Assembly: GCA_965208905.1 (NCBI GenBank)
Contig: OZ242365.1
Coordinates: 1,888,001-1,952,000, forward strand
DNA from: Nitrosopumilaceae archaeon
GTDB taxonomy: Archaea > Thermoproteota > Nitrososphaeria > Nitrososphaerales > Nitrosopumilaceae
Reading direction: 5' to 3'
DNA length: 64,000 nucleotides
Shown here: piece after piece, positions 1 through 64,000 of the stretch
Layout: each line of letters begins with the position of its first letter
How positions within the stretch are numbered: the stretch's first letter is position 1
The notes under the pieces: model-generated
What the model saw: only the letters and a program-made list of their open reading frames with translations
The model's database searches: none
What the model was told of the DNA's origin: nothing
Made by a program: the position numbers and the translations under genes

Positions 1-820
1 AAACATCCCAGGAGGAGATGTCCTGATTGAAGGAGGTGGCGCCAGAGAACATGCCGGCCATGCGGGTCACCGAGGATACGTCCCAGTCTCCGATGTCCTG
101 ATCGAACCTGGCAGTGTCGCTGAACATGTATTCCATGTCGGTCACCGAGGAAACATCCCAGGAGGAGATGTCCTGATTGAAGGAGGTGGCGTTATGGAAC
201 ATGTAGTCCATGACCCTGACCGAGGAAACATCCCAGGAGGAGATATCACCGTTAAAGGAGGCTGCATCCTGGAACATTTCAGACATATCGGTAACCGAAG
301 ATACGTCCCAGGAGGAGATATTCTGATCGAACCTGTCGGCGCCGCGGAACATGCCGGCCATGCTGGTAACCGAGGATACGTCCCAGGAGGAGATATTCTG
401 ATCGAACCTGTCGGCGCCGCGGAACATGCCGGCCATGCTGGTAACCGAGGATACGTCCCAGGAGGAGATATTCTGATCGAACCTGTCGGCGCCGCGGAAC
501 ATGCCGGCCATGCTGGTAACCGAGGATACGTCCCAGGAGGAGATATCACCGTTAAAGGAGGCTGCATCCTGGAACATTTCAGACATATCGGTAACCGAAG
601 ATACGTCCCAGGAGGAGATATCACCGTTAAAGGAGGCTGCATCCTGGAACATTTCAGACATATCGGTAACCGAAGATACGTCCCAGGAGGAGATATCACC
701 GTTAAAGGAGGCTGCATCCTGGAACATTTCAGACATATCGGTAACCGAGGATACGTCCCAGGAGGAGATATCACCGTTAAAGGAGGCTGCATCCTGGAAC
801 ATTTCAGACATATCGGTAAC
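1..820. repeat. 75-bp coding tandem repeat array (about 11 units) of the DUF285 domain
   Basis: GATACGTCCCAGGAGGAGAT-like motif recurs every 75 bp; blocks of near-identical units. Confidence 0.95.
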
Positions 821-2362
821 GTGCGAGAGATCTGGGGTGTCGGTCGCTGTGTAGACCATGTTGACGGCATTTTGAAAGGCAGACCTCATGGTCGTCCACG
901 ACACATCACCCCACTGATCTATTGACACGAGCTTGGGCGCATCCGAGTGGCTATCCAGCGAGATAGCTTGGAGTCCGCCGTAGACTGAGATCTGGTATGT
1001 GCCGGGATTAGTGTAAGTGTGGGTTGCAGTTCCCGGGACAGCAGTGCTGTTGGTGCCGTCGCCCCAATGAACAGTCATGTCGGATCCCACAAGAGGAATG
1101 GAAATAGCCTGGTTGCCGGCATCGGTCTTCCAAGTGGTGATAAACGGGCTCTGGTCCAGCGCCTGTTGAGTGCGTGCTGCCTCTGAACCACCAAAGATGT
1201 CCAAGTCATGGCCTTTTTGGTTTTTTACGTCGCACGAGCTGCCGTCAGCCGTCTCGTATGATATGCTGACCAGCGCTGAATCCGCATACGGAAGCGTGCC
1301 GCTCACCATCAAGTCGGCGCCGGAGAAGGATATCGGGTAGGCTGCATCAACTAGGGTCCCATTGATGTTGAAACCTATCTGTACATCGGGGATTTTGTCC
1401 CGGGACCCGTCTATGAATGTAAGGTCAAATTTGGAGAATAATATGAGGTGCTCCTGCCAGCCGTCCACGCTAACGTCTATGCCGGTTATATTCGTCGAGG
1501 TGTCGCCACAGGATACGGTCACGGCAAAGTTGCGCAGTATCTCGGACATGTCAAGATCTATGGCCGCCGTGACGGTGCCGTTCTGGGAATGTGTACTGGT
1601 GATGATGGCGCCGGTCGGCCGGGGATCGTCCATGTCTGCGATATCTATGATCTGTACATTGCCGCCGTCGTACCGGGTGGTGACCACCGCGTACGTCCTG
1701 CTGGATATCTCCGCTATTGCGACGTCATTGGCCCCGTCCAGCGCCGTGAACCCGTCCATCCCGTCGGTTGCCGCGGCTACCCAGATAGGAAAGTGCGGCC
1801 TGGTGATGTCTATGATCTGTACGTCGTCGTCGGTCCTGACGGTGACCACCGCGTACGTCCTGCCGGATATCTCAGCTATTGCAACACCACCGGCCCCGTC
1901 TCCTCCCAGTGTATCAAACTCAGCTACCGGTACGGGCGAGGCCGGAACTGTAATGTCTATGATCTGCACGCCGTTATAGAAGTCCCCGGAAGTGACCACC
2001 GCGTACGTCCTGCCTGATATCTCCGCTATCGCGACATTCCTGGCCACATTCAGCGCCGTGAACCCGTCCACCCCGTCGGTTGCCGCGGCCACCGGTACGG
2101 GCGAGGCCGGGACGGTGATGTCTATGATCTGCACGCCGTCGTCGGTCCGGGCGGTGACCACCGCGTACGTCCTGCCGGATATCTCCGCTATCGCGACGCC
2201 ATTGGCCCCGTCCAGCGCCGTAAACCCATCCACCTCGTCGGAGATGGCGGCTACCGGAGAAACGACCAGGTTCGCCTCGGCCCCACCGATAACAAAGCCG
2301 ATTGTCGCTAGGGCCATCAAAATCACCATGGCCATCATTGCCAGCGTGCGACATTCTTGCAT
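1..2362 (-). CDS. Secreted/surface repeat protein, 3'-partial: signal peptide, LVIVD-like repeats, PKD-like domain, DUF285/BspA-type 25-aa repeats
   Basis: ATG at 2362 ([30 protein letters not shown]), repeats [28 protein letters not shown], and repeats [20 protein letters not shown] in the same frame; runs off the window, so absent from the ORF track. Confidence 0.85.
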
Positions 2363-2499
2363 AAATAGGGTTTTTTTCACCATCAGTGATAACCATTACT
2401 GAACGGGTGGGGTTGTTGCGTAATTCCATCTGATCTTGTTCTCTCACATACTCCACCGTATTTTTACCGACGGAGTGGTATGACCTGCACGATCATGCG

Positions 2500-2725
2500 T
2501 ACTAGCGGACAATCGGATCCGATAGTCTATCAAACGAAGGGCAACACTCACGTAGTTTTTATCAAAGTCTGATGGGTTTGGTGCGGTCAGCAGTACAGGG
2601 GCGGGAAAATGTGTCTGATCTTCGTGTTTTGGTAGGTCGTATCGTAGAACTACCCGGATGTGGGGCAAATTCGTCGATTCAGGCCATCGCGCCCAAAATC
2701 TATCGGATCCTATTGTCTGCTAGTA
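2500..2725. mobile_element. MITE of about 222 bp with 24-bp TIRs and flanking TA (IS630/Tc1-like signature)
   Basis: TA-CTAGCGGACAATCGGATCCGATAG ... CTATCGGATCCTATTGTCTGCTAG-TA; related single ends at 17035-17103 and 39689-39790. Confidence 0.85.
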
Positions 2726-2777
2726 CTCATAAACTCTGGTAGTCTAGTTAAATACTAATTATTCAACTATTTGATGA

Positions 2778-5700
2778 TTGAAGATAGTAGTTGGAATTTT
2801 AGTGGTGATGGCTGTACTGCCTGTAGCTGCACATGCCCAGCTGACGTCGGCCGAATATACAGTAAATACTGGCGAGATGAGCCTAAACTTTGATACACCA
2901 TATGACACGCTTAGCATACTGCTCAGTCGTATACAGATAACCGACGGGACTGAAAATGTTACAGCCTCGTTCAACGACTTTGTCCGGGCGCGGCCAGGCA
3001 TATTATATCTGAATATGGACACCGAAAAGATGAATACTATAAACAACATGAGTAATCCAATCTTAGTAATGAATGAGGGCGCCGTCAAGTTCGGCGGCGT
3101 AAATAATGTTGCGCAAAGTGTGCCCCTGACTGGAATTATACAGGTGGGCGCCGTCATACCCAAAGGCAATGAAGACATACTCTCTGTGGCGGAGCTGTCC
3201 GTTGATCATTTTAATCATGTATTGGAACAGCATGATGCTCTCTGGAGACTGGAGATGGTTTTGAAGGATTACGATGATCAGATACTGTCATTGTTGGAGC
3301 TGCAACAAGCAAACATTCACGTGGCGATTGGTACTGAGAGCCTTCTGGCAAAGAATAGAATTGCGCAGCTGGGTATGACTGTAATAGCATGTTGTGCCGC
3401 CCATACAGACTATGATATAGTACATGCTGACCCGTTATCTTTTGCCATAATACCAGATGATGACCATGCTCTGGAAGCTACAATTGCCTTGATGAACGAG
3501 AGAGGAGTGAATCGCATACTGCCGGTGTATCCGGCAGATGATCGACATGTGCTTGATCGTATAGACCATCTGGCGCAAACAGCAGTGGCTGAGGGCATAC
3601 AGTATAACCTTCTGCATAGTGGCGAGGATATCGCCTCGTATGTGTCCAATGCTGTAGTGTCCGATTTGATGTCGGTGCCTGGCATTAGACTTGGTGTGCT
3701 ATTGACCGATACCGAAGATGCTCCACGAATACTGGAGGCTGCCTCCAAAGACCGGTCACTGACTCGCGTAATGTGGTTTGGTCAAAGTCCGAACGATGAC
3801 ATACTGAACAACTCTAATGCTACATCCTTTGCGCAAGAGGTGGACTATTCGGTACCACATCCTTCCGGCCTGGAGAATCCAGTTACAGTATCATTGGACT
3901 CTCATGTGTATAACACACTATACCGCGTACCAGACCCAACTGCCTTTGGTGCTTATGATGTAGTTCAGATAGTGGGACTTGCAATACTTGGTGATGTAAA
4001 TATACACAAGAGTGCGGTTGATACGTTTGGGAGTTTGAACTTTGCAGCTGAGGATGTTGCCAGCGCAATTCCAGAGATATCTGGCGCATATGGTGGGTAC
4101 ACAACATATACTGGTCTGGATGAGAGTGGGGGGCTTACGGCTCCCGTGTACCAAATACAGACTATACGAGACGATGATTGGGTTCGAATAGGCATGTATA
4201 ATAATCCAAAACATACGTCAAGTGGAGCAATATCGTTTGGAGATACAATACTCCCGCATACACAATACACTGCAGGAGAGCCACTAGTCCATGATGTAGT
4301 TCCTGTCGGCTTACTGGTGCACGAGTACGATGCTCATGCGGCCGGCCTTGCCGCTCGTATGGGATTGGCACTAATGAATGATGAATATACACTAGTCGTG
4401 GATGATGTTACTAATGATGACATCGAATCCAGCATGAATCTCTTTAATGATGTGGGCATTCCAATAGTTCTTGTACATGCACCTGAACTATCCATGCTTG
4501 AGGCATCCCAATATGCGCAAAATAATGACATGTTGATAATCGGTACAGCATCAACGACAAGAATATTTGCTACACCAAACGATGACACCTTCCGCATGTT
4601 GCCATCTGATGTATGGCAGGCAAAGGCGCTGGCAGGTATAATGCAACACGACAACATACAGGGTGTTGTGGCCATCTATCCTGATAGTCCCGAAATACGT
4701 CTACTACTTGAGGATGTGGCTACCGAGTTTACCGGGGAGATAGATATGACGCATTCGTATGATGATGTAAACAATGCAATGAGTGATGCAGCTGCGTCCA
4801 TACGGAGTATGGCAGACAAGTATGGCACCGGGAGTACGGCAGTCTTAGTTATGGCAGGTGATGACACTGCTGATATAATGAATGCCGCAAGAGGTACTGC
4901 CAAACAGGTGAACTGGTATGGCTCACTGGGAATGGCTGGTTCACATAAGATACAAAATGAGGCTACTGACATGATAAACCTCGCTGCAATATCACCAGCA
5001 ATGTCGGATGGTGGACCTGCACAGATTATACTTGATTCATTATCTAGTACACAACTACCCATGTATTCGGCAAGTCTGTTTGAAGCTGCCAGATTGGCGG
5101 GAGCAGCCATGACTGAATCTGACTCCAATACCAGCATAGCCCGAGCCATATTGCCCTCGATAGCCGATGGGGCTGGCTTGATCTTTGATCATACGACTTT
5201 GGATGGGAATGGAGACTTGGCATCCAACGCATATGATATATGGCGATTAGATGATAATATGTGGACTCGTGACTCCGCGTATGATGCCACAGGTGGCTAT
5301 ACAACCAAGATCCCCATAGGGGTCATGACTCCACTGACAGGCCCGGATACGCAACGGGGCATACAACAGATGTGGGGGGCTCATTTGGCAATATCGGCAC
5401 AAAACGATATGCTGAAACAGGATGGCATGCCATGGAGACTGTCACAGAGAGTGGTGGATACTGCTACGGTCCCCAATGTGGCGCTGGATGCCGCACGCAC
5501 ACTGCATAATTCGAACATACAGGTTGCATTAGGTCCTCCTGATGCAGCATCAATGGACATGATAGGTGAATTTGGTATAGATAATGACTTTACAGTCGTA
5601 TCTTGCTGCTCGCACACACTGAATGTCAACCATACAGGCACAACATCTCTGGGCTCCACACAGATACATCAGTTCCTAACTATTATGCACATGCTGAATG

Positions 5701-6377
5701 ATGATCAAATAACAAGTCTTTTGATTATACAGTCCAATAACAATACTACAGATATAATACTGAACAATATAATATCTAATTTTAATGGCCTACTAAATGT
5801 GCAAAGGTATGCGGCCAACGATACGTACAGCCAAATAACGACCAGTGCTGAATCCACAATCTCTGGCATGCTGAATTCATACAGCAGCTCATCGGTGGGA
5901 GTGTTACTGTTGACGTATGATGATGCAGCATCAATTCTTGAGGCGGCATTACACCAGAACAATCTGCAGTATGTCAATTGGTATGGACTATCTGTCGATG
6001 GTGCATTGCCTTCCATACTCTCAAGTCCAGATGCCGTAACAACAGCGACGAATACCAACTTTGCTGTGGCCACGCCGGCCATACCACAAGATGTCTCTGA
6101 ACTAACATTAGAACTACAAACATCTATGGGATTTACCCCATCATCTGATGCCTATCTGATGTATGATGCGGCAACACTATTGTCAACTACCATAATACGA
6201 TTGAACGGTAACTCCGCGGCTTCCGCTGTTGCTGAAATAATGCCATTACTGGCACAAGATATGGTTGGCATAACAGGTCTGCTGACCCCTGATGTAAATA
6301 ATCAAAGACTGCACATCTCTCATGATGTGTGGAGTATTGTTGGTGGCGAGTGGCGATTACAAAAAACCATACCATAA
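2778..6377 (+). CDS. Large secreted protein with tandem type-1 periplasmic-binding (branched-chain amino acid SBP-like) domains
   Basis: Signal peptide; three repeated lobes with motifs such as IPIGVMTPLTG, FRMLPSD..Q, AYD.V, LD.NGD...YDIW. Confidence 0.7.
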   Translation: MKIVVGILVVMAVLPVAAHAQLTSAEYTVNTGEMSLNFDTPYDTLSILLSRIQITDGTENVTASFNDFVRARPGILYLNMDTEKMNTINNMSNPILVMNEGAVKFGGVNNVAQSVPLTGIIQVGAVIPKGNEDILSVAELSVDHFNHVLEQHDALWRLEMVLKDYDDQILSLLELQQANIHVAIGTESLLAKNRIAQLGMTVIACCAAHTDYDIVHADPLSFAIIPDDDHALEATIALMNERGVNRILPVYPADDRHVLDRIDHLAQTAVAEGIQYNLLHSGEDIASYVSNAVVSDLMSVPGIRLGVLLTDTEDAPRILEAASKDRSLTRVMWFGQSPNDDILNNSNATSFAQEVDYSVPHPSGLENPVTVSLDSHVYNTLYRVPDPTAFGAYDVVQIVGLAILGDVNIHKSAVDTFGSLNFAAEDVASAIPEISGAYGGYTTYTGLDESGGLTAPVYQIQTIRDDDWVRIGMYNNPKHTSSGAISFGDTILPHTQYTAGEPLVHDVVPVGLLVHEYDAHAAGLAARMGLALMNDEYTLVVDDVTNDDIESSMNLFNDVGIPIVLVHAPELSMLEASQYAQNNDMLIIGTASTTRIFATPNDDTFRMLPSDVWQAKALAGIMQHDNIQGVVAIYPDSPEIRLLLEDVATEFTGEIDMTHSYDDVNNAMSDAAASIRSMADKYGTGSTAVLVMAGDDTADIMNAARGTAKQVNWYGSLGMAGSHKIQNEATDMINLAAISPAMSDGGPAQIILDSLSSTQLPMYSASLFEAARLAGAAMTESDSNTSIARAILPSIADGAGLIFDHTTLDGNGDLASNAYDIWRLDDNMWTRDSAYDATGGYTTKIPIGVMTPLTGPDTQRGIQQMWGAHLAISAQNDMLKQDGMPWRLSQRVVDTATVPNVALDAARTLHNSNIQVALGPPDAASMDMIGEFGIDNDFTVVSCCSHTLNVNHTGTTSLGSTQIHQFLTIMHMLNDDQITSLLIIQSNNNTTDIILNNIISNFNGLLNVQRYAANDTYSQITTSAESTISGMLNSYSSSSVGVLLLTYDDAASILEAALHQNNLQYVNWYGLSVDGALPSILSSPDAVTTATNTNFAVATPAIPQDVSELTLELQTSMGFTPSSDAYLMYDAATLLSTTIIRLNGNSAASAVAEIMPLLAQDMVGITGLLTPDVNNQRLHISHDVWSIVGGEWRLQKTIP

Positions 6378-6750
6378 CGATGACTCGTATTTTGTCTCCA
6401 AAGTTAGCAACACAAATTGTACAATGCAGATGACTTTGTCCCGTAGCTGGACCTTGTATATCGTTTGGTGGTTCTATTGCAGCAATGCGTCTGTGATGTG
6501 CATACTCGCATCTGGACCACACAACATTACTCTTGTACACCGCACCCTATAGGTCATCTATTGGAGTCTTAATTTGATCATACTTCTTGTACATTGTAAC
6601 TCTACTATCCGTTGCTTTTTTGGCTTCCTGTACCCTACATATATCATAATTATTACTAGCATTTAAAATCATTAATTGAATTTTGTTGACTATTCTCCAA
6701 ACTTGTAGGGGCCGAACCTTAATGACACAAGATTTTTTAATAAGACTTTT

Positions 6751-7245
6751 GTGTTAACTACTATGATTCCAAGATTTGTACCAGAGGGTAAAAAATTTTT
6801 ACCAAAGGTAACAATGCAAAAATTACGAAGCTTACATAAGAAAGAAAAATCAGAGAAGCGTAAACGATATTATGTTGCAGCCATAAAGCGAAAAGAAGGG
6901 CTATCAGTTAGGGAGATAGCTGATGATGTCAATATGAGCGTCGCTACCATAAGTACGTGGTTGCGGAATATGTCAACACGCGGCGATGCCGAAGGTTATG
7001 GAACCAGACAAGGGAGACCGCCAAAGTTTACCCCCGAACAACTAAAGGAACTAAGTGTTGATATGAAAAAATCCCCATCAGCATATGGTCTGGATTCTGC
7101 CAGTTGGACATCTCCTGTCGTGGCACAGTATGCCCTTCAAAAGTTTAATGTTGAAATTACACCAGGTTCAATGCGTCGCATTCTGGTACGTAAACACATA
7201 GACTGGCCCGGTTCAGCAGAAGCGATGCGAGCAAGACAAAAGTAA
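6751..7245 (+). CDS. IS630-type winged-HTH protein (OrfA-like, no DDE domain)
   Basis: SVREIA..VNMS.ATISTW, GRPPKFT, WT...V...KF.V.....MRRIL pattern; clean stop followed by AT-rich DNA. Confidence 0.7.
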   Translation: MLTTMIPRFVPEGKKFLPKVTMQKLRSLHKKEKSEKRKRYYVAAIKRKEGLSVREIADDVNMSVATISTWLRNMSTRGDAEGYGTRQGRPPKFTPEQLKELSVDMKKSPSAYGLDSASWTSPVVAQYALQKFNVEITPGSMRRILVRKHIDWPGSAEAMRARQK

Positions 7246-7579
7246 ATAATCTTTAAAATTCTTTTACATTAAATTTATTTTTGTGTGTATAATATTAATT
7301 AATAATTTCTGTATATTAAATGTGAAATTAATATCGAGCCAAATTTCGACTTGGACAATAATTATTTAATTTTATTGATATTTTTTTATAATAATTAATT
7401 ATATCATACTAAAAGTGCAAAGTGTTAGAGTCAGAACGCCAAATCAAAGTTGTGTTGCGCAGTGGGTTATGCTAAAGTATGACGTCAAATCAAAGATATT
7501 ATACAATTGCCGGTTGAAGATGATATCATTATGTATTATAGACAAAATATATAGTTCTGGGCTTTGTGGGTTATGGGAA

Positions 7580-8932
7580 TTATATACAAAAGTACACAGC
7601 TTCGGCTGTACACTCATGCCTTTTCTGACGACTTCGTTGTATGGAGTGGAGCATAGAAGGTGTTGGCTTGTAGTCCTCCTTATGCCCCGGCCGTCTTAGG
7701 ACGACGTTCCCCGCCGCCCTATACAGAATATTCCAGGCGGCATTGACATCCGCGTGGAATACCCTGGTACAATTAGTGCAAATGAATTTGTCGCGTGTGA
7801 CACGCGACTTAGCATCCACCGTACCACACACATGGCACGTCTGGCTCGTATATTTGGCCGATGCCCCCAACAGCGGTATGTTGTGCATCTCACACCACTG
7901 CGCAAGCTTGCGCAGGAACTCCCCAACATGGTTCTCCCGCATTGAACGGTTCATAGCGCGTTTGTAATTCCCGCCATGTGTGGTCATATCCTTTACGGAG
8001 AGCGATTCGACCACGACTGCGTCCATGCCATTAGTTATCTGCGCAATCGTCTGATTTATGGTGTTCGCAGCTATGTTGTTGGCCTTCCTGTATAGCCGCT
8101 TTATTTGATCATTCAATATATGCCACTTCCGGCCATGCCGTGTCTTGCGGTCGCGCAAACTCTTGAGAGCGTCAATCTCCCGCAGGATTGCTCTATGGCG
8201 GGTGTTGTGTATTGTGACGTTGCCGTCCGTATCTACCGTGACGGCGAGATGCTTGCCGCCCACATCAACGCCACGCATTACACCCGTAGTATGGTGCAGC
8301 TCGATCGGTATGCGTAACGCTATGTGCAGCTCAAACATGTGGTCGGACGGTTTGGTATGTTTAGTCACCTTCTTGGTGACATCGACTATCCTAAATGACC
8401 GCATGTCCCATGTTTTATAAATGGGTTTTGCGATCTCCACTGTACCGTAGCCGGAGATATGTACGGTGTGATCACCCTTCCGTACAGGCGGTGTAACGGA
8501 ACTAAGTATGATGCGGTCGTCTTTGCGGCGGTATGGCGCATGGCCGGAGTTGTCATCCATGACTCTCCTACATGCGACGGATGCATCTTGTATGGCGCCC
8601 CTGCCAAACACCATAGGCAAGTCAGATACCCATGCATGTTCAGCGCGCCACTCCGTAAGCTGCTTGAACATGCCGTACTTTAATGCTATCTTTGACGGCC
8701 CAAAATCATATGTATGGTAGTCATCGTCCAGCATACCTGATGTAAAATCCAGCTTGCCCGGTAGTTTGAAGGACTGCAGGATGTCCACTACCACCCTCTC
8801 CATATATTCGCCACCAAACAAATACTCTGATACGGCGCGGTTGTATGCATATCTTGACGCATGATTCGTGCGGTGCACCCACTCTGCAAACAACACATCC
8901 CTCCGTAGCGGTACCTTAACTATCCGTATCAT
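7580..8932 (-). CDS. tnpB: RNA-guided endonuclease TnpB family protein
   Basis: RuvC-I GVDVG, RuvC-II VVESL, zinc finger TSQTCHVCG..FICTNC, RuvC-III HADVNAAWNI. Confidence 0.93.
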   Translation of the reverse strand: MIRIVKVPLRRDVLFAEWVHRTNHASRYAYNRAVSEYLFGGEYMERVVVDILQSFKLPGKLDFTSGMLDDDYHTYDFGPSKIALKYGMFKQLTEWRAEHAWVSDLPMVFGRGAIQDASVACRRVMDDNSGHAPYRRKDDRIILSSVTPPVRKGDHTVHISGYGTVEIAKPIYKTWDMRSFRIVDVTKKVTKHTKPSDHMFELHIALRIPIELHHTTGVMRGVDVGGKHLAVTVDTDGNVTIHNTRHRAILREIDALKSLRDRKTRHGRKWHILNDQIKRLYRKANNIAANTINQTIAQITNGMDAVVVESLSVKDMTTHGGNYKRAMNRSMRENHVGEFLRKLAQWCEMHNIPLLGASAKYTSQTCHVCGTVDAKSRVTRDKFICTNCTRVFHADVNAAWNILYRAAGNVVLRRPGHKEDYKPTPSMLHSIQRSRQKRHECTAEAVYFCI

Positions 8933-8954
8933 AATATATAATACGGTATACTAG

Positions 8955-8962
8955 TATTTAAG
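8955..8962 (-). promoter_or_regulatory. Putative TATA box (CTTAAATA) for a leaderless tnpB transcript
   Basis: About 25 nt upstream of the ATG; the identical octamer lies at the same spacing before the second tnpB (60616-60623). Confidence 0.55.
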
Positions 8963-9209
8963 GGGAGTTGTATGGACGCGATCCGTGGTTCAGGCATTAA
9001 CTCTCAGAATCGGGGTTGTGTACTTTTGTATACGATTCCCAATATTATTGTACAAGGTGTATCGACAAGTCTGCCATGGAAGGTGTCAAGACACGGTGAC
9101 CTATAAGAATCTGTCAAAAAAGTGACCTGCACCAAACTTGACAACCATCTCCACACGAGGTTACCTTTTTGGCAATTCCTCACAGGTTACCATACATGTC
9201 TTATACCGG

Positions 9210-9404
9210 CTAAGTTGAATCCCGTAACCCTTCCAACCGACGTAATTCATCATGAAGTAGTCTAATTACATGTTCATCATTTTTTACAAAATTCTTGCAT
9301 TTGGCGAGATCTTGCCTGTGATCTATTATTTCATCATACTTCTCGGATATTATGGCGGCAACCTCATCACATTTTTTGATATCTTCTTTTATTTTATGGA
9401 GCAT
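9210..9404 (-). CDS. Small coiled-coil hypothetical protein (64 aa from ATG 9404; the ORF extends upstream to 9509)
   Basis: Helical, charged composition. Confidence 0.4.
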   Translation of the reverse strand: MLHKIKEDIKKCDEVAAIISEKYDEIIDHRQDLAKCKNFVKNDEHVIRLLHDELRRLEGLRDST

Positions 9405-9426
9405 GCGGTTCAGATGTTGGCGTATC

Positions 9427-9594
9427 TTAGTAATCTTCTCCGAAAGCTCGTCTGAAATCTTCTCCAACCTCTCGTACGAGCGCTGCACAACCACGTATCT
9501 GCTCAGCAAGACCCTCGGCTTCCGGTATATTGCGTGCCTCTATAGCGTCTGCCCTTCTCTCAAAATCACTCGCATATCTCTCTATCTCACTCAT
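9427..9594 (-). CDS. Small helical hypothetical protein (55 aa, not in the ORF track)
   Basis: Manual translation MSEIERYASDFERRADAIEARNIPEAEGLAEQIRGCAALVREVGEDFRRAFGEDY. Confidence 0.4.
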   Translation of the reverse strand: MSEIERYASDFERRADAIEARNIPEAEGLAEQIRGCAALVREVGEDFRRAFGEDY

Positions 9595-10010
9595 ACATTA
9601 CATATACCCACTATAACATAAAAACCATCACGCCGACACGGGACTGGTAAGAAGTGCTGACCTTCGTATGGTTGGAAAAGATCTAACGTCTGATTAGAAA
9701 GTTTGTAACCTGATGTATGGTACGCTCCGACCCGTTTCTGCCCCCACTAGGCACTACCTGAATTTCCACACCGAGTCACTTTTTTGACAGTTACTCATAG
9801 GTCACCATGTCTTGACACCGCCCTTGACACGGGTATGATTCTCCCTGTGGTTGGAGCAACCCTTTCTGGTACGCGGAAGGCTCATTATATCCCTCTGGAT
9901 GGTAGAAACACCAACAGCGTGTTATGTGTTTCAGATCGCTTGAAAGTGGTTTGATTACGCATAAACTCTACTCCTAAATCCTTAAAGCAAGTATGTAATT
10001 ATAGACAGAC

Positions 10011-10313
10011 ATGAAAGATTATGACCATATAGTGGTCTGGCTGGATTACTTTAACAAAAACCTGTCTCGCTCTCAGGGTAGACGACTGAGCAAAGACTAT
10101 TGTGTATCGGCCCCAGTATTGGATGATTTAAGTGCAGCTGCAAAGATGGCCGGCTATACTGTCCAAGACACAAATTATAAAGTCCGTCACCCCCGTCGTG
10201 CCAACATTAGATCAGGATATATCACTATACCAAAGAGTGACCCAAAGACTCGCGTACTGTATAGGATTGCTCCAAAACTTGTGCGGGTAGACAAGGGCAG
10301 TAAAAAAAAATAG
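10011..10313 (+). CDS. srp19: Signal recognition particle protein SRP19
   Basis: VVWLDYF...SRSQGRRL....V..P motif. Confidence 0.9.
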   Translation: MKDYDHIVVWLDYFNKNLSRSQGRRLSKDYCVSAPVLDDLSAAAKMAGYTVQDTNYKVRHPRRANIRSGYITIPKSDPKTRVLYRIAPKLVRVDKGSKKK

Positions 10314-10374
10314 GCTACTTTGTTTAAAAAAACAAACAATATAGTTTGTAAATATGTACATTGCAACACCTGCT

Positions 10375-10614
10375 ATGAAACAGATGGGTGTAGTACTACA
10401 TCAGGCTGGTAGTGGACGTGTAATAATAAGACTGAATGGAGAGGCTTCTGAGGGAGATATATTGTGTAATTCGCAGGGTGTGCGCGTAGCCCGAATTCGA
10501 GAGGTTATAGGGCCGGTAAGGGCACCATATGCTTCGGCTGAACCACTAACTAACAATATACAACGGCATATGGGTGAGCCGGTGAGCATATGTAACAGGG
10601 GGAAGAAACATTGA
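10375..10614 (+). CDS. gar1: H/ACA RNP component Gar1
   Basis: G.V.H.A.SG..I, EVIGPV.APY motif; srp19-gar1-tfb synteny. Confidence 0.85.
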   Translation: MKQMGVVLHQAGSGRVIIRLNGEASEGDILCNSQGVRVARIREVIGPVRAPYASAEPLTNNIQRHMGEPVSICNRGKKH

Positions 10615-11552
10615 TGTCTGAAACCTCTAGATGTGCAGAGTGTAGTGCTCCACTCATACATGATATGGATAGTGGGGAGATGGTATGTTGCAAATGCGGT
10701 ATTGTGGCAGATGATCACATGCCGGATCCTGTCATGTCGCCCTTGGGTTTGTTTGATGATCAGGGTCAAAGAATGCCCCGGGTTTCGGGCCAGCTGACGC
10801 TATCTCAGCATGATATGGGTGTGATGACAGGTATTGCATCTGGCAGCACAGACTTTAGCGGAAATGTCATAGCGCGAGTCACACAGTCAAAGATGACCAA
10901 ACTACGAAGATGGCAGAATAGAATTCGTATTAATGGAAATCGGGACAGGCGTACATCTGAAGTTTTGAATAGGGTTTCTGATATATGCAATGCACTGTCA
11001 TTACCAAAGACAGTTTTGGAGAGTGCCTCGCTGACATATCGTAACTTAGATAGTACTGTGGATCTTAAAAATAAATCCACAGTGGCAGTTGCATGCGCCA
11101 TGGTGTATATGGGCTGTAAAAAATGTGATGCCATAAGATCCATGCAGGAGCTAGTCAACTCCATCTGCCCGCAAAAGGAGGTGCGCCTCAAAACAAGATT
11201 GGCGAACCGCTACTATCGTACACTGGTACTAGAGACCGGAAGTCCCCGTTCTGAGCCAATACCAATAGACAAGTATATCTCAAAGATATCGAACATATCT
11301 GAGGCTAGTGGACATGCTGAGCGATTGGCCTTACGACTGGCCCACAAGACCAAAAATCAAGATATTAGTAATGGTCGTGACCCCGGGGGTCTGGCCGCCG
11401 CATATCTATGCATCGCAAGTATGTTGCTCAGTCCAGACAATATTCAGCGAGACATTACTGAAGCGTCGGGCGTAACCAATGTTACCGTCAGGGGTAGATG
11501 TAAAACAATACTCTCCACATATGATATACGTGTGACACTAAATCCTTCATAA
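10614..11552 (+). CDS. tfb: Transcription initiation factor IIB paralog
   Basis: Zn ribbon CAEC..GEMVC..CG, HD.G, two cyclin repeats, GRDP.GLAAA. Confidence 0.92.
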   Translation: MSETSRCAECSAPLIHDMDSGEMVCCKCGIVADDHMPDPVMSPLGLFDDQGQRMPRVSGQLTLSQHDMGVMTGIASGSTDFSGNVIARVTQSKMTKLRRWQNRIRINGNRDRRTSEVLNRVSDICNALSLPKTVLESASLTYRNLDSTVDLKNKSTVAVACAMVYMGCKKCDAIRSMQELVNSICPQKEVRLKTRLANRYYRTLVLETGSPRSEPIPIDKYISKISNISEASGHAERLALRLAHKTKNQDISNGRDPGGLAAAYLCIASMLLSPDNIQRDITEASGVTNVTVRGRCKTILSTYDIRVTLNPS

Positions 11553-11606
11553 TTAGCACAAGCTAAATTTCGCAGGCATTTTATATAGAACAATGATATC
11601 TGCAAT

Positions 11607-12368
11607 ATGGCAAAACTCAAGATAGTGGATTTGCATGTAAAGCGAGACGGTAAGGAGATTCTCAAAGGGGTCAACCTTACTACGGGACCTGGCGAGGTAC
11701 ATGCCATTATGGGCCCCAATGGTTCGGGCAAGTCTACCTTGGCATATACGCTGCTTGCCCATCCAAAGTATGAGGTCACATCTGGCGATATACTGCTGGA
11801 TGGTGAAAGTATACTGGAACTGACCGCTGATGAGAGAGCACGTAAAGGGCTTTTCTTGGGATTTCAATACCCTACAGAAGTATCCGGAGTCGGGTTTTCG
11901 CATTTTCTCAGAACCTCATACAACTCATTGAGCAAGGCCATGCAGGGCGAAGACCGGGAGGTCTTTATTACTGTCCGGGAGTTTCAAAAGTATCTGAGGA
12001 ACAATCTTGAGCAGGTGGGTTTGGACAAAGAGTTTCTTAGTAGATATTTGAACGAGGGCTTTTCTGGAGGCGAGAAGAAGCGTTCTGAAGTGCTACAGAT
12101 GGCAGTACTCAAACCCAAGATATCGATTCTAGATGAACCCGACTCGGGTTTGGATATAGATGCGGTACAGGCTGTGGCAAAGGCCATTAGTGATGTATCT
12201 GTAAGTGATGCCACTGTAGTGGTGATAACCCACTATGCACGAATATTGAAGTTTCTGAAAAAACTAGACTATGTACACGTCTTTGCCAAGGGTCAAATAC
12301 TCCGCAGCGGCGACGCTTCACTGGCCGAAGAGCTGGAGAAGCGCGGTTACGAATGGATAACACAATAA
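11607..12368 (+). CDS. sufC: Fe-S cluster assembly ATPase SufC
   Basis: GPNGSGKST, RYLNEGFSGGEKKR, LDEPDSGLDIDA. Confidence 0.95.
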   Translation: MAKLKIVDLHVKRDGKEILKGVNLTTGPGEVHAIMGPNGSGKSTLAYTLLAHPKYEVTSGDILLDGESILELTADERARKGLFLGFQYPTEVSGVGFSHFLRTSYNSLSKAMQGEDREVFITVREFQKYLRNNLEQVGLDKEFLSRYLNEGFSGGEKKRSEVLQMAVLKPKISILDEPDSGLDIDAVQAVAKAISDVSVSDATVVVITHYARILKFLKKLDYVHVFAKGQILRSGDASLAEELEKRGYEWITQ

Positions 12369-12392
12369 GCATACAATCAGGTGCGTCCGCCA

Positions 12393-13013
12393 ATGGCAGA
12401 CATATTTGACATATTTACAGAATATTCGTACGCGGGCATATTTGCAATATTGGTGGCATTGAATGCCGCACCCCTACTGATGCCACCCACTTGGATTGTA
12501 TTGGCGTCATTTTATACTGTAGACCCCACATATGATGTGCTGTTGCTGTCTTTGGTGGGCTCGAGCGGCGCCACACTAGGACGTTTTATACTGCAACGGT
12601 ATAGCAGCTTCTTTCGACGCTTTGCTGGGCCACAAAGACGTGCCGGCTTGGACATAATAAACAAGACACTGTCCAAGAGACGGTACGGGTACGGCGTAGC
12701 CTCATTTTTGTTTGCGGCCACGCCCTTACCTAGTAACATGCTGTTTGTGGCATATGGCTTGATGGGTGCCAAAAATATTGGCATGTATGTGGGATTTTGG
12801 TGTGGGCGAGTGGTCTCATACTATGTGATGATATCTGTGAGTCGTGTGGTCTTGGTGCCGTTTTTGCAGTTATTTCAAGACAGGTATGTGGGAATTCTTG
12901 TGGCTGACGCTGCGGGCGTAGGTGTTGTAATATTGTTTGCATGTATCGATTGGGACCTGTTGTTGACTGATAAAAAGTTACGATTCATACGACCTCGAGT
13001 GTGGCGATTATAG
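12393..13013 (+). CDS. Membrane protein (DedA/VTT-like)
   Basis: Multiple TM segments, GATLGR, FAATPLPSN. Confidence 0.6.
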   Translation: MADIFDIFTEYSYAGIFAILVALNAAPLLMPPTWIVLASFYTVDPTYDVLLLSLVGSSGATLGRFILQRYSSFFRRFAGPQRRAGLDIINKTLSKRRYGYGVASFLFAATPLPSNMLFVAYGLMGAKNIGMYVGFWCGRVVSYYVMISVSRVVLVPFLQLFQDRYVGILVADAAGVGVVILFACIDWDLLLTDKKLRFIRPRVWRL

Positions 13014-13911
13014 CGGGAATGGCAAACCCAATTATCAATAACACTCCGGATATACGCGAATACATCAGGGCATACCTCATCTGTCTCTTTGGCATCACGT
13101 GGTCTCTGCGCAAATTCTTGTTGGCTAGTACCCCAAATGGCATACTGAATAGCGATATCATACAGTATATTGGAAATGCATTACTGTATATGCCGTATAA
13201 TATTATTGCAGTAAACAATACGGGAAATATTATGCATAGTCGGGCGGCACGTACTGGACCTAAACGTATCACCAAAGTCTTGCGACCACCACTCTTATCG
13301 GCATCATGGTCCGGGAATGATGTCATGTATAGGACAAACGCAGATAGCGAACCTGCAGCAACTCCTGCCAGTACGGCTATCTCGTTTAGTTGTGTGGTTT
13401 GTATGTAGAATGATCCCAAAACGATAAGGGCCCCCTTTATGCCAACAAATGTCTCTCCTAAACCCCAATCCACTATCTTTGTTGAGTAAAAGTATATGGA
13501 GAGTATGGCAAAGCCCAAAATTATGCCGACCACCACTCCATGCGTGTATATGTAATATGCGCCTACTGCGCCACCAACAAGCAGGCACAGTATGCCCGCC
13601 CTGTATACTGTATTGGGTGGGAGTAGTCCTTCTGGAAGTACACCTGTACCACCACTCATACCGGTCTTTTTGGTTTTTGTATCAATACCGCGCTTGTAAT
13701 CCCTGTAGTCGTTTAGCAGGTCTACACTCGCATGCAATGCCATGACTCCAAATATGACAAGCAGTAGATCAAGCAGGTTTATCGTATGGTGCGTGTATAG
13801 TGATATTATGCCTCCCAATGTGGCGGATATGACTGATGATAACAGAAACTTTACCCTAATGGCCCTAAGCCAGACGTATGGGGACATTATACACTCTATC
13901 AGTACCATCAT
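12985..13911 (-). CDS. menA: UbiA-family prenyltransferase (MenA-like)
   Basis: NDYRDYKRGID and PDHDADKSGGRKTL aspartate-rich motifs; start may be slightly downstream. Confidence 0.8.
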   Translation of the reverse strand: MMVLIECIMSPYVWLRAIRVKFLLSSVISATLGGIISLYTHHTINLLDLLLVIFGVMALHASVDLLNDYRDYKRGIDTKTKKTGMSGGTGVLPEGLLPPNTVYRAGILCLLVGGAVGAYYIYTHGVVVGIILGFAILSIYFYSTKIVDWGLGETFVGIKGALIVLGSFYIQTTQLNEIAVLAGVAAGSLSAFVLYMTSFPDHDADKSGGRKTLVIRLGPVRAARLCIIFPVLFTAIILYGIYSNAFPIYCMISLFSMPFGVLANKNLRRDHVMPKRQMRYALMYSRISGVLLIIGFAIPAIIATLEVV

Positions 13912-13956
13912 ACATAGTAAAATAGATACTGCGTAATTGAGTGAGTATAACTCTAG

Positions 13957-14211
13957 CTACGTGTCAGGAATTTTGTACCAGAGCCTTTTGGGCATAAGAA
14001 ACCACTTTACCACAAGTGCCGTTCCTACAAGGTATATCATTATGCCTATCGGCTCTATCCAATTTTGGTTGCCCACACCCGCACTTATGTTTAACATCGG
14101 TTCAACACCGTACAGGAATATGACTCCGACAGTCAGTGGGGCCATACCCACAAAGAAGAGCATTAGGGTACCTGTATCACGTATGGCTCGCAGAAGGTCT
14201 CTATGTACCAT
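13957..14211 (-). CDS. Small two-TM membrane protein, coupled to the FNT gene
   Basis: Two hydrophobic segments; overlaps the FNT stop. Confidence 0.55.
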   Translation of the reverse strand: MVHRDLLRAIRDTGTLMLFFVGMAPLTVGVIFLYGVEPMLNISAGVGNQNWIEPIGIMIYLVGTALVVKWFLMPKRLWYKIPDT

Positions 14212-15097
14212 GCGGCTTCTTCCATTTGTTTGGTCCTTGCCATATCTGCATGCCGCCGATATACCAATACACCATACCCTGAAATATCATCGCGCCAATT
14301 ATGTTTCCCAATGTTACAGGTACCAGATTGTTAAACCATGCCTCGCCCCAGGTGTAGTCGGCCCCCGCCCATATGCCTGCCGCCAAGGCAAAGTGATTCA
14401 CTATACTGTGCTCAAATCCTATGGCAAAGAATACGGATACGGGAATTCCAATCAAAAGAATCTTTCCGACAATTGACTGTGTTCTGTATCCTCCCCAAAC
14501 ACCCATGGCAATCAACCAGTTGGCAAATATGCCTCTATAGAATAATTGATCCCATGAAAGGTCATGCACCTTTGTGGTGCCTATCTCTGCAAGTGTATTC
14601 ATTAATGTGGATCCTATGGGGCCAGCCTGACCTGCGCCGATTATTATCATCCAGCCTATGACAAAACCCGCAATCCAGTGTCCGGAATGAGTGATGGACC
14701 ATTCCCAGAGCACCTCTCGCCACCGGGAGCGGCGTGTCATAAGCGATATGCCGCTAGTCATGTAGTCCCCGGTTACCAGATTTGAGCCATACAGTATGAC
14801 CAGGACCAATGCCGAGAATCCGAATACGGCAAACGAGAGAAACTTGGCCAAACCCTCAGACAGGTCCACGGCTACTGTGGATGCGATCATCCATGCCAAA
14901 AATGCGGCAAATGCCAGATAGACGGTTGCCTGCCAACCCATGAGTATTCCCTGAGCTGGATTCACCTTGGTCTTTGCAACTCCCAGATTACTCAATGCCC
15001 TTATGGTGTCTGGAATGTTAAAGAGGCCTGTCATTATACGTGGCGGAGACTCTTCCTGTTCAGAGTCGTCTTTTATGTCATCATGATCCTGAGCCAT
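14201..15097 (-). CDS. Formate/nitrite transporter (FNT family)
   Basis: LVTG, GIFANWL, GFEHSIVN, VTLGNIIG motifs. Confidence 0.92.
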   Translation of the reverse strand: MAQDHDDIKDDSEQEESPPRIMTGLFNIPDTIRALSNLGVAKTKVNPAQGILMGWQATVYLAFAAFLAWMIASTVAVDLSEGLAKFLSFAVFGFSALVLVILYGSNLVTGDYMTSGISLMTRRSRWREVLWEWSITHSGHWIAGFVIGWMIIIGAGQAGPIGSTLMNTLAEIGTTKVHDLSWDQLFYRGIFANWLIAMGVWGGYRTQSIVGKILLIGIPVSVFFAIGFEHSIVNHFALAAGIWAGADYTWGEAWFNNLVPVTLGNIIGAMIFQGMVYWYIGGMQIWQGPNKWKKPHGT

Positions 15098-15140
15098 ATT
15101 GTAAGACTTTTGTGTTATCTTATTTATGTAATAGTTGTTC

Positions 15141-15541
15141 TGGGTTCTGGGAAGATGTGGTGACCTGACGGATGGTGGGAAATTGGTGACCTAAAACGGA
15201 GCTGGGTAGAAATGGTGACCTAGAAAATATTGGGTAATTTGTGACCTAGAGTGGGTAAAATGTGACCTACTACCTACGTTTCCAGTCCAGACCCCAATTT
15301 CCACTCCGGGGGAGCTGGTGAACTGTCCCAAATACAGCGCGTGTCCCAAAGCAGCGCGTAGACTCAGCGTAACCTACGTTTCCAGTCCAGACCTACGTTT
15401 CCACTCCACTGTGTGGACCCACATTTCCAGTCCACACTCCTGATCTCACTAGACCTCAGTTTCCCTCTGGGTCACATTTTACCCACTCTGGGTCACATAT
15501 TTCCCAATATTTTCTAAGTCACCGTATCTTCCCAGCCCCCA
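15141..15541. repeat. Complex inverted/iterated repeat unit (GTGACCT-iteron family)
   Basis: Five TGGG-Nx-GTGACCT motifs on the left, three inverted copies on the right; central ACC..TTTCCA(C/G)TCC motifs including an exact 22-bp direct repeat at 15272 and 15372. Confidence 0.85.
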
Positions 15542-15650
15542 CTTTGGGACAGGCGCCATTAATGGGACAGTTCACATAAAGTGTAACTACTGCATCTCCG
15601 GTACATGGTGAGTGGTGTTGTGTGGGGTACGTGATCACCCTTCGGAAGTG

Positions 15651-16967
15651 TTAGTCTCCAGCGGGGGTGCTCCCGTAGGCGGCACTACCCGTGACATTGC
15701 CCGTCAACTGAATTACCTGTACGGCGCTAAAAAACCCCATGACCACATAGGTGTGACCAGACGACTCGAAGATGTCTATATCTACGCTGAATGGACAGCA
15801 TGAGTGGTTGTTGTCTTTGGCGAGGTGTTCGGCTGGTGTGATATGGTACGGGTTGGTTAAATCCAACACCTGTGTACCTTCCCGTGAGGTGACGACCGCG
15901 TAGTCACGGTTGGCAGACTCAAAGGTGGCTATGTATCTAACGCCATCAAGGACGATATCTTCCCCGTCACCGATACCGTCAGTCGGTACGATGTTGTACG
16001 GGTCAGTTACGTCTAACACCTGCACACCATCATCCAATTGCGCGGCGATTACAGCGTAGGTGCGGTCGGCCACCTTGAAGGTGTCGCCATACCATGCCTT
16101 TTTCAGGTATAGGTCTTGACTATTGCCGATGATGTCAGTATCGATAAGTGTATGCTGGTCGGTAATCTTCTTCACATATACGCCGCTTCCAAACATCCAA
16201 ACCGCATAGGTATGGTTGGCCAACTCGAAGGTGGCGATGTCGCTCGCATACCCGTGACAGTCGTCGGAGATGCGGTCTGTTCGGAAGATGTTGTACGGGT
16301 CGGTTAGGTCGATTATCTGCGTGATGGTTTTATAATGTGTAGCCCCTATCAGGGGAGCGCCTAACCCGTCATAAGAGACTACGGGCAATGCCCTCTTTGA
16401 CGATATTATCGCGTAGGTGTGGTTTGCCGACTCGAATATGGCGATTTTGGGCGGCCAAATATGTACCAGACCGTCGTCGTAGGTGGCGGTGTAGCCGGCA
16501 GGGATGATATTGTACGGATCGGTCAAGTTAAACGTCTGAATGCCCTCGGTTGTGATGGTTGCGGCGTAGATACCGTCAGCCGACTCGAATGTTTCTATAT
16601 CCAACCCACCGGACTGATGAAGGCCGGCAGGGATGATATTGTACGGATCGGTCAGGTCAAGGACCTGCATGCCCCCGTGCGAGATGACTGCAAGATAGTT
16701 GCGACCGGCCGACCCGAAAGTGGCTAGGGCCTCTATGACGTCGAGGTTGAGACTGTCGTCGTCTGAGATGCGGTCAGCCACGGTCATGTTGATTGCGGTT
16801 GGCAACCCGGCCGCGAAAACGTGCGGCGGTCCGGAGGGAGCTGGTGCGAACGCGACGATGGCAGCTACCATCACTACGACGCTACCTGTACCAACGCTCG
16901 CCTGCAACACACATACATACGGACCTTTAATACTTAAATGGAGTGGTTCCCTCCTCAACTTGTGCAA
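15651..16967 (-). CDS. Secreted LVIVD-like repeat (beta-propeller) protein
   Basis: Repeats TFESA..TYAV..., GVQVLDLTDPYNI.P; hydrophobic N-terminus; true start probably 50-100 nt downstream. Confidence 0.8.
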   Translation of the reverse strand: MHKLRREPLHLSIKGPYVCVLQASVGTGSVVVMVAAIVAFAPAPSGPPHVFAAGLPTAINMTVADRISDDDSLNLDVIEALATFGSAGRNYLAVISHGGMQVLDLTDPYNIIPAGLHQSGGLDIETFESADGIYAATITTEGIQTFNLTDPYNIIPAGYTATYDDGLVHIWPPKIAIFESANHTYAIISSKRALPVVSYDGLGAPLIGATHYKTITQIIDLTDPYNIFRTDRISDDCHGYASDIATFELANHTYAVWMFGSGVYVKKITDQHTLIDTDIIGNSQDLYLKKAWYGDTFKVADRTYAVIAAQLDDGVQVLDVTDPYNIVPTDGIGDGEDIVLDGVRYIATFESANRDYAVVTSREGTQVLDLTNPYHITPAEHLAKDNNHSCCPFSVDIDIFESSGHTYVVMGFFSAVQVIQLTGNVTGSAAYGSTPAGD

Positions 16968-17034
16968 TCCCGAAATTAGTTCGCCTCCTATGGAACATCA
17001 CACACGTTTCAGTCGGTCGCACCGCGGGTCATCT

Positions 17035-17103
17035 TATATGGGACAAATTCGTCGATTCAGGTCATCGCACTTAAAATCTATCGGATCCTATTGTCCGCTA
17101 GTA
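17035..17103. mobile_element. Isolated right end of the 2500-2725 MITE family
   Basis: AAATTCGTCGATTCAGG.CATCGC..AAAATCTATCGGATCCTATTGTCCGCTAGTA matches 2667-2725. Confidence 0.8.
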
Positions 17104-17112
17104 GGGGTATAT

Positions 17113-17272
17113 GACCACCATTTTCACTCCAGAATTTTGACCTCATTTCCACTCCACGTATGAAGTATCTACAAAACAACCAGACCCCAGTTTCCACTCC
17201 GGGTCACATTTTACCCACTCTAGGTCACAAATTACCCAAACGTATGGTAGGTCACCATTTCTACCCAGCTCC
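17113..17272. repeat. GTGACCT-iteron family right arm; inverted repeat of 15198-15267
   Basis: GGTCACATTTTACCCACTCTAGGTCACAAATTACCCAA...TAGGTCACCATTTCTACCCAGCTCC, preceded by three ACC..TT(T/C)CACTCC motifs. Confidence 0.85.
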
Positions 17273-17491
17273 CCTAAAACGTGGCTGTAAAATCTACGTG
17301 AGATTAGATACCTGTAAAGCGCGTGAGATGGGCAGAAATGATGGTTATGAAATTATCAACCTCCAAGCAGGTGCGCCTACAACGGTGTGTATGTATCTGG
17401 GATGATGCTAGTGATGTACAAGCCGCGTGGCGCAGTCTATGACACGATATCTTCAATACTTTGGAGATTCTCACACTTTCCCACACTGGCA

Positions 17492-17776
17492 CTACCTGGT
17501 GATAAACATGGCACCCACCAGTACCAGCGGTCCCGGTTTTTCATCTGTCCCGCCAGGCCTATCGTCTCCAACCCCTATATCTTCACCAATTTTCTTGATC
17601 TCTGATGCCAGTGACATTATATCATGGTCTGTATCATAGTCATCCAGCATATCCTCCAGGCGTTCCACCCACTGCCGTAGATCCGCCGACTTCAGTATGT
17701 GGTCGACTGTCTCGGCCTTCTCCAGTGTAAGGCCACCCATATCCATCTCATTGACCAATATCTCCTGAATGCGCAT
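17492..17776 (-). CDS. Acidic helical hypothetical protein or fragment
   Basis: Protein-like composition only. Confidence 0.4.
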   Translation of the reverse strand: MRIQEILVNEMDMGGLTLEKAETVDHILKSADLRQWVERLEDMLDDYDTDHDIMSLASEIKKIGEDIGVGDDRPGGTDEKPGPLVLVGAMFITR

Positions 17777-17953
17777 GATTGCCTTCTCTGCCTTTTTTGT
17801 GGGCTGTGACGTTATCTGCGCGTGTCATAACAGCGCGTATTTGACACAACTGCTATACAGTTGGACTTGTGCCCAATACAGCATGTATAGCTCAGCGACA
17901 TCTAGTACTAAACGTGACGTTTAATTACCAACTCATCAATATATTATCGTGTT

Positions 17954-18637
17954 TTGAAAACCACATTAAGTGATTTGGACAAACTGGCGCATGATAATAA
18001 AATGCATCAAGACCGTTGGGTACGCGGTGATTACGTGCCTACCAAATTTGACAAAATAGTAAGCGAGATGGAGTCTACACACGGGGTTGACGCGGTATGG
18101 AACAGTGTTAGAGACATATTGTTGACAACTAACGATGAGTACGTGCGCCGTGAGCTGATCGAAAGTTATGGTAATAGTAAGGTTGATGATGAACACAAGA
18201 TGAGTCTCTTGGAAATGATACTACTCGATGACAAAATCAACAAAACCAGTAAGTCAACGGCGATGAAGGAGTTAAAGGAGCCTTTTTGGGATGATGCTTG
18301 GCCAAAATTTCTAAAGAGATTGTACCGTGTGGTTGACGATGAGGTGCGACAAACTCTCTGTTACGAGTTGGCTTTGATTGATTTTCACACATCCGGTATC
18401 AGGGATGACGCAAACAAGGACGACAACATATATCTTCAAAGACTGGTTTGGTATTTCTGTGAGATGTTGACCGTTTATCCGCGCGACAGAATATTAAGTA
18501 AGGTGGAGGACAAATACGTGCCAAAATACGGCAAGAAACAAGTCGTCAAGGTGTTGAATTTCATCCTGTATAATGAGTATTCAACCGATAGGACACGTGA
18601 TTATGCAAAATATGTTATGGGGAAACTGAACCCATGA
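17954..18637 (+). CDS. Hypothetical alpha-helical (HEAT-like) protein
   Basis: Long ORF with repeated D..VR..L motifs; ATGA overlap with the next gene. Confidence 0.65.
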   Translation: MKTTLSDLDKLAHDNKMHQDRWVRGDYVPTKFDKIVSEMESTHGVDAVWNSVRDILLTTNDEYVRRELIESYGNSKVDDEHKMSLLEMILLDDKINKTSKSTAMKELKEPFWDDAWPKFLKRLYRVVDDEVRQTLCYELALIDFHTSGIRDDANKDDNIYLQRLVWYFCEMLTVYPRDRILSKVEDKYVPKYGKKQVVKVLNFILYNEYSTDRTRDYAKYVMGKLNP

Positions 18638-19155
18638 ATATGTTATCGGATGCACTACGCAAAGTCAACAATAACAACTTTTTACGGGATTGGGGGATAA
18701 AGAGCCGTGAAGAAAAATTACAGGATGGTGATTTTAAAACAATACTAAACGAGTTGAGAGGGAAAACACTCTCCATGTACAAAAATACATTCTCAATGGG
18801 GTTTGCCGAAGATGTGGCCGCCATGGCCGTCAAAAGGAAGAATATACAAAGAACGTCATTTATTGTTTTCAGAAAAGTTGATGGTTGTTTGATGTTTTTG
18901 GATGGTGATGATACAGGTGGTACTGGTGTCGACGCGGTTGACAGAACGCATGTTGTGGCGTATGGTATAGACGAAGATAAATTACTGGAGATTCTAGATG
19001 GTATACATGATGAAGATTTTGTGACCATAGATGAGGATGGAGTCTACAGGGGGTTGGTGCGGCTTGAACGCGGTCAACCAAATCTAACTGAAATTTACGA
19101 TGGTGTATTTTCCGAGAGGAGGTTGAAAGTTTTAGATGAATATAGGAGTTTGTAA
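18634..19155 (+). CDS. Hypothetical protein
   Basis: 173-aa ORF translationally coupled to the upstream gene. Confidence 0.6.
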   Translation: MNMLSDALRKVNNNNFLRDWGIKSREEKLQDGDFKTILNELRGKTLSMYKNTFSMGFAEDVAAMAVKRKNIQRTSFIVFRKVDGCLMFLDGDDTGGTGVDAVDRTHVVAYGIDEDKLLEILDGIHDEDFVTIDEDGVYRGLVRLERGQPNLTEIYDGVFSERRLKVLDEYRSL

Positions 19156-19555
19156 AATACGGAACTTCCATGTGTTTGGGTTGCTAAAACCCATTGATGT
19201 TATGTGTTGGTAATACATTTGGTTCGGTCCAAATGGTATAGGGCTGTCCGATTTTTAAGTATTAGGTGCATCTTTTCGCAAGCTTGGGGTACAAATACGG
19301 CATTATATAGTATGTAAACTCTATCCAAAGTGGTTTGAGTGTATGTCTTATGTAGATTGTGGGCGTATAGGAAATTATGGTGCGCAGAATCCCCCGCGCC
19401 CCCGGGAAAAGGGCAGGTGTTAACCCCGTGAAGTTGCAGATGGTTGGCTTTCTGCTGTATTATTTTTGAGCAACCAGACGGCGGGGAGGTACAAAGGGCG
19501 TTGAGCCGCCCCTCGCTGGGCAGGGGGCGGCGAAACGCCCCCGAACCGGTATGCC

Positions 19556-20643
19556 CTAGGCAATATCCCGGTTGGCCACGCGCCTGGCGTTGGTCATCTT
19601 GCGGTTGGTCATGGTTTAGTTGGGATGGTTATATGGTTCGTTCCTGGTCAGCATGTACCACATGTCCTCTAGCATCTCCCGAGCCGCGGCGACCCGAGCC
19701 TTCTGCGGGCCTCTCCTGGCGGCCAGTCGCTCGTATCTACCCTTGCGGCATGGGTCATGCCGAACAGCCACGAACGCCGCCTCTACGGCCGCGTTCCTGA
19801 GCCAGCGGGATCCGGACTTTGGTGATGCCGCCGGTCCGGACTGTGTCTGCGCTGTTCCTGTGGGACGGCACCAGACCCGCGTAGGCGGTCAGCTGCTCAG
19901 GCCTGGCGAACCGGCCTATGTCCCCTATCTCCGCCAGGACGGTCACCGCGGTGACCGGTCCCACCCTGGGCATGGTCATCATAAGACGGGCCCGCGGGTC
20001 AAAGATGGCTATCCTGCAGATCTCCTTTTCCAGCAGGGATATGCGTCTCTCGGTAGCATCAAGGATATACAGGTGGGAGTCAAGCGCCATCCGGTCGTAG
20101 TTCCGGACGGGTGCGGCCCGCAGCCATTCCATACCCTTGGCCGTGTAGATATTCGGGGGCCTCTTGAGCGGATATTTGGTCAGGATAGCGTGCACATGGT
20201 TCTTGTGTTCGGTGGCGTCGTACCGCAAATCCAGGCGGGTGCGGGTAAGCTCGCGCAGGTCCATCTCTTTCCGGGTGGGAACGTAGGATGGTCTATACAG
20301 GTCCCCCCTGGCCAGGTCGGACAACCTCTCAGAGTCGACATTGTCATCCTTAAACTTTGCCTGGGTGATGATCTTGAGGTCGTACGGGTTGACCAGGACC
20401 GGCTTGATGTCTGTCTCCTCCAGCTCGTTGTGGAGTACCTTCCAATAGTTACCGGTAGACTCAAAGATGGCTATCGCCGGCGTGTACCCGCGGTGCAGCA
20501 TTCTTCTGGCGAACGCGTGTATTCCGTCCAGGTCGTTGCTGAACTCAAACTGGTCTAACACCCTTTTAGATCTTTTCTTGGTGGTGGCCACACATCTTCT
20601 CATGTGTACGTCAATTCCGATGTAATGCAATTCTTTTTTTCAT
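19556..20643 (-). pseudogene. IS110 recombinase/transposase, frameshifted
   Basis: HYIGIDVH, FESTG, KDDNVDS, AYAGLVPSHRNS; +1 indels in A-tracts at about 20634-20640 and 19818-19820; the frame resumes as GSRWLRNAAVEAA..KARVAAAR; probable premature TAA at 19616. Confidence 0.9.
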
Positions 20644-20666
20644 TTCACCTCCTTTTTAGTGGATAG

Positions 20667-20786
20667 TCGGACCTGACCATGGTAAACTTCCATCCGCCCT
20701 CGGAGGGGCTGAAGCTTTTCACGTACCTTGAGCCATTCTGGTAAGCGCCCTCGGAGGGGCCAGTTCCTGTCGACTCTCAGGTCCAA
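20667..20786 (-). ncRNA. Putative IS110 bridge RNA
   Basis: Outer stem GGACCUGA/UCAGGUCC encloses two internal loops, each capped by identical GCCCCUCCGAGGGC; the loop strands match the element junctions; TTATAT about 25 nt upstream. Confidence 0.7.
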
Positions 20787-21160
20787 CAGGAAGAGTACAT
20801 GTGTCGCCGATATAACAACGACACATAGCTTCTGGTAACTTGTTGTGAGATGGGCCACCGCAACGTGCGCATGCAGGCATGCAGCCTGCGCGGCATGTGG
20901 CGGTGCAATACGCCATGGACGTGCACCAGTACGTGGCGGCTGCGCGGCACCTCGATATGCCGCGAGCTGCGGCGGCGCATTGCCGAGGGCCCCTTGGCCA
21001 ATTCGCGCTGAGCCTAAACGCGTACCGACATCAGGATAGTGGAGAGTGGGGGACATGAAGTCTAGACCCAATCTTCTCAAGAACCAACCCGTACCGGTAT
21101 GTGGGACCCTGGCATTTCAAATGCCAACCTTTGGATGCTGTGTATTGCTCTTGAGCGAAA

Positions 21161-21586
21161 CTAGAACGTTTTCTTCTTCTTGAGAAATGCAGTTACTACT
21201 ACTTGGAATACTATCATCGATACGACATGGGAAACTATTGATGTCAAATACGGTTCTATGCCAATCTCGAGAAAATAGTAATGCGTAGACCACCTGATTA
21301 CGAAAAAGATTATCTCGCCAACCACAAGCGCGGAAATGACGTCAAACAATTCTTTCCTGACCAGTTTGGGCTCCATTCCCCTGTGGCGTACCCTGTTGTC
21401 AAGATAGAACAGGGACGAGAAAACCGCAAAAAACGCGAGATACCCTATGGCCACGGCGACTGTAGTGTTGATGTAATTGTCGTAGCCGGCCAAAAGTTGT
21501 GCAGCTACCGTGGACGATGCCTGTGAGGATAGCGAGCAAACAAGGAGGTTTCTGTTAATTTTCAGCAGGTGCTTGTTTAGAATCAC
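21161..21586 (-). CDS. Small four-TM membrane protein (GtrA-like)
   Basis: Hydrophobic pattern, YLDN and GEI..F..RW motifs. Confidence 0.65.
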   Translation of the reverse strand: MILNKHLLKINRNLLVCSLSSQASSTVAAQLLAGYDNYINTTVAVAIGYLAFFAVFSSLFYLDNRVRHRGMEPKLVRKELFDVISALVVGEIIFFVIRWSTHYYFLEIGIEPYLTSIVSHVVSMIVFQVVVTAFLKKKKTF

Positions 21587-21799
21587 ACGCTGGCTCGATC
21601 AGCTAATAATTTAAAGTATTGCACGCGTTTAGGCTCAACATAAACACCTTCTAGATTTTACTGGTTTGTTTGGTATGATCCATGTGGTTTGACATGCAAT
21701 ATGGCCAGCTCATACCTGTTATTGCTACAAAAATTGCCAGATCAATACCGCCTGCACCCTCTCCAACAAAAGGTTCTACTCAATGGGACTGCTAGGCAA

Positions 21800-22053
21800 C
21801 GGCACCCTCTACTGCACTTGTTTACGATGTCATCATACGTCATGCCATCGCCAGAGTCCTCAATTGTTATTGTTGCATCCTTCCCGCGATTTGAAGCAAA
21901 GTTTTCGAACGCAACAGTGACTTTGGACGCATCGGCGTCATACCCGTTCTTGACGAGCTCGAAAAGCGCTGCCGTGTCACTGGAGACTGATTCCCGTCCC
22001 AACAACTGGGCCAATTTTCCACTGAACCGAAACTTTAGGGACTGTTGGCTCAT
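21800..22053 (-). pseudogene. Truncated GHKL (MORC/HATPase_c) ATPase N-terminus
   Basis: LGRESVSSDTAALFELVKNGYDADA...IEDSGDGMT, then abrupt loss of similarity. Confidence 0.8.
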
Positions 22054-22159
22054 GACATCAAATGTATATTCACGGCTATATCTGTTATTTGTGTGCCAAA
22101 TCCGGACATGCACAAACAACCGCTTCTATTTCTGTTACATACATGCATGAGACTCAGAT

Positions 22160-23296
22160 CTACTCGCCCCTAGCCAGCAACTTTTTGATCTGTTCGGCAA
22201 TCACTTGGGCGAAAATTGGAGGCACGGCGTTGCCTATCTGCAAATATTGCTTCGTTCTGGGTCCCTCGAAAACGAAATCATCGTTGAACGACTGCAACCG
22301 TGCCGCTTCCCTAGGGGTAAGGGAACGGTTTTGTGACTTGTCGGGATGGATAAACATCAGGCCATCTTTGGAAAGGTGGGCCAGAACAGTGGAAGACGGC
22401 CTTTGCCAAGGCTGTTTCTTGTACTTATCCAAGAATATATCCCTCCGGTATGGGTTGTACCTGCTGGGTATGTCCTTTATAGTCTTTCCAGGTTTCAACA
22501 TTCTGAAAATTTTAAGATCTCTGTCATTGTGCATCCGTGCTACGTGGTTGTGTATTAGTCCGGATTTCGAGTGGAGCGACGTTGCATAGTCAGAACTCTT
22601 GGCAGTTGGAACGTACCCCATCATGTTTGATCCTTCCCCTGCATGAATTTTGGGCAGATCAGATATTGCCTCGCGCACGGTGACAAAAGGCTTTTTGTCG
22701 TCTGCCCCGCATGAGTGTGTCTCTTCTAGTTCCGGATTCTTTGATCTTATACGGTTTCCAATGGCCAGCGCGCGCCTCCTGTGCTGTGGAACGCCGAATC
22801 CTGCAACATCTTTTTTGTAAAATGACACACAATACTTGCCCCGTAGGATGGACTCCACATCACTTACGACTTGTCCGTCGCCGATGGAGAACATGCGTTC
22901 TACGTTTTCCATAACGAAGAATTTTGGGCGCACTTCCAAGACCAGACGCAGGAATTCCCTGTATAGTTGGTTTACCGGATGGCTCATGGTGCTTGGCCTT
23001 CCCAACGACCGCCACTTGGCAATCGCCACGGTGCTAAATGCTTGGCATGGCGGCCCCCCAGTCATTACGTCTATGACTCTGCGCCCCGAGTGTGCCCGGA
23101 TGTCTTTCCCACTGACTTTGGCGATATCAGCTGCCAATCCGTTTCCATCGTTATGCCGACTGTAAGTCGTAACTGCGTGTTCGTCTATGTCGATGCCAAG
23201 AACAGGCAAGAATCCAGCCCGTTTGAAGCCCTCGGAAAGCCCTCCGCAGCCACAAAATATGTCCACAACAACGGGTTGCTTCGTGCCGTCACTCAT
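22160..23296 (-). CDS. dcm: DNA (cytosine-5)-methyltransferase
   Basis: DIFCGCGG, GGPPCQAFS, MENV, Q.R.R, LTPREAARLQSF, QIGNAVPP; start set at MSDG (TTTAAA 25 nt upstream). Confidence 0.95.
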   Translation of the reverse strand: MSDGTKQPVVVDIFCGCGGLSEGFKRAGFLPVLGIDIDEHAVTTYSRHNDGNGLAADIAKVSGKDIRAHSGRRVIDVMTGGPPCQAFSTVAIAKWRSLGRPSTMSHPVNQLYREFLRLVLEVRPKFFVMENVERMFSIGDGQVVSDVESILRGKYCVSFYKKDVAGFGVPQHRRRALAIGNRIRSKNPELEETHSCGADDKKPFVTVREAISDLPKIHAGEGSNMMGYVPTAKSSDYATSLHSKSGLIHNHVARMHNDRDLKIFRMLKPGKTIKDIPSRYNPYRRDIFLDKYKKQPWQRPSSTVLAHLSKDGLMFIHPDKSQNRSLTPREAARLQSFNDDFVFEGPRTKQYLQIGNAVPPIFAQVIAEQIKKLLARGE

Positions 23297-23900
23297 ATCC
23301 AAAAACGTACGTGCCATGTATTTAAATTCGTATAATTGGGCAATGCCAATCTCAGTCAATACAAATGTAATTCCAGCCCTCCGGCAGGCCCGGCGGAGAC
23401 TTTGACTAATGGCCAAGTCAGTGAGAAGGTGAAGCGTCTCTGCAAATTCCACTCCCCACTTGAGGTCTGAGGCGTTTGTACTGCCCATCAGAAGATGCGC
23501 CTTGGACATTCGGGCTTGTCGATTATCTACGCGTCATAAAAGAGGCGCGGGTAAAGCCTAACATGCGACCGCTGAGGTTCTGCATCGCGTTTTTGCGCTG
23601 TCCTGTAGTCTGTATCCGGCCTCTATAGCGGAATGCAAAAGTTCCTGCACAATTGAAAATCGCCTAGGCACGCACACAGGTTAGGTTGGCAGGACTGTGT
23701 GCGCCTGATTTTGATAAAACATCATACGATTGTGGCCAGTCATATTATCCCTGAGGTGATTAAATGCCTCCTCCGCATACTTTATACTGATTGTTTGACC
23801 CACAGAATCTTTTGCTAGTATTGCCAGCTTTAACAACATCTCCAACCTCTGCTCTCTATCTTGGGGGAACACCTAAAACAACTACTTGAACGTTAACATT

Positions 23901-24293
23901 ATGGCGGATGTCTTTTCGGTACGGAAGAGGAGCTGGGTAATGTCAAGGATACGCGGAAGGGATACGCAGATCGAAATAATCGTCCGCGACCTGCTGCGTT
24001 CCCGCGGACTGGCATTCGAGGATCATCCGAAAATATATGGCCGGCCCGACTTTCTGGTGGGTACGAGAACCGCGGTGTTCTGTGACGGGGACTTCTGGCA
24101 TGGTTTCCGGTATGATGAGAGGAAGTCCAGTAGTGTGTTCTGGAGGGACAAGATCGAGGGGAACATGCGGAGGGACAGAAAGGTGTCTAGGAAACTGCGG
24201 CGCGATGGTTATTCCGTCATAAGACTGTGGGAACACGACATAAAAAAACGACCCGAGGTATGCCTGAACCGGATAATCCGGTTTATGAGATGA
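23901..24293 (+). CDS. vsr: Very-short-patch repair endonuclease
   Basis: MADVF...RS..MSRI...DT.IE, GRPDF, FCDGDFWHG, RLWEHD. Confidence 0.93.
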   Translation: MADVFSVRKRSWVMSRIRGRDTQIEIIVRDLLRSRGLAFEDHPKIYGRPDFLVGTRTAVFCDGDFWHGFRYDERKSSSVFWRDKIEGNMRRDRKVSRKLRRDGYSVIRLWEHDIKKRPEVCLNRIIRFMR

Positions 24294-24380
24294 GACCTAT
24301 GTGGACTACGGGATTGTCGGGAATCACAACAAGCGGCACGTACATCAAATTTTTATGGATCCAAACCCGCATGTCATTCG

Positions 24381-25469
24381 TTGACCGTCTCCAAAATCTA
24401 CTTCAAGGATCTCCTTGAACAACAGGAACAGTGGGATGACTACTCACAATATTGCAGCGAAGTATCTGGAATCATTTCGCGGGAGGTAAAAGAGAATGCA
24501 AGGAACGAGGAGCATCTGATCAATGATTTGAAAAACAGTCCTGAGTTTGAACGCCTTTCCGTCAGAAGCGTCGGACCAAAACTTGAGGAGGCCGAAAAAC
24601 TTCTTACTGACGGACAGGTTGTGGGTGTCGATGGAACAATGGCAAAATATAACTTCCTGTCTGGCGTTCGCTGTCAGATCGGAGTTGTTGCGGTAAACTA
24701 TCAGGGGGAGCAGATCAAACACAGCTTCTTTATCTCACAGGCTGGTCTCAGGGAGGAGGCCGATGCCGTACTTGAGAGGATACTACAGCGTACGGAGGAT
24801 GATGGGGGCCTATCCGACATGCACCTACGCGGACTGATGATGTACAGGGAGAGGGAGGCGGGAATGAATTCAAAGTTTGAGGGAAAATACATAATGTATC
24901 ACGGCCCGCTGATGCCATTCGAGCTCATGTCAGGTCTTGGCCGTTTGCGAGCCTTGGATACCACCTTGGATATGCTGAAGAGAATGGTTCGTTCAAAAAG
25001 GGTGATGAGCGTTATCTCCGCACCGTTGCACAGGGACTATACGTATTTTGGGCTGGCAATGGAGAACGGACAATACTTTACGTATCCGAAAAACGATCTC
25101 GCGACCCACCTCCTACACGCAACAGAGTTTGTAAAGCAGAGGGAGAAATGGAGAGACGAGGAGTTGAGAAAGGTTGAAGAGTTTATCGGTGATTATGCTG
25201 CCCAGATATCAATCGGGGTAATTCGAATAGGACAGCGGCCTTATGTCTTTCATGCGCATAAGGATATTTTTGATACGGCTGCAGGAATAATTGCGCGTGA
25301 CTCAATGTTCCAGAGGGAGAAGGGGTTTCCATTACTGATTGACTACGCGGACAATCTCTGCACCGAGTACTTTCCAAATTCCCAGTTTGCCAGGATGATG
25401 GGCTGGGAGCTGGCAAAGACAAATCTCTATCTGCGGGAATCGGGGGAAAGGAGAATGAGGGTGAAATAA
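24381..25469 (+). CDS. nurA: NurA-like nuclease
   Basis: GVDGT, E.E, HGPL, GFPLLIDYAD motifs; directly upstream of herA. Confidence 0.7.
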   Translation: MTVSKIYFKDLLEQQEQWDDYSQYCSEVSGIISREVKENARNEEHLINDLKNSPEFERLSVRSVGPKLEEAEKLLTDGQVVGVDGTMAKYNFLSGVRCQIGVVAVNYQGEQIKHSFFISQAGLREEADAVLERILQRTEDDGGLSDMHLRGLMMYREREAGMNSKFEGKYIMYHGPLMPFELMSGLGRLRALDTTLDMLKRMVRSKRVMSVISAPLHRDYTYFGLAMENGQYFTYPKNDLATHLLHATEFVKQREKWRDEELRKVEEFIGDYAAQISIGVIRIGQRPYVFHAHKDIFDTAAGIIARDSMFQREKGFPLLIDYADNLCTEYFPNSQFARMMGWELAKTNLYLRESGERRMRVK

Positions 25470-25470
25470 C

Positions 25471-27090
25471 ATGGTGCAGGACGATCCGATTGGTTTTGTT
25501 AACTTTGATTCCGGTTCTACCGACAGCAACGAGGTTGAGATAATGATTCCACATTCCGGCATGCATGGTATCAGACGCGGTCAATACGTCAGAATCGAAT
25601 CCTCGTTTGAGAATGAAACAAGAAACTTTCTAGCACGTGTTTCAAGGGGTCCGTTCTTTCATCCTGATGCGGTAAGCAGGGATTCCGCATTTGCACGCGC
25701 CTCCGTACTGCATGCAGGAAGCGTCAAATTCAAACCCGACTACCATGGCATATGTTCAGCCCAAATCATGGGGGAGTTAAACCGTGTCGAGATGAAAAAC
25801 CGTGGAACCTTTATCAGGCCCAGACCCCAGGCATCTGTTCATGCCCTGTCGGCACAGGATGTTGAGCGGCTCCTAGGGCTGTCGGGAGACATGTACTTGG
25901 GACTGCTTAATGTCGACCACAAAGTCCGAATACGCCTACCCAGTGACAAAAATGCCGCACTGCCTAGGAATGTCGGAATTTTTGGAACCGTCGGCTCCGG
26001 TAAGACCAACACAAGTCAGGTTCTGATTGAGGAGGCATCGTCAAGCAGTTGGGCAGTCATTGTTCTTGACGTGGAGGGCGAATATGTTGACATGGATCAG
26101 CCATCAAAACAACTACGACTCCCATTTGAAAAATTCGGGGTCGGGCCAAGAGGTGTACAGGCGCTGGATGTCTACCATCCGATAAATACCGAACCTGCAA
26201 GGCCGGACAAATCTCATGAGTTCGGTATCCGGTTTTCATCACTCGAACCACACCTTCTGGCAGAAATCATGGGTCTTAATGAAACACAGAACGAGGCATT
26301 TTATGACATATGGCATGGCATCAAACGGAGGGAAATGCATACGCCCGCAACAAATGCCGGTCTTGTGAGGGCCATTCAGGATGACGAACAGGCAGGGGCA
26401 GGTATAACCCTCTGCGACATGATTGACGAAATCAAGACTATGATTGAAGCGCATCAACCGGGCATGCCTGCAAAATCGACCCTCAGGGTTTTGAGTCGGA
26501 AGTTCAGAAAGATTCAGAGGTACGGAGTTTTCGACCAAGGTGAGGATATGGGAGATTATGGAAACCTGCTCATGCCAAACCAAGTAAGCGTTATTGATCT
26601 CAGCGGCTCGTACAACGACACGATCAACAATGTTGTCGTCATGGATGTACTGAGAAGTGTTTTCGATCTAAAACTGTATGATAAAAACCACAGCCTGCCA
26701 AACGTCCTAATAGTGATAGAGGAGGCGCATACACTGGTCAGCAAGGACAAGGCATCCGAGATGGCGGAAACCTTGGACATACTACGTGAAATTTCCAGGC
26801 GGGGCCGTAAAAGATGGCTGAGTCTGTGCTTTATCAGCCAGCAGCCGTCACACCTGCCCCCGGAAATATACGATCTCTGCAATACGAAAATCGTACACCA
26901 GACATCGGGAGGAAACAACCTTGATGCCATCAGAAATTCTGCAGGCGGGGCGGATTCAGGTGTCTGGAACGACGTACCTGTGCTGGCACAGGGAACCTGC
27001 GTGTTCATCAGCTCATACTTTAAGAACAGGCCGATGTTTGTCGATGTCAGGCCCTGTTCCAGTGCCAGAAGACACGTGGAGGAGGAATAG
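25471..27090 (+). CDS. herA: HerA/FtsK-family ATPase
   Basis: N-terminal HAS-like barrel, GTVGSGKT, DVEGEY, IEEAH, RRGRK, SQQP. Confidence 0.9.
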   Translation: MVQDDPIGFVNFDSGSTDSNEVEIMIPHSGMHGIRRGQYVRIESSFENETRNFLARVSRGPFFHPDAVSRDSAFARASVLHAGSVKFKPDYHGICSAQIMGELNRVEMKNRGTFIRPRPQASVHALSAQDVERLLGLSGDMYLGLLNVDHKVRIRLPSDKNAALPRNVGIFGTVGSGKTNTSQVLIEEASSSSWAVIVLDVEGEYVDMDQPSKQLRLPFEKFGVGPRGVQALDVYHPINTEPARPDKSHEFGIRFSSLEPHLLAEIMGLNETQNEAFYDIWHGIKRREMHTPATNAGLVRAIQDDEQAGAGITLCDMIDEIKTMIEAHQPGMPAKSTLRVLSRKFRKIQRYGVFDQGEDMGDYGNLLMPNQVSVIDLSGSYNDTINNVVVMDVLRSVFDLKLYDKNHSLPNVLIVIEEAHTLVSKDKASEMAETLDILREISRRGRKRWLSLCFISQQPSHLPPEIYDLCNTKIVHQTSGGNNLDAIRNSAGGADSGVWNDVPVLAQGTCVFISSYFKNRPMFVDVRPCSSARRHVEEE

Positions 27091-27093
27091 TTC

Positions 27094-29265
27094 GTGGAGG
27101 GCGATGAGGATCTTCTGGTATTGAGACCGGTAGCCAGAATGGCCCAGATTCTGGGCCAGCACCTGATTAGAGACAACATAGTCGGAGTTCTGGAGCTTGT
27201 AAAAAACGGGTACGATGCAGATGCCGAAAACGTGGTTGTAGATCTGAGACATCTGAAGGATCCGGCAAGGACGGAGATCATGGTATTGGATAACGGGACC
27301 GGGATGGACGAGGACACAATAAGAGGCCCGTGGTCGGAGCCGGCGCATGGTGGGAAACAAAACGACAAGAACATACAGAAGAGATCAGGGAAGGGGAGAC
27401 TTCCGCTTGGTGAAAAGGGTGTGGGGAGGTTTGCAACACAGAAGCTTGGAAGAATACTAGAAATGGTGACTAGGCCCAAGGGGAGCAGGTTTGAGTTTCT
27501 GGTAACAATCGACTGGGACGACTTTGACAATAGTGATGCGTACCTTGATCAGATCAGGTTTCCGCTTGAAAGAAGAATTCCGGAAGTCTTTGCCGGAGAC
27601 GCACACGGCACGCGGCTCCTTATGAGGAACTCGCCAACACCGTGGAAACCATCAAACGTAAAGGCTTTACAGGCAGGCATGATGCGGCTGCTTTCACCGT
27701 CAAGAGAGAACAGGGACTTTGCGGTGACGCTGCGCTGTGCCGAATATCCGGAGATGGAGGATCTTGAGAGAGGAATTGTATTGGAAAAGTTTCAGTTCAA
27801 GATTGAATGCCAGATCCGCGAGAACGGAGTTACGTCTTACACCTATGTCCACAGGAATCCTGACGGAACGACCGAAACAATCAAGGAACCGAAGATGAAT
27901 GTCTGGGCCAGTGTCAACAAAAACTGGCAGACGCGGGATCCGGTATGCGGACCGTTAAGGATTATACTGTATGCATGGCTGAGACCCATCGCCAACCTGA
28001 ATGAGTACGGACTCACAAGAGAGCAGCTTGACGAATTATCCGGAGTTAGCATCTACAGGGATGGTTTTAGAATAATTCCGTATGGGGACAAGGGGGATGA
28101 CTGGCTGCGGCTTGACATAAGAAGGACGAACCAGCCCGGTACAAAGTATGGAAACAATCAGATTATTGGTCAGATAGAGATAACGCAGGACAGAAACAAG
28201 GATCTTATTGACAAGACAAGCAGGGAGGGCCTCTGGGAAAACGATGCATATTCCGACATGAGGGATATCGTACTTGGCGTCCTCGGATGCCTTGAAACGG
28301 CAAGTATGGAGGAGCGCGGCAGGGCCAAAAAACAGACCAAGTTGGTAAAGACACTAAAGGCGAAAATAACCGAGCTGGAGAGGCAGGTCAGTGAAATCAA
28401 AAACAGACCCAAAACCCCTGACGTGGAAACCAAGGTAGCAGAAGATGAAGCGGCGACTTCAGAACCTCCGACAGTCAGTGTACCCATTGACAGGCTTGCA
28501 GGCATTGAACAAAGCGCAAGGGAAATAAATCTGTCATCCGACGAAGTTATTAGGGAATCTTCCGAGGTAGCAGAAGAAAAAAGGGAGGAGTTCCTGCATC
28601 TGATGGGGATGGGATTGTCTGCAGAAAGGTTTACCCATGAGTTTGACAGACTGGTCGCTGGAATGTCCCACAACTTTGCCAGAATAGAGGAGAAACACCC
28701 ACATTATGGATGGACCAAGGCTTTAAGGCGTAGTCTGGATCAGCTAATAAACGAGGTCAGTCTCATTTCAACTGCAAGATATGTTCGAAGGCCTCCGAAG
28801 GAACAGGTAGTAGATATCAGGAATGTTTTAAAAATGGCCCTGAACGCCCATCAGTCAATCATAGAGGAATACAAAATACGGGTTGAAATGCCCCAGGGAG
28901 GGGACTTTGAGATTAACATCTCGCTTGCATCCATCTCACAGGTCCTAGACAACGTGATATCCAATGCATTCTACTGGCTTAATCTGAAGAGTGAGATAAA
29001 TGATAGAAGAATTCACATAGCAATAAACGGGCAGGACAGGAGCATCATCATATCGGACAACGCCAGACCCATACCACGTCATATCAAAAACACCCTTTTT
29101 AACAACCCGTTTGTTACAACAAAACCAGACGGAAGGGGTCTGGGTCTTTACATCAGCAATGAGATTCTTAAGAAAAATAACGGAGAGATTGATTTTCTGC
29201 CCGACTCCGATCCGCGTAACATGTATGGACTGGCATCATTTATTATCAGTTTCCATCAGAAATAG
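27094..29265 (+). CDS. MORC-like GHKL ATPase fused to a C-terminal histidine kinase module
   Basis: ELVKNGYDADA, DNGTGM, GEKGVGRF, YRDGFRI.PYG...DWL.LD; coiled coil; FTHEF (H-box), DNVISNA (N-box), TTKPDGRGLGL. Confidence 0.88.
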   Translation: MEGDEDLLVLRPVARMAQILGQHLIRDNIVGVLELVKNGYDADAENVVVDLRHLKDPARTEIMVLDNGTGMDEDTIRGPWSEPAHGGKQNDKNIQKRSGKGRLPLGEKGVGRFATQKLGRILEMVTRPKGSRFEFLVTIDWDDFDNSDAYLDQIRFPLERRIPEVFAGDAHGTRLLMRNSPTPWKPSNVKALQAGMMRLLSPSRENRDFAVTLRCAEYPEMEDLERGIVLEKFQFKIECQIRENGVTSYTYVHRNPDGTTETIKEPKMNVWASVNKNWQTRDPVCGPLRIILYAWLRPIANLNEYGLTREQLDELSGVSIYRDGFRIIPYGDKGDDWLRLDIRRTNQPGTKYGNNQIIGQIEITQDRNKDLIDKTSREGLWENDAYSDMRDIVLGVLGCLETASMEERGRAKKQTKLVKTLKAKITELERQVSEIKNRPKTPDVETKVAEDEAATSEPPTVSVPIDRLAGIEQSAREINLSSDEVIRESSEVAEEKREEFLHLMGMGLSAERFTHEFDRLVAGMSHNFARIEEKHPHYGWTKALRRSLDQLINEVSLISTARYVRRPPKEQVVDIRNVLKMALNAHQSIIEEYKIRVEMPQGGDFEINISLASISQVLDNVISNAFYWLNLKSEINDRRIHIAINGQDRSIIISDNARPIPRHIKNTLFNNPFVTTKPDGRGLGLYISNEILKKNNGEIDFLPDSDPRNMYGLASFIISFHQK

Positions 29266-29356
29266 AATCCAACGTATTCGGCAGTCATGTCTGATTAATA
29301 TCCGCATTATAAAAAACCGGGTCGGGCGACGGGGGCAGTAGTCTTATGCCACGGGC

Positions 29357-32300
29357 CTATGATCCATCGCGTAATATTCTGACTGCTTCGACGTGCGAGC
29401 ATGTTGGTATAGTTCCTGGGTTACGTCTGGATGAACTTCGGAACCCCCTGCATGTACAGCGCATATTGGATACCGTGTAAGACTGGCCCGGCCTGCTGTT
29501 GGATTTCACCTCATAGGTACCGTTGGGATTGCGTATGATGCCATCTGCTGCCAGTGACCGTGCCTTCCTGTACATATCGTCACTTACTACAGGTGGTGCC
29601 AGACCGCAGTCTTGGCTCCCATCGTCACGATCCGCCGAACTAGGCGCCTCTTCAAGGTCTGGACCCACCTTGAAATCCTTATGGGGACATATTGTCTTAA
29701 AGTCGCATCCGCGACACTTGGACTCGTCTGGAGTAGGTTTGAAACTACGTTCCTTGATCATATTGACTTTTTCTATTATTCCCCTACGTGTCCCCTCCAG
29801 ATCCGCGGATCCTATGTCCACATCTTCGGTCCTTTCGGTGTCCAGGTAGTGAATGGTGGCCTTCTTGGGCAGGTATCCTAAGGCAGCCCGTACTGCATAC
29901 GCGTAGAATCTGACCTGCTCTCGGTGGTCCAGCTGGTAGTCGGCCCCCTTGTCGGTCTTGAAATCTATTATCTCCAGACTGCCCACCCTGCCGTTCCCGT
30001 CCAGCCTCTTGAGCAGATCTATACTGCCGGATATCAGCGCATCACCCAATGTAAACTCAAACCTCTTTTCGGTCTCAAGTATCCTTTCAAAGTCAGTACC
30101 GTGGACCTTCACATAGTTTTCAACCACCCGTATACCTGCCTTCCTCATGTTCTCGCTTTGTGTCCCCGGCGCAAAACGCATGTAGAACATCTTATCAAAC
30201 ATGCCTGCTATCTCGCCTCCAGTAGGAATGTGCCCGTTGCGTATGTAGTCCGAGTGTATCTTGTTAAGTATGTTGTGGATGTTGGTACCGTAGCCGAAGG
30301 CTGGGGGTACGCCGGCGTTGAACCCAATGTCATGTCTGAGCCGGTAATCATACGGACACCTTTCGTATAGTGAAAGTTCGCTGAACGATGACGGTATGGT
30401 TCCGACATGTACGGGCGGAATGGAGGCTGATGCCGATGGCAGTCTGATTTTCACGGTATCGGAAAACTCGTCCCCATCCATCTCGGCGGCAAAGCGTCGT
30501 GGGGCATACGGCTTTGTCCTAGTTTGGCCTACCTCGTGGCGGGCGGAACCTGTTATGAACAGGTACTTCTGTGAGCGCGTGACAGCCACGTAGCACGCCC
30601 GCCGATCATCCTCCTCGTCCCCACCATACCTTGCACTGTCATAGAGGTGATTGTCGACAAATATCCCTTGTGGGTATGGCCTGCGTCTTTCCTCAAACGA
30701 CGGCATGAATACTGCGGGAAACTCCAGACCCTTGGCCTTCCATATGGTCATTATCCTTACCGCGTCTGCCAGCCCGGGATCAGCATGTAACGTGTCGCCG
30801 TAGTTGGAATCGGCAAACATCCTGACGAACCATTTCAGACCTGCCACCTCCCTCGCCCTCAGGGACCTGTACACGTATTCATAGTCACCTATGACCCTAC
30901 TCAGGACGGCCAGACCATACAGGTCCATTTCGGAAAGCCTACCTGCCTCCGCCCCCATGATATTCAGTATGTGGTGGTAGAACTCCTGCAGTCCCAGTCC
31001 ACCTAGATAGTCCCGGCTCCCACCGGCCGATATGGCTGCCGCCCTTTGCCTAACATGCTCCAGATTGATGGCAAAGGCTTCTACGTCCCCTTTTGCTACC
31101 GCCATCCCGTATCGCCTCACAAGATCCTCAGGATCCGGAACATCATCAATGTTATATCCGTTGTGGCCGAATGCATAGAATATGCAGTCCAGCGCCAGCA
31201 CCACTATGTCGCTCCCGAATACGCTGGTACCACTGTCCGCAACGTAGGGTATGTCGTGTTCGGCGAGATACCCGGCCACACTGGCGGCATCGCCGTTGGT
31301 ACGTACTATTATGGCCATGTCTGCATAGGACAGGCGGCGCTCCCGACCATCCCTGTCCGAAAATGTAGCATGATGAAGTCCGTTAATCGTACTGACGATG
31401 AAGTCGAACTCTTCTGTATCCGTGTCGAAGTGACGGTGTACAATATCGCCCGACTCGAAGTGGTTTCTCCTCCCTGTATTGGCATCCATCATCTTTGGGA
31501 TGCGTATCGTATTGTTTCTAATCAGGCGGGATGCTACGTTTATCAATCCACCCGTGGCCCTGTAATTTACCTCCAGCTTCTTGGTTGTAACACCGTATCC
31601 GGAGTACTTCTTGTCAAAAGCCCGTATGTGGTGTATACTACTGCCCCTCCACTGGAATATGTTCTGGTCGTCATCACCTACCACGCAGACAGACACTGCT
31701 CCCTCCGAGAGAGCCTCCAGAAGGTCCTCCTGCAGTCCGTTTACGTCCTGATATTCGTCAAACACTACATGCCGTACATGCTCCCTGACGTACCTACGGA
31801 CTTCGTCCTGTTTCATGACCTCCAGCAGTGTAGATATTGTTGAGGCAAAATCAAAGAACCTTTCATCCCTGATCTTTTCTAGATATCTTTCATAACAGCC
31901 GGCAAATACCTTGTTTGATACCTTTGATACGTCCACCTTTTCTGTGATCATAATATCTACACTGGAACAGAATTTTCTGATGGTCCTCCACTTTCCACTG
32001 CCACCCTGCAAATCACGAAGGCCGATTTCATGATACCACCTGTCTACAAACGCGGTGCGTCTGTTGGCATCAAGCACCTCAAACGACTTGTATTCGGGAC
32101 ATACCTGCTTGAGCATCTGGAGGCAGAACGAGTCGATCGTCCCCACATACATGTCGCCAAAGTCTGATTTTTTTGGATACTCCGCCTTCAGTATCCTGCG
32201 GATTCTCAGCTTGAGCTCGCTGGCGGCCTTCTCGGTAAACGTAACGGCCACGATTTCAGATGGCTTTTCACCCTTCCCTACAAGCTCGGCCACCCTCCGG

Positions 32301-32404
32301 CTTACGGTCTCGGTTTTGCCGGCACCGGGACAGGCAATTATCCTTAGGTGTCCGCAGTGATGCCCTATGATATCCTTCTGTGCCTTGGAAAGTTCCAGTT
32401 TCAC
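29357..32404 (-). CDS. UvrD/Rep-like SF1 helicase fused to a PD-(D/E)XK nuclease and a C-terminal SWIM finger
   Basis: ACPGAGKT, DEYQD, VGDDDQ.IF.WRG, KAKGLEF, YVAVTR; CPY..GSID..IIDFKT..C..CDF..IC; CTC..CSH. Start reassigned to GTG 32404 because the longer ORF begins inside the IS630 end. Confidence 0.92.
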   Translation of the reverse strand: MKLELSKAQKDIIGHHCGHLRIIACPGAGKTETVSRRVAELVGKGEKPSEIVAVTFTEKAASELKLRIRRILKAEYPKKSDFGDMYVGTIDSFCLQMLKQVCPEYKSFEVLDANRRTAFVDRWYHEIGLRDLQGGSGKWRTIRKFCSSVDIMITEKVDVSKVSNKVFAGCYERYLEKIRDERFFDFASTISTLLEVMKQDEVRRYVREHVRHVVFDEYQDVNGLQEDLLEALSEGAVSVCVVGDDDQNIFQWRGSSIHHIRAFDKKYSGYGVTTKKLEVNYRATGGLINVASRLIRNNTIRIPKMMDANTGRRNHFESGDIVHRHFDTDTEEFDFIVSTINGLHHATFSDRDGRERRLSYADMAIIVRTNGDAASVAGYLAEHDIPYVADSGTSVFGSDIVVLALDCIFYAFGHNGYNIDDVPDPEDLVRRYGMAVAKGDVEAFAINLEHVRQRAAAISAGGSRDYLGGLGLQEFYHHILNIMGAEAGRLSEMDLYGLAVLSRVIGDYEYVYRSLRAREVAGLKWFVRMFADSNYGDTLHADPGLADAVRIMTIWKAKGLEFPAVFMPSFEERRRPYPQGIFVDNHLYDSARYGGDEEDDRRACYVAVTRSQKYLFITGSARHEVGQTRTKPYAPRRFAAEMDGDEFSDTVKIRLPSASASIPPVHVGTIPSSFSELSLYERCPYDYRLRHDIGFNAGVPPAFGYGTNIHNILNKIHSDYIRNGHIPTGGEIAGMFDKMFYMRFAPGTQSENMRKAGIRVVENYVKVHGTDFERILETEKRFEFTLGDALISGSIDLLKRLDGNGRVGSLEIIDFKTDKGADYQLDHREQVRFYAYAVRAALGYLPKKATIHYLDTERTEDVDIGSADLEGTRRGIIEKVNMIKERSFKPTPDESKCRGCDFKTICPHKDFKVGPDLEEAPSSADRDDGSQDCGLAPPVVSDDMYRKARSLAADGIIRNPNGTYEVKSNSRPGQSYTVSNMRCTCRGFRSSSRRNPGTIPTCSHVEAVRILRDGS

Positions 32405-32456
32405 AGTGTTAGTTTTTTGTATGTGGTAAAAAACAAAGCGATAACAGATAGACCTA

Positions 32457-33559
32457 TAGTTGGGAGCATAAATAATCCTACATTCTATTAAAGACATAAA
32501 TGATCAAAACCATTAACTAATTATATGAATGACCAAACCGAAGCTCAAAAAATAAAAACGGCCCTAAAACAGACTAAGAGTGCAACACAGCACGCCCGTA
32601 TCGTAGCCGTAAACATGGTGCGCATTAAAGGACATGCCGTCTCCTTGGCAGCGGATGTGCTTGGTGTCGATCGTAGTACCATATATGATTGGCTTGATGC
32701 CTACGACCATAAAGGCCTAGATGGCCTCGCCGATGGTGCGAGGCATGGCTGTCCACCTTTCGTACCGCGCCACACATTAGAGAACATAATTAACGGTGCT
32801 AAGCAATTCACCGCCTACGGATTTGTTAAATTGGTTGAAAAAAAGACCGGCATAAAATACAGCGAATCGCAAGCGCGCCGTATCCTTAAGTCTCTTGGCT
32901 TTACGGAAGACTCCCCGAATATCCGACCGAATTCCACCAAGGAGAGATCTCGAAATCTGGCAGAAAGATACCACAAATGAGATAGAAATACTGAAAAAAG
33001 ACGGATTTACGCCTATAATGTATAATGAAAGCCACCAAAATTTGAGCATGTTTGGCAGCGGCGCAGTCTATACACGTGATGATGCCATACCGGTACAAAC
33101 GCCACTTGGCAACCAGCGCCAGATCATATACGGCGGCATCACGCTAGACGGGTAGACATGCTATATGGCCGCTAGCAAGGCCAACGACAGGTCCTTTATC
33201 AGGTATTTGAATAAGACGAAAAAACGGTTCGGCAAGGTTGCCATAATATTGGATAATGCCGCATATCACAACTCTAACCGCGTAAAGCGATACTTGAGAA
33301 AGAATAGTGATTTCGTCAAACTGATATTCTTGCCTCCGTACTCGCCGTTTTTGAATCCGGCCGAATGGTTGTGGCTCAACGGCAAGGCAAGGAGACGACG
33401 AACTTTCAAGCGGCCGACCAAAAGATATTTCCGAAGAAAAATCATGCTGATATACGAGTCACTGGAAATAAAGTTTGAGCCACACAACACTCTGATCAGA
33501 AATTTGGACAAAATCCTATCGGTGTAAAACTGGTGTCGGGTTATTTATGCACCTAACTA
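32457..33559 (+). mobile_element. IS630-family element, degenerate
   Basis: TIRs TAGTTGGGAGCATAAATAATCCTACA / TAGTTAGGTGCATAAATAACCCGACA. Confidence 0.85.
32525..33527 (+). pseudogene. IS630 transposase (frameshift near 32900, TAG at 33153, first catalytic Asp appears as Asn)
   Basis: HTH region, YNES, ILDNAAYH, LPPYSPFLNPAEWLW. Confidence 0.88.
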
Positions 33560-33734
33560 AATTCTAATAAATATACCAAACGAATTAGATCGTTACCCCC
33601 AAAATGCCGATATTTGGGTTGACCTAGCGTCTATTTTATACTTAATACCCTAAAACTATGGACGAACATTGTAGATGCGAATTTCGTCTGTCAGTTATGA
33701 CAAACGCGCTATTTGGTGTGGTGGTGTGTAAACC

Positions 33735-33923
33735 CTAGGCGGGTGGCTCTTTTGTCGAGAGTGGTTTTTCTATGATACATATTACATTTCTTTTCAAAAC
33801 CACTCTGGTGCCACGATGACTTATGGTTTTACGAATAATCCGCGGCTTGCCAAGCTCCCGACATGTACAGACAATTCTTTCACCTCTCAGCGTATCGCCA
33901 AGTTCGGTATATACGTTCGGCAT
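33735..33923 (-). CDS. Small hypothetical protein
   Basis: Start overlaps the stop of the upstream gene. Confidence 0.4.
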   Translation of the reverse strand: MPNVYTELGDTLRGERIVCTCRELGKPRIIRKTISHRGTRVVLKRNVICIIEKPLSTKEPPA

Positions 33924-34387
33924 TACTCTTCGTCTTTTATTCTCCCCTCGCTACGCAGAATGTCTATTGCTTTTACAACCGCATCGTAATCTAAACCATA
34001 TTTGTCTGCAATATCGCTGGGATAGAACACTTTTCCAGTTTCATAATTTTCGAGAATTAGGTCCCTAATATCTCTGGAGGACATGTCTTGGTTATCTAGG
34101 TCCGTCCCCTCAACCACAATATCCTTCAAAACTCTTTCTAAATTTCTTTGACTATGAATCAACCAATCAACCTTCTCGTGCAACATATCTACTTTTTTTC
34201 TAAGATCCTGCAAATTTTCAGATTCGGTATAGCGTCCCAGAACCCTTACAGACTTCATTTGCGAATATATGCGCCCTCCCTTGTCTATCGGTTCTAACCC
34301 CAATTCATATGATATAAAACCCACACTAGCCGCACTCCGAGTTAATTCGATATTTGGTGTACTAGATTGAGTTACATTAGCAGTCAT
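33923..34387 (-). CDS. Coiled-coil plus C-terminal winged-HTH protein
   Basis: FYPSDIADKYGLDYDAVVKAIDILRSEGRI. Confidence 0.65.
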   Translation of the reverse strand: MTANVTQSSTPNIELTRSAASVGFISYELGLEPIDKGGRIYSQMKSVRVLGRYTESENLQDLRKKVDMLHEKVDWLIHSQRNLERVLKDIVVEGTDLDNQDMSSRDIRDLILENYETGKVFYPSDIADKYGLDYDAVVKAIDILRSEGRIKDEE

Positions 34388-34779
34388 CTTCTCACACTAT
34401 CTACCTTTGAGCGTTGTGGGTATTTGAACTCTGCGTCAATCTGAAAGGCAGTTATTTCATATCTAATAGTCTGCAAAACGGTACAAACCGATTGTTGATT
34501 CTTATATGCGTCAACTAACTCAGCCACGTGCGTCCTTAACTTGTCAGTAAGTAAGTCTAAATCCTGTTCTGGTATGACAAGTAAGTGTTGGATTCGTCCA
34601 GTTTGTATGCAGGCCGCTTCTACTACCTCGCCAATAAACACCTCTTTGCTAGACTCAAGTTGATAGGCCAACCTGATGAGATCAGTTGATGCTCTAGCCG
34701 CCACATCGTATTTACCACTCTCCAAGGCGTTTGCTACCTTTATCACTCCTGCGCATAGCACATCGCTTGGTGATTTCAT
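34384..34779 (-). CDS. Helical hypothetical protein
   Basis: 131-aa ORF, ATGA-coupled to the next gene. Confidence 0.55.
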   Translation of the reverse strand: MKSPSDVLCAGVIKVANALESGKYDVAARASTDLIRLAYQLESSKEVFIGEVVEAACIQTGRIQHLLVIPEQDLDLLTDKLRTHVAELVDAYKNQQSVCTVLQTIRYEITAFQIDAEFKYPQRSKVDSVRR

Positions 34780-35257
34780 ACTATTTGTTCAACAAGATTG
34801 CATATATTTATAACTGTTTTTTGGTTTGCAAGCAAACATTGGTGATTCAAAATGCTCAAAAATACACATATTCGGCCCCTGCTCTTGGTAGACGAAAATC
34901 AACAAAATATGGTCACATTTAATACTAGAAACTAACGTGATCAAGCGTGCGTACCGCAAATTCATATTAATCCGCTTTAATCTTGAACGGATCAGCATAT
35001 AATCGTGTAGTACGTCCATTTGTGCCCAAATTGTTCATGGTAGAACTAGGTAAGCACCACTTTTATACACATATATTTATCTTAATATACCAAATGATGG
35101 TGCTATTAGGAGAGTTATTTTGGCTATACAATTTAGGTTTACCTAAAAGCTTTTCTGGTATTGATACATATGAGATGCAGATTAAAAATTGGGTTTCGCA
35201 GTTATTAGGTATCAAAACATTGTCTGAATTACACAAGTACCTGTCGGTGAAGTTTAG

Positions 35258-36235
35258 TTGAAAGGGCCACTTGTAACTCATACGGACATACGTTACTTTG
35301 CTGAGTCACACATTAACCTTTCATCTAGTTTAGTCTACAAGTATAGAACACAGGTGAACAATCTTCGTGTTGAGCTTGAACGACATATTAAAAAAAATCC
35401 CGAGTTTGGATTGGTAAAAATGATACATGCTGGAAGCGTTGCTAAAGGAACTGCCCTGAAAACCATCAATGATCTTGATGTTGCCGTATACATGAGGAAG
35501 AGACATAACCTTGTCAATGAAAGCAAAGTGGTTCCATTGGTGGAGAATCTCCTTTGTGATGCATATCCGCAGAAAGAACGAGATGATTTTCAAAGCTCAC
35601 CCCGAAGTGTTAGAATTCATTTTAGAGGAAGCGGTCTGGATGTAGATGTTGTGCCGGTATTATATTATAATGACAAGTACGACTTTGGGTATTTGATAGA
35701 TAAGTATACTGGTGAGAAACTTCTTACCAACATCCCTTGTCATCTTCAGTTTATACGCCAACGAAAAAAATCTAATCCTGAACATTTTGCCCAGGTGATA
35801 AGACTAGTCAAGTGGTGGGCATACCAACGAAAAATGGAGAAATCTACATTCAAATGCAAGTCATTCCTGCTGGAACTACTCGTTGCTCATCTGGTAGATT
35901 CTGGTATGAGATTGGACGACTATCCACAGGCTCTTGAAGAGTTCTTTAGCTATATAGTAAAGACTGGACTTGAGAAGCGTGTAACATTCGTCAATGATCA
36001 TAACACTAACGCATTTCCAGAATATACGGGGGATGCCATTGAGGTATTTGATCCGGTCAACCCACAAAACAATGTTACCAAAAGTTACTCCATTTTTGAT
36101 CGTAACGCACTTGTCGAAACCGCAGAAGACGCAGCAGATGCCATACGGGAGGCACACTATGCCACCACCAAAGAACGAGCAGTAAAATCATGGCAAGTCG
36201 TCCTTGGACCAACTTTTAGAGGCAAACGACCATGA
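35258..36235 (+). CDS. cdnC: CBASS CD-NTase (CdnC-like)
   Basis: GSVAKGTALKTINDLDVAVY, LDVDVVP, IRLVKWW, DPVNP.NNV; resembles E. coli CdnC as recalled. Confidence 0.92.
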   Translation: MKGPLVTHTDIRYFAESHINLSSSLVYKYRTQVNNLRVELERHIKKNPEFGLVKMIHAGSVAKGTALKTINDLDVAVYMRKRHNLVNESKVVPLVENLLCDAYPQKERDDFQSSPRSVRIHFRGSGLDVDVVPVLYYNDKYDFGYLIDKYTGEKLLTNIPCHLQFIRQRKKSNPEHFAQVIRLVKWWAYQRKMEKSTFKCKSFLLELLVAHLVDSGMRLDDYPQALEEFFSYIVKTGLEKRVTFVNDHNTNAFPEYTGDAIEVFDPVNPQNNVTKSYSIFDRNALVETAEDAADAIREAHYATTKERAVKSWQVVLGPTFRGKRP

Positions 36236-36735
36236 CTTACTCTTTTACGACAAGTACCACATTTACCAGAACTAATGCAGAGTATATTGCTTCCAAAGTT
36301 ATGGCAGACCTTCGAGGCATGAAAGACTACTATGGGCAACCAAACGAATCATCTATACGGGCATACTATGAGGAGATGGTCGAGCTCTTGGTGGAAGGCT
36401 GTATGAAAAGTATGGAATATGGGTTTCGGAGAAATGGTCGGAGGGTAGTTACGCTATATTATGAGGTTCATCTAGATGGCTTATTTCCAGATGTAAAATC
36501 TGGCGGTGTCTATCCGCGGGCTGATATCTCTGGTGCAGAATGGTTCTCGTTTTTGACTTATAGCCACAAATGGTACTTGTTGACAGAGTCAGCTCAACAA
36601 CGTATTAAAGCGCGACTACCCTTCAAACGCACCTCAGGACCCAACGTGCAAAATGGGAATGGTTATTGGGTTGACGATAAAAGTTACTCTTCCAAAGATG
36701 TTGGTGTCAAACGGCGGACATTTCGTCCTGTATAG
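36232..36735 (+). CDS. cap7: CBASS HORMA protein
   Basis: TFT.T.A.YIASKV.ADL....YYG.P, YGF, SFLTYS, LPFKR, DK.YS. Confidence 0.9.
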   Translation: MTYSFTTSTTFTRTNAEYIASKVMADLRGMKDYYGQPNESSIRAYYEEMVELLVEGCMKSMEYGFRRNGRRVVTLYYEVHLDGLFPDVKSGGVYPRADISGAEWFSFLTYSHKWYLLTESAQQRIKARLPFKRTSGPNVQNGNGYWVDDKSYSSKDVGVKRRTFRPV

Positions 36736-36745
36736 GTGTCGTTAC

Positions 36746-37684
36746 ATGGACTTGAACGATTTGTTTGATGTGGTCAAGCAAATGCCAGATCCGGATGCAT
36801 CTAGACAATTTGAGGATCTTGTTGGGTTAGATCATCTAAAGACAACCCTACTAAAAGAGGCCAGTCTTATTCTCATTCCGGATTTGTTAGAACAATGGAG
36901 CAAGGAAAAACACGATTTTGTTTTGCCGTGTGTGGAGCAATTTTATTGGCGTTCACCGTTGATGATATTCTCGGGGGATGTGGGTACCGGAAAGACGACA
37001 CTTGCCGACAGTTTGGGGGATGCTATAGCCCGACGGGAGCAAGTTGGAGTAACTCTTCTCCGTTTGAGTTTGATAACCCGCGGAAAAGGGGCCGTAGGCC
37101 AGATGACTCATCTGATATCACAAGCGTTTAAGGAAGTAGCCGACTTGGCTCGGACATATTCACAGCCAAACGGAAAGCCCACTTCAGTGGTTGTTTTTGT
37201 GATTGATGAAGCCGACGCGCTTGCCGAATCCAGGGACACTGAGCAGATGCACCATGAGGATCGTGCCGGAGTTAACTCACTTATTAGAGGTATTGACCAA
37301 CTGGCGCAAGAGCGCTTGCCAACTTTGGTGATAATGTGTACCAATCGCCAAGAGTCGCTTGATCCGGCAGTCATGCGCCGCGCAGCAATTCACCATAAAT
37401 TTAAACGGCCAAATATGACACAAAGAGAGATGTTGTTCCGCAGGGCTTTTGACAACATCTTCAAAGATGAGCAGTACCACAAACTAGCTCAACTAACAGG
37501 TTCTAAAGCGCAAGACCGCGACTACGGCTACTCTTTTTCTGATATTGCTCAGCGCCTCATACCGAATGTAATAATTGAAGCGTTTCCAGATAAAAAAGTT
37601 AGTTTTGATCTAGTGCTTGAGGTACTTGATCAGATGGAACCGACCCGCCCTTTTGGTTCTGTGTATGATGAACAAAAGATATGA
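36746..37684 (+). CDS. cap6: CBASS TRIP13/Pch2-like AAA+ ATPase
   Basis: GDVGTGKT, IDEADALA.SR...QMHHEDRAGVN, LDPAV.RRAA. Confidence 0.92.
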   Translation: MDLNDLFDVVKQMPDPDASRQFEDLVGLDHLKTTLLKEASLILIPDLLEQWSKEKHDFVLPCVEQFYWRSPLMIFSGDVGTGKTTLADSLGDAIARREQVGVTLLRLSLITRGKGAVGQMTHLISQAFKEVADLARTYSQPNGKPTSVVVFVIDEADALAESRDTEQMHHEDRAGVNSLIRGIDQLAQERLPTLVIMCTNRQESLDPAVMRRAAIHHKFKRPNMTQREMLFRRAFDNIFKDEQYHKLAQLTGSKAQDRDYGYSFSDIAQRLIPNVIIEAFPDKKVSFDLVLEVLDQMEPTRPFGSVYDEQKI

Positions 37685-39132
37685 CCTCCAGACTGAGTCC
37701 TAGCAGTGCTCGAATCAGAGGAGACGACTATCAACACCTGTTAGCTTGGATTCAGGTGGTAAAAGCAATTTGTGGTGTGGATAAAATAACCAAAATAGGA
37801 ATTGAGGATCCCAAAGCAGCAAATGCTGATGATATTACCGTATACATGAAAAATGGAGAACGTCAATATTATCAGGTAAAGTATTCAGTCGATGCGCGTG
37901 AAACCATTGGAATACAATGGCTCATGACAACCAAGCCTGGTAGGCAGAGCATGCTACAACGATTCTATAGTTTGTGGTCAGGCGAGCCTGACGAGCGCAA
38001 GCCAAAGATAGTTTTGGTAACTAATAAACCTATTGTGGATAGTAGGGATTTGTTGGTGAGTCGAGACGGCTCTGACGGTACCATTGCGCGTGCATTACAA
38101 AATAAACATTCACAATCAGGGATTGATCGCATTCGTTGTAATATTGCTAAACATCTTAAAATTAGCGAAGAGGATGTAGTGTCGTTTTTTAAAGACATTA
38201 ATTTCCAGATTGGAATACCTGATGTTGACTGGAGAGGTATAGCAAAAGAGCATATGTGTGCGGCGGGCCTTTATTACGATGAGGATGCGGTAAATAAAGG
38301 CGTGGCAATTGTACGAGATTGGGTAAAGCAAGGCAAAAGGGAAATATTTTTGTCCGAGATGCAAAAAGTGGTTGAGTCGCTAAAACAATCTGATGAGTCA
38401 TATACGGCCTCAATTCTTATACAGATGATTGATCACACCCCAAGTCAGGAATCGGATGCAATTGTCTTTGACTGGGTTGATTTGTTCCCGGGCGATAAGC
38501 CGGGAGTTAGGCATTGGCCACAGGACTCTGCACTGTGGAATAACAAGTTTTTGCCTGATCTCTGGAAAGCTGCAGAGAAACTACGACAACAAGGACATAC
38601 GCACATTCGGGTACGGGGAGAGATGCGCTTGCCTACTTGGTTTGCCGTGGGCTCTCAAATGCGCAAGACGGCCAGATTTGTGGTTTCATCAAGCCAAAAC
38701 GGGGATGTGTGGTCTTCAATAGGACAAGTTACTCAACCTGCTTTCACGTGTGATACTACTATTCTGGGATCTGGTAAAGATTTTGCCGTGGGAATGTCCT
38801 TGTCCTTTGACCTGTCGATAGATGTGTTGGAATGCCTTCGCGACCAACAAATCAATGTTGGTAAGTACTTTCATATTAGTGCTACAAAAGGCATAAACAA
38901 TCAGTCGGTTGGTGATGCTACAGAGGCCCGAGGTTGGGCCTATCAAATACGTGACTCTATACGTCACTTGGTTCAGGAAAACAGGCCGGACAAAATACAC
39001 CTCTTCTTAGCAGCCCCTGCTGGCATGGTGCTTTTGTTGGGACACTTATGGGATCAAATGCCATATACGCAAGTATATGAGTATCTTGGTCCGTCTAAAA
39101 GATATGCTCCCTCATATGTAATTTCAGGATGA
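37681..39132 (+). CDS. cap4: CBASS effector: PD-(D/E)XK (DUF4297-like) endonuclease plus SAVED
   Basis: GDDYQ, E...ADDI..YYQVK; C-terminal IHLFLAAP....LLG. Confidence 0.85.
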   Translation: MTSRLSPSSARIRGDDYQHLLAWIQVVKAICGVDKITKIGIEDPKAANADDITVYMKNGERQYYQVKYSVDARETIGIQWLMTTKPGRQSMLQRFYSLWSGEPDERKPKIVLVTNKPIVDSRDLLVSRDGSDGTIARALQNKHSQSGIDRIRCNIAKHLKISEEDVVSFFKDINFQIGIPDVDWRGIAKEHMCAAGLYYDEDAVNKGVAIVRDWVKQGKREIFLSEMQKVVESLKQSDESYTASILIQMIDHTPSQESDAIVFDWVDLFPGDKPGVRHWPQDSALWNNKFLPDLWKAAEKLRQQGHTHIRVRGEMRLPTWFAVGSQMRKTARFVVSSSQNGDVWSSIGQVTQPAFTCDTTILGSGKDFAVGMSLSFDLSIDVLECLRDQQINVGKYFHISATKGINNQSVGDATEARGWAYQIRDSIRHLVQENRPDKIHLFLAAPAGMVLLLGHLWDQMPYTQVYEYLGPSKRYAPSYVISG

Positions 39133-39271
39133 ATTTAATATGAAGGGATAGTTCAATACTTCTCTTGTTGGCTATCCCGCAGGTGAAATTATGTAGTCAA
39201 TGTCTAGATTCCGGGAAAACCTTGTCCAAAAAGTCTATGTCTGATTATTCATATCTCTGTTTTGGAGACAC

Positions 39272-39523
39272 CTAAACCGGCAGGAACGCGCATACTTGGC
39301 GCCAGATTACACCCCTAATGCCTAGTTGTGCGGAATCGCAGTCTTTCATGTCAGTCAGGCTGAACGCCAATATGAGACGAGTATCTAAATCCACCAGAAT
39401 GTGTAGGTTGAAGAACCCTCTTGTAATTTTCCACTGTACGCGTATCCACTCGCTCCTATTGCCCAGCTTTATTTCAGTATAGTCGGGAACCAGTCTTATG
39501 ATGCCGTCTTTGGTAGGCTGCAA
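39272..39523 (-). pseudogene. IS5-family transposase fragment
   Basis: D.T.IK..NR.EW....W...RGF..LHI.VD. Confidence 0.7.
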
Positions 39524-39688
39524 GGTATTATCCTTTTCAAACTAGGACATTGTTCTGTCATCTATATCATATGGCAGAATAGATAGGGGCCTACTCGTCT
39601 CCACAGATTGTTTTCAGGTATATTGCTAGAGGAGACCTGACATGTGAAGGAAGAGAATAGGGACCTGCATGAACGAATCATCATACTA

Positions 39689-39790
39689 TACTAGCGGACA
39701 ATAGGATCCGATAGTTTATCAGGCAAAGGGTAGCTCCCGTGTGGTATCTGTCAAGTCCTATGGTTTCAGTGCGGTCAGACGTACGGGAAG
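39689..39790. mobile_element. Isolated left end of the 2500-2725 MITE family
   Basis: TA-CTAGCGGACAATAGGATCCGATAG...GTGCGGTCAG, similar to 2500-2600. Confidence 0.8.
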
Positions 39791-39969
39791 AACCGGTAGT
39801 GGTAAATGACATGTAAATGAACGCGTGATTGTTCATTGATATGGCTAGAGGCAAGCGTCGCGCCGTCGCGCACCAAATATCCCGGGCCTCACGCAGCGAT
39901 AACGCCGGTCATCCTGACGGGCCGCACCTCTCCGGTCTCGACCAGCCGGATGACGGCTTCCTCTATATA

Positions 39970-40311
39970 TAGTCAGGTGCATAAATAACCCGACACCAGT
40001 TTTACACCGGTAGGATTTTGTCTAAATTTCTGAACAGAATGTTGCGCGGCTCAAACTTTATTTCCAGTGACTCGTATATCAGCATAATTTTTCTTCGGAA
40101 ATATCTTTTGGCCGGCCGCCTGAAAGTTCGCCGTATCCTTGCCTTGCCGTTGAGCCACAACCATTCGGCCGGATTTAAAAACGGCGAGTACGGAGGCAGA
40201 AATATTAGTTTGATGAAATCACTGTTCTTTTTCAGATATCGCTTTACGCGGCTAGAGTTGTGATATGCAGCATTATCCAGTATTACGGCAACCTTGCCGA
40301 ACCGTTTTTTT
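39970..40311 (-). mobile_element. Truncated second IS630 copy (right end plus DDE C-terminus)
   Basis: Close nucleotide and protein match to about 33218-33559 in inverted orientation. Confidence 0.88.
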
Positions 40312-40482
40312 GGTTCTGGGAAATCAACGGGACATGACATGTAGTGGGAAATTAGGGACATAAAAAATGAGGGATTAAGATGTTGATTCTGCGGCTGCTC
40401 GAATGAGGGTTAGGTACTTGCTATTGCCCTCGATAGTGATACCTGCGGCTTCCATGTCATGTCCCGTTGATTTCCCAGAACC
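40312..40482. mobile_element. 171-bp MITE with perfect 30-bp TIRs (GGTTCTG start, IS6-like)
   Basis: GGTTCTGGGAAATCAACGGGACATGACATG ... CATGTCATGTCCCGTTGATTTCCCAGAACC. Confidence 0.85.
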
Positions 40483-40692
40483 GTTGAGTAATAACCTCTT
40501 TAACAGATAAAATAGAAGTCAAGGAGATTTAGTGGGAGTCATGTATTAGTTCATAAAATCTTCATCATCTACGATAGACCGAGCGGGATGCTAAAACAAG
40601 ATCAGATGGAATTACGCAACAACTCCCACCTCTATGTATAGCCGCTTATTATAAGATCCGACTCGCGCCCTGCCAGAACCTACGCAATCGAT

Positions 40693-41430
40693 GTGATGGT
40701 GTACGCCATCTTCCTGCGTAAAGCACTTGTACGCCTTCGGCGGATGATACGCATGGTGATCATACATGGTTCCTCGGACAGCGAGCGAAGACTGCTTGAC
40801 AAGCTGCCAAACGAGGTGCGCAGCATAGACGACATGCACAAGGTCAAGGAGGATTTCAAGCACAAGCACGAGAATGCATCAGGGTGGTTTGCGGGGCTAA
40901 AACGCTGGAACTACCGGCGCCAGATTGACAAGATAGACCGCGGAATGAAGGATCCACTTCGGGCGGGAGCAGACGGAGAAAAGGACATGCTGGATATTCT
41001 GACTGTCTTGGATGACTCGTATCACGTATTCTGCGATTTGCACGTAATATTGCCTTATACTGTCCGGTACAATGGACAAAAGAATCTCAGATCCGCCCAG
41101 ATGGACCTTGTGGTAGCGTGCTTGAAGGGCATATTCCTCATCGAAGTAAAGAATTGGAGCGACAGGTATGCCATGAATCCGGGGTGGAGTCCGCATGAAC
41201 AGACGGAGAGGGCCGGCAGAGTTTTGTGGATAGCGCTTCAAAACTCCGTTGGCGAGGTACGCGTGACCAACATTCTGCTATCCATGCGAGGCAACATACG
41301 GTATGATTCCAACTATCGTTCCATTTGGGTGTCTGATCCGGACAGGATTGTAGGTTTTCTAGAGGGTAAACCTGACACGCTAACGCAGCCTGATTTGACA
41401 CGGATACTAACCAAGTTGGATAAATTATGA
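40693..41430 (+). CDS. NERD-domain (PD-(D/E)XK) protein
   Basis: GADGE..M...L, QMDLVV....GIFLIEVKNW; start may be downstream. Confidence 0.85.
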   Translation: MMVYAIFLRKALVRLRRMIRMVIIHGSSDSERRLLDKLPNEVRSIDDMHKVKEDFKHKHENASGWFAGLKRWNYRRQIDKIDRGMKDPLRAGADGEKDMLDILTVLDDSYHVFCDLHVILPYTVRYNGQKNLRSAQMDLVVACLKGIFLIEVKNWSDRYAMNPGWSPHEQTERAGRVLWIALQNSVGEVRVTNILLSMRGNIRYDSNYRSIWVSDPDRIVGFLEGKPDTLTQPDLTRILTKLDKL

Positions 41431-41878
41431 TGCCCGTACGTACCCATAGTAATCACATTGCTACAAACACTGCTTTATCACCTGGCAGCCATTAGGAAGT
41501 AAACTAACTGATGCGTACAGCTAATCTCAGTTGGTTGACTCTACCACTTTCAAAATGCTCCACAGAATTGTCCAAAAATCCGGACTGGGACATATTTGGG
41601 AAGTCTGCCACTATTTCAAGTAATGTAACGGTAGCCGCCTAATGCAGAAATATTTCAGATGTGTGGATAAATGACATACCATTGGGCATAGGAAGGAAAG
41701 GACCTGAGCATATACAAAAACATCACACATATACACAAACACCAGTACATTTTGTGCACTATTCATAACTCTATATTCAATACTTGCACGTATAGACGTC
41801 TGAAACAAGAGTATACCTACTTAGTAAATATCAAAATAGTATATTATATATGTAGTACAATGGCTTGAAGCTCTTATC

Positions 41879-42868
41879 ATGGGACGCAGAAAACATAGCC
41901 AGCCTCGACGGGGAAGTTTGGCGTATCTGCCCCGAGGCAGGGCAAAGAGTATGGAGGCGCGTATTCGGGGATATACTCGAAGCCATGAGGGCGAACCCAA
42001 GATGTTGGTACACTGTGGATTCAAGGCAGGTTGCATACAGGTAGTCAGTATAGATGATCGTGAGAAGACTCCCAATGCTGGCAAACAGTTGGTGAGTCTA
42101 GGTACGGTCTTGGTCACACCACCAGTTACGGTCGTCGGATGGCGGGGATACAGCAAGGATGCCAACGGGCATCATGCAGACTTTGACATATATGCAGATA
42201 CGCTGCCAAAGAAGATAACAAAAAAGATCAGTTTTGCTACTGGTGAGGACAAACAGAAGAGGGCAGAGAACCTAAATCACATACAACGAATCAGCGCCAT
42301 CCTAGCTGTAGTCCCACAAGATATAGGTCTAGAGCAGAAGAGGCCCTACATATTTGAGGCTCCCATTGAAGGTGGCTCAATACCTGACAGGGCCAAATAT
42401 GTACAGAATCTTTTAGGCAAGACAGTAAAGGTGTCAGACTTGTTCAAGGTTGGCGGCACAGTAGATGTGGCAGCCATAACCAAGGGCAAGGGTTGGCAGG
42501 GCGTAATAAAGCGATATGGCGCAAAGCGCAAGCAACACAAATCCCGAAAGTCTGTTCGCGAATTGGGTAGCCTAGGTCCCATATCACCACAATATGTGAT
42601 GTATACAGTTCCCCGAGCAGGCCAGATGGGCTTTCATCAAAGGGTAGAGTACAACAAACGTATAATGATAATGGGTGAATCCAATGATGATACACGACAG
42701 ATAAATCCTCCAGGTGGATTCAAGCACTTTGGAGATGTACAAGGTGATTATATCATACTGCGTGGGTCGGTTCCAGGTGCATATAGACGCCTTGTAAAGA
42801 TTCGAGCTCCAATACGAAACGCACCCAAAAAGATTGTAGAGCCTCGCATACTAGAAGTGGTACTATGA
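41879..42868 (+). CDS. rpl3: 50S ribosomal protein L3
   Basis: RKHSQPRRGSL, TKGKGWQG, RAGQMGFHQR. Confidence 0.97.
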   Translation: MGRRKHSQPRRGSLAYLPRGRAKSMEARIRGYTRSHEGEPKMLVHCGFKAGCIQVVSIDDREKTPNAGKQLVSLGTVLVTPPVTVVGWRGYSKDANGHHADFDIYADTLPKKITKKISFATGEDKQKRAENLNHIQRISAILAVVPQDIGLEQKRPYIFEAPIEGGSIPDRAKYVQNLLGKTVKVSDLFKVGGTVDVAAITKGKGWQGVIKRYGAKRKQHKSRKSVRELGSLGPISPQYVMYTVPRAGQMGFHQRVEYNKRIMIMGESNDDTRQINPPGGFKHFGDVQGDYIILRGSVPGAYRRLVKIRAPIRNAPKKIVEPRILEVVL

Positions 42869-43668
42869 AAGCGCCCATGTATAGTTTAGATGGAAGTAAG
42901 CTGGGCGATGTTGAACTGCCCCGAGTCTTTGAGACGGATACGCGCTCAGATGTCATACACAAGGTGTATGTGAATTTAGATTCACACCGGTTCCAACCAC
43001 AGGGCAGGCATCCAACAGCAGGTATGGATGTGGTGGCGCGCTCAAACGATCCACCCACCGGACGCGGAGTCTCCCGTATAGCCAAGATGCTAGGGGGCGG
43101 AGGCGGCCGTCAGGGACAAGCTGGTGGCGTCGCTTCGGTCCGAGGTGGCCGACAAGCACACCCTCCCAGGTCTAACAAGGTAATCTGGAAACGCATCAAC
43201 AAAAAAGAGAAGTTATTAGCATTATGTTCGGCCATCGCCTATACCACCCGTACAGATGCCATACGCCAGCGTGGTCACAAGACTGGCTCGCAAGAGATAT
43301 TCCCCATCATACTAAACAACGACATAGAACATGTAGACACCACCAAAAGACTCGTCGACATAATAGAAAGATTGGGCTTGTTTGAGGATGTGGAGAGGTT
43401 GCGGCCTCGTCGTAGTCGTACAGGCAAGTCGGCACTGCGTGGTCGAGGCAAGAAGGTGGGAAAAAGCATACTCTTTGTTGTATCGGGAAATACGCCACTA
43501 AAGAATGCGGCCGGTTCACTGCCAGGCATAGATGTCGTACAAGCCAAAAATCTAAGCGTACTGGACTTGGCTCCCGGTTCCAATCCGGCCAGATTGACGA
43601 TATACTCTGAGGGGGCACTTGAAGAGCTCGCAAAACTAAGCTGCAAACAGTTGGAGGTTGCACAATGA
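42865..43668 (+). CDS. rpl4: 50S ribosomal protein L4
   Basis: QPQGR.P.AG, GGRQAHPP, LAPG. Confidence 0.97.
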   Translation: MKAPMYSLDGSKLGDVELPRVFETDTRSDVIHKVYVNLDSHRFQPQGRHPTAGMDVVARSNDPPTGRGVSRIAKMLGGGGGRQGQAGGVASVRGGRQAHPPRSNKVIWKRINKKEKLLALCSAIAYTTRTDAIRQRGHKTGSQEIFPIILNNDIEHVDTTKRLVDIIERLGLFEDVERLRPRRSRTGKSALRGRGKKVGKSILFVVSGNTPLKNAAGSLPGIDVVQAKNLSVLDLAPGSNPARLTIYSEGALEELAKLSCKQLEVAQ

Positions 43669-43979
43669 ACAAGACAAAGTATTACGACCATAACAAGGCG
43701 AAAAAGATCACAATGACGCCAAGTCAGGCCTCTAAAATAATAGTAAAGCCTCACATCACCGAAAGAACCTTTGATTTGGTAGAGAGCTTTGCGCGTATCT
43801 GCTTTATAGTCCACAAATCTGCTTCAAAGCCAGAGATTCGTGAAGCGGTATCTGTACTATATAACATAAAAGCAGTAAAGATAAACACCGCCCGTACCAT
43901 ATACGGTAAAAAGGCGTTTGTGGTATTAGAGAATACAGAAAAAGCCAGAGATCTGGCAACGGATATAGGAATGCTATAA
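43665..43979 (+). CDS. rpl23: 50S ribosomal protein L23
   Basis: P.ITE, ASKPEI..AV, GKKAFV; start possibly 43713. Confidence 0.95.
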   Translation: MNKTKYYDHNKAKKITMTPSQASKIIVKPHITERTFDLVESFARICFIVHKSASKPEIREAVSVLYNIKAVKINTARTIYGKKAFVVLENTEKARDLATDIGML

Positions 43980-43993
43980 TATGGACTACAAAG

Positions 43994-44410
43994 GTGTATT
44001 CTATGGTTAAAAAATTTGATTATCGGGGCATTCCGCTGGAAGATTTAGAGAGGATGTCGTTGGATCAACAACTGAAACTATTCAACTCCCGGCAGCGTCG
44101 TACTCTGCGTCGCTATATGTCTCATGGCATATCTGATGATCGGCGTAAACTCATTGAGGATATCAAGGTGGTCAAGGCGAACAAAGAAGATACCTCAATA
44201 AGGACTCATCTTAGGGATTTGATCATACTGCCATACCATGTGGGAATTACATTGGAGGTATATTCAGGCAAGGAGTTTGTGCCTGTAAAGATAACAACCG
44301 AAATGATAGGTCATTATGTAGGCGAATATGTTATTACAAACAAGAGGGTTACTCATGGTTCACCAGGTGTAGGCGCGTCCCGTTCCAGCCTATACGTGCC
44401 ATTAAAGTGA
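43994..44410 (+). CDS. rps19: 30S ribosomal protein S19
   Basis: RTHLRD.IILP, MIGHY.GE, HG.PGVGASRSS. Confidence 0.96.
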   Translation: MYSMVKKFDYRGIPLEDLERMSLDQQLKLFNSRQRRTLRRYMSHGISDDRRKLIEDIKVVKANKEDTSIRTHLRDLIILPYHVGITLEVYSGKEFVPVKITTEMIGHYVGEYVITNKRVTHGSPGVGASRSSLYVPLK

Positions 44411-44416
44411 TGTGTT

Positions 44417-44881
44417 ATGGCTAGGTTCAAGTACGCATACCAGTATTACAACGCCATTACTGATGCGCGCGCCTCCATACGTCAGGTGGACATATCTCAC
44501 AAGCATGCCCGAGAGATAGGCGTGGCCATAAGTGGACTTTTGGTGGATAATGCAAGGGACTATCTGACGGATGTGGTAAACAAACAGAGAGCCATACCAT
44601 TTGGTCGATACAAAAATCAGGTAGGACATAGGTCAGACTCAGGTGTAATGGCAGGTCGTTACCCTCAAAAGGCCGCCAATGCCATACTCAAACTGTTGAA
44701 CAGTCTAGAGAATAATGCCGAGTTCCGTGGACTAGATGTTGACCGATTACAGATAGTGAATGTGACTGTTCACAAGGGTACAATAATGAAGAGATTCACA
44801 CCCAGAGCCATGGGGCGTGCAACCCCCAAGAATGATGCACTTGTCCACGTTGAAGTTGTTGCTCGGGAGGCAGGGGTATAA
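44417..44881 (+). CDS. rpl22: 50S ribosomal protein L22
   Basis: [22 protein letters not shown]. Confidence 0.96.
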
Positions 44882-45600
44882 TGTCTGCCACCAAAAAGAT
44901 GATTCAAGACAACTACAAGATGATGTTGCTGAGGGATCATCTCCAGGAAGAGATAAAAGAAGCTGGCTTTAGCCACTTTGACATTCAAAAACAGCCTACA
45001 GGGACTCGTGTGTCCCTGTATGTAGTGCGGCCCGGTGTAGTCATAGGGCGCAAGGGTGCGGTAATTCGTGCCCTGACCGAAGAGTTAGAGTCCAAATTTA
45101 ACTACAAAAATCCACAGATACGTGTTGAGGAGATAGTCAAGCCGGAACTCTCTCCGAGCGTCATGTGTAGTCGCATGGCCTCACTCATAGAGCGAGGCAC
45201 GGCATTCCGGCGAGCCACCATGTGGACTCTGCGTCAGGTGATGGAAGCTGGTGCCATGGGGATACAGATTACAGTTTCGGGCAAACTTCGCGGGGATCGC
45301 TCATCGTTTGAGAAACACTCTGAAGGCATACTGCCCCGGGCGGGACACCATGCCAAGGTGGTGGTAGATGAAGACATAGCCCATGTCAAGACCCCCATGG
45401 GCCTGATTGGAATTCGCATCCGAATAGCCCACAAAGACAAAGTCGTACCCGAGTTCTCACTGACCGGTCAAAGACCTAACACTGTACAAGATATAAAACC
45501 CAAAGATAGACCAAAAGCACGGACAGAATCTGAATTGATACAACAGGAAGTGATGAAGATAAAAGAGGAAGGAGATGATGTTGAGGTGGGAATAAAATGA
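44881..45600 (+). CDS. rps3: 30S ribosomal protein S3
   Basis: RPG.VIGRKG, GTAFRRA, SGKLRG.R. Confidence 0.96.
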
Positions 45601-45800
45601 GTCGCATTTCAATGAAGACCATTCGTGAGCTGAGCGCCGAAGATTTGGACGATAAGATACGGAGTTCACAGAGTGAGTTGTCCAAACTGCGGGTAGACCT
45701 AGCCAAGGGTACATTGCGCAAAGAGAGTGGTAAAGTAAAGCCCCTCCGACGAGATATCGCTCGCATGCTAACTAGACAGACGGAGTTGAGGCGCGCATGA
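45597..45800 (+). CDS. rpl29: 50S ribosomal protein L29
   Basis: [10 protein letters not shown]; operon position. Confidence 0.93.
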
Positions 45801-46015
45801 CAATAATAGGTTCTCACGCAGAGGTTGTGGACTCTACAAATCCATCAGCAATAGGATTAAACGGCACAATACTGTTGGAGAGTAAAAACATGCTTACCAT
45901 AAATACCAAGAGGGGTACACGTATGCTCCCCAAGCTTCATTGTATCTGGAGTATCAACGGAGATATAATATCTGGCGAAACAATACACGGACATCCGCAC
46001 CAGAGGTTGACATAG
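45797..46015 (+). CDS. rnp1: RNase P protein component 1 (Rpp29/POP4)
   Basis: IG....V..S.NP..IG..G....E.KN, PK; operon position. Confidence 0.85.
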   Translation: MTIIGSHAEVVDSTNPSAIGLNGTILLESKNMLTINTKRGTRMLPKLHCIWSINGDIISGETIHGHPHQRLT

Positions 46016-46017
46016 GC

Positions 46018-46332
46018 ATGATTGGCATAAACACTACTCCCCCCACACGAGAATGCACAGATAGAAACTGTCCATATCATGGAGGTCTGCCGGTTCGAGG
46101 CAAGCTTTTAGAAGGCAAAGTGTCCAGTATTAAGGCAAAAAAGACTATAACACTGCAGCGCGAGTCCCCCGTATACATAAACAAGTTCAGGCGGTACGCC
46201 CGCAGTAAGAGTACAATACATGCACATGTTCCAGAGTGTATTGATGTGGAAGAGGGAGATCAAGTTCTGACCGCCGAGTGTCGTCCCCTCTCAAAGTCAA
46301 TATCGTTTGTAGTTGTGGAGGTTCGAAGATAG
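46018..46332 (+). CDS. rps17: 30S ribosomal protein S17
   Basis: C.D..CPYHG...RG, AECRPLSK. Confidence 0.95.
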   Translation: MIGINTTPPTRECTDRNCPYHGGLPVRGKLLEGKVSSIKAKKTITLQRESPVYINKFRRYARSKSTIHAHVPECIDVEEGDQVLTAECRPLSKSISFVVVEVRR

Positions 46333-46755
46333 TTGGCAAAGCAAGCAGGTATGGGTGTTGAAGAGTTTCGCCCATACGTTACACATGCCATACCGGTTGG
46401 TGCCAATATCACGTGTGCCGATAACTCGGGAGCAAAGATACTGCAGGTAGTCATGGTACACAAGACAAAGACACGTGTATCCAGACTGCCAGCTGCGGCC
46501 GTAGGCGACTATTGTAATGTGGTGGTTAAGAAAGGGCCTGCCGAGCTTCGCAAGCAAGTACACGGAGCCGTTATAATACGACAAAAATATCCTGTCCGTA
46601 GGTTGAATGGTATACGCGTATGCTTTGAGGATAATGCTGCAGTCATAGTATCTGCCGAGGGGGAGATGAAGGGTACAGGCATAAAAGGTCCTGTGGCAGC
46701 AGAGGCATCAGAGAAATGGCCACGTATAGCCAATGTGGCGTCCACGGTGATATAA
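46333..46755 (+). CDS. rpl14: 50S ribosomal protein L14
   Basis: CADNSGAK, FEDNAAV, GPVA.EA. Confidence 0.97.
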   Translation: MAKQAGMGVEEFRPYVTHAIPVGANITCADNSGAKILQVVMVHKTKTRVSRLPAAAVGDYCNVVVKKGPAELRKQVHGAVIIRQKYPVRRLNGIRVCFEDNAAVIVSAEGEMKGTGIKGPVAAEASEKWPRIANVASTVI

Positions 46756-46756
46756 G

Positions 46757-47374
46757 ATGAAACCCTCCAAAATTAGAAATCGAACCATACATAACGCACC
46801 GCTATCTTTGCGCAGTAGGTCGATGTCATCTCATCTCAGCGGACAGTTGCGCAAAACATACGGACATCGTAGCATCCGTGTAATACCTGGCGACTCAGTC
46901 TCAATAAATCGGGGAGTCTACAAGAACATAGACGGTAAGGTTGAGAAAGTAAAGCCGCACCTGGGTGTCGTCATCAGCGGCGTGCAGAAACAAAAGGCGG
47001 AGGGTAAAAAGATTGACGTTTACATACATCCATCAAATCTGCTGGTCACATCCTTGAATCTGGATGATAAGTGGCGTGCTAAAAAATTAAAGGTGGACAC
47101 CAAAATCGATAAAGCACCTGTTGGGGACACTAGCAGTCTGTCATCCGGCAGTGTGCCGGCGAGCCCAAAGCACACCGACCTGCCATCTGGTGCTGATGTA
47201 CCTCTTGAGGATGTCGAAGTAAAGCCAAAAGATGCTGATGAGGATGTAAAACCAGAGAGTTCATCAGATGATAGCGATGTAAAACCAGAGGATGTCGAAG
47301 TAAAGCCAAAAGATGCTGATGAGGATGTAAAATCAGAGATTTCATCAGATGATACCAAGGAGGATAAATCATAA
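46757..47374 (+). CDS. rpl24: 50S ribosomal protein L24 with acidic repetitive C-terminal extension
   Basis: GD.V...RG, IHPSN, L.L.D.WR; about 90-aa D/E/K/S-rich tail. Confidence 0.93.
   Translation: MKPSKIRNRTIHNAPLSLRSRSMSSHLSGQLRKTYGHRSIRVIPGDSVSINRGVYKNIDGKVEKVKPHLGVVISGVQKQKAEGKKIDVYIHPSNLLVTSLNLDDKWRAKKLKVDTKIDKAPVGDTSSLSSGSVPASPKHTDLPSGADVPLEDVEVKPKDADEDVKPESSSDDSDVKPEDVEVKPKDADEDVKSEISSDDTKEDKS
47207..47354 (+). repeat. Two approximately 67-bp direct repeats (81-bp period) in the rpl24 tail
   Basis: GAGGATGTCGAAGTAAAGCCAAAAGATGCTGATGAGGATGTAAAA at 47207 and 47288. Confidence 0.9.
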
Positions 47375-48096
47375 TGGTCAGCATATCTGGCAGTAAAAAA
47401 TTAAAACGACAGATGGCTCCGATCTTTTGGGGAATAACCCGCAAGGATAAGAGATTTATCATTGCGCCAAGACCAGGACCCCATCCTCATAACATGTCAA
47501 TACCATCAGCAGTATTTCTCCGGGATATGCTGGGTGTAGTGTATACACTACGGGAGGCCAAAGCGGCCATATACGATGGTAGCGTAAAGATTGATGGCGT
47601 GGTACGAAAGTCCATACATTATGGTATCGGCCTTATGGATATCGTACAGCTGAAAAACATGCCCAGTGCATACAAGATGATTCCTGTAAAAGGTAAACTG
47701 CTCCAGCCCGTACCGGTATCAGATGATGAAGTAGGTAAGAAACTAGCCAAGGTAACCAGCAAGACCATCATAAAGGGCGGTCGTACATCATTGGGCTTTC
47801 ATGATGGGCGTACCATGATAATAGATGACAAAGAGATACATGTAGGAGACAGTTGTATTCTGCAGGTGCCAAAGCAGAAGATACTAAACATCATACCCCT
47901 ACAGAAAGACTGTCGCATTCTTGTAATAAAAGGAGCAAATGCTGGCGAGTCGGGTACAGTCCAGAGTGTCGAAGAAGGCACATTCATACTACCACGACGC
48001 GTCGTGTTGTCCTTGGGCGAGCGCAGCATAGAACTACCCATAGACGCAGTCATTGCGATACCCAATAATATGGGAGAGATTGGAGAGGGACAGTAA
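47374..48096 (+). CDS. rps4e: 30S ribosomal protein S4e
   Basis: KLKRQMAP.FW, PGPH, FHDGR. Confidence 0.96.
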   Translation: MVSISGSKKLKRQMAPIFWGITRKDKRFIIAPRPGPHPHNMSIPSAVFLRDMLGVVYTLREAKAAIYDGSVKIDGVVRKSIHYGIGLMDIVQLKNMPSAYKMIPVKGKLLQPVPVSDDEVGKKLAKVTSKTIIKGGRTSLGFHDGRTMIIDDKEIHVGDSCILQVPKQKILNIIPLQKDCRILVIKGANAGESGTVQSVEEGTFILPRRVVLSLGERSIELPIDAVIAIPNNMGEIGEGQ

Positions 48097-48620
48097 TGAG
48101 TAACAGTTCAGAGTCAAACCCCATGAGGGTGATTCGGTTAGAGAAGGTGGTCTTAAACATGGGAGTAGGCAGGTCAGGTGCCGCCATTGAGACAGCACAG
48201 CGGGCACTAGAGCAGATATCCAGCAAGAAACCCACTACACGTAATGCCAAGTCTGCGCAGAGGGATTGGGGTGTGCGCAAGGGTGAACCCATTGGAGTAT
48301 CTGTAACACTGCGTCAGGACACGGCGGTCAGCGTACTCAAGCGCCTCTTTGAGGCCAAGGGAAACATCATCAAAAGCAAGTCATTTGATAATTTTGGAAA
48401 CTACTCGTTTGGAATTCGCGAGCACATAGACATACCCAATGTAAAATACGATCCAAAGATAGGTATTTTGGGTTTAGACGTATCGGTCACACTGACACGA
48501 CCAGGTTTTGGAATTAGGTTTCGTAGCCGTCGCAAGGCACGAATTGGCAAAGGACACACAATATCAAGTCAAGAAGCAAAGAACTTTTTAATGGAGAAGT
48601 TTGGAGTAGAGTTGGAATGA
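48096..48620 (+). CDS. rpl5: 50S ribosomal protein L5
   Basis: NPMR...EKVVLNMGVG, FD.FGN.SFGI.EHID. Confidence 0.97.
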   Translation: MSNSSESNPMRVIRLEKVVLNMGVGRSGAAIETAQRALEQISSKKPTTRNAKSAQRDWGVRKGEPIGVSVTLRQDTAVSVLKRLFEAKGNIIKSKSFDNFGNYSFGIREHIDIPNVKYDPKIGILGLDVSVTLTRPGFGIRFRSRRKARIGKGHTISSQEAKNFLMEKFGVELE

Positions 48621-48793
48621 AAGATCGTTCATATGAATTTACCAAGAGAAAGAAACACGAGTTTGGGAGAGGTTCACGATGGTGTAAGAGATGCGGAGAC
48701 TACACCGCTGTAATTCAAAAGTATGATTTAATGATTTGTAGGAGATGTTTCCGGGAAGTGGCCAACTCTTTGGGTTTCCACAAACACAGGTGA
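48617..48793 (+). CDS. rps14: 30S ribosomal protein S14 (not in the ORF track)
   Basis: Manual translation MKDRSYEFTKRKKHEFGRGSRWCKRCG...ICRRCFREVANSLGFHKHR. Confidence 0.95.
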   Translation: MKDRSYEFTKRKKHEFGRGSRWCKRCGDYTAVIQKYDLMICRRCFREVANSLGFHKHR

Positions 48794-48800
48794 TCATATA

Positions 48801-49193
48801 ATGCCATCTACCAATATTATTGCAAACTTGTTTGTCACAATATACAACAATGAGGTACGCCGAAAACGTGAATGCATAATATTGCCGACATCCCAACACG
48901 GCCTAGCAGTATTAAAGACGCTAAAAAAGTACGGCTACATAAACGACTACGAACACATACAGGATAAACGGGGTGGAAAGTTCGTCATCAAGCTCAGCTC
49001 AAAGATCACAAAGTGTGGTGCCATATCACCTCGATTCAAAGTAAAGAGAAACGAGTATACTCGCTGGGAGCAACAATATCTACCCTCATATAATAGGGGC
49101 ATACTATTGGTCACCACCAATCAGGGAGTTATGTCTCATCATGAAGCTGCTAATCTAGGAATAGGAGGTCTCTTGGTAGGATATGCCTATTAG
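48801..49193 (+). CDS. rps8: 30S ribosomal protein S8
   Basis: D.RGGKF, CGAISPRF, TTNQGVMSH.EA. Confidence 0.96.
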   Translation: MPSTNIIANLFVTIYNNEVRRKRECIILPTSQHGLAVLKTLKKYGYINDYEHIQDKRGGKFVIKLSSKITKCGAISPRFKVKRNEYTRWEQQYLPSYNRGILLVTTNQGVMSHHEAANLGIGGLLVGYAY

Positions 49194-49734
49194 TGCCGAG
49201 AAACTAAACACTGTAGTTCAGATTCCATCAGATGTAAATGTGGCACTGAACCGACACATGTTGATTGTTGATGGTCCACTTGGCCGGGCCATCAAAAACT
49301 TTCGCAAGATACCTGTTGCTTTAACAGTGCAAGATGACAAAGTTTTGCTAAAAGCTGCGGGTTCCCGTAAGAAGGACTTTGCAATATTGAATACGTCCCG
49401 TTCGCTCATTCGTAACTTATGTGAGGGCGTAGTGTCTGGCTACACCATAAAGATGAAGGTTGTCTTTGCGCACTTTCCCATCACGATAAATGTAAAAGAG
49501 AATAAGGTCTTTATAGAAAATTTTCAAGGTGAGCGGGCTCCCCGAATAGCAGACATAGTCGGCTCGACAAAGGTAGAACCCAAAGGTGAGGACGTCATTA
49601 TAACAGGCCACGTACTAACAGATGTAACGCAGACCGCCGCCAACATTCAGTTAAAGACCCGCATAAAGAACAAAGACCACAGGGTGTTCTTGGATGGCAT
49701 ATACAGATATGATATTATGCACAGTATGTCATAA
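49183..49734 (+). CDS. rpl6: 50S ribosomal protein L6
   Basis: AHFPI, ENF.GER, D.RVFLDGIY. Confidence 0.96.
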   Translation: MPISAEKLNTVVQIPSDVNVALNRHMLIVDGPLGRAIKNFRKIPVALTVQDDKVLLKAAGSRKKDFAILNTSRSLIRNLCEGVVSGYTIKMKVVFAHFPITINVKENKVFIENFQGERAPRIADIVGSTKVEPKGEDVIITGHVLTDVTQTAANIQLKTRIKNKDHRVFLDGIYRYDIMHSMS

Positions 49735-49821
49735 TTTCAACACCACAAAGATTCAGAACAAATGCGCATATGTAAGAGAACTACCATGTCCCGCCAACTT
49801 AACAGCACCAAATATAGGAAC

Positions 49822-49868
49822 TGTAAAGAACTAGTGACCTAATATGTAGTGTAAAATTAGTGACCTAG
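49822..49868 (+). repeat. Two GTGACCT-family motifs (TGTA variant)
   Basis: TGTAAAGAACTAGTGACCTA and TGTAAAATTAGTGACCTA. Confidence 0.6.
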
Positions 49869-50245
49869 ATCGGATCTTCTTAAGAACAAAGAGTATTACC
49901 TTTGTATATGAGTCCATCAGTCCAAGGTATCACCCAGATCATAGTCTTTTGTGAGTGACACCCTTGATGGTTTTAGCCACACAGTTAGGGCATAGTATTA
50001 CTGCATTATTGTCTGTCAATACAGACATCTTAAAGCTATACTCTCTCTTTATATGGGTGCGAACTGTGGCCCATTTATCCCACACAGTATCAAAGAACAC
50101 TATACAGCAGAGTGGCATGTCAGACTCCACACCATTCCAAAAAAACCTGCATCTACCAGTCATGGAATACTGTTTCAGATACGCCTATATCGATCTTTTG
50201 TTTGCCGTAGATCCACTTATATCTAACTGGGTCTACTATAGAGCA

Positions 50246-50416
50246 ATGTCAGATTTGAACTATGCCGAATGTCCCCACTGTAATAAGGTAGCTATGGGGC
50301 GGGAGAAGGTTGAAGAGCAGTTTGGTATAAGGAATAATGGTGGCCATATCATGGTCCAGTCATGGTGTAGGGTATGCCGCCGACTGGGACTCCTTCCAGA
50401 GAAAGTCCCCATCTAG
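50246..50416 (+). CDS. Small zinc-finger protein (56 aa)
   Basis: CPHC ... FG.R ... QSWCRVC. Confidence 0.7.
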   Translation: MSDLNYAECPHCNKVAMGREKVEEQFGIRNNGGHIMVQSWCRVCRRLGLLPEKVPI

Positions 50417-50661
50417 ATCACCAACACACCATCACATCCCAGATTACCAAGATGCACCAGTTCCCAAATATAGAACATTATAGTATAGAGCAAGATTATA
50501 CAGTGTGGCATAATTTAGATCATTGCCCAATCTGGAAAGAGGGCATCAAAGGTAATAATTAACGATATAAGTAATATGCGCTGGTGAGATGGCGAGCTGT
50601 AAAGCACTGCTGCATGATATAAAAAATCATTAAATAAACCATCTTTGTATGGCTTGTATGG

Positions 50662-52011
50662 GTGGACATATTTGGAGAACCTAATATAATTTCCATAGAT
50701 ACCAATCTAGAACCATTTGAGATATACAGAAACATATCGTATAAACAAAGAGACTCATTTCTATTTGAGTCTCTAGACAGGCCAAGAAGGATGGCCGAGA
50801 TTACAGCGATGGGTTTCTCGCCGGTAGCAAAGATACGGGGGTACAAGGATCACATAACCATACAGAGGGGGAACGATACAAGGATACAGCACACCCAGGA
50901 CCCATTTGGTACGCTACAACACATGATGCGCACATCCAGATATAATAGATACAGGTACATGGGAGGTGCTGTGGGCATAGTAAATTATGATGCCATAATG
51001 TTGACTGAAGATATACCCCACTCACACGACATACCACAACCACTCTTTGAGTTTGGCATGTACGATGATGGCATACTAGTGGACAACCACACAGGGGAGA
51101 CATTCTACTTTTGGTATGATACAGATAGATCACAGATATTCGATGGTATGCATAGATGTCCGCGTGGGGAGTTTGAAACTACAACGCCAATATCCCAGAC
51201 AGATATCAAACAGTTTACTAAAATGATAGAGAAGGCACATCGCTACATATATGATGGCGACATATTTCAGGTGGTACTGTCCAGAAGGTTCTCATTTGAT
51301 ATATCCGGTGACCCTTTGGAGCTGTACGCCAAGCTACGTAAGTTGAACCCATCGCCATACATGTTCCACCTAAAGCAAGACAACAGAGTCACCATAGGGG
51401 CATCACCAGAGATGTTGATTCGCATAACAGGAGACAGTGTCGAGACGTTTCCCATAGCCGGTACACGCCCCATGGGAGATACAAAAGAGGAGACCGCCAG
51501 ACTGGCGCAGGAGCTTACGACCAACAAAAAGGAGTTGGCCGAACATACAATGTTGGTGGACTTGGGTCGAAATGATATAGGAAGGGTGTGCAGATATGGA
51601 ACAGTAAAGCCCCTCTCACTGATGGTTGTAAAGGAGTTCAGTCATGTGCAACATCTGGTAACTCATATTGTGGGCGAGCTGGATTCAAGATATAATATGT
51701 TTGATGCCTTCAAGGCAGTATTTCCGGCAGGAACAGTGACCGGAGCCCCCAAAGTCCGGGCCATGGAGATAATTGATGAGTTGGAGACTCAAAGTAGAGG
51801 ACCTTATGCAGGGGCGGTGGGGTACTTTTCGTATAATGGATGCTGTGACTTTGCCATTGCCATACGAAGTATATTCATACAGGATGGGAATGGAACAGTA
51901 CAGTCAGGTGCTGGCATAGTCTCGGACGCCACGCCCGCTCAAGAGTTTGCCGAAACAGAGAGAAAGGCAGGAGCAATGCTTCAGGCAATTATGGATGGTT
52001 CTAAAAGATGA
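50662..52011 (+). CDS. trpE: Anthranilate synthase component I
   Basis: GDIFQVVLS, NPSPYM, EHTMLVDLGRND, GAPKVRAM. Confidence 0.95.
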   Translation: MDIFGEPNIISIDTNLEPFEIYRNISYKQRDSFLFESLDRPRRMAEITAMGFSPVAKIRGYKDHITIQRGNDTRIQHTQDPFGTLQHMMRTSRYNRYRYMGGAVGIVNYDAIMLTEDIPHSHDIPQPLFEFGMYDDGILVDNHTGETFYFWYDTDRSQIFDGMHRCPRGEFETTTPISQTDIKQFTKMIEKAHRYIYDGDIFQVVLSRRFSFDISGDPLELYAKLRKLNPSPYMFHLKQDNRVTIGASPEMLIRITGDSVETFPIAGTRPMGDTKEETARLAQELTTNKKELAEHTMLVDLGRNDIGRVCRYGTVKPLSLMVVKEFSHVQHLVTHIVGELDSRYNMFDAFKAVFPAGTVTGAPKVRAMEIIDELETQSRGPYAGAVGYFSYNGCCDFAIAIRSIFIQDGNGTVQSGAGIVSDATPAQEFAETERKAGAMLQAIMDGSKR

Positions 52012-52589
52012 AGATACTCATAATAGACAACTATGACTCTTTTGTGTATAATATAGCCCAATATGTTGGAAGTGTCGGCGTTGACTGCCAAGTTGTACGA
52101 AACGATGTAATAGACACACAGGCAGTCATAGATGGCAGATACGATGGCATAATAATATCGCCAGGTCCGGGGACACCCTCAGAACGCAGATACTTTGGTG
52201 CCTGCTCAGACATAATAAGGGATTTAAGCTCCACCACACCCATACTGGGAGTCTGCCTAGGACATCAGGGGATCATCGAAGCGTATGGTGGAAGAGTCAC
52301 CAATGCCGGGAACGTGATGCATGGCAAGACCAGCCTCATCAAACATGATGGTGTCGGCATATTCAAAGGTCTCCCCTCACCGCTGCGAGCCACACGATAC
52401 CACAGCCTAGTGGGAGAAAAGACAACAATACCTGCATCTCTGAAGGTGACCGCCGTGGCCGAGGATGATGGCGAGGTCATGGCCGTGCGTCACAAGAACC
52501 ACCCAGTCATAGGGGTACAGTTCCATCCCGAGTCCATAATGACCGAATATGGAATAGATATGATCAAGAATTTTTTGGAGGAGATATAG
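52008..52589 (+). CDS. trpG: Anthranilate synthase component II
   Basis: IDNYDSF, GVCLGHQ, QFHPES. Confidence 0.95.
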   Translation: MKILIIDNYDSFVYNIAQYVGSVGVDCQVVRNDVIDTQAVIDGRYDGIIISPGPGTPSERRYFGACSDIIRDLSSTTPILGVCLGHQGIIEAYGGRVTNAGNVMHGKTSLIKHDGVGIFKGLPSPLRATRYHSLVGEKTTIPASLKVTAVAEDDGEVMAVRHKNHPVIGVQFHPESIMTEYGIDMIKNFLEEI

Positions 52590-52590
52590 T

Positions 52591-53565
52591 GTGGATGCAG
52601 ATTCGGCGATGATGACTTTACTCTCTGGTGATAATACTGATCAATACAACGCCAAAATAATAGAGTCTTTAGATGATGCCAATGATTCAGATGTCATATC
52701 AATGATAATGGTGATGAAGAGATGCATGATTCCCGTGCAACTATACAACGATGATGTAATTGATATGTGTGGTACCGGCGGGGATCAGTTGGGCACATTC
52801 AACATATCAACGGCAGCAACCTTTGTGGCAGCAGCAGCCGGAGCCCGCATAGCCAAGCACGGAAACCGTTCCAGCTCTGGCGGCATAGGGAGTGCAGACA
52901 TATTTGAGATGCTGGGTGTGCAGATAAATAACATAAACCCTCATGCAATGCTCAAAGGGCATAATCTCTGTTTTCTGTTTGCGCAGAGATATCATCCGGC
53001 CGTCCGGCATGTGGCGGGAGCCAGACGCATACTAAGTAGGCGAACCATATTCAACATGCTAGGGCCCTTGTGCAATCCTGCCAACGTCAGATATCAGCTT
53101 GTAGGCGTATCAGATTATACAATGTTAGAGAGGATACCCCGCATAATGAGCAGATGTGGCTCTATACGCGTAATGAGTGTAATATCAAAAAATGGTCTTG
53201 ATGAGCTATCATCCACATCATCAAGTATGATATGTCTGTACAAGGATGGCCACAGTACCGTATTTAATATGAGTGTAGATGATTTAGGTATATCAGAGTC
53301 GCCCCTAAGCGATATAATACCAGATACAAAACATGAGTCATTGCAGTACTTTGTGGGCGGCATAAGCGGCAATGCCACAGATGGCATAGTACATACAACG
53401 GCGCTAAATGCTGCAGCTGGCATGGTAGTGGCAGGCATGGCAGACACAATACCGGAAGGGTTTGATATTGCCATGGACACCATAAAGTCTGGGCGAGCGC
53501 TACATACACTATGTGAGTTTGTGAGGGAGTTTGGAGATATTGCAGTCTTGGAGGGTATGACTTGA
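52591..53565 (+). CDS. trpD: Anthranilate phosphoribosyltransferase
   Basis: CGTGGD, KHGNR, GSAD, FN.LGPL.NP, GLDE. Confidence 0.95.
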   Translation: MDADSAMMTLLSGDNTDQYNAKIIESLDDANDSDVISMIMVMKRCMIPVQLYNDDVIDMCGTGGDQLGTFNISTAATFVAAAAGARIAKHGNRSSSGGIGSADIFEMLGVQINNINPHAMLKGHNLCFLFAQRYHPAVRHVAGARRILSRRTIFNMLGPLCNPANVRYQLVGVSDYTMLERIPRIMSRCGSIRVMSVISKNGLDELSSTSSSMICLYKDGHSTVFNMSVDDLGISESPLSDIIPDTKHESLQYFVGGISGNATDGIVHTTALNAAAGMVVAGMADTIPEGFDIAMDTIKSGRALHTLCEFVREFGDIAVLEGMT

Positions 53566-54338
53566 GTGGCACACTACAGAGACTAGCAGAGAACTCACGC
53601 AGAGCCATAGATGATGGCATATACAATGTACAAAATACACACCATCATATCAGGCATGATATGGTAGGAGTAATCAAGGCCAAAAGAGAGGGGGCATGTA
53701 TAATATCCGAAGTCAAGTTTGCATCACCATCATTGGGTACCATTACGACGTATACGGACCATACTACAATATCTCAAAAGATGGTATCTGGGGGGGCGGC
53801 AGCAATATCTGTACTGACACAGCCGTACCTGTTTGGAGGCTCACCAGAATACTTTACAGAGATAAGGGAGTCCGTATCAGTACCCATGCTGATGAAGGAC
53901 ATAATATTAGATCATACACAGATTGATGCAGCATTTAATATCGGTGCGGACTGTATCTTGTTGATACAGGCCATATTTGATGCCGGCCACGCCTCGAACA
54001 TTGATGAGTACATATCAAAGGCTCATGATTACAATATGCAGGTACTGTTGGAGGTGCACAGTGATGGAGAGCTAGAGTCCGCCTTGAAGACAGACTGTGA
54101 TATAATAGGAGTGAACAATCGCAATCTGGACACTCTAAAGATATCGCTGAACACAACAGAGCATGTGCTGCGTGATTATGCAGATGAGCGGCCTGCCATA
54201 TCCGAGAGTGGCATAGAGTCGCCTGATGACATAGTATATTTAAACGGGTGCGGCGCCTCGGCATTTTTGGTGGGAACCAGTATAATGAAGGGTGGTAATA
54301 TTAAGAGAGGCGTAGAAAGGTTAGTGAAGGCACTATGA
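53562..54338 (+). CDS. trpC: Indole-3-glycerol phosphate synthase
   Basis: [24 protein letters not shown]. Confidence 0.95.
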
Positions 54339-55486
54339 GTAAATTTGGAGATTTTGGGGGGGCATACATACCAGAGACTCTGGTACCTGCAGTGGAGGAG
54401 CTACAGCAAGAGTATGCTAGATTCTCGCAAGAGTCTTCATTTAGGTCAGAGTTGGAGTCTTATTTGAAGGACTATGCTGGTAGATATACGCCCATATATC
54501 ACGCCAAGAATCTATCCAAACGTATAGGCGGAGCCCAGATACATCTAAAGCGAGAGGATCTCTGCCATGGTGGCGCCCACAAGATAAATAATACATTGGG
54601 CCAGGCATTGCTGGCCAAACGAATGGGAAAGAGGCGCATAATAGCCGAGACCGGAGCTGGCCAACACGGTGTAGCCACTGCCATGGCCTGCGCAGCTTTA
54701 GGTATGAAGGCCGAAGTATACATGGGAAGCAAGGATGTAGAGAGGCAACGACTGAACGTATACAGAATGAAGTTGTTGGGCGCAGATGTCATACCTGTCA
54801 AGGCAGGTTCGCGCACACTCAAAGATGCCATCAATGATGCCATTCGAGACTGGATAACCAATGTAAATGACACGTATTATCTTTTAGGATCTGCGGTGGG
54901 ACCCCACCCATATCCCACAATGGTACGGGACTTTCAGAGTGTTATAGGGGAGGAGATTTTAGAGCAGATGGGAGTGCCGGATGTTGCCATTGCTTGTGTG
55001 GGGGGCGGATCCAATGCAATTGGCACATTTCATCCCTTGTATAATAAATCAACAAAACTGATAGGTGTTGAGGCTGGAGGTAGTGGTCTTGATAGTGGGT
55101 TGCATTCGGCTACACTGTCGGCGGGGCGGCCAGGAATACTACATGGTATGTTGTCATATCTGCTACAAGACGATACAGGGCAGGTACTTGAGACACACTC
55201 CATATCTGCTGGATTGGACTATCCGGGTGTAGGGCCCGAGCACTCGTACTACAAGGATAGTGGGCGTGTCACGTATAGTGTGGCCACAGATTCAGAGGTG
55301 GCAGACGCATTTACCACATTGTGTAAAACCGAGGGTATAATACCTGCCTTGGAGTCGGCGCATGCACTGGCAGAGGCCATAAAGGTTGCGCCTACTATGA
55401 AAGCATCCGAGGATATCATAGTCACACTGTCTGGACGCGGCGATAAGGATATGGACATCATAAGGAGATATTATGAGCAGAATTGA
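54335..55486 (+). CDS. trpB: Tryptophan synthase beta chain
   Basis: [26 protein letters not shown]. Confidence 0.97.
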
Positions 55487-56276
55487 TGATACGTTTGCAG
55501 ACTTGCGCCAGCAAAACCATCGGGCGCTGATACCATATGCGATGGCCGGATATCCGGATTATGATAGTACCTTAAAGATAGTACGGGGCATGGTAAAGGG
55601 AGGTGCAGATATCATAGAGTTGGGGTTTCCATTCTCAGACCCGTTGGCCGATGGGCCAACCATACAGAATGCCGCGACCACCTCACTGAATATTGGCATG
55701 ACACTATCCAAATATTACAGTATGTTAGATGAGATAAGAGACATCACAGATATACCGATTATCTGTATGACATACTCCAATGTAGCGTATAGTGTCGGAT
55801 ATGACAGATTCATATACGATATGCAAAAGCACGGCATAGATGGCATAATACTGCCAGACATGTCAATAGATGAGTCAAAAGAGTACAGAGACATATCAGC
55901 AAAGTATGGCATGGACACCATATTTTTAGCATCCCCGAATAGTACAGATGCAAGGTGTTCTCGTATAATAGAGGCCAGTGATGGCTTTCTGTATCTGGTG
56001 GCGATATATGGAACCACTGGTGCACAGATGGGTGTTCAAAGATATGCAATAGATGCCCTGCTTAGAATAAAGGGTATGAGTAGAGATCTTCCTGTAGGGG
56101 TTGGTTTTGGCATAAGGACCGGTGAGGACATTAAACTGTACGTAAAGAATGGTGCAGACGCCCTAATAGTTGGTAGTGCCATACTGAATGTAGTACGGGA
56201 CGCGCCGCACGACATTGAGACATCTGTATCCAGATATGTCGATACACTAAAGAGAGAGACTACAGAAGGCGCCTGA
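55473..56276 (+). CDS. trpA: Tryptophan synthase alpha chain
   Basis: [26 protein letters not shown]. Confidence 0.96.
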
Positions 56277-56664
56277 TCTTGTCTGCTAGTTTGCAGAACT
56301 TTTCATCTGATATGACAAGGCGCGAATTCCATTGTATTGGTCTGTCCGGATGTCGTGGTATTATATGAACATGTACGTGAGGTACCAATTGTTTGGCTGC
56401 AGATCCGTTATTCTGCGCAACATTAAATGCTGTTGTGTCAGTGGACTTGAGTACTGCTGGTGCAATTACAGAGACCAGTGAGAATAGACTGCCAATTGAT
56501 TCAGCATCCATATCAGGTAGTGTTGTGTAGTGCGTCTTTGGTATTATCAGTGTATGGCCCCACGACAGTGGATACCTATCCAAAAATGCCATGTGATGGT
56601 CGTCATCATATAGTGGATAGGCCTTTCTTGTGCCATTCACTATACTACAAAATACGCAATCCAT
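56260..56664 (-). CDS. HIT family hydrolase
   Basis: DCVFC, GHTLIIPK, HVHVHIIPR. Confidence 0.93.
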   Translation of the reverse strand: MDCVFCSIVNGTRKAYPLYDDDHHMAFLDRYPLSWGHTLIIPKTHYTTLPDMDAESIGSLFSLVSVIAPAVLKSTDTTAFNVAQNNGSAAKQLVPHVHVHIIPRHPDRPIQWNSRLVISDEKFCKLADKIRRLL

Positions 56665-56692
56665 TCTATTGTGGTATAGAATATCAATATAT

Positions 56693-57364
56693 CTAGTCTT
56701 CCAGTTGGAATGTCTTTATTATACGCTCAGCTTCTGCAAGATGAGTGTCATAATCGGCGATATCACTCTCATACTTTACTTCGTATATCATACCCTCGTG
56801 TTCAAAGCTGTATGATATTCCCTGAATGCCAAAGTTGAATATAACCACAGTGTACTCATCAACGTAGCCAGAGTTACCATCTATAATGGCTGTGGATACG
56901 CTTGTGTGATTGAATGCATCTCCAAGGTACTCTTGTATGAGTTCCATCCCCCACTCCCGGTGCTCATCTATATTCTCACCCATTATTCTTGACATGGTTA
57001 CAGATATGGTGGCAGGTATGTCATTCTCTATTGTGTCTGTGTGTACCATGGAGTCACGAATACTTTCGCCCATCTCATCTATGTTGGGAATCTGTCGCTC
57101 CCATGCAGATGGCTGCTCTATACGGTATAGTGATTCGCGCACAACAAAAGTCGAGTCCTCAGATGCCCCCAATGTAATGTATCCCTCATCTACCAGCCAC
57201 TGTACATTTGCCAGATAGTCTGCATCGCCGATGGCGCCCTCAGACCACCATCCTGCAGCGGTCTTTATCCAGTCAGGTATTGCATCAGACTGTGATGATG
57301 CTACAGATATGGTCAATCCAGAACCAAGCACTGCTACAATTGTCAGAATCACCCAAGTATTCAT
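56693..57364 (-). CDS. Secreted protein with thaumarchaeal IPxWIK..AGWW domain and PsbP-like C-terminus
   Basis: Signal peptide MNTWVIL, IPDWIKTAAGWW.EG.I.D..Y. Confidence 0.75.
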   Translation of the reverse strand: MNTWVILTIVAVLGSGLTISVASSQSDAIPDWIKTAAGWWSEGAIGDADYLANVQWLVDEGYITLGASEDSTFVVRESLYRIEQPSAWERQIPNIDEMGESIRDSMVHTDTIENDIPATISVTMSRIMGENIDEHREWGMELIQEYLGDAFNHTSVSTAIIDGNSGYVDEYTVVIFNFGIQGISYSFEHEGMIYEVKYESDIADYDTHLAEAERIIKTFQLED

Positions 57365-57517
57365 GACTGTACTTTTAGATATGCAAGTATTATAGTATTT
57401 TGTTTCCCCGGTTCTGTTAACTTGTCGGGATCTGCTTTCCCGTGTTAACTGTCGGGAGTTGACATTGAACTGTTCCACATATGGCGCCTGTTTCAAACGG
57501 AGCCTCATTGTTTAACA

Positions 57518-57578
57518 GACCTCAATTTCCACTCTGACCTATGTTTCTGCCCCACTATTTTGACCCCATTTCCAGTCA
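57518..57578 (+). repeat. Three ACC..TTTC-type motifs of the iteron family
   Basis: GACCTCAATTTCCACTC, GACCTATGTTTCTGCCCCAC (cf. 9729), GACCCCATTTCCAGTC. Confidence 0.65.
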
Positions 57579-57679
57579 GCGCATGGGAGACCGCATACCT
57601 TGGCCGTCCATACAGAGGTCTGATCCACTATCCCTGACCTCTATTATGCACCCCGGCCGGGCGGCCGCGGCGCTCCGGC

Positions 57680-58483
57680 TCACTGCGTGTTCGTCGACAG
57701 GGAGTCCCATACCAGGTTGGCCGCGATCGTCGAGAGGAACACGGCCGCGATCGTCCGGAGGTGGCCCTCCTTCATCAGTAGGGAGATGCGGGCCCCGACC
57801 AAGCCGCCGGCCAGCCCTCCCGCCGCGAACAACAGACTCATGACCGCGTCTGTGTGGCCCAGCAGCGCGTGCATGATTATGGCGGCGGTCGACGTCATCA
57901 ATATGGCCAGCATGGAGGTGGGCGCGGCGCGCATCATTCCCATTCCCACCACTGCCACCAGGAGCGGCACGAACACCACACCGCCCCCTATACCGAAGAA
58001 CGAGGATATTATGCCCGCCATAAAGCTGGCCGAGGCGGAGAGCACCATGACGAGGCGCGCGTTGGATATGCCGTTACCGCCCAGCTTGGAACGGAGGAAT
58101 ATGTATGCGGCCGAGGCGGCAAGCACCGCGGCGAACAGTATTCCGAACATCCCCGAATCCGCGTCCGCTAGCACGATGGCCCCCAGTACGGTGCCCGGGG
58201 TGGCCAGCACTCCCAGCCTGATCGCCATGGGATAATCTATGCGCTTTTGGCGCGCGTAGGCCGCCGCCGAGCTGGCTGAGCTGGAAAGGGTGGCCGCCAG
58301 GCCGGCCGAGGCCGCCACCGGTGGGGGTATCCCCATGAGCATCAGTACGGGTGTTATGATCAGGCCGCCCGCAAGGCCTACCATGGAGGCCACGGCGCAT
58401 GCGCCCGCCGACAGGGCCACCATCCCCGCATGCGCCCACAAGTCCGGCGCGGCGGCCGACTCTATTACCAAGCCTGACTCCAC
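57680..58483 (-). CDS. TauE/SafE (TSUP) sulfite exporter family membrane protein
   Basis: GLAGG...P, FFGIGGG...VP, A.PTS; GC-rich relative to neighbours. Confidence 0.88.
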   Translation of the reverse strand: MESGLVIESAAAPDLWAHAGMVALSAGACAVASMVGLAGGLIITPVLMLMGIPPPVAASAGLAATLSSSASSAAAYARQKRIDYPMAIRLGVLATPGTVLGAIVLADADSGMFGILFAAVLAASAAYIFLRSKLGGNGISNARLVMVLSASASFMAGIISSFFGIGGGVVFVPLLVAVVGMGMMRAAPTSMLAILMTSTAAIIMHALLGHTDAVMSLLFAAGGLAGGLVGARISLLMKEGHLRTIAAVFLSTIAANLVWDSLSTNTQ

Positions 58484-58559
58484 GGCCTATACGGCCGCCA
58501 CAATGCACACAATAACATCACATACCAAAGCGCCCCCGTATACGCAGATCCCACACCCC

Positions 58560-58887
58560 CCGGCGCGTATGGCGGCATGCCATCCCCGTGGCTGGCGGGC
58601 GGCTCGCCGGCCCGGATCGTTCCGGCCTCCCGCAGCAGGATGATCTCGACGGCTGCCGTGTGCCTGCAGGCGGCGCCCTTTCGCTGGACATGGTACGGGT
58701 AGTCGCAGACGATACCACCCTCGGTGATGGCCACCATGTGCCAGAATACCGGCGAGGACTCGCTGGCCACCTCCCACCGGCTCCTGTCGATGCTGCGGAT
58801 CATCTCGTCGGAGTCGGCCATCCGGACGGCCACCCTCCTTATCGCTTGGGAAGATGCCCCGTTCTTCAGGCGCTTCTTTCCGGCCAT
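58560..58887 (-). pseudogene. SWIM zinc-finger fragment (probable transposase or nuclease remnant)
   Basis: WEV.SES, CDYP (expected CxC)...CRH.AAV. Confidence 0.55.
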
Positions 58888-59275
58888 GGTACGTGTATAT
58901 CACTCGTGACATATAGATCTTGCGCCGTCAAATACGGGATCGGCATATGTCGCACATGACCAAAGGGTCCGGGCGACCGACTCTACCGTGGCGGTGACGA
59001 CCAACGTGCAGGCCGGCACCAGATACAGCAACATACCCAAGTCGGTTCTGGTAAAACTGGGCAACCCTGACCGCATCAGGTTCTCAATAAGGGGGGACGC
59101 GGTCATTGCAAAGGCGCCGACGGCTAGACAGTGAATACCAGAAGTTGGAAATAGCACCCACGTTTGCAGCAGAATCATGCGCGTGGGACTGTAACGTTAT
59201 TGGGTGGGTCGTCCCGACTGTAACAAACGGAGGGTCGTGTAACATCAGGGGGCGGGTACAATACTGCGCAATTTG

Positions 59276-60700
59276 TGAGCTAGTAACTAAACGTCGCGTT
59301 TAGAACCAGATGCCGCTGAGCGACAGATGTTGGTCATATGACCATCCAGAGGAGTTTCCAAGAGACGTTCATTGTCGGCCGGGTTTTGACGCCTAGCCTG
59401 GTGACAGCCTGTACCGGCCATCACGTCACCAACTACACTGGGAGGCGTAAGTGTCGCGAGATGTATCTTTCCTCTCAAGACCATTCCAGCCTTGTTTTGC
59501 AGTTCGTAAACGCCTTGAACGCGCTTACTCCACTGCACTATATAAAAAGCGAAAAGTATGTTGAATGCTGCATTTACGTCCGCATGACACGATACACCGC
59601 AGTTATGGCACCTAAACTTACTACCCTTGCGCCACGTGTTTGTACTACCACACATACAGCACTGTTTTGAGGTGTTCTTTGGGTTTACCTCGATATATTC
59701 TACATTATGTTGTAGGGATTGTTGCGCAATATGGTTACGCGCCTTGCCGCACTGACTTTGTCGCATCAATCTATTCTTGTTTTTCTGACCTTCACCTTTA
59801 CTTGTCATGGTTTTGAGATTCATACCCTCCATGATGATTTTATCACACTGTCTCATTAGTTTCTTGGAGAACTTGCGCATCTTGTCCATCTGTCGATTTC
59901 CCAACTTACGGTATATGCTGTTTAGTGTATCATGCAGTCCGCGCCACTTGTGGGAGTGAAGTTTGCAACGCGACATCTTTTTCTGTATACGCGCTATGTT
60001 GCGCAGTGTGTCTTTCTCGCGTAGTGTAAGCATAGCAATTGTACCATCGGACTTTCCCACAATAAGCGTGTGCTTGCCGCCCATGTCTATACCAGCATGT
60101 ACACCGGTACAGACGCGGTCCGGGACATGCTCGCGTATCGTTACATGTAGTTCAAACTGCCGTTCCTTATCAGCATGGTTCGTAACGTCTACAATCTTGT
60201 ATGATTGTGAGTCTGATGGTAGCCTACCTTTCTGTAATTTGAATGGAATACTACACTTTGGGAAGTATACTACATCACCTTTGGACTTTTTACCCAACGG
60301 CACACTACTATACAGGGGATAAACCTCCCTGCCATACCTCACATAACTACAGTCTTCCATCTTGTGACCTTCCCGTATGGCGCCGCGAGCCCAGGCCTGG
60401 GGGATTGTTCGGCATTTGGTGGCCATCTTATTGGTGTCAAATTCCGACATACCAGCACGACGAGCCTCAATTCCCGCATTGAGCCACATATGGGATTCAG
60501 AATACATTGAGTCAAAATATCGAGTGAGTTTGGTTGATGTCTTGAGACGGTACAGTAGAGTCCTAACAACGTACTTTTCGCCTTTATACTTCATGTGGTA
60601 TAATGAGTTCGGTGGTATTTAAGCGGTGTATTTGGTAGGTTTGTTTGCTCAACTAACTACAGTAGGCTATGATTGAACGCGACGTTTAGTTACCAACTCA
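59276..60700 (-). mobile_element. Solo-TnpB element bounded by 25-bp inverted repeats and a GCAATTT direct repeat
   Basis: 59276-59300 TGAGCTAGTAACTAAACGTCGCGTT vs reverse complement of 60676-60700 TGAGTTGGTAACTAAACGTCGCGTT (23/25); flanks GCAATTTG / GCAATTTA. Confidence 0.8.
59287..60594 (-). CDS. tnpB: RNA-guided endonuclease TnpB family protein
   Basis: GIDMG, IMEGM, TSKQCCMCG..FRCHNCG, HADVNAAFNI. Confidence 0.93.
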   Translation of the reverse strand: MKYKGEKYVVRTLLYRLKTSTKLTRYFDSMYSESHMWLNAGIEARRAGMSEFDTNKMATKCRTIPQAWARGAIREGHKMEDCSYVRYGREVYPLYSSVPLGKKSKGDVVYFPKCSIPFKLQKGRLPSDSQSYKIVDVTNHADKERQFELHVTIREHVPDRVCTGVHAGIDMGGKHTLIVGKSDGTIAMLTLREKDTLRNIARIQKKMSRCKLHSHKWRGLHDTLNSIYRKLGNRQMDKMRKFSKKLMRQCDKIIMEGMNLKTMTSKGEGQKNKNRLMRQSQCGKARNHIAQQSLQHNVEYIEVNPKNTSKQCCMCGSTNTWRKGSKFRCHNCGVSCHADVNAAFNILFAFYIVQWSKRVQGVYELQNKAGMVLRGKIHLATLTPPSVVGDVMAGTGCHQARRQNPADNERLLETPLDGHMTNICRSAASGSKRDV

Positions 60701-60947
60701 GCAATTTACCAAAATAGGGAGGAACGAGCACAAAAAGCACCAGAAGAAAAGGATCTGGTACAACAGCAGATGGATGGTTGAAATAATAATATCCTCGTTC
60801 AAGAGGCTACTGGGCGAGGTTCTCCGGGTGGTAAAACCTGAGTATATGATTATAGGGATTGCTACAAAGATAGCCGCGTATAACAAAACTCAAGACATTA
60901 TGCGCAAGGCCACGGCGTGAGGCGGACAGAACTCCGTCTCACGCGGT

Positions 60948-61373
60948 TTGGTATTCGCATGGCGACTGGACCGTCCAGATCGCGTCAGGTCACGAATTAT
61001 GAAACGCTGTCAGCCCACCGTAAATGACAAGCATAAGGGAGAGGGAGGCGCAAAGCCCGTATATGTAAAGTTTCCCGATCAGCCAGTCATGGAAGTGAAA
61101 TCCTGGACTGCCGTTCACACCAAAGCGATTGAGTGGTTGATTGATACCGGCAAAATCAGCACAGACGAGCAGATAACCATCAAGAGAGGATGGGTGTTGT
61201 ACACGTCAGATGAAGAATATGCAAAGAAGTTCTCCGCACATAAAAAGACTGGGCATGGGTGGTTTGAGTGCAATCGTAGTAGTGAAAACCATATCGATGA
61301 CATTACCAAAATATTTGAACATGCAGGTGTGGACATGGATTTCAAAATCACTATCCGACTAAATGAGGCTTAG
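60948..61373 (+). CDS. Hypothetical protein or fragment, resembling C-terminal DNA-binding domains of restriction-type enzymes
   Basis: VKSW......IEWL...G, GWFE.N.S; family assignment weak. Confidence 0.45.
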   Translation: MVFAWRLDRPDRVRSRIMKRCQPTVNDKHKGEGGAKPVYVKFPDQPVMEVKSWTAVHTKAIEWLIDTGKISTDEQITIKRGWVLYTSDEEYAKKFSAHKKTGHGWFECNRSSENHIDDITKIFEHAGVDMDFKITIRLNEA

Positions 61374-61687
61374 ATCTCTGCTTTCACTCTAGGCGCCTAT
61401 TACACAACAGGTATGATATTTGAAACCGCCCCCGGTATTCATATTCCATACCGGTCATGGCTAAGTCACAACTCTAATCAATAGATTTAAGCGGCGCGTA
61501 TTCAAAACAAAGAACCACATACAGTTAAGGCACATGTATTATCGGTAGAATCGCTTCAGAATTATACACGTTGTTTTCGTCAACGGTCGATATAAAAGCG
61601 TCCTGTTGTAATACAACGGCAGCGTCCGTATATGACAAGTTATGAGACGTTGCATTAAGTCGCAGGACCTGGCCAGAACAAGACAGG

Positions 61688-61999
61688 TCAGTCGGCACAC
61701 TCATCTAGCTCGCCAAGATTGTCTTCTTTTGTTTCATTACCCTCAGTTGTGATATAGGTTATGCCATTTAGATTGAAGTGTTTCACTTGGGCGCCGTCTT
61801 CCCATGGACCGCCTTCCTTGTTTCTTGTCCGAAAATCACTTCTGTTTTTAATATCCTCGAGAATCTCGTCTCGAGTTTTCGTCTCTATGAATGCTGACTC
61901 AGAGCCACCAGCATATATGATGCGGCACTTAACACGGATTATTTGGTGATGTTTGTTATACGTGACACATTCAATCAGATAATCGTTTGCCATTACCAA
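61688..61999 (-). CDS. DUF3892-like small protein
   Basis: G..V.....NG..YI.T..N....DNL..L. Confidence 0.75.
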   Translation of the reverse strand: MVMANDYLIECVTYNKHHQIIRVKCRIIYAGGSESAFIETKTRDEILEDIKNRSDFRTRNKEGGPWEDGAQVKHFNLNGITYITTEGNETKEDNLGELDECAD

Positions 62000-62325
62000 A
62001 AATATGGTAAACTGTCCTTTTTAACGGTTACCTGATATGGGGGTTGTAACATCTTGGAGGGATGAGGCAGTTTGGTGGGGTTGTAACAAGAGTGGGATGG
62101 GATTGGATCTCAAGATTCATAACCAAATCAGTGACAGAAAGGCGGAACTATACAAAACTAGGATGACGGCCAGACGAAGTATATGCCGCGCATGAATTTG
62201 TATATATAATACGACACCATGATTCCGAGAAATGTCCCGGATTTTATATCATATATAGATGTCTTCAGTTGATGCGCGCATTATCTTAATCCGCGCCACC
62301 AAAAACAAAAACGGTCACTGGCCCG

Positions 62326-63030
62326 TTATCCGTCCATGATCTTCAGGGAGACCGTTCTACCCACCACTACGCCCTCTTTGTTAGTTTCATCAACGGAGGT
62401 AAGGTGTGCGGGAAACTCGCTCCCGTCTCTCCTCTTCATCCATATTTTTGCCGGGTTGTGTATTCCAATTCTCCAGTTGTTCATGTTTGCGTGCAGGTTG
62501 CCCTTGCTCCTGGATGCTGTGTGCTCATACAGGCTGATTCCCACAACTTCGTCTTTCGTGTATCCCATGTTGTCCAGATAGGATTGGTTGCAGTCAATTA
62601 CTGTGCCAATGTAATCGACGGATCTGCGCAGGATGTTGGGATCCTCGTAGCCGTCTCTGGCGCCGACGTTGTACATATCCTGCAGTCTCTTGATATGGGA
62701 AAACTCCATTATGGAAGAATCTATTCCGACTATGTCGTCACCGTCGTATCTGTTTCTAAAGGTCCGCACGACGTCGATGGCATCCCCATTCCTTGCCTCT
62801 AGTTTGATCCTTATGGGGATGTTCGTCTTTTGCGATACCGTCCAGTCGACAAATGCCTTCCTGAGAGCTTCGCGGGTATCTTTTGTAGAATGCTCAAAGA
62901 GGGACTTGCCAACGATCTCTTCCACGGTATATCCAAGCCTGTCCGCATAGGCTTGGTTACAGTCTACAATCACGCCGTTCATATCCACAGAACGGTACAG
63001 TATCGGTATGGTTGCTTGTATGACTCTCAC
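62326..63030 (-). CDS. Tandem PAS-domain sensor protein
   Basis: Two repeats of RSVD..G...DCNQ.Y.D.LGYT..E.VG.SL.EH; start set at GTG 63030. Confidence 0.85.
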   Translation of the reverse strand: MRVIQATIPILYRSVDMNGVIVDCNQAYADRLGYTVEEIVGKSLFEHSTKDTREALRKAFVDWTVSQKTNIPIRIKLEARNGDAIDVVRTFRNRYDGDDIVGIDSSIMEFSHIKRLQDMYNVGARDGYEDPNILRRSVDYIGTVIDCNQSYLDNMGYTKDEVVGISLYEHTASRSKGNLHANMNNWRIGIHNPAKIWMKRRDGSEFPAHLTSVDETNKEGVVVGRTVSLKIMDG

Positions 63031-63322
63031 TATGAATAACGCGGTAGCATATGATATAAAAAGTCTTGATGCTGGGAGGATGTGTCCCACAGGAAAATAC
63101 TTTATAAAAATAGGCTTCACACCGCATCTGCAAGACACCTGCTACATCCAACATGCAACGTAGGAGAGATATTGATGTGATGGTACGCCGCGGGATGCCT
63201 TCCGTTTGGGTGTGGTCAAATCATCCGTCCTTGCAAGAGACACCAATAACAACAAAATACACCATTCCACATTTGTAAAATATGCAATGTTGTTTAAATA
63301 ACCAACACTATAATTTATAATT

Positions 63323-63661
63323 ATGACTAGATCTATCTCCCTTTTGCAGTTATTAAAGTATGACACAACACAAAAGATTCTTGTGGAGTTGGCCGATGCC
63401 GAATCAAGGTCTTTACTACTCTCAACAGTAAAGGAGGAGAAGAGTGCCGCCGAGCTCTCTGAAGAGTTACACATACCCCTCAGTTCAGTATACAAGAAAC
63501 TCTCTACATTAGTTGATCTGGCGCTCATGGAGGTGACTAGAATAGATGTAGAGCCTCGGGGAAGAAAAAAGTTCAAGTTGTACAAGAGTCGTATAGCAAA
63601 GGCAGAGATTCGTATTGAAGGATCAACGCCAGAGACCATACTAGAATTAGATCCGAATTAA
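63323..63661 (+). CDS. ArsR-like winged-HTH transcriptional regulator
   Basis: LAD..SR.LL, A.ELS.EL.IPLSSVYKKL..L..LAL. Confidence 0.85.
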   Translation: MTRSISLLQLLKYDTTQKILVELADAESRSLLLSTVKEEKSAAELSEELHIPLSSVYKKLSTLVDLALMEVTRIDVEPRGRKKFKLYKSRIAKAEIRIEGSTPETILELDPN

Positions 63662-63662
63662 A

Positions 63663-64000
63663 ATGCCAGAGAAGCCACCAATACTAAAGCTAAAAGAGTT
63701 CGATGTAACTCAAAAGATAATTGAGGCGCTTAGTAATGTATACACTCGAACCATACTCTTTTCAATAAAGGATAATGCCAAAGGAGTAAATCAGATCTCT
63801 GCAGAACTTCAAGTTTCAATATCCTCTGTATACAAGATACTAGCGCATCTAGAAGATTTGGCGCTTGTTACTGTGGAGCAGTTCTACATTGAAGATAGAA
63901 AGAAGATAAAGATGTATCGAAGTCGCATCGGTAGGGTAGAAATCTCCATATCAGGAGCAGAGCCGGAATTAAGGCTATATCCAAACTCATACAGTGATGA
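63663..64000 (+). CDS. Second paralogous winged-HTH regulator, 3'-partial
   Basis: Manual translation MPEKPPILKLKEFDVTQKIIEALSNVYTRTILF...SSVYKIL..LEDLAL..MYRSRI. Confidence 0.8.
   Translation, partial: MPEKPPILKLKEFDVTQKIIEALSNVYTRTILFSIKDNAKGVNQISAELQVSISSVYKILAHLEDLALVTVEQFYIEDRKKIKMYRSRIGRVEISISGAEPELRLYPNSYSD

Follow-up and report, generated by a model that had tools for sequence, protein, structure and literature searches.

TnpB is currently modelled as a homing nuclease that offsets scarless excision by Y1 or serine transposases, and it needs a short motif (TAM) beside its target. An 8-bp target-site duplication is typical of the IS1595 family at large. The ISNwi1-like group of this family has terminal inverted repeats (TIRs) starting with GGGAATTAT, 8-bp duplications and passenger genes (ISfinder; Siguier et al. 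2009). Altae-Tran et al. (2023; PMC10691335) described TnpB within inverted-terminal-repeat elements in which the tnpB 3′ end lies near the transposon end, named six DDE-associated TnpB branches (DDE-1 to DDE-6), and proposed movement in trans for solo TnpBs that have the ends of transposase-bearing elements. IS630 is named there as a DDE partner, the main text of that article has 0 mentions of IS1595 (PMC10691335), and a review names ISL2, IS630 and IS1031 and argues that the TnpB-DDE association in prokaryotes is rare and of unclear benefit (PMC13565253). In eukaryotes, Fanzor1 and Fanzor2 are described in TIR/TSD cut-and-paste transposons, often non-autonomous, and their guide-RNA scaffold takes in the TIR and the duplication (bioRxiv 10.1101/2023.08.09.552727); the Fanzor catalytic glutamate is placed 6 residues before the zinc finger (PMC13565253). 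The IS1341 group of IS200/IS605 is described as having no TIRs and no duplications and as dependent on the Y1 TnpA (PMC4810608; PMC3119063; PMC13565253). Other IS families already have published cases of TnpB within DDE transposons, and the probable IS1595-type case presented here adds to these.

The locus lies in a 64,000-nucleotide stretch of a Nitrosopumilaceae genome (the window). It resembles the DDE-associated TnpB branches in its inverted terminal repeats, in the position of the tnpB 3′ end by the transposon end and in the in-trans reading given below, but differs in the probable IS1595 partner, in having no copy with its own transposase, in its Nitrosopumilaceae-type host and in its abundance (six families with at least 45 full-length copies between them). 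The features in window coordinates are as follows.

7575..9040, minus strand: whole TIR element with tnpB (family 0), probably non-autonomous, 1466 bp
7580..8932, minus strand: intact tnpB ORF, 450 aa, with a CxxC...CxxC zinc finger and the canonical D-E-D triad of RuvC
7575..7598: right-end (RE) TIR, 24 bp, GGGAATTATATACAAAAGTACACA read inward, with the tnpB stop codon inside
9017..9040: left-end (LE) TIR, 24 bp, 22/24 against the RE TIR, with CG for TA at positions 7-8
8955..8962, minus strand: TATA-box-like CTTAAATA, 22 nt before the tnpB ATG
7575..7800, minus strand: predicted guide-RNA (omega-RNA) scaffold, overlapping the tnpB 3′ end and terminating in the RE TIR
7555..7574, minus strand: predicted guide template, the flank directly downstream of RE, placed by the TnpB paradigm
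7567-7574: RE-side 8 bp, ATAACCCA in gene orientation
9041-9048, minus strand: LE-side 8 bp, ATAATATT in gene orientation
9049-9052, minus strand: candidate TAM position, TACA in the window copy, at odds with the family consensus A-T-N-G
59276..60700, minus strand: second window tnpB element, family 1, TIR type 1b TGAGCTGGTAACTAAACGTCGCG

The segment 7575-9040 is a genuine TIR-bounded mobile element. In a 15-copy alignment, the window element and the 14 other full-length copies in the genome (77-93% nucleotide identity) are alike between these borders and not beyond them, and the loose contig ends of other copies in other sequencing runs fall exactly at 7575 and 9040. The 25-bp inverted repeat of the initial annotation is real (arms 7574-7598 and 9017-9041, 25 nt, 92% complementary), but the alignment and the contig ends define true TIRs of 24 bp, and T7574/A9041, the 25th pair, belongs to the flanks and is complementary by accident. 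The view that the repeats exceed chance was borne out, as similarity stops at the repeat ends and perfect 8-bp direct repeats flank 11/15 copies. The TIRs lie at the exact ends and are not subterminal hairpins, unlike the TIR-less IS1341 group of IS200/IS605. The minus-strand ORF had been read as TnpB with its stop in the downstream repeat and a box upstream, and each of these readings held: the TAA at 7580-7582 falls within the arm 7574-7598, and CTTAAATA is the reverse complement of 8955-8962. This TATA-like box, kept as (C/T)TTAAATA in 15/15 copies, is a putative tnpB promoter.

The TnpB protein matched Pfam OrfB_IS605 (PF01385; 1.4e-08, 35.4 bits, cut-off 30.5) and Cas12f1-like_TNB (PF07282; 3.2e-16, 59.7 bits, cut-off 26.3). 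The catalytic residues D223, E309 and D395 and the zinc-finger residues C366, C369, C385 and C388 were invariant (alignment A2), and ORFs and catalytic residues were intact in most copies. Close relatives were found in archaeal genomes, titled Nitrosopumilaceae or Cenarchaeum MAGs. A Fanzor identity was rejected because E309 lies 57 residues before C366 and the close relatives are archaeal. As in Fanzor1 and Fanzor2, a TnpB-type nuclease appears to have been captured by a cut-and-paste transposon, but the host here is prokaryotic and E309 is in the canonical TnpB position. The 8-bp duplication is variable here and would consequently belong to the guide and not, as in Fanzor, to the scaffold.

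The region 7575..7800 had a folding z-score of -4.73, with 0/200 shuffles folding as well. In a 12-sequence consensus structure, 9/47 pairs stayed paired through two-sided changes, although these reflect few independent events because the set comprises essentially two clades. Third-codon-position diversity drops across the last 75 tnpB codons. The structural signal and the lower synonymous diversity both support a predicted guide-RNA scaffold at the tnpB 3′ end. A metatranscriptome in contig form (word share 0.07), the sole run from an RNA library, contributed low-depth pieces on 7688-8025 and 8689-8843 that are uninformative on transcription, ends and strand. An HDV-like ribozyme match at 7680-7741 (minus strand) scored 21.2 bits, below the gathering score of 44 (E 0.46), and was taken as chance; an Rfam scan of 7300-9300 gave no match other than this sub-threshold one.

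Among the 15 full-length family-0 copies in the genome, 12 carried 8-bp target-site duplications (11 perfect, one 7/8), which IS200/IS605 elements lack, and an interrupted 16th copy had a perfect one. The chance of a perfect 8-bp match is arithmetically ~1.5e-5 per copy. No duplication was found at the window copy, where ATAATATT and ATAACCCA match at 4/8 positions; the earlier remark that no TSD is visible is thus correct for this copy but does not extend to its sister copies. Sequencing runs showed the insertion at 7575-9040 to be common to strains with ~4% flank divergence, indicating that it is old, and the missing duplication is attributed to this age. On the best explanation, the window copy was inserted long ago and has stayed intact while its duplication decayed. 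Flank exchange was rejected as the cause, since no other copy or solo end has a matching 8-mer and the insertion is old. No contig skipping the element was found among the sequencing runs examined. The left side of the window element adjoins other mobile debris. An HTH ORF at 6751-7245 was dismissed as part of the element or as an IS630-type partner, because it is outside the TIRs and its two paralogs are unlinked to tnpB. One pair of family-0 copies is 98.4% identical, and a family-3a pair is 99.85% identical with different duplications; these near-identical pairs suggest recent activity in both families.

The outer 13 nt of the RE TIR, GGGAATTATATAC, are the same as the termini of two elements that carry an IS1595 transposase (genome coordinates 1043578-1046414 and 1770047-1772736). 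Both start and finish with GGGAATTATATAC, have perfect 8-bp duplications (AAAATTAT and CAATTTTA), and encode intact 319-320-aa proteins with the Pfam domains DDE_Tnp_IS1595 (2.9e-40) and Zn_ribbon_IS1595. The transposase gene of the second lies at 1770084-1771040. Two further IS1595 elements, 99.86% identical to one another, have GGGAATTATAGTG termini, which have the outer 10 nt in common with the window TIR, and perfect 8-bp duplications. Hence the termini match DDE_Tnp_IS1595 elements over 13 nt in two cases and 10 nt in two, with duplications at 4/4 of these elements, and tnpB elements have duplications of the same length as the transposase elements of this genome and of related species. 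IS1595 elements of other species in the genus have GGGAATTAT... termini and 8/8 duplications; PF12762 was present in 10/10 genomes of the genus. The exact 13-mer terminus is common to three TnpB families, the transposase elements and ORF-less mini-elements of 115 bp and 45 bp, all with 8-bp duplications, and wherever these termini occur the duplicated sequence is AT-rich. Identity with the transposase-bearing elements is confined to the outer 13/24 nt, the inner halves of the TIRs being different.

The element is like IS1595 insertion sequences in its GGGAATTAT-starting TIRs, 8-bp duplications and passenger gene, and the transposase-bearing IS1595 copies in this genome carry a methylase/HNH-like ORF. 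It departs from them in lacking a transposase, in having a predicted RNA-guided nuclease as cargo, and in a right TIR that also serves to end both the tnpB ORF and the predicted guide-RNA scaffold. Like MITEs, it is apparently non-autonomous, with TIRs and duplications that match an autonomous IS of the same genome, but unlike them it is of full size, with a functional-looking protein and a predicted RNA of its own.

Because tnpB is its only gene, yet it has cut-and-paste ends and 8-bp duplications, the element most likely borrows a transposase from another place in the genome. We put the probability at about 0.75 that 7575-9040 is a non-autonomous IS1595-type DDE transposon that is moved in trans and has tnpB and a predicted guide RNA as cargo. 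An IS1595 transposase made elsewhere would bind the GGGAATTATATAC termini and cut AT-rich sites with an 8-bp stagger to insert the element there. Transcription of tnpB may start from the TATA-like box in the left end, and the last ~220 nt of tnpB together with the right TIR would yield the guide-RNA scaffold, with the guide read from the flank, that is, from the 8-bp duplication and the bases that follow it. So guided, TnpB would recognise an unoccupied or precisely excised site, in which a left flank with A-T-N-G at its end is followed by the 8 bp and the right flank. Cutting of the empty site could then lead to recombination with an occupied copy that restores or spreads the element.

The proposed recognition step draws on a one-sided motif in the family-0 flanks. 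G was directly outside the LE duplication at 15/17 family-0 ends versus 5/20 right ends (Fisher p = 1.9e-4); position -4 was A in 11/17 and position -3 was T in 12/17. A 55%-identical clade of another species had G just outside the LE duplication in 4/5 clean cases. Family 3a, which has the same TIR core, showed A, T, T and A at -1 when inspected by eye, and the flank motifs of family 2 and of the 523-aa family are TTG and ATA, respectively (same TIR core). A-T-N-G outside the LE duplication is a candidate for a family-specific, one-sided TAM, with the 8-bp duplication between it and the element. An unlikely reading, though one with some weight, is that the motif reflects target preference of the transposase, or chance, and that TnpB is a passive or decaying passenger. 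The AT-rich duplications noted above fit such a preference, and G at -1 also occurs at some mini-element and transposase-element ends. Counts are small. G at -1 was seen by eye in ~15/50 ends with the same TIR core other than family-0 LE ends, so a weak general G preference may exist. However, both sides have the same 24-bp TIR (22/24 in the window copy) and G is enriched only upstream of tnpB; the same TIR core goes with different motifs in different families; and the intact ORFs and catalytic residues of most copies argue against a passive TnpB.

The remaining alternatives concern what moves the element. TnpB is usual in IS200/IS605 and IS607, which are described as families without TIRs and duplications (PMC4810608; PMC13565253), and the window element is like the IS1341 group in its size (~1.4-1.5 kb), single tnpB, predicted 3′ guide RNA and short upstream-side motif, the last of which resembles the target/TAM logic of IS605. 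It is nevertheless very improbable that it is a canonical IS200/IS605 (IS1341-group) or IS607 element, moved in trans by a Y1 or serine TnpA, with a repeat that is incidental or forms subterminal hairpins. The repeats are terminal, neither IS200/IS605 nor IS607 makes the 8-bp duplications seen at 12/15 copies, and the 8-bp duplication stands between the left-end motif and the end of the element. Moreover, in a genome that is a single contig, 99.57% complete, and has 75 matches to PF07282 (TnpB TNB domain), there were 0 matches to PF01797 (Y1 TnpA; 6/14 control genomes positive) and 0 to PF00239 (serine recombinase; control genomes positive). The family thus differs from the IS1341 group in having TIRs and duplications and in a genome in which no Y1 TnpA was found, and from IS607 in the same TIRs and duplications. 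Just as hard to credit is that TnpB itself, through its RuvC/RNase-H fold, acts as a transposase on its own TIRs with an 8-bp stagger, making the element autonomous. It is true that TIR types tend to go with their own TnpB subfamily, that TnpB is the sole encoded protein for most TIR types, with no partner found, and that older annotation labels it an ‘IS1341-type transposase’ (PMC3119063). Yet one terminus serves TnpB families that are 27-29% identical as well as IS1595 transposase elements, and ORF-less mini-elements have the same ends and duplications. An 8-bp-duplicating DDE family other than IS1595, with a terminal likeness that is convergent or irrelevant, is a rather improbable mobiliser, but more plausible than these two. 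In its favour, only 13/24 TIR positions are common with IS1595 elements, several 8-bp-duplication TIR types in the genome have no identified partner, and there are other DDE-like ORFs, such as 465- and 501-aa frames with weak PF12762 matches. It has to contend with an exact 13-mer terminus on four unrelated cargo types, all with 8-bp duplications, and with the same terminus adjoining IS1595 transposase genes in other species.

Support for mobilisation by an IS1595 transposase concerns one TIR type. At least 45 full-length tnpB copies in six protein families coexist in the genome, none with its own transposase, and these six families have at least seven TIR types. Most other TnpB lineages examined, including the second window element (flanking 8-mers GCAATTTG and GCAATTTA, 7/8), have TIRs and 8-bp duplications; for types 1e, family 4 and family 5, duplications were found at 0/6. 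Inverted repeats also accompany relatives in further genomes of the genus. The initial annotation had called the two window elements independent, with unrelated repeats and common protein motifs. Indeed, the TIRs at 59276-60700 differ from those at 7575-9040, the proteins belong to different families, and S..IVDVT...FELH and D.GG are invariant alignment columns. Its suggestion that the repeats are a property of the TnpB clade fared less well. Repeats are general in these lineages, but family 1 TnpBs (at least 60% identity) have five different TIR types and families that are 27-29% identical have a common one, indicating that TIR type does not simply track protein clade, even though each type tends to accompany its own subfamily. 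Since the family-0 termini are those of IS1595 DDE transposons of the same genome, these repeats belong to a borrowed transposon chassis and not to TnpB as such.

For types 1a-1e, the GGTTCC type and family 5, the searches in this genome and in the genus turned up no transposase with such termini, and genome-wide motif scans and a TIR search around degraded IS1595 copies likewise found no partner. We therefore do not extend IS1595 borrowing to the other TIR types. IS1595 loci in related genomes had only GGGAAT- and CGCTCATATTCC-type ends, and in a genus-wide search the type-1b TIR was present in 3/10 genomes, with no new partner. A Caldilineaceae bacterial MAG has a nearly identical TIR with a TnpB that is 25-26% identical.

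We tentatively propose, at somewhat less than even odds, that in this archaeal lineage most TnpBs have left Y1/serine TnpA for interchangeable IS1595-like chassis with 8-bp duplications while keeping RNA-guided homing. If homing was kept, the TAM would directly border the 8-bp duplication on its outer side, the first bases of the guide would be those of the duplication, and the right TIR would have a triple role as transposase site, ORF end and guide-RNA scaffold end. The chassis may have been swapped between TnpB lineages, possibly across domains, as the Caldilineaceae case may illustrate. With 75 TnpB-domain matches, no canonical TnpA found and TIRs plus 8-bp duplications at most located elements, the genome offers a concrete testable system, in which a matching IS1595 transposase is present for one TIR type and the one-sided flank motif is lineage-specific. 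It raises the questions of how guide/TAM logic works when the target duplication separates the TAM from the element, whether one sequence can serve as both TIR and guide RNA, and how a nuclease cargo moves between transposon chassis. In annotation, such elements would be misfiled as IS200/IS605. If the lineage-wide proposal is true, it would give prokaryotes a parallel to the capture of Fanzors by cut-and-paste transposons, and a natural setting in which to test the benefit of homing to DDE transposons.

The minus-strand tnpB described in the initial annotation is present as an ORF of 450 aa at 7580-8932 (-), and its product matched the Pfam domains OrfB_IS605 (1.4e-08) and Cas12f1-like_TNB (3.2e-16). 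We also recovered the claimed 25-nt inverted repeat with two mismatches (arms 7574-7598 and 9017-9041), the stop codon of tnpB inside its downstream arm, and the upstream box, CTTAAATA, 22 nt before the tnpB ATG. When the element and its flanks were compared by BLAST with the host genome (a single contig of 2,214,775 bp, 99.57% complete), 14 further full-length copies were found at 77-93% identity, together with fragments, and similarity among copies ended at the repeat in every case. A multiple alignment of the genomic copies gave the exact ends GGGAATTATATACAAAAGTACACA ... TGTGTACTTTTGTATATAATTCCC. The element therefore spans 7575-9040, and the 25th pair of the inverted repeat belongs to the flank. 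Contigs of other sequencing runs break exactly at 7575 and 9040, leaving loose ends.

Perfect 8-bp direct repeats, whose sequence varies by copy (e.g. TTAAGAAC, ATTTTAAA, TACAGAAG), flank 11 of the 15 copies of this TnpB protein family (family 0). One of the remaining copies has a 7/8 duplication and three have no match (5/8, 4/8 and 2/8), the window copy being the 4/8 case. Terminal inverted repeats (TIRs) with a target duplication of fixed length are the signature of DDE-type transposition, in contrast to IS200/IS605 and IS607 elements, whose defining features, in the sections of PMC4810608 and PMC13565253 that treat them, are the opposite.

The terminal 12-mer had 92 matches in the genome when one mismatch was allowed. 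Such termini also end other tnpB families, and they bound 115-bp and 45-bp mini-elements as well as two 2.7-2.8 kb elements (genome 1043578-1046414 and 1770047-1772736), both with perfect 8-bp duplications. The proteins of 319-320 aa encoded in the latter two are IS1595 transposases (Pfam DDE_Tnp_IS1595, 2.9e-40; Zn_ribbon_IS1595), and a methylase/HNH-like passenger adjoins the transposase gene. Two more IS1595 elements, 2.1 kb long and 99.86% identical, have termini GGGAATTATAGTG and perfect 8-bp duplications. The IS1595 family makes an 8-bp duplication, and its ISNwi1 group has ends 'ggnnatTAT' (ISfinder); both duplication length and termini of the IS1595-type elements were measured directly here. 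HMM searches of the whole genome returned seven matches to the IS1595 transposase domain over the cut-off at E<=1e-10, four of them in intact frames, and 75 to the TnpB TNB domain, with none to Y1 TnpA or to serine recombinase, while positive controls worked. IS1595 transposase genes occurred in 10/10 genomes of the genus versus 4/39 sampled genomes of the family's other genera, a descriptive comparison only because kin are not independent. Where IS1595 ends could be located in other species, they read GGGAATTAT... with 8/8 duplications. From the TIRs and duplications, the IS1595 elements with like ends, and the failure to find a Y1 or serine-type TnpA in the genome, we interpret the element as a non-autonomous transposon of IS1595 type that is mobilised in trans. 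This interpretation is weakest at the TIR itself, where only the outer 13 of 24 nt are identical to those of the transposase-bearing elements.

A tblastn survey of the genome's TnpB repertoire gave 45 full-length tnpB ORFs, which group into six families (families 0-5) at 60% protein identity. Separate from these is a divergent TnpB-like family of 523 aa, also bounded by TIRs of its own. Family-specific end patterns located the ends of 41/45 ORFs, 28 of them with 7/8 or 8/8 duplications (29/42 once t1310842 was added).

Elements with 7/8 or 8/8 duplications, by TnpB family or TIR type
Family 0: 12/15
Type 1a: 2/2
Type 1b: 2/2
Type 1c: 1/3
Type 1d: 2/3
Type 1e: 0/2
Family 2: 5/6
Type 3a: 2/2
Type 3b: 3/3
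Family 4: 0/2
Family 5: 0/2

The second element of the window:
59276-60700 (-), type 1b, flanking 8-mers GCAATTTG and GCAATTTA (7/8)

The two identical family-4 copies appear to have exchanged flanks. Protein phylogeny and TIR type are decoupled, since families 0, 3a and 4, mutually 27-29% identical, have the GGGAATTATATAC terminus in common and family 1 contains five TIR types. Outside the GGGAAT type, no TIR type could be paired with a transposase sharing its ends in the host genome or genus. Type-1e and family-5 elements (e.g. genome 187534-189010 and 1561190-1562640) have TIRs (T)AGAGTYTATGCGTAATCG and a visible 8-bp duplication in 0/4 cases, and may use a different transposition chemistry; a 320-bp deletion derivative of this kind lies at genome ~2020370-2020710. 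At genome G000:C1:924780-927835, two GGTTCC-type elements, one with a family-2 tnpB and one of the 523-aa type, stand tail to tail with 8 bp between them. The outer flanks of the pair carry the same 8-mer, TTAAACTC, as though the two elements had transposed together.

Judged from sequence, the TnpB cargo seems functional: the protein alignment has no variation at the four zinc-finger cysteines or the RuvC D-E-D residues. Some copies are recent, with a pair 98.4% identical in family 0 and a pair in family 3a that is 99.85% identical and has different duplications. Folding of the element's last 226 nt gave z = -4.73, with 0/200 shuffles as good, and in a consensus fold of 12 sequences, essentially from two clades, 9/47 base pairs are maintained where both partners have changed. 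Third-codon-position diversity was 0.12-0.19 over the last 75 tnpB codons, down from 0.2-0.38 before them, as would be expected for an RNA overlapping coding sequence. The right TIR is predicted to supply the 3′ half of a terminal hairpin, as well as the final 17 nt of the putative guide-RNA scaffold. An Rfam HDV-like ribozyme model matched within the predicted scaffold at 7680-7741 (-), probably by chance given its sub-threshold score (21.2 bits at E 0.46, the gathering score being 44).

Flanks were then read in gene orientation, with position -1 the first base beyond the left-end duplication. G occupied -1 in 15/17 family-0 left ends versus 5/20 right ends (Fisher p = 1.9e-4; binomial p = 2e-8 for left ends against a G frequency of 0.229), and again in 4/5 clean cases of the diverged clade of another species. 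Family-0 left ends also had A at -4 (11/17) and T at -3 (12/17), the commonest adjoining 4-mer being ATAG (5 times). A symmetric preference of the transposase fails to explain this one-sided signal since both ends carry identical TIRs. Family 3a, which has the same TIR core, showed A, T, T and A at -1 (flanks read by eye); family 2, with a GGTTCC core, had TTG in 5/7 usable ends, and the 523-aa family, with that same core, had (C/T)ATA-like ends. The motif, although counts are small, fits a candidate TnpB-specific TAM, the short motif that TnpB needs beside its target. In the empty site, the TAM would stand directly before the 8 bp and right flank, the stretch that the guide would copy. The one-sided pattern may come from retention and homing, or from targeting.

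The window copy is intact but old. Contigs of two related organisms, with flanks ~4% different, bridge both junctions (6709-7604 and 9004-9879). Its left TIR carries two changes, its duplication has decayed, its candidate-TAM position reads TACA, and other mobile debris adjoins its left side.

Features near the window copy
6751-7245 (+), multi-HTH protein of 164 aa (HTH_32, HTH_29, HTH_23, most below Pfam cut-offs)
9072-9829, unit of 758 bp bounded by an IR whose 55-nt arms are 85% complementary, beside the element's left end
9823-9972, 150 bp derived from a type-1e tnpB element (94% identity with the right end of the copies at genome 1561188 and 1571472)

The HTH gene is not linked to tnpB elements; its two paralogs, at other places in the genome, are 73-78% identical to it in nt sequence. 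A ~127-bp mini-element at 17800-17926, whose left end is the type-1a tnpB TIR (TGGGCTGTGACGTTATCTGCGCG) and whose right end is type-1b-like, looks like a chimeric MITE-like remnant; no clear duplication was found around it. The window also contains a run of defence-like genes at 22160-39132.

Genes of the defence-like run
22160-23509, C5 DNA methylase
25471-27090, HerA-like ATPase
27094-29265, GHKL/HATPase protein
29357-32497, UvrD helicase fused to PD-(D/E)XK nuclease
37681-39132, SAVED-domain protein

Among the genus's other genomes, 5/9 had family-0 relatives at E<=1e-60, versus 0/31 of the genomes searched outside the genus. Copies in another species, with proteins 55-58% identical, have TIRs GGGAATTATATACATAGATTCAC and perfect duplications. 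A scan of genomes of 185,579 species yielded 79 related loci. Every locus above ~35% identity belonged to a record titled Nitrosopumilaceae archaeon or Cenarchaeum sp., and several of these loci showed the TIR/duplication pattern, new TIR types included. About 45 distant loci (Nitrospirota, Pseudomonadales, haloarchaea and others) gave only chance-level repeats without duplications in the TIR/duplication scan, a crude negative control, since ends that are short or imperfect would escape it. The exception was two loci (L130 and L135) in a Caldilineaceae bacterium MAG, where TnpB is 25-26% identical and the ends, GGGACTTATAT(G/A)CCTAAGTACACAGA, are almost identical to the archaeal TIR; this likeness could reflect a transposon chassis shared across domains.

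The principle of TnpB in DDE transposons is already known. In PMC10691335, six TnpB branches associated with DDE transposases and having inverted terminal repeats are described, IS630 being named, and solo TnpBs with the same ends as transposase-bearing elements are proposed to move in trans. According to a 2026 review (PMC13565253), DDE associations are rare in prokaryotes, the partners listed being ISL2, IS630 and IS1031. 'IS1595' is absent from the main text of PMC10691335, whose supplements may name further families, and full-text literature searches found no title or abstract linking TnpB with IS1595. Because the partners named in these texts are other families and no such link was found, we rate as new IS1595 as the partner family, together with the host group. 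Unusual is how completely one genome's TnpB population has been taken over, and the geometry of candidate TAM, duplication and predicted guide is readable.

What the first reader, a model, noticed from the sequence alone, without database searches (positions are those of the whole stretch)
19159..20838. Archaeal IS110 with a self-consistent bridge RNA: all four guide strands match its own junctions
Seen: minus-strand 20786-20667 folds into an outer stem holding two internal loops capped by the same 14-nt hairpin (20696-20709, 20747-20760). Loop 1 strands GACAGGAACUG and GCUUACCAGAAU match the outside flanks (GGAACT at 19161; TTCTGGTAA at 20830). Loop 2 strands GAAAAGCUUCA and GGAUGGAAGUU match the element ends (AGCTTC at 20827; CTTCCAT at 19165). 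Both junctions share CTTC, giving target ACGGAA-CTTC-TGGTAA and donor ACATAG-CTTC-CATGTG. Known: IS621-type bridge RNAs have a target-binding loop followed by a donor-binding loop. Unusual here: an archaeal host, TATA-like TTATAT upstream, compact size of about 120 nt, identical caps, a 4-bp shared core, and the recognised top strand antisense to the transposase. The DEDD and Ser residues are intact, so the enzyme could be resurrected.
Basis: partly seen in the sequence, partly recalled or inferred. Interest (0 to 1): 0.8.

Follow-up and report, generated by a model that had tools for sequence, protein, structure and literature searches.

The report
Archaeal insertion sequence with bridge RNA
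This is a 1,667-bp jumping gene in an ammonia-oxidising archaeon that carries its own two-loop guide RNA for choosing its insertion site, a known kind of system seen here in an unusual layout and backed by many natural examples of reprogramming.

Summary
Window 20669-20786 (minus strand) encodes a 118-nt RNA with an outer stem around two capped internal loops. All four loop strands match the element's flanks and ends at the stated coordinates.

It is more than chance:
- The RNA is conserved in 13 of 151 genomes of the same archaeal order.
- 30 base pairs are 94% paired, and 11 show compensatory change.
- The loop strands covary with the junctions. 24 of 42 distinct left-flank guide sequences match their own flank by 7 nt or more, against 1.2% of non-cognate pairs.

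An empty site in a sister genome fixes the boundaries. The target is TTACC-AG-TTCC on the sense strand, so the core is 2 bp (CT on the window + strand).

The "antisense top strand" is the guide order already published for IS1111-type seekRNAs. The short subterminal repeats with 7/3-bp extensions also fit IS1111. A sister clade carries the same RNA downstream of the transposase. Here the RNA lies upstream, behind a TATA-like box.

All three copies in this genome share a 1-nt frameshift, yet two are identical at different sites.

Verdict: a real bridge RNA, and a modest new variant of a known kind.

The parts
19165..20831 (-). The insertion sequence: 1,667 bp counted with one copy of the 2-bp core
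   Evidence: Three copies in the genome end at the same bases. The empty site L138 lacks exactly this stretch in the L003 copy.
19165..19166 (.). Core copy at the right-end junction (CT on +, AG in the transposase sense)
   Evidence: Occupied L003 compared with empty L138.
20832..20833 (.). Core copy at the left-end junction (CT on +)
   Evidence: Sequence read.
19161..19164 (.). Target half-site GGAA (+), bound together with the core by the 5' strand of loop 1
   Evidence: Shared by all 3 copies. Right-flank guide test.
20834..20839 (.). Target half-site GGTAAC (+; GGTAAG in the other two copies), bound together with the core by the 3' strand of loop 1
20669..20786 (-). Bridge RNA (118 nt): outer stem 20784-20777 with 20676-20669, enclosing two stem-loops
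   Evidence: Covariance model R1 scores 97.7 bits here. Structure counts.
20730..20776 (-). Target-binding loop: stem 20776-20771 with 20735-20730; 5' strand 20770-20761; cap 20760-20747; 3' strand 20746-20736 (CUUACC + AG for the core + AA in the handshake position)
20678..20723 (-). Donor-binding loop: stem 20723-20720 with 20681-20678; 5' strand 20719-20710; cap 20709-20696; 3' strand 20695-20682 (AUGGA + AG for the core + UU in the handshake position)
20810..20815 (-). TATA-like TTATAT, 29 nt upstream of the RNA model start, in the loop of the left-end inverted repeat
   Evidence: A TATA-like word lies at -36..-19 in 34 of 63 family members, against 7 of 63 in a control window. Promoter function is inferred.
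20799..20826 (-). Left-end subterminal repeat ATGTGT(CG) and its inverted partner (CG)ACACAT around the TATA-like box
   Evidence: Read. Conserved in relatives.
19165..19211 (-). Conserved right-end terminal module: two ACACAT repeats around a hairpin, then GGA + core
   Evidence: No differences between diverged copies in the last 57 nt. Conserved in relatives. A solo 45-nt copy is at L005.
19818..20630 (-). Transposase, frame 0 (271 codons, TTG start): DEDD RuvC-like domain and the Ser-bearing part of the Tnp domain
   Evidence: Alignment of a relative to IS621.
19814..19820 (-). Frameshift: AAA GTCC where relatives read AAG CGC (one extra base)
   Evidence: A 401-nt contig of run X1, about 94% alike, lacks one base at 19818.
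19616..19816 (-). Transposase C-terminal 66 codons in the +1 frame
20634..20643 (-). Out-of-frame ATG followed by a run of seven A, 3 nt after the GGAGGTG box (20652-20646)
   Evidence: Read. Identical in all 3 copies.

Best explanation
Window 19165-20831 is a site-specific insertion sequence of the IS110/IS1111 superfamily in an ammonia-oxidising archaeon. Its left end encodes a 118-nt bridge (seek) RNA, read in the same direction as the transposase.

Loop 1 reads the target. Its 5' strand, GGAACU, has the sequence of the window + strand left half-site plus the CT core. Its 3' strand, CUUACCAG, pairs with the + strand core plus the right half-site.

Loop 2 reads the donor, meaning the joined ends of the excised circle. 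AAGCUUC covers the left-end side and AUGGAAG covers the right-end side.

The two bases after each 3' guide (AA in loop 1, UU in loop 2) match the other DNA partner, as IS621's handshake guides do.

Recombination at the CT core inserts the circle into GGAA-CT-GGTAA(G/C).

What is shown: the structure, the covariation, the boundaries, the core and the target. What is inferred: transcription from the TATA-like box, binding to the recombinase, and the chemistry.

By guide order and end architecture the element is IS1111-like, but the RNA sits upstream of the transposase gene.

The transposase gene in this genome carries a 1-nt frameshift.
For: 1. Family. PF01548 and PF02371. NF033542 at 180 bits for the window copy and 233 bits for an intact relative. 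The intact relative aligns to IS621 (PDB 8wt6, E = 3e-16), with D, E, D, D and the Ser of the ES-G stretch matched.

2. RNA structure. Of 30 pairs, 94.3% of cells are paired against 29.5-45.3% for slid partners. 11 pairs change on both sides. Invariant G-U pairs (for example columns 18-55, 9 of 9) fit only the sense strand.

3. Distribution. Model R1 hits 13 of 151 genomes of the order and 4 of 5 chosen sister genomes. In a phylum-wide sample it hits 4 of 151, all in the host's own family.

4. Guide-to-junction covariation on the 64-row alignment A3.
- Loop 1 3' strand against its own left junction: mean longest exact match 7.22 nt, against 3.96 for 3,056 non-cognate pairs. Matches of 7 nt or more occur in 39 of 58 distinct rows against 1.2%. 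That is 24 of 42 distinct guide sequences.
- Loop 1 5' strand against the right junction: 5.59 against 3.50. Matches of 6 nt or more occur in 11 of 17 rows against 10%.
- Loop 2 5' strand against the left-end start: matches of 6 nt or more in 26% of 50 rows against 2.6%, with allele pairs AUGGCA/TGCCAT, AUAGCA/TGCTAT, AUAGUA/TACTAT, AUAGUG/CACTAT and AGCUUC/GAAGCT.
- Loop 2 3' strand: AUGGAAG, AUGGGAG and AUGGAUG track right ends ATGGAAG, ATGGGAG and ATGGATG.

5. Empty sites. L138 in a sister genome joins both flanks of the L003 copy as TTACCAG|TTCC. In the clade with the RNA downstream, L074 holds TTTACTAG|TAAATTC, while occupied copies read TTTACTAGG|TGACATG... and ...CATGGGAG|TAAATTC.

6. 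The exact 11-mer TTACCAGTTCC occurs 6 times unoccupied in the genome, against 2 for the reversed control. One of these sites shares 20 of 21 upstream bases with the window copy's flank.

7. Selection and recent mobility. The window copy and L002 differ at 65 positions, but at none of the first 256 nt (left end plus RNA) and none of the last 57 nt. L002 and L003 are identical over 1,670 nt yet sit in different flanks.

8. The guide order matches the published IS1111 order (passages of PMC11187229). The loop order and handshake logic match IS621 (passages of PMC11208160 and PMC11208158).
Against: - There is no evidence that the RNA is made. The runs that hold the locus are contigs, and they showed no joint, start or end.
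- No Rfam family matches at E up to 1.
- The single-sequence fold is not better than shuffles.
- The 5'-strand guides are short (6 nt here), and such 6-mers recur by chance inside the element.
- Several rows do not fit. 19 of 58 left-flank rows have matches under 7 nt. These include L023, the 73% transposase relative, whose left end is interrupted and whose flank resembles the window copy's target rather than its own guide. They also include L087 and L106. The decayed element B (L006) and L038 do not match their right flanks.
- The rows are related copies, not independent events.
- All three transposase genes in this genome are frameshifted. No intact close paralogue was found with this query. 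This copy may therefore be unable to move by itself.
- Orthologous empty sites for the window copy and for L002 were not found in 9 sister genomes.
Confidence: 0.88

Rival explanations
1. The conserved TTACCA and TTCC belong to the element itself. The 'flank' matches of loop 1 would then be internal repeats, for example transposase-binding sites, and not target recognition.
For: All three copies share TTACCAGAAG on the left and GAAGTTCC on the right, so alignment of the copies alone cannot place the boundary.
Against: The empty site L138 keeps TTACCAG and TTCC and lacks only what lies between them. The exact 11-mer occurs 6 times without an element. Relatives with other loop-1 sequences have other flanks.
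Confidence: 0.02
2. The left-end structure is a cis-regulatory leader of the transposase mRNA, or a DNA-level hairpin set. It would not be a trans-acting guide, and the junction matches would be by-products of site-specific insertion into a repeat.
For: The RNA ends 26 nt before the ribosome-binding box. Expression and protein binding are untested. The targets do lie in repeated motifs.
Against: A leader would not need four loop strands that change in step with flank and end sequences across 24 guide alleles. In one clade the same RNA lies downstream of the gene, where it cannot be a leader. The G-U pairs make it an RNA of the sense strand and not a DNA cruciform.
Confidence: 0.05
3. The copy in the window is a dead relic. 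The RNA and ends are intact only because the copies are young, and nothing here works any more.
For: The 1-nt frameshift is shared by all 3 copies. dN/dS between copies is only moderately low: 0.48 over 271 codons and 0.16 over 66 codons, from few changes. No intact close paralogue is present in the genome.
Against: Two frameshifted copies are identical at two different sites, so a frameshifted copy moved or was copied recently. The left end plus RNA (256 nt) has 0 of the 65 differences that separate the older pair. This rival concerns present activity only, not what the RNA is.
Confidence: 0.45

Closest known systems
IS621 bridge RNA and recombinase (IS110 group; Durrant et al. 2024, PMC11208160; Hiraizumi et al. 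2024, PMC11208158; passages read)
   Same: DEDD plus Ser recombinase. The RNA lies in the left end upstream of the gene. A target loop is followed by a donor loop, each with two guides that end at the core. The core is the CT dinucleotide on the strand that the RNA defines as top. Two bases after the 3' guides match the other partner (handshake positions).
   Different: - In IS621 the 5' guide has the sequence of the sense-strand left flank. Here it pairs with the sense-strand right flank, so the element's cargo is flipped relative to the recombination site.
- The RNA is 118 nt against 177 nt.
- There is no 5' stem-loop, and an outer stem closes both loops.
- The long guide is the 3' one.
- IS621 rebuilds a sigma-70 promoter only across the circle junction. 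Here a TATA-like box lies wholly inside the left end.
- Protein identity is low (E = 3e-16 for a relative).
IS1111-family seekRNAs (ISEc11, ISPa11, ISKpn4, ISPst6; Siddiquee et al. 2024, PMC11187229; passages read)
   Same: The guide order is the same: the complement of the top strand comes first, then the match to the bottom strand. There are subterminal inverted repeats, with 7 bp beyond the repeat on the left (counting the core) and 3 bp on the right. The element targets repeated sequences. In one clade of the same order (G076) the homologous RNA lies downstream of the gene, as in IS1111.
   Different: Here, and in most family members found, the RNA is upstream of the transposase. The repeats are 6-8 bp rather than 11-13 bp. 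The right end is also long (about 450 nt here). The host is an archaeon. Placement of the transposase in a tree with IS1111 references was not tested.
Exceptions noted in PMC11187229: ISMtsp17 (IS1111-type with an upstream non-coding region) and ISHvo10 / ISAcp5 (long non-coding regions on both sides)
   Same: The unusual layout is the same, and ISHvo10 has an archaeal host.
   Different: In the passages I read those elements are only listed; their RNAs are not analysed there. I have no sequence of them, so relatedness is untested.

Membership tests
IS110-superfamily DEDD transposase | DEDD_Tnp_IS110 (PF01548) plus Transposase_20 (PF02371) domains | tested here: met
   E = 1.2e-22 and 2.1e-16 for window:19755-20630:-. 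NF033542 at 180 bits against a cut-off of 140.
IS110-superfamily DEDD transposase | Catalytic D, E, D, D and the Tnp-domain Ser are present | tested here: met
   The intact relative L028 aligns to IS621 through IGID, ES/AT, D..D and ESG/DSG. The window copy reads IGIDV, FESTGNYW, KDDNVDS and RNSAD in frame 0. The equivalence of residues is by alignment only.
IS110-superfamily DEDD transposase | Uninterrupted reading frame | tested here: not met
   There is a one-base insertion at 19814-19820, shared by the 3 copies. Relatives have open frames of 340-363 codons.
Bridge RNA (as defined for IS621) | Structured non-coding RNA next to the recombinase gene, with two internal loops | tested here: met
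Bridge RNA (as defined for IS621) | The strands of one loop covary with the two flanks of the insertion site | tested here: met
Bridge RNA (as defined for IS621) | The strands of the other loop match the two ends of the element (the donor junction) | tested here: met
   The signal for the 5' strand is weaker (matches of 6 nt or more in 26% of rows against 2.6%).
Bridge RNA (as defined for IS621) | A short core shared by target and donor, with no target duplication beyond it | tested here: met
   Empty against occupied sites give a 2-bp core, AG (CT on the other strand), in two subfamilies.
Bridge RNA (as defined for IS621) | The 5' guide of each loop has the sequence of the sense-strand left partner (IS110-group order) | tested here: not met
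   The order is the reverse (set against passages).
Bridge RNA (as defined for IS621) | The RNA is transcribed and bound by the recombinase, and is needed for recombination | not testable with these tools
   Only contigs were available.
IS1111 group | [quoted passage not shown] | tested here: met
   against the passage.
IS1111 group | Subterminal inverted repeats, with about 7 bp (left) and 3 bp (right) beyond them | tested here: inconclusive
   The spacing fits: AG+AAGCT then ATGTGT on the left, and ACACAT then GGA on the right. But the repeat is 6-8 bp, and the paper gives 11-13 bp as usual.
IS1111 group | The long non-coding region with the RNA lies downstream of the transposase | tested here: not met
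   It is upstream here and in the G000, G001, G004-G006, G015, G023, G050, G135, G137 and G159 members examined. It is downstream only in G076.
IS1111 group | The transposase groups with IS1111 references in a tree | not tested
   No IS1111 reference sequence was on hand.

The most novel reading that the evidence does not exclude
One RNA lineage has moved from the right end (G076 clade) to the left end (the clade of the window) while keeping the IS1111 guide order. In the new position it is driven by an archaeal TATA promoter that lies wholly inside the element, so integrated copies would make guide RNA all the time. The frameshifted transposase may still be produced by a +1 slip at AAA-G (19820-19817). 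That reading gives ITK-SGS-RWLRN, the same length as the relatives' ITK-RGS-xxLRN. It would explain two identical frameshifted copies at different sites. If so, this would be a live, naturally reprogrammable recombinase native to ammonia-oxidising archaea.
Probability: 0.2. Interest if true: 0.65.

Novelty: new variant of a known kind. Interest (0 to 1): 0.5.

Why it matters
Bridge and seek RNAs are a recent discovery (2024), and the characterised examples are bacterial.

This locus and its relatives give a compact (118 nt) archaeal family. It offers about two dozen natural guide alleles, two empty-site proofs of a CT core, and handshake positions that follow the IS621 rule. That is a ready-made data set on how such RNAs are reprogrammed in nature.

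The family also shows the RNA on either side of the transposase gene within a single RNA lineage. This bears on how the IS110 and IS1111 layouts arose from each other.

Ammonia-oxidising archaea are, to my knowledge (recalled, not searched), without genetic tools. A native programmable recombinase with an archaeal promoter would be a practical lead.

The mechanism itself is not new.

Tried and rejected
- **Rfam scan.** An E-value scan of 18500-21500 gave 0 matches.
- **The search for related loci.** In genome contigs with the transposase, it gave only 2 distant bacterial loci, which were of no use.
The sense form TTACCAGAAGTTCC has no exact copy in the genome. There were 13 hits with 2 mismatches against 14 for the reversed control, so no signal.
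- **Orthologous empty sites for the window copy and for L002.** None was found in 9 sister genomes. The window's right-flank gene has one weak partial match, and its left flank hits a multi-copy repeat instead.
- **Sequencing runs.** Four runs were laid, all as contigs. There was no joint across the element, no circle junction, and no starts or ends. This says nothing about excision or expression.
- **Right ends located by the inverted repeat alone.** This worked for only part of the family. I then located right ends with the loop-2 3' strand, so that strand's match is not an independent test. The allele differences AUGGAAG / AUGGGAG / AUGGAUG are.
- **Rows dropped from the right-flank test.** It used 19 rows with a clear right end (17 distinct) out of 64 rows. 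The others are truncated, interrupted, at contig ends, or have the RNA downstream.
- **G076 in the left-flank test.** Its two distinct rows (L074, L122) score 4 in the left-flank test because their left junction is about 1 kb upstream. Read at the true junction they match 9 of 9.
- **tblastn for a transposase next to every RNA hit.** It missed several loci, which are solo or interrupted copies; for example L103 is followed by another element's 496-codon gene.
- **McrA.** The search was negative, so the host is not a methanogen.
Full report
**What is at the coordinates.**
The minus strand of window 19165-20833 holds an IS110-superfamily element. From the left end in the transposase sense it reads as follows:
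- a 42-nt leader with an inverted repeat (ATGTGTCG ... CGACACAT) around TTATAT;
- a 118-nt structured region (20786-20669);
- a GGAGGTG box;
- a transposase gene;
- a right end of about 450 nt.

The gene hits PF01548 and PF02371. It also hits NCBIfam NF033542, 'IS110 family RNA-guided transposase', at 180 bits against a cut-off of 140.

**The host.**
- The genome's rRNA operon is best matched by the archaeal SSU and LSU models.
- It has four TBP genes.
- It has an archaeal AmoA at 387 bits.
- It has no McrA.

The host is therefore an ammonia-oxidising archaeon. I did not try to name it further.

**Is one copy enough?**
No. The MFE fold of the region shows the outer stem and both arms, but its energy is ordinary (z = -0.98). 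Inside the element only the 9-mer TTACCAGAA is unusual; the 6-mers recur by chance. Rfam has nothing here. The case therefore rests on other copies and on relatives.

**Copies in the genome.**
There are three full copies: the window copy, L002 and L003.
- L002 and L003 are identical over 1,670 nt but sit in different flanks.
- The window copy differs from them at 65 positions.
- None of those differences falls in the first 256 nt (left end, RNA and gene start) or in the last 57 nt.
- The distal right end is about 10% diverged.

The genome also holds these partial or decayed copies:
- a solo left end with the RNA;
- a decayed relative ('B');
- one further RNA copy (L101) and a truncated one (L102);
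- a solo 45-nt right-end piece.

**A conserved RNA.**
Transposase relatives occur in 13 of 41 close genomes. Their upstream regions align with the window's structure.
- With two doubtful pairs removed, 30 pairs are 94.3% paired. The figure is 29.5-45.3% when the partners are slid by 1-3 columns.
- 11 pairs change on both sides, against 5.5 in shuffles (0 of 500 shuffles reach it).
- Several pairs are invariant G-U, which would be C-A on the other strand. The structure therefore belongs to an RNA of the transposase sense strand.

A covariance model (R1) gave these counts:
- 13 of 151 genomes sampled from the order;
- 4 of 5 chosen sister genomes;
- 4 of 151 genomes in a phylum-wide sample, all in the host's family. 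It was not found in the other orders searched.

**Do the loops follow the junctions?**
I fetched 40 further regions and aligned 64 hits to the model (A3). I then compared each loop strand with its own junction and with the junctions of members whose guide differs.

| Loop strand and junction | Cognate mean match | Non-cognate mean | Threshold | Cognate at threshold | Non-cognate at threshold |
|---|---|---|---|---|---|
| Loop 1 3' strand vs a 32-nt window over the left junction | 7.22 nt | 3.96 nt (3,056 pairs) | ≥7 nt | 39 of 58 distinct rows | 1.2% |
| Loop 1 5' strand (reverse complement) vs right junction | 5.59 nt | 3.50 nt | ≥6 nt | 11 of 17 rows | 10% |
| Loop 2 5' strand vs left-end start | not used here | not used here | ≥6 nt | 26% of 50 rows | 2.6% |

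The 39 matching rows for the loop 1 3' strand represent 24 of 42 distinct guide sequences.

Near-identical elements differ in step with their flanks:
- UUACCAGAU pairs with flank TTACCAGAT, while UCUUGAGAU pairs with TCCTGAGAT.
- UUGAUUAGAA pairs with CTGATTAGAA, while UCGAUUAGAA pairs with CCGATTAGAA.

For the loop 2 5' strand the allele pairs are clean: AUGGCA/TGCCAT, AUAGCA/TGCTAT, AUAGUA/TACTAT, AUAGUG/CACTAT and AGCUUC/GAAGCT.

The loop 2 3' strand reads AUGGAAG, AUGGGAG or AUGGAUG where the right end reads ATGGAAG, ATGGGAG or ATGGATG. I used that strand to find the right ends, so only the allele differences count as evidence.

These rows are related copies, so the counts overstate independence. 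The misfits are real and are listed below.

**Boundaries and core.**
A sister genome (L138) carries both flanks of the L003 copy joined as ...GTTTCTTACCAG|TTCCTAATG..., without the element.
- The target is therefore TTACC-AG-TTCC, and the core is AG (CT on the window + strand).
- The element is 1,667 bp in the window (19165-20831, counted with one core copy).

Read on the + strand:
- The target is GGAA-CT-GGTAA(G/C).
- The 5' strand of loop 1 (GGAACU) equals the left half-site plus the core.
- The 3' strand (CUUACC-AG) pairs with the core plus the right half-site.
- The next two bases, AA, match the donor's TT before its core.
- In loop 2, AUGGA-AG pairs with the core plus the right donor half.
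- The next two bases, UU, match the target's AA.

This is the handshake arrangement described for IS621 (passages). In most subfamilies the two bases after the core in the loop 1 3' strand follow the first two bases of their own left end (AA, AU or AC with AA, AT or AC). I read this from the listing and did not count it.

The exact empty-type 11-mer occurs 6 times unoccupied in this genome, against 2 for the reversed control. One of these sites shares 20 of 21 upstream bases with the window copy's flank.

**Which known kind?**
In IS621 the 5' guide (A50-U58) has the sequence of the sense-strand left flank, and the 3' guide pairs with the sense-strand right flank. Here the order is the reverse. 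[quoted passage not shown]

Further evidence for IS1111:
- The ends fit. A short subterminal inverted repeat (ATGTGT / ACACAT) has 7 bp beyond it on the left (core included) and 3 bp on the right.
- In one clade of the same order (G076) the homologous RNA lies downstream of the transposase, 45 nt from the right end. Its guides read the flanks in the same way, and an empty site (TTTACTAG|TAAATTC) lies in the same genome.

In the window and in most members examined, the RNA instead lies upstream. That is the IS110-group position.

The same paper lists a few IS1111-type elements with upstream or double non-coding regions (ISMtsp17, ISHvo10, ISAcp5). It does not analyse them in the passages I read.

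I did not build a transposase tree, because no IS1111 reference sequence was on hand.

**Promoter.**
TTATAT lies 29 nt before the model start. A TATA-like word is present at -36..-19 in 34 of 63 family rows, against 7 of 63 in a control window. This geometry suits an archaeal promoter and lies wholly inside the element. That it works as a promoter is inference.

**State of the gene.**
- Relatives read AAG CGC GGA where the three copies here read AAA GTCC GGA, so one base is extra.
- A 401-nt contig from run X1, about 94% alike, lacks one base at 19818 and carries the relatives' letters beside it.
- Upstream of the lesion, the DEDD residues and the Ser aligned to IS621's nucleophile region are present.
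- The TTG at 20630 aligns with the ATG of intact multi-copy relatives, so I do not count the start as a lesion. However, an out-of-frame ATG followed by a run of seven A sits behind the ribosome-binding box.
- dN/dS between the diverged copies is 0.48 over 271 codons and 0.16 over the 66 codons read in the +1 frame, from few changes.
- No intact close paralogue was found in the genome with this query. Yet two frameshifted copies are identical at different sites.

I leave open whether this means recoding, help in trans, or gene conversion.

**Misfits.**
- L023, the closest intact-looking relative (73% identity), has about 130 extra bases in its left end. The same stretch interrupts another RNA copy, L098. 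Its flank resembles the window copy's target rather than its own guide.
- L087 and L106 do not match their left flanks.
- Element B and L038 do not match their right flanks.
- The solo left end in this genome has a mutated guide beside an intact flank, as expected for a dead copy.

**What is in print.**
- Searches for 'bridge RNA' + 'archaeal' + 'IS1111' and for 'IS110' + 'Nitrososphaera' found no description of this family.
- Archaeal IS110 recombinases are catalogued.
- A 2026 preprint clusters bridge RNAs across bacterial and archaeal intergenic regions (passages).
- Durrant et al. predict bridge RNAs in most ISfinder IS110 and IS1111 entries.

Supplements were closed, so a prior listing cannot be excluded.

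**Verdict.**
The core and the predicted empty site are corrected. The 'unusual' strand choice is the known IS1111 order. What is new is the combination of an archaeal host, an upstream RNA in the IS1111 register, a closing outer stem and an internal TATA-like box. The family also comes with a rich set of natural guide alleles.

Noticed in passing
window 20851-21027: A GC-rich stretch of about 175 nt (about 61% GC in a 45% setting) lies 18 nt from the element. It is a multi-copy repeat in 6 of 9 sister genomes (up to 6 copies each, 74-94% alike) but occurs once in this genome. The alignment fold is stable, yet only 2 of 61 pairs change on both sides. There is no Rfam match. Whether it is a small RNA gene or a miniature mobile element is unclear.
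   Followed up: partly
L135 (G000:C1:1368404-1368453), L134, L136 (G008); window 20834-20860: The left flanks of the window copy and of L002 belong to a repeated motif of about 50 nt (...CTTTCCAAC...ATCTCAC...TTACCAG). Some copies, in this genome and in a sister genome, continue with AAGC, the first four bases of the element, and then with unrelated sequence and no element. Others continue with TTCC, the empty-target form. They could be footprints, half-site recombination products or chance.
   Followed up: partly
L002 and L003 (G000:C1:1374821-1376513 and 1695405-1697108): Two copies identical over 1,670 nt, both carrying the frameshift, lie in different flanks. A +1 slip at AAA-G would give a protein of the same length as the relatives.
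   Followed up: partly
window 20634-20643: An ATG 3 nt after the GGAGGTG box is followed by seven A and is out of frame with the transposase by one base. It is identical in all three copies. The closest relative reads GTG AAA AAG AAA TTG in frame.
   Followed up: no
L004 / L006 (G000:C1:137312-141840): A nest of elements. A solo left end with the RNA is cut right after the ATG. Next comes a 229-codon ORF of another element. Then comes a decayed relative ('B', with stops in its transposase gene) whose right flank TTCCGTA equals that of the window copy.
   Followed up: partly
L005 (G000:C1:1251925-1251969): A solo 45-nt copy of the right-end terminal module (96% alike) ends exactly at the core, next to an unrelated flank.
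   Followed up: no
L023:1190-1340 and L098: The same stretch of about 100-130 nt (GTGATTTGCAAAAAGATTTGGATAAAATGAGG...) interrupts the left end of one element and the RNA of another in genome G006. It looks like a small mobile insert.
   Followed up: no
L065, L074, L079 (G076): In the clade with the RNA downstream, the target lies beside a repeated GC-rich word (CGTGCGGGGGTCCCAC) that is present on both sides of the element and at empty sites. It resembles the REP-type targets of bacterial IS110 and IS1111 elements.
   Followed up: partly
L037:2950-3190 (G006): Two copies of the same element lie about 100 nt apart in the same orientation, each with the same left flank GGTAAGTAGATG.
   Followed up: no

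Follow-up and report, generated by a model that had tools for sequence, protein, structure and literature searches.

Cas12 descends from TnpB, whose biological role has been accounted for by the scarless way in which IS605 and IS607 elements excise. To our knowledge, IS1341-type elements of the IS200/IS605 group have neither inverted ends nor target duplications and depend on a Y1 TnpA. The tnpB element described here, found in a 64,000-nucleotide stretch of an archaeal chromosome (the window), resembles the IS1341 group in its single tnpB of approximately 1.4 kb, its putative structured 3' RNA and its many diverged copies per genome. Unlike that group, it has inverted ends and a duplication, in a genome without Y1 TnpA; unlike IS607, the genome has no serine recombinase TnpA.

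DDE-associated TnpBs have been described in prokaryotes. Altae-Tran et al. (2023; PMC10691335) report six branches (DDE-1 to DDE-6) with inverted terminal repeats, and solo TnpBs whose ends resemble those of transposase-bearing elements, implying mobilisation in trans. The first-pass annotation of this locus had started from the premise that inverted ends plus a duplication around TnpB are seen for eukaryotic Fanzors, which these prokaryotic branches make outdated. Like them, our element combines a prokaryotic TnpB with inverted ends and a tnpB 3' end near the element end (11 nt here; their criterion was 250 bp). IS630 (DDE-6) is the sole carrier named in the main text of that paper, and a 2026 review (PMC13565253) gives ISL2, IS630 and IS1031; IS6-like and IS1595 carriers are named neither in that main text nor in the review's list. 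What differs from Altae-Tran et al., as far as their main text goes, is that one TnpB lineage occurs here on two carrier types in one genus and that duplications and empty sites are documented directly. DDE-carried TnpBs with inverted ends are uncommon and previously reported; what looks new is the archaeal host and the two carrier types, IS6-like and IS1595.

Eukaryotic Fanzor1 lies inside DNA transposons with inverted repeats and target duplications (PMC3627910) and is comparable in that a TnpB homologue is cargo of DDE transposons with such ends. Fanzors, however, are eukaryotic or viral and form another protein lineage, whereas this is an archaeal chromosome with a typical short prokaryotic TnpB. 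Insertion of IS6 elements yields repeats of 8 bp, and their ends combine a GG tip with the motifs cTGTt and caaa (PMC7986276); the IS26 end is GGCACTGTTGCAAA (PMC8477213). We propose that the tnpB element is a non-autonomous DDE transposon carrying only a TnpB/omega-RNA module and supplied in trans by an IS6-like transposase (probability of the whole statement roughly 0.68).

The tnpB element and its insertion site

The element is 1425 bp long (window 59276-60700) and contains a single intact tnpB. Its features and those of its host are as follows.

59208..61669, plus strand: host segment, a defective IS4/IS5-type element (homologue alignments, DDE_Tnp_1 matches)
59268..59275, unstranded: target-site duplication, copy 1, GCAATTTG, the lone 8-mer in host homologues
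59276..59300, unstranded: right end, the terminal inverted repeat at the 3' side of tnpB, with the tnpB stop codon and a hairpin inside
59276..59495, minus strand: putative scaffold of an omega-RNA, sharing sequence with the 3' end of tnpB, proposed from conserved motifs
59287..60594, minus strand: intact tnpB, 435 aa, with RuvC D-E-D triad, zinc finger and family matches
60611..60635, minus strand: promoter-like CCGCTTAAATA box, approximately 25-30 nt 5' of the ATG, of presumed function
60676..60700, unstranded: left end, the terminal inverted repeat at the 5' side of tnpB, an inverted match to the right end
60701..60708, unstranded: target-site duplication, copy 2, GCAATTTA

The 25-bp inverted ends (59276-59300 and 60676-60700) are identical at 23 of 25 positions, as the first-pass annotation had reported, and the flanks (GCAATTTG at 59268-59275, GCAATTTA at 60701-60708) agree at 7/8. 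The annotation's placement of the stop codon within the downstream repeat also holds (59287-59289, 11 nt from the element end). The right end includes a CTAAACG-N3-CGTTTAG hairpin. The end sequences are TGAGCTAG/TGAGTTGG, with a TG tip and a degenerate CTGT, and the tips of this copy are TGAGCTAGTAACT and TGAGTTGGTAACT. The inverted ends are not due to chance, because the TGRGYTRGTAACTAAACGTCGCG end type was present at 9 genome sites, each at an insertion end, vs. 0 for the reversed control.

The hairpin within the ends, together with a public annotation that calls relatives IS200/IS605 accessory TnpB, would fit an IS200/IS605 element of the ordinary IS1341 type, with palindromic ends that mimic inverted repeats. 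This reading is close to untenable: eleven non-palindromic tip bases are inverted, there are 8-bp duplications and empty sites, no common target motif adjoins the left end, and the genome (a single contig, 99.6% complete) lacks Y1 TnpA. The absence of TnpA noted earlier extends genome-wide, with 0 matches to Y1 (PF01797) or serine recombinase (PF00239); control searches hit 6/14 and 12/14 genomes respectively.

The tnpB element is a true insertion, because the host homologues carry one 8-mer, one contig of a public DNA run (X5) joins the flanks, and a sister genome has empty sites for two paralogues. When the element was removed in silico, the host was colinear with homologues in two other genomes (G009 and G004) and in the same genome, with a single copy of the 8-mer at the insertion point. 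The X5 contig joins 59267 to 60701 and skips exactly 59268-60700, with 7 shared letters at the junction and 81 letters on its shorter side. The sister genome, G005, has clean orthologous empty sites with one 8-mer each for paralogues c2209 and c768; their flanks are 95-98% identical, and both insertions are later than the split from G005. Empty sites, which the first-pass annotation had proposed to look for, do exist. The remaining X5 contigs include ones spanning the occupied junctions, so that occupied and unoccupied versions are present in one run. Unoccupied alleles coexist with occupied ones in this natural sample.

The host sequence consists of a plus-strand remnant, the C-terminal part of an IS4/IS5-type transposase, split at 59275/60709. 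Its G009 homologue matches DDE_Tnp_1, and a weak DDE_Tnp_1 match lies at window 60705-60884. The minus-strand frame that had been described as rejoined (...ILVNC-AVLYPP...) is not a disrupted gene and was discarded, as the colinear homology is to the plus-strand DDE_Tnp_1 transposase remnant. The host segment 59208..61669 is missing from G005, where the junction shows a TGG repeat of 3 bases.

TnpB, its putative omega-RNA and the paralogues

In a profile search, the tnpB product matched Pfam OrfB_IS605 and Cas12f1-like_TNB (PF01385, 39.5 vs. a cut-off of 30.5; PF07282, 54.3 vs. 26.3) and NCBIfam guided_TnpB (121.2 bits, cut-off 100). Alignment to solved TnpB chains (9yyg, 8bf8 class) confirmed the solo tnpB with all three RuvC acidic residues (AGIDMG, IMEGMN, HADVNAA), as first annotated, and the CxxC...CxxC zinc finger is kept. 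In the putative omega-RNA region (59276..59495), conserved CTCCTCTGGATGG...CCAACATCTG motifs precede the end repeat, which leads into the flank. The region is conserved in 16/16 family copies, drawn from two genomes, and some of its pairs are compensatory; this covariation falls within coding sequence. Its folding z-score is -1.96, and the Rfam search of the region gave no match. An RNA-library contig spanning 59349-59489 with zero mismatches is weak evidence; libraries X7, X8 and X11 contain stretches identical to parts of the ORF (59773-60039) and of 59349-59489, but such contigs are no proof of transcription and parts without coverage are uninformative. There was no TAM consensus in the 6 nt upstream of the duplication among 8 copies compared. 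Upstream of tnpB, a (C)GCTTAAATA box related to CCGCTTAAATA is present in 10/11 copies of this genome, 7 of them having exactly ACCGCTTAAATA, and is presumed to act as a promoter.

Other copies with inverted ends and 8-bp duplications, which the first-pass annotation had suggested looking for, exist among the paralogues. Inverted ends were present in 9/12 tnpB paralogues examined; in the 7 with defined ends, the duplication was 8/8 in four, 7/8 in two and 4/8 in one. Copies c394 and c402 (subfamily subC) have 54-bp inverted ends and no clean duplication, and the flank-swap test between them was negative. A TnpB copy, x_740, has approximately 40 nt of left end in common with type (c), and the subC ends match type (a). 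The search for related loci returned one close MAG (two loci) and two distant Bacillales hits. Metagenome scanning with the end motif gave 0 hits in a first run; the 38 hits of a second run lack the tip context and are chance matches, and the nearest two fall within a gene on a contig of 57-58% G+C.

The same ends also enclose an element of 714 bp, whose cargo is different and whose duplication is 7/8, and one of 38 bp with a duplication of 8/8, indicating that the ends act independently of TnpB. It is accordingly very improbable that TnpB itself, through its RNase-H-like RuvC fold, is the transposase of these elements. TnpB-only elements are numerous (approximately 65 TnpB genes in six families), and none of the genome's transposase-bearing elements ends identically to the subB or subD type, which would suit such a role; against it stand the elements without TnpB between the same ends, the existence of DDE elements that share the tips and the 8-bp duplication, and the incongruence between end type and TnpB interior.

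The tnpB element could also be a dead relic, mobile in the past by means of a DDE transposase, now immobile and with its TnpB kept for a host or other role. Its ends match at 23/25 and its duplication at 7/8, its nearest paralogue is merely 83% identical, and most TnpB clusters are immobile according to the main text of PMC10691335. We consider this improbable: run X5 holds both versions of the site, the ORF and catalytic residues are intact, and c2209 and c768 were inserted after the split from G005. With its degenerate ends and duplication, this copy of the element may no longer be mobile.

The candidate transposase

Thirteen genes of this genome exceed the Pfam DDE_Tnp_IS240 cut-off, with IS6 as the best NCBIfam match (92-101 bits, under the cut-off of 125) and DDE motifs invariant in 13/13. 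The proteins are 355-498 aa long, and each combines an IS240-type DDE core with SWIM and zinc-ribbon parts on its N-terminal side. In 8/13 genes, a (T/G)GNNCTG(T/G) tip lies at most 200 nt from the stop codon. A local search found no inverted ends within 700 bp of the genes because the elements extend over 3-17 kb; working from the termini later revealed them. The elements (3.4-17.4 kb, with methylase or defence cargo) are longer than canonical IS6 elements, which measure 700-890 bp, encode a transposase of 213-254 aa and hardly ever carry cargo. No IS256 (PF00872) was detected in the genome, and rve-type IS families were rejected as partners, their duplications being 4 bp in one family and approximately 15 bp in the other.

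Several features of the tnpB element and its relatives are those reported for IS6/IS26 (PMC7986276; PMC8477213). The target duplication is 8 bp, with a 7/8 match at this copy and full 8/8 matches at four sister copies and at IS6-like element (e) (18695-22054); the tips follow the pattern NGNNCTGT, and MITE derivatives exist. The end of element (e), GGTTCTGTCAAG, and that of the sister subfamily subD, GGCACTGTCAAATC, both fit the GG tip and cTGTt/caaa pattern, and the latter is comparable to the IS26 end. Unlike IS6, the tnpB element has no transposase and a TG tip.

The ends of IS6-like element (f) (140415-157841, 17.4 kb) are TGGGCTGGTAACTTATCCGCGC. As to the autonomous DDE transposase with the same inverted repeat that the first-pass annotation had proposed to look for, the outer 13 bases of element (f) are those of the end type of the tnpB element, but the inner parts differ, and the tnpB element's own tips each differ from the element (f) tip at 2/13 bases. 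The flank TGTCAAAA of element (f) is found again at the left end of the other copy. Its transposase gene (genome 156690-157757) lies 84 bp inside the right end and passes the Pfam DDE_Tnp_IS240 model, but its NCBIfam IS6 score of 92 bits is below the cut-off (125). Two type (c) copies have flanks in the pattern X-[IS]-Y...Y-[IS]-X, which would be expected of an unresolved copy-in cointegrate.

An IS1595-family DDE transposase was our initial reading of the partner, and was demoted to a rival once the IS6-like ends were found. IS1595 transposases are present in 10/10 genomes of the genus, and the elements are active in this genome (8/8 duplications in 4/4, two copies 99.9% identical). TnpB families 2 and 9 have the tip GGGAATTATATAC in common with them, and 8/16 family-2 copies have 8/8 duplications. 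TnpB relatives in G005 (70-74% aa identical) carry GGGAAT... IS1595-like ends with 8/8 or 7/8 duplications. For the tnpB element itself such a partner is unlikely. Its tip (TGAGCTRG...) agrees with the IS1595 tip (GGGAATTATA) at 4/10 bases, and its TGRGCTGGTAAC-type ends are unlike the GGGAATTATA... ends of IS1595 elements in this genome. A script found inverted ends at 14/30 IS1595 loci of the genus (8 GGGAATTAT, 4 CGCTCAT, 2 doubtful), and none of the 14 was of the TGRGCTG type.

That the tnpB element is a DDE-type insertion mobilised in trans is almost certain. This agrees with the first-pass annotation, which had proposed a non-autonomous DDE-type element carrying TnpB, and is backed by the ends and duplications of the paralogues, the empty sites and the element (f) tip. 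The supplier of the transposase is probably an IS6-like enzyme, judging by the sequence comparisons, and the gene of element (f) is the best single candidate. Against an IS6-like supplier count the lack of a transposase gene inside the element, its TG rather than GG tip, the differences of its tips and inner ends from element (f), the below-cut-off IS6 scores of the long IS6-like proteins, and the IS1595-like ends of the G005 relatives, so the partner could differ.

For an IS6-like supplier, a DDE transposase acting in trans would make staggered cuts 8 bp apart and insert the tnpB element. A transposase of the element (f) type would recognise its ends, and movement would be an IS6-type copy-in through a cointegrate. 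The last approximately 220 nt of tnpB plus the right end would encode the omega-RNA, with the duplication and flank as guide. TnpB would then cut unoccupied alleles, favouring retention or homing of the element.

Implications for TnpB and its carriers

As the same TnpB lineage is found on IS1595-type ends in the sister genome, the TnpB module behaves as cargo moving between DDE carriers. More tentatively, and with considerable doubt, TnpB/omega-RNA might be interchangeable cargo of IS6-like and IS1595 elements, two unrelated DDE families, within a single archaeal genus, with the transposase-binding end grafted on the guide-adjacent 3' end of the omega-RNA and TnpB working as a genuine homing nuclease by which unoccupied alleles are converted. 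The putative omega-RNA 3' end would in that case tolerate the swap of different transposase-binding ends. Archaeal IS6-like elements, for their part, can be large cargo transposons with methylase and defence genes.

IS6-type elements are thought to copy via cointegrates and never to excise. If this is true, the donor-restoration rationale for TnpB would not apply. The borders of the element are exact, with duplications, empty sites and natural presence/absence polymorphism, and one nuclease lineage occurs on DDE elements of two families, one of which is expected to be replicative. Together, these make it testable whether TnpB aids transposons that leave double-strand breaks or transposons that never leave.

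The TnpB element and its empty sites

The genome carrying the window (its positions 1888001-1952000) is a single contig of 2.21 Mb with 45.6% G+C. The element is composed of the following features:

59276-59300 and 60676-60700: inverted repeat pair, 23/25 identity
59287..60594, minus strand: tnpB ORF (435 aa), Pfam OrfB_IS605 and Cas12f1-like_TNB matches

The nuclease is intact: the tnpB product exceeded the NCBIfam guided_TnpB cut-off (121 vs. 100 bits), and alignment to solved TnpB chains demonstrated that the RuvC D, E and D residues (AGIDMG, IMEGMN and HADVNAA) and the CxxC...CxxC finger are kept. The flanks are GCAATTTG and GCAATTTA, and the tnpB stop codon falls within the terminal repeat. 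The ORF, the inverted and flanking repeats and the position of the stop codon, all reported in the first-pass annotation, were confirmed in the sequence. The end sequence was present at 9 sites genome-wide (0 for the reversed control).

The 2462-bp segment 59208-61669 is itself a defective IS. It is missing in full from the sister genome G005, where a TGG repeat marks the junction, and consequently G005 provides no direct empty site for the TnpB element. The segment has imperfectly inverted ends and the look of a defective IS4/IS5-type element, and it includes a 141-aa ORF (60948-61373) with no Pfam match. When the TnpB element was removed in silico and one 8-mer was kept, 1029 bp aligned colinearly across the junction with homologues of the host segment in two comparison genomes, G009 (three loci) and G004, and at own-genome position 2051664. 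At the insertion point all of these homologues show one 8-mer (e.g. GCGGTTCG). In G009 the homologue is a plus-strand DDE_Tnp_1 transposase of 394 aa and window 60705-60884 weakly matches the DDE_Tnp_1 Pfam family, indicating that the interrupted gene is a plus-strand transposase remnant and not the minus-strand frame that the first reading had rejoined. One contig of X5, a public DNA run from another sample, connects 59267 to 60701, skipping 1433 bases; its two sides have 7 letters in common, and the shorter one is 81 letters long. The occupied junctions (59183-59368 and 60524-60781) are spanned by other contigs of the run. As X5 was compared at 90% likeness, the empty form may come from a near strain. 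The element is thus an insertion with exactly defined borders: empty sites, which the first reading had suggested looking for, were seen in the host homologues, in this X5 contig and, for two paralogous copies (c2209 and c768), in G005.

Paralogous copies and the unit of movement

The genome harbours 10 further near-full-length copies of the element (73-83% DNA identity). Inverted ends were present in 9/12 copies examined and belong to four sequence types (subA to subD). The search for other copies with their own duplications was also positive: among the seven copies with defined ends, the duplication was 8/8 in four (c376, c2209, c768 and c1379), 7/8 in two (the copy under study and c250) and 4/8 in one. 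A clean duplication was not found at two subC copies despite their 54-bp ends. The G005 orthologous empty sites of c2209 and c768 have one 8-mer each; the G005 site matching c376 is not clean.

SubA ends also enclose a 714-bp element with different cargo (duplication 7/8) and a 38-bp element that is little beyond two 12-base subA tips (duplication 8/8). As neither contains TnpB, the unit of movement is the ends, rather than TnpB. The ends and the interiors do not sort the copies in the same way: the copy under study has subA ends, while its interior is nearest to the subB copies (83% and 81% identity vs. 77% to the other subA copy). The inverted end of c376 (genome 376972-378456) is 114 bp long, indicating that part of the putative omega-RNA region (its tail) is duplicated, inverted and outward-facing, at the 5' end too.

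Several related arrangements were observed. A 136-bp remnant (window 17800-17935) consists of two tnpB 3'-end (omega-RNA tail) segments joined tail to tail, one with a subB and the other with a subA end, both facing outward, without target duplication. The 714-bp element (genome 1954623-1955336) encodes a 105-aa ORF, and behind this end a relative in the comparison genome G008 (locus L185) carries a further ORF, of 231 aa, that belongs to no known family. Directly downstream of one TnpB copy, the pentamer CTACA is repeated in tandem over a long stretch (genome ~1691330-1691400).

Candidate transposases

Y1 TnpA, serine recombinase and IS256-type transposase were not found in the 99.6%-complete genome, so that the absence of TnpA reported for the window extends genome-wide. 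The core of the first-pass interpretation was right: this is a non-autonomous DDE-type insertion with inverted ends, an 8-bp duplication and empty alleles, in a genome in which neither Y1 nor serine TnpA was found. The genome is IS-rich (two rve families, IS630, IS110, IS1595 and six TnpB families). The two rve families, with 4-bp and ~15-bp duplications, were rejected. IS1595 elements have ends GGGAATTATA... and 8/8 duplications (4/4 elements), and their tip is common to TnpB families 2 and 9, the former with 8/8 duplications in 8/16 copies. The closest TnpB relatives in G005 (70-74% aa) bear the IS1595 tip, with duplications TATAGTTA (8/8) and two more at 7/8. The IS1595 tip does not match the TnpB element under study.

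Other TnpB families were noted. A copy of a second family (450 aa, window 7575-9040) lies between IS1595-type ends GGGAATTATATAC; perfect 8-bp duplications were seen at 8/16 genome copies of this family. A 518-aa TnpB-like family (13 copies, e.g. genome 239554-241169) has ends GGTTCCTCCCGCAAAGTCGGGTG, resembling IS6 ends, with 8/8 duplications in 4/13 copies, and an 8-copy family has this end on one side only. Genome-wide, no transposase with ends GGTTCCTCCCGCAAAGTCGGGTG was found.

Thirteen genes exceed the Pfam DDE_Tnp_IS240 cut-off. WRxDE, SDxAxNF and NNQMES motifs are kept in all of these IS6-like proteins; among the NCBIfam models they match IS6 best, along its full length, but their scores of 92-101 bits do not reach the cut-off of 125. 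The first 80 bases of the 714-bp element are similar to the left terminus of a large repeat, and this led to element (f), a 17.4-kb IS6-like transposon (genome 140415-157841) with ends TGGGCTGGTAACTTATCCGCGC. Its outer 13 bases are identical to the subA tips, its inner part is 12/13 like subB, and 84 bp inward from its right end there is an IS6-like DDE gene, a candidate for the autonomous DDE transposase that the first reading had suggested looking for. The tips of the copy under study each differ from element (f) at 2/13 bases. The right flank of element (f), TGTCAAAA, turns up again at the left end of a second copy.

Other IS6-like element types in the genome
(a): ends TGAACTGTCCCAT...
(b) and (d): related tips; (d) with 171-bp MITEs
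(c): ends GGAACTGGTGCATC...; two copies, flanks X-[IS]-Y and Y-[IS]-X
(e): 3360 bp; ends GGTTCTGTCAAG...; duplication GAATTTTT (8/8)

The TnpB copy x_740 has ~40 nt of left end common to type (c), and the subC ends match type (a). The IS6 family is described as having 8-bp repeats, GG tips and cTGTt/caaa motifs (PMC7986276), and the IS26 ends are given as GGCACTGTTGCAAA (PMC8477213); the subD end, GGCACTGTCAAATC, is a close fit to this pattern. Based on the tip common to subA and element (f), the related tips of other IS6-like elements, the protein motifs and best NCBIfam match, and the literature end pattern, we rank an IS6-like enzyme first as the candidate partner. This DDE transposase would act in trans on the element tips, and the X-[IS]-Y...Y-[IS]-X pattern fits IS6-type copy-in.

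Element (f) carries what looks like a defence island (a DUF499 protein, a DUF1156 methylase, an SNF2/ResIII helicase and a SIR2-like protein), and its 8.3-kb left part recurs, 99.9% identical, at 1116873-1125137. A 171-bp MITE with IS6-like ends GGTTCTGGGAAATCAACGGGACATG is present at window 40312-40482 and, counting this one, at least 8 times genome-wide; an 8/8 duplication flanks the one at 347829-347999. A type with methylase cargo has two direct IS6-like copies (genome 1337692-1341644 and 1851328-1854929) flanked as GTCCGTTG-[IS]-AAAATAAC and AAAATAAC-[IS]-GTCCGTTG, as would be expected if a copy-in cointegrate spanning 513 kb had never been resolved.

Putative omega-RNA, distribution and precedents

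Conservation extends over the last ~220 nt of tnpB in 16/16 copies from two genomes, with CTCCTCTGGATGG, a hairpin, CCAACATCTG and a second hairpin in this order; the variable end repeat and the flank come next. RNAalifold predicted helices with some compensatory changes in this region, which is coding sequence; the single-sequence folding z-score was -1.96, and Rfam gave no match. Should this region be the omega-RNA, its guide-adjacent tail would be the end repeat, and the guide would be the duplication plus flank. No conserved TAM was found.

The TnpB lineage was detected in 3/10 genomes of the genus (E<=1e-40) and in 2/201 sampled from the order (E<=1e-30); the subA end was present in 2/10 genus genomes and the subB end in 1/10. 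A large protein collection contained 41 matching proteins (E<=1e-10), two of them named, labelled Cenarchaeum sp. MAG TnpB.

In PMC10691335, all six DDE-associated TnpB branches have inverted terminal repeats, and solo TnpBs share the ends of DDE-associated ones, implying mobilisation in trans. DDE-linked prokaryotic TnpBs with inverted ends are therefore a kind already known. IS630 is the sole carrier named in the part of that paper considered here, and the list in a 2026 review comprises ISL2, IS630 and IS1031 (PMC13565253). Literature searches on TnpB with IS1595, and on TnpB with the IS6 family and archaea, gave papers whose titles and abstracts concern other subjects. Set against these sources, what appears to be new is the IS6-like and IS1595 carriers, their occurrence in an archaeon and a change of carrier inside a single TnpB lineage.
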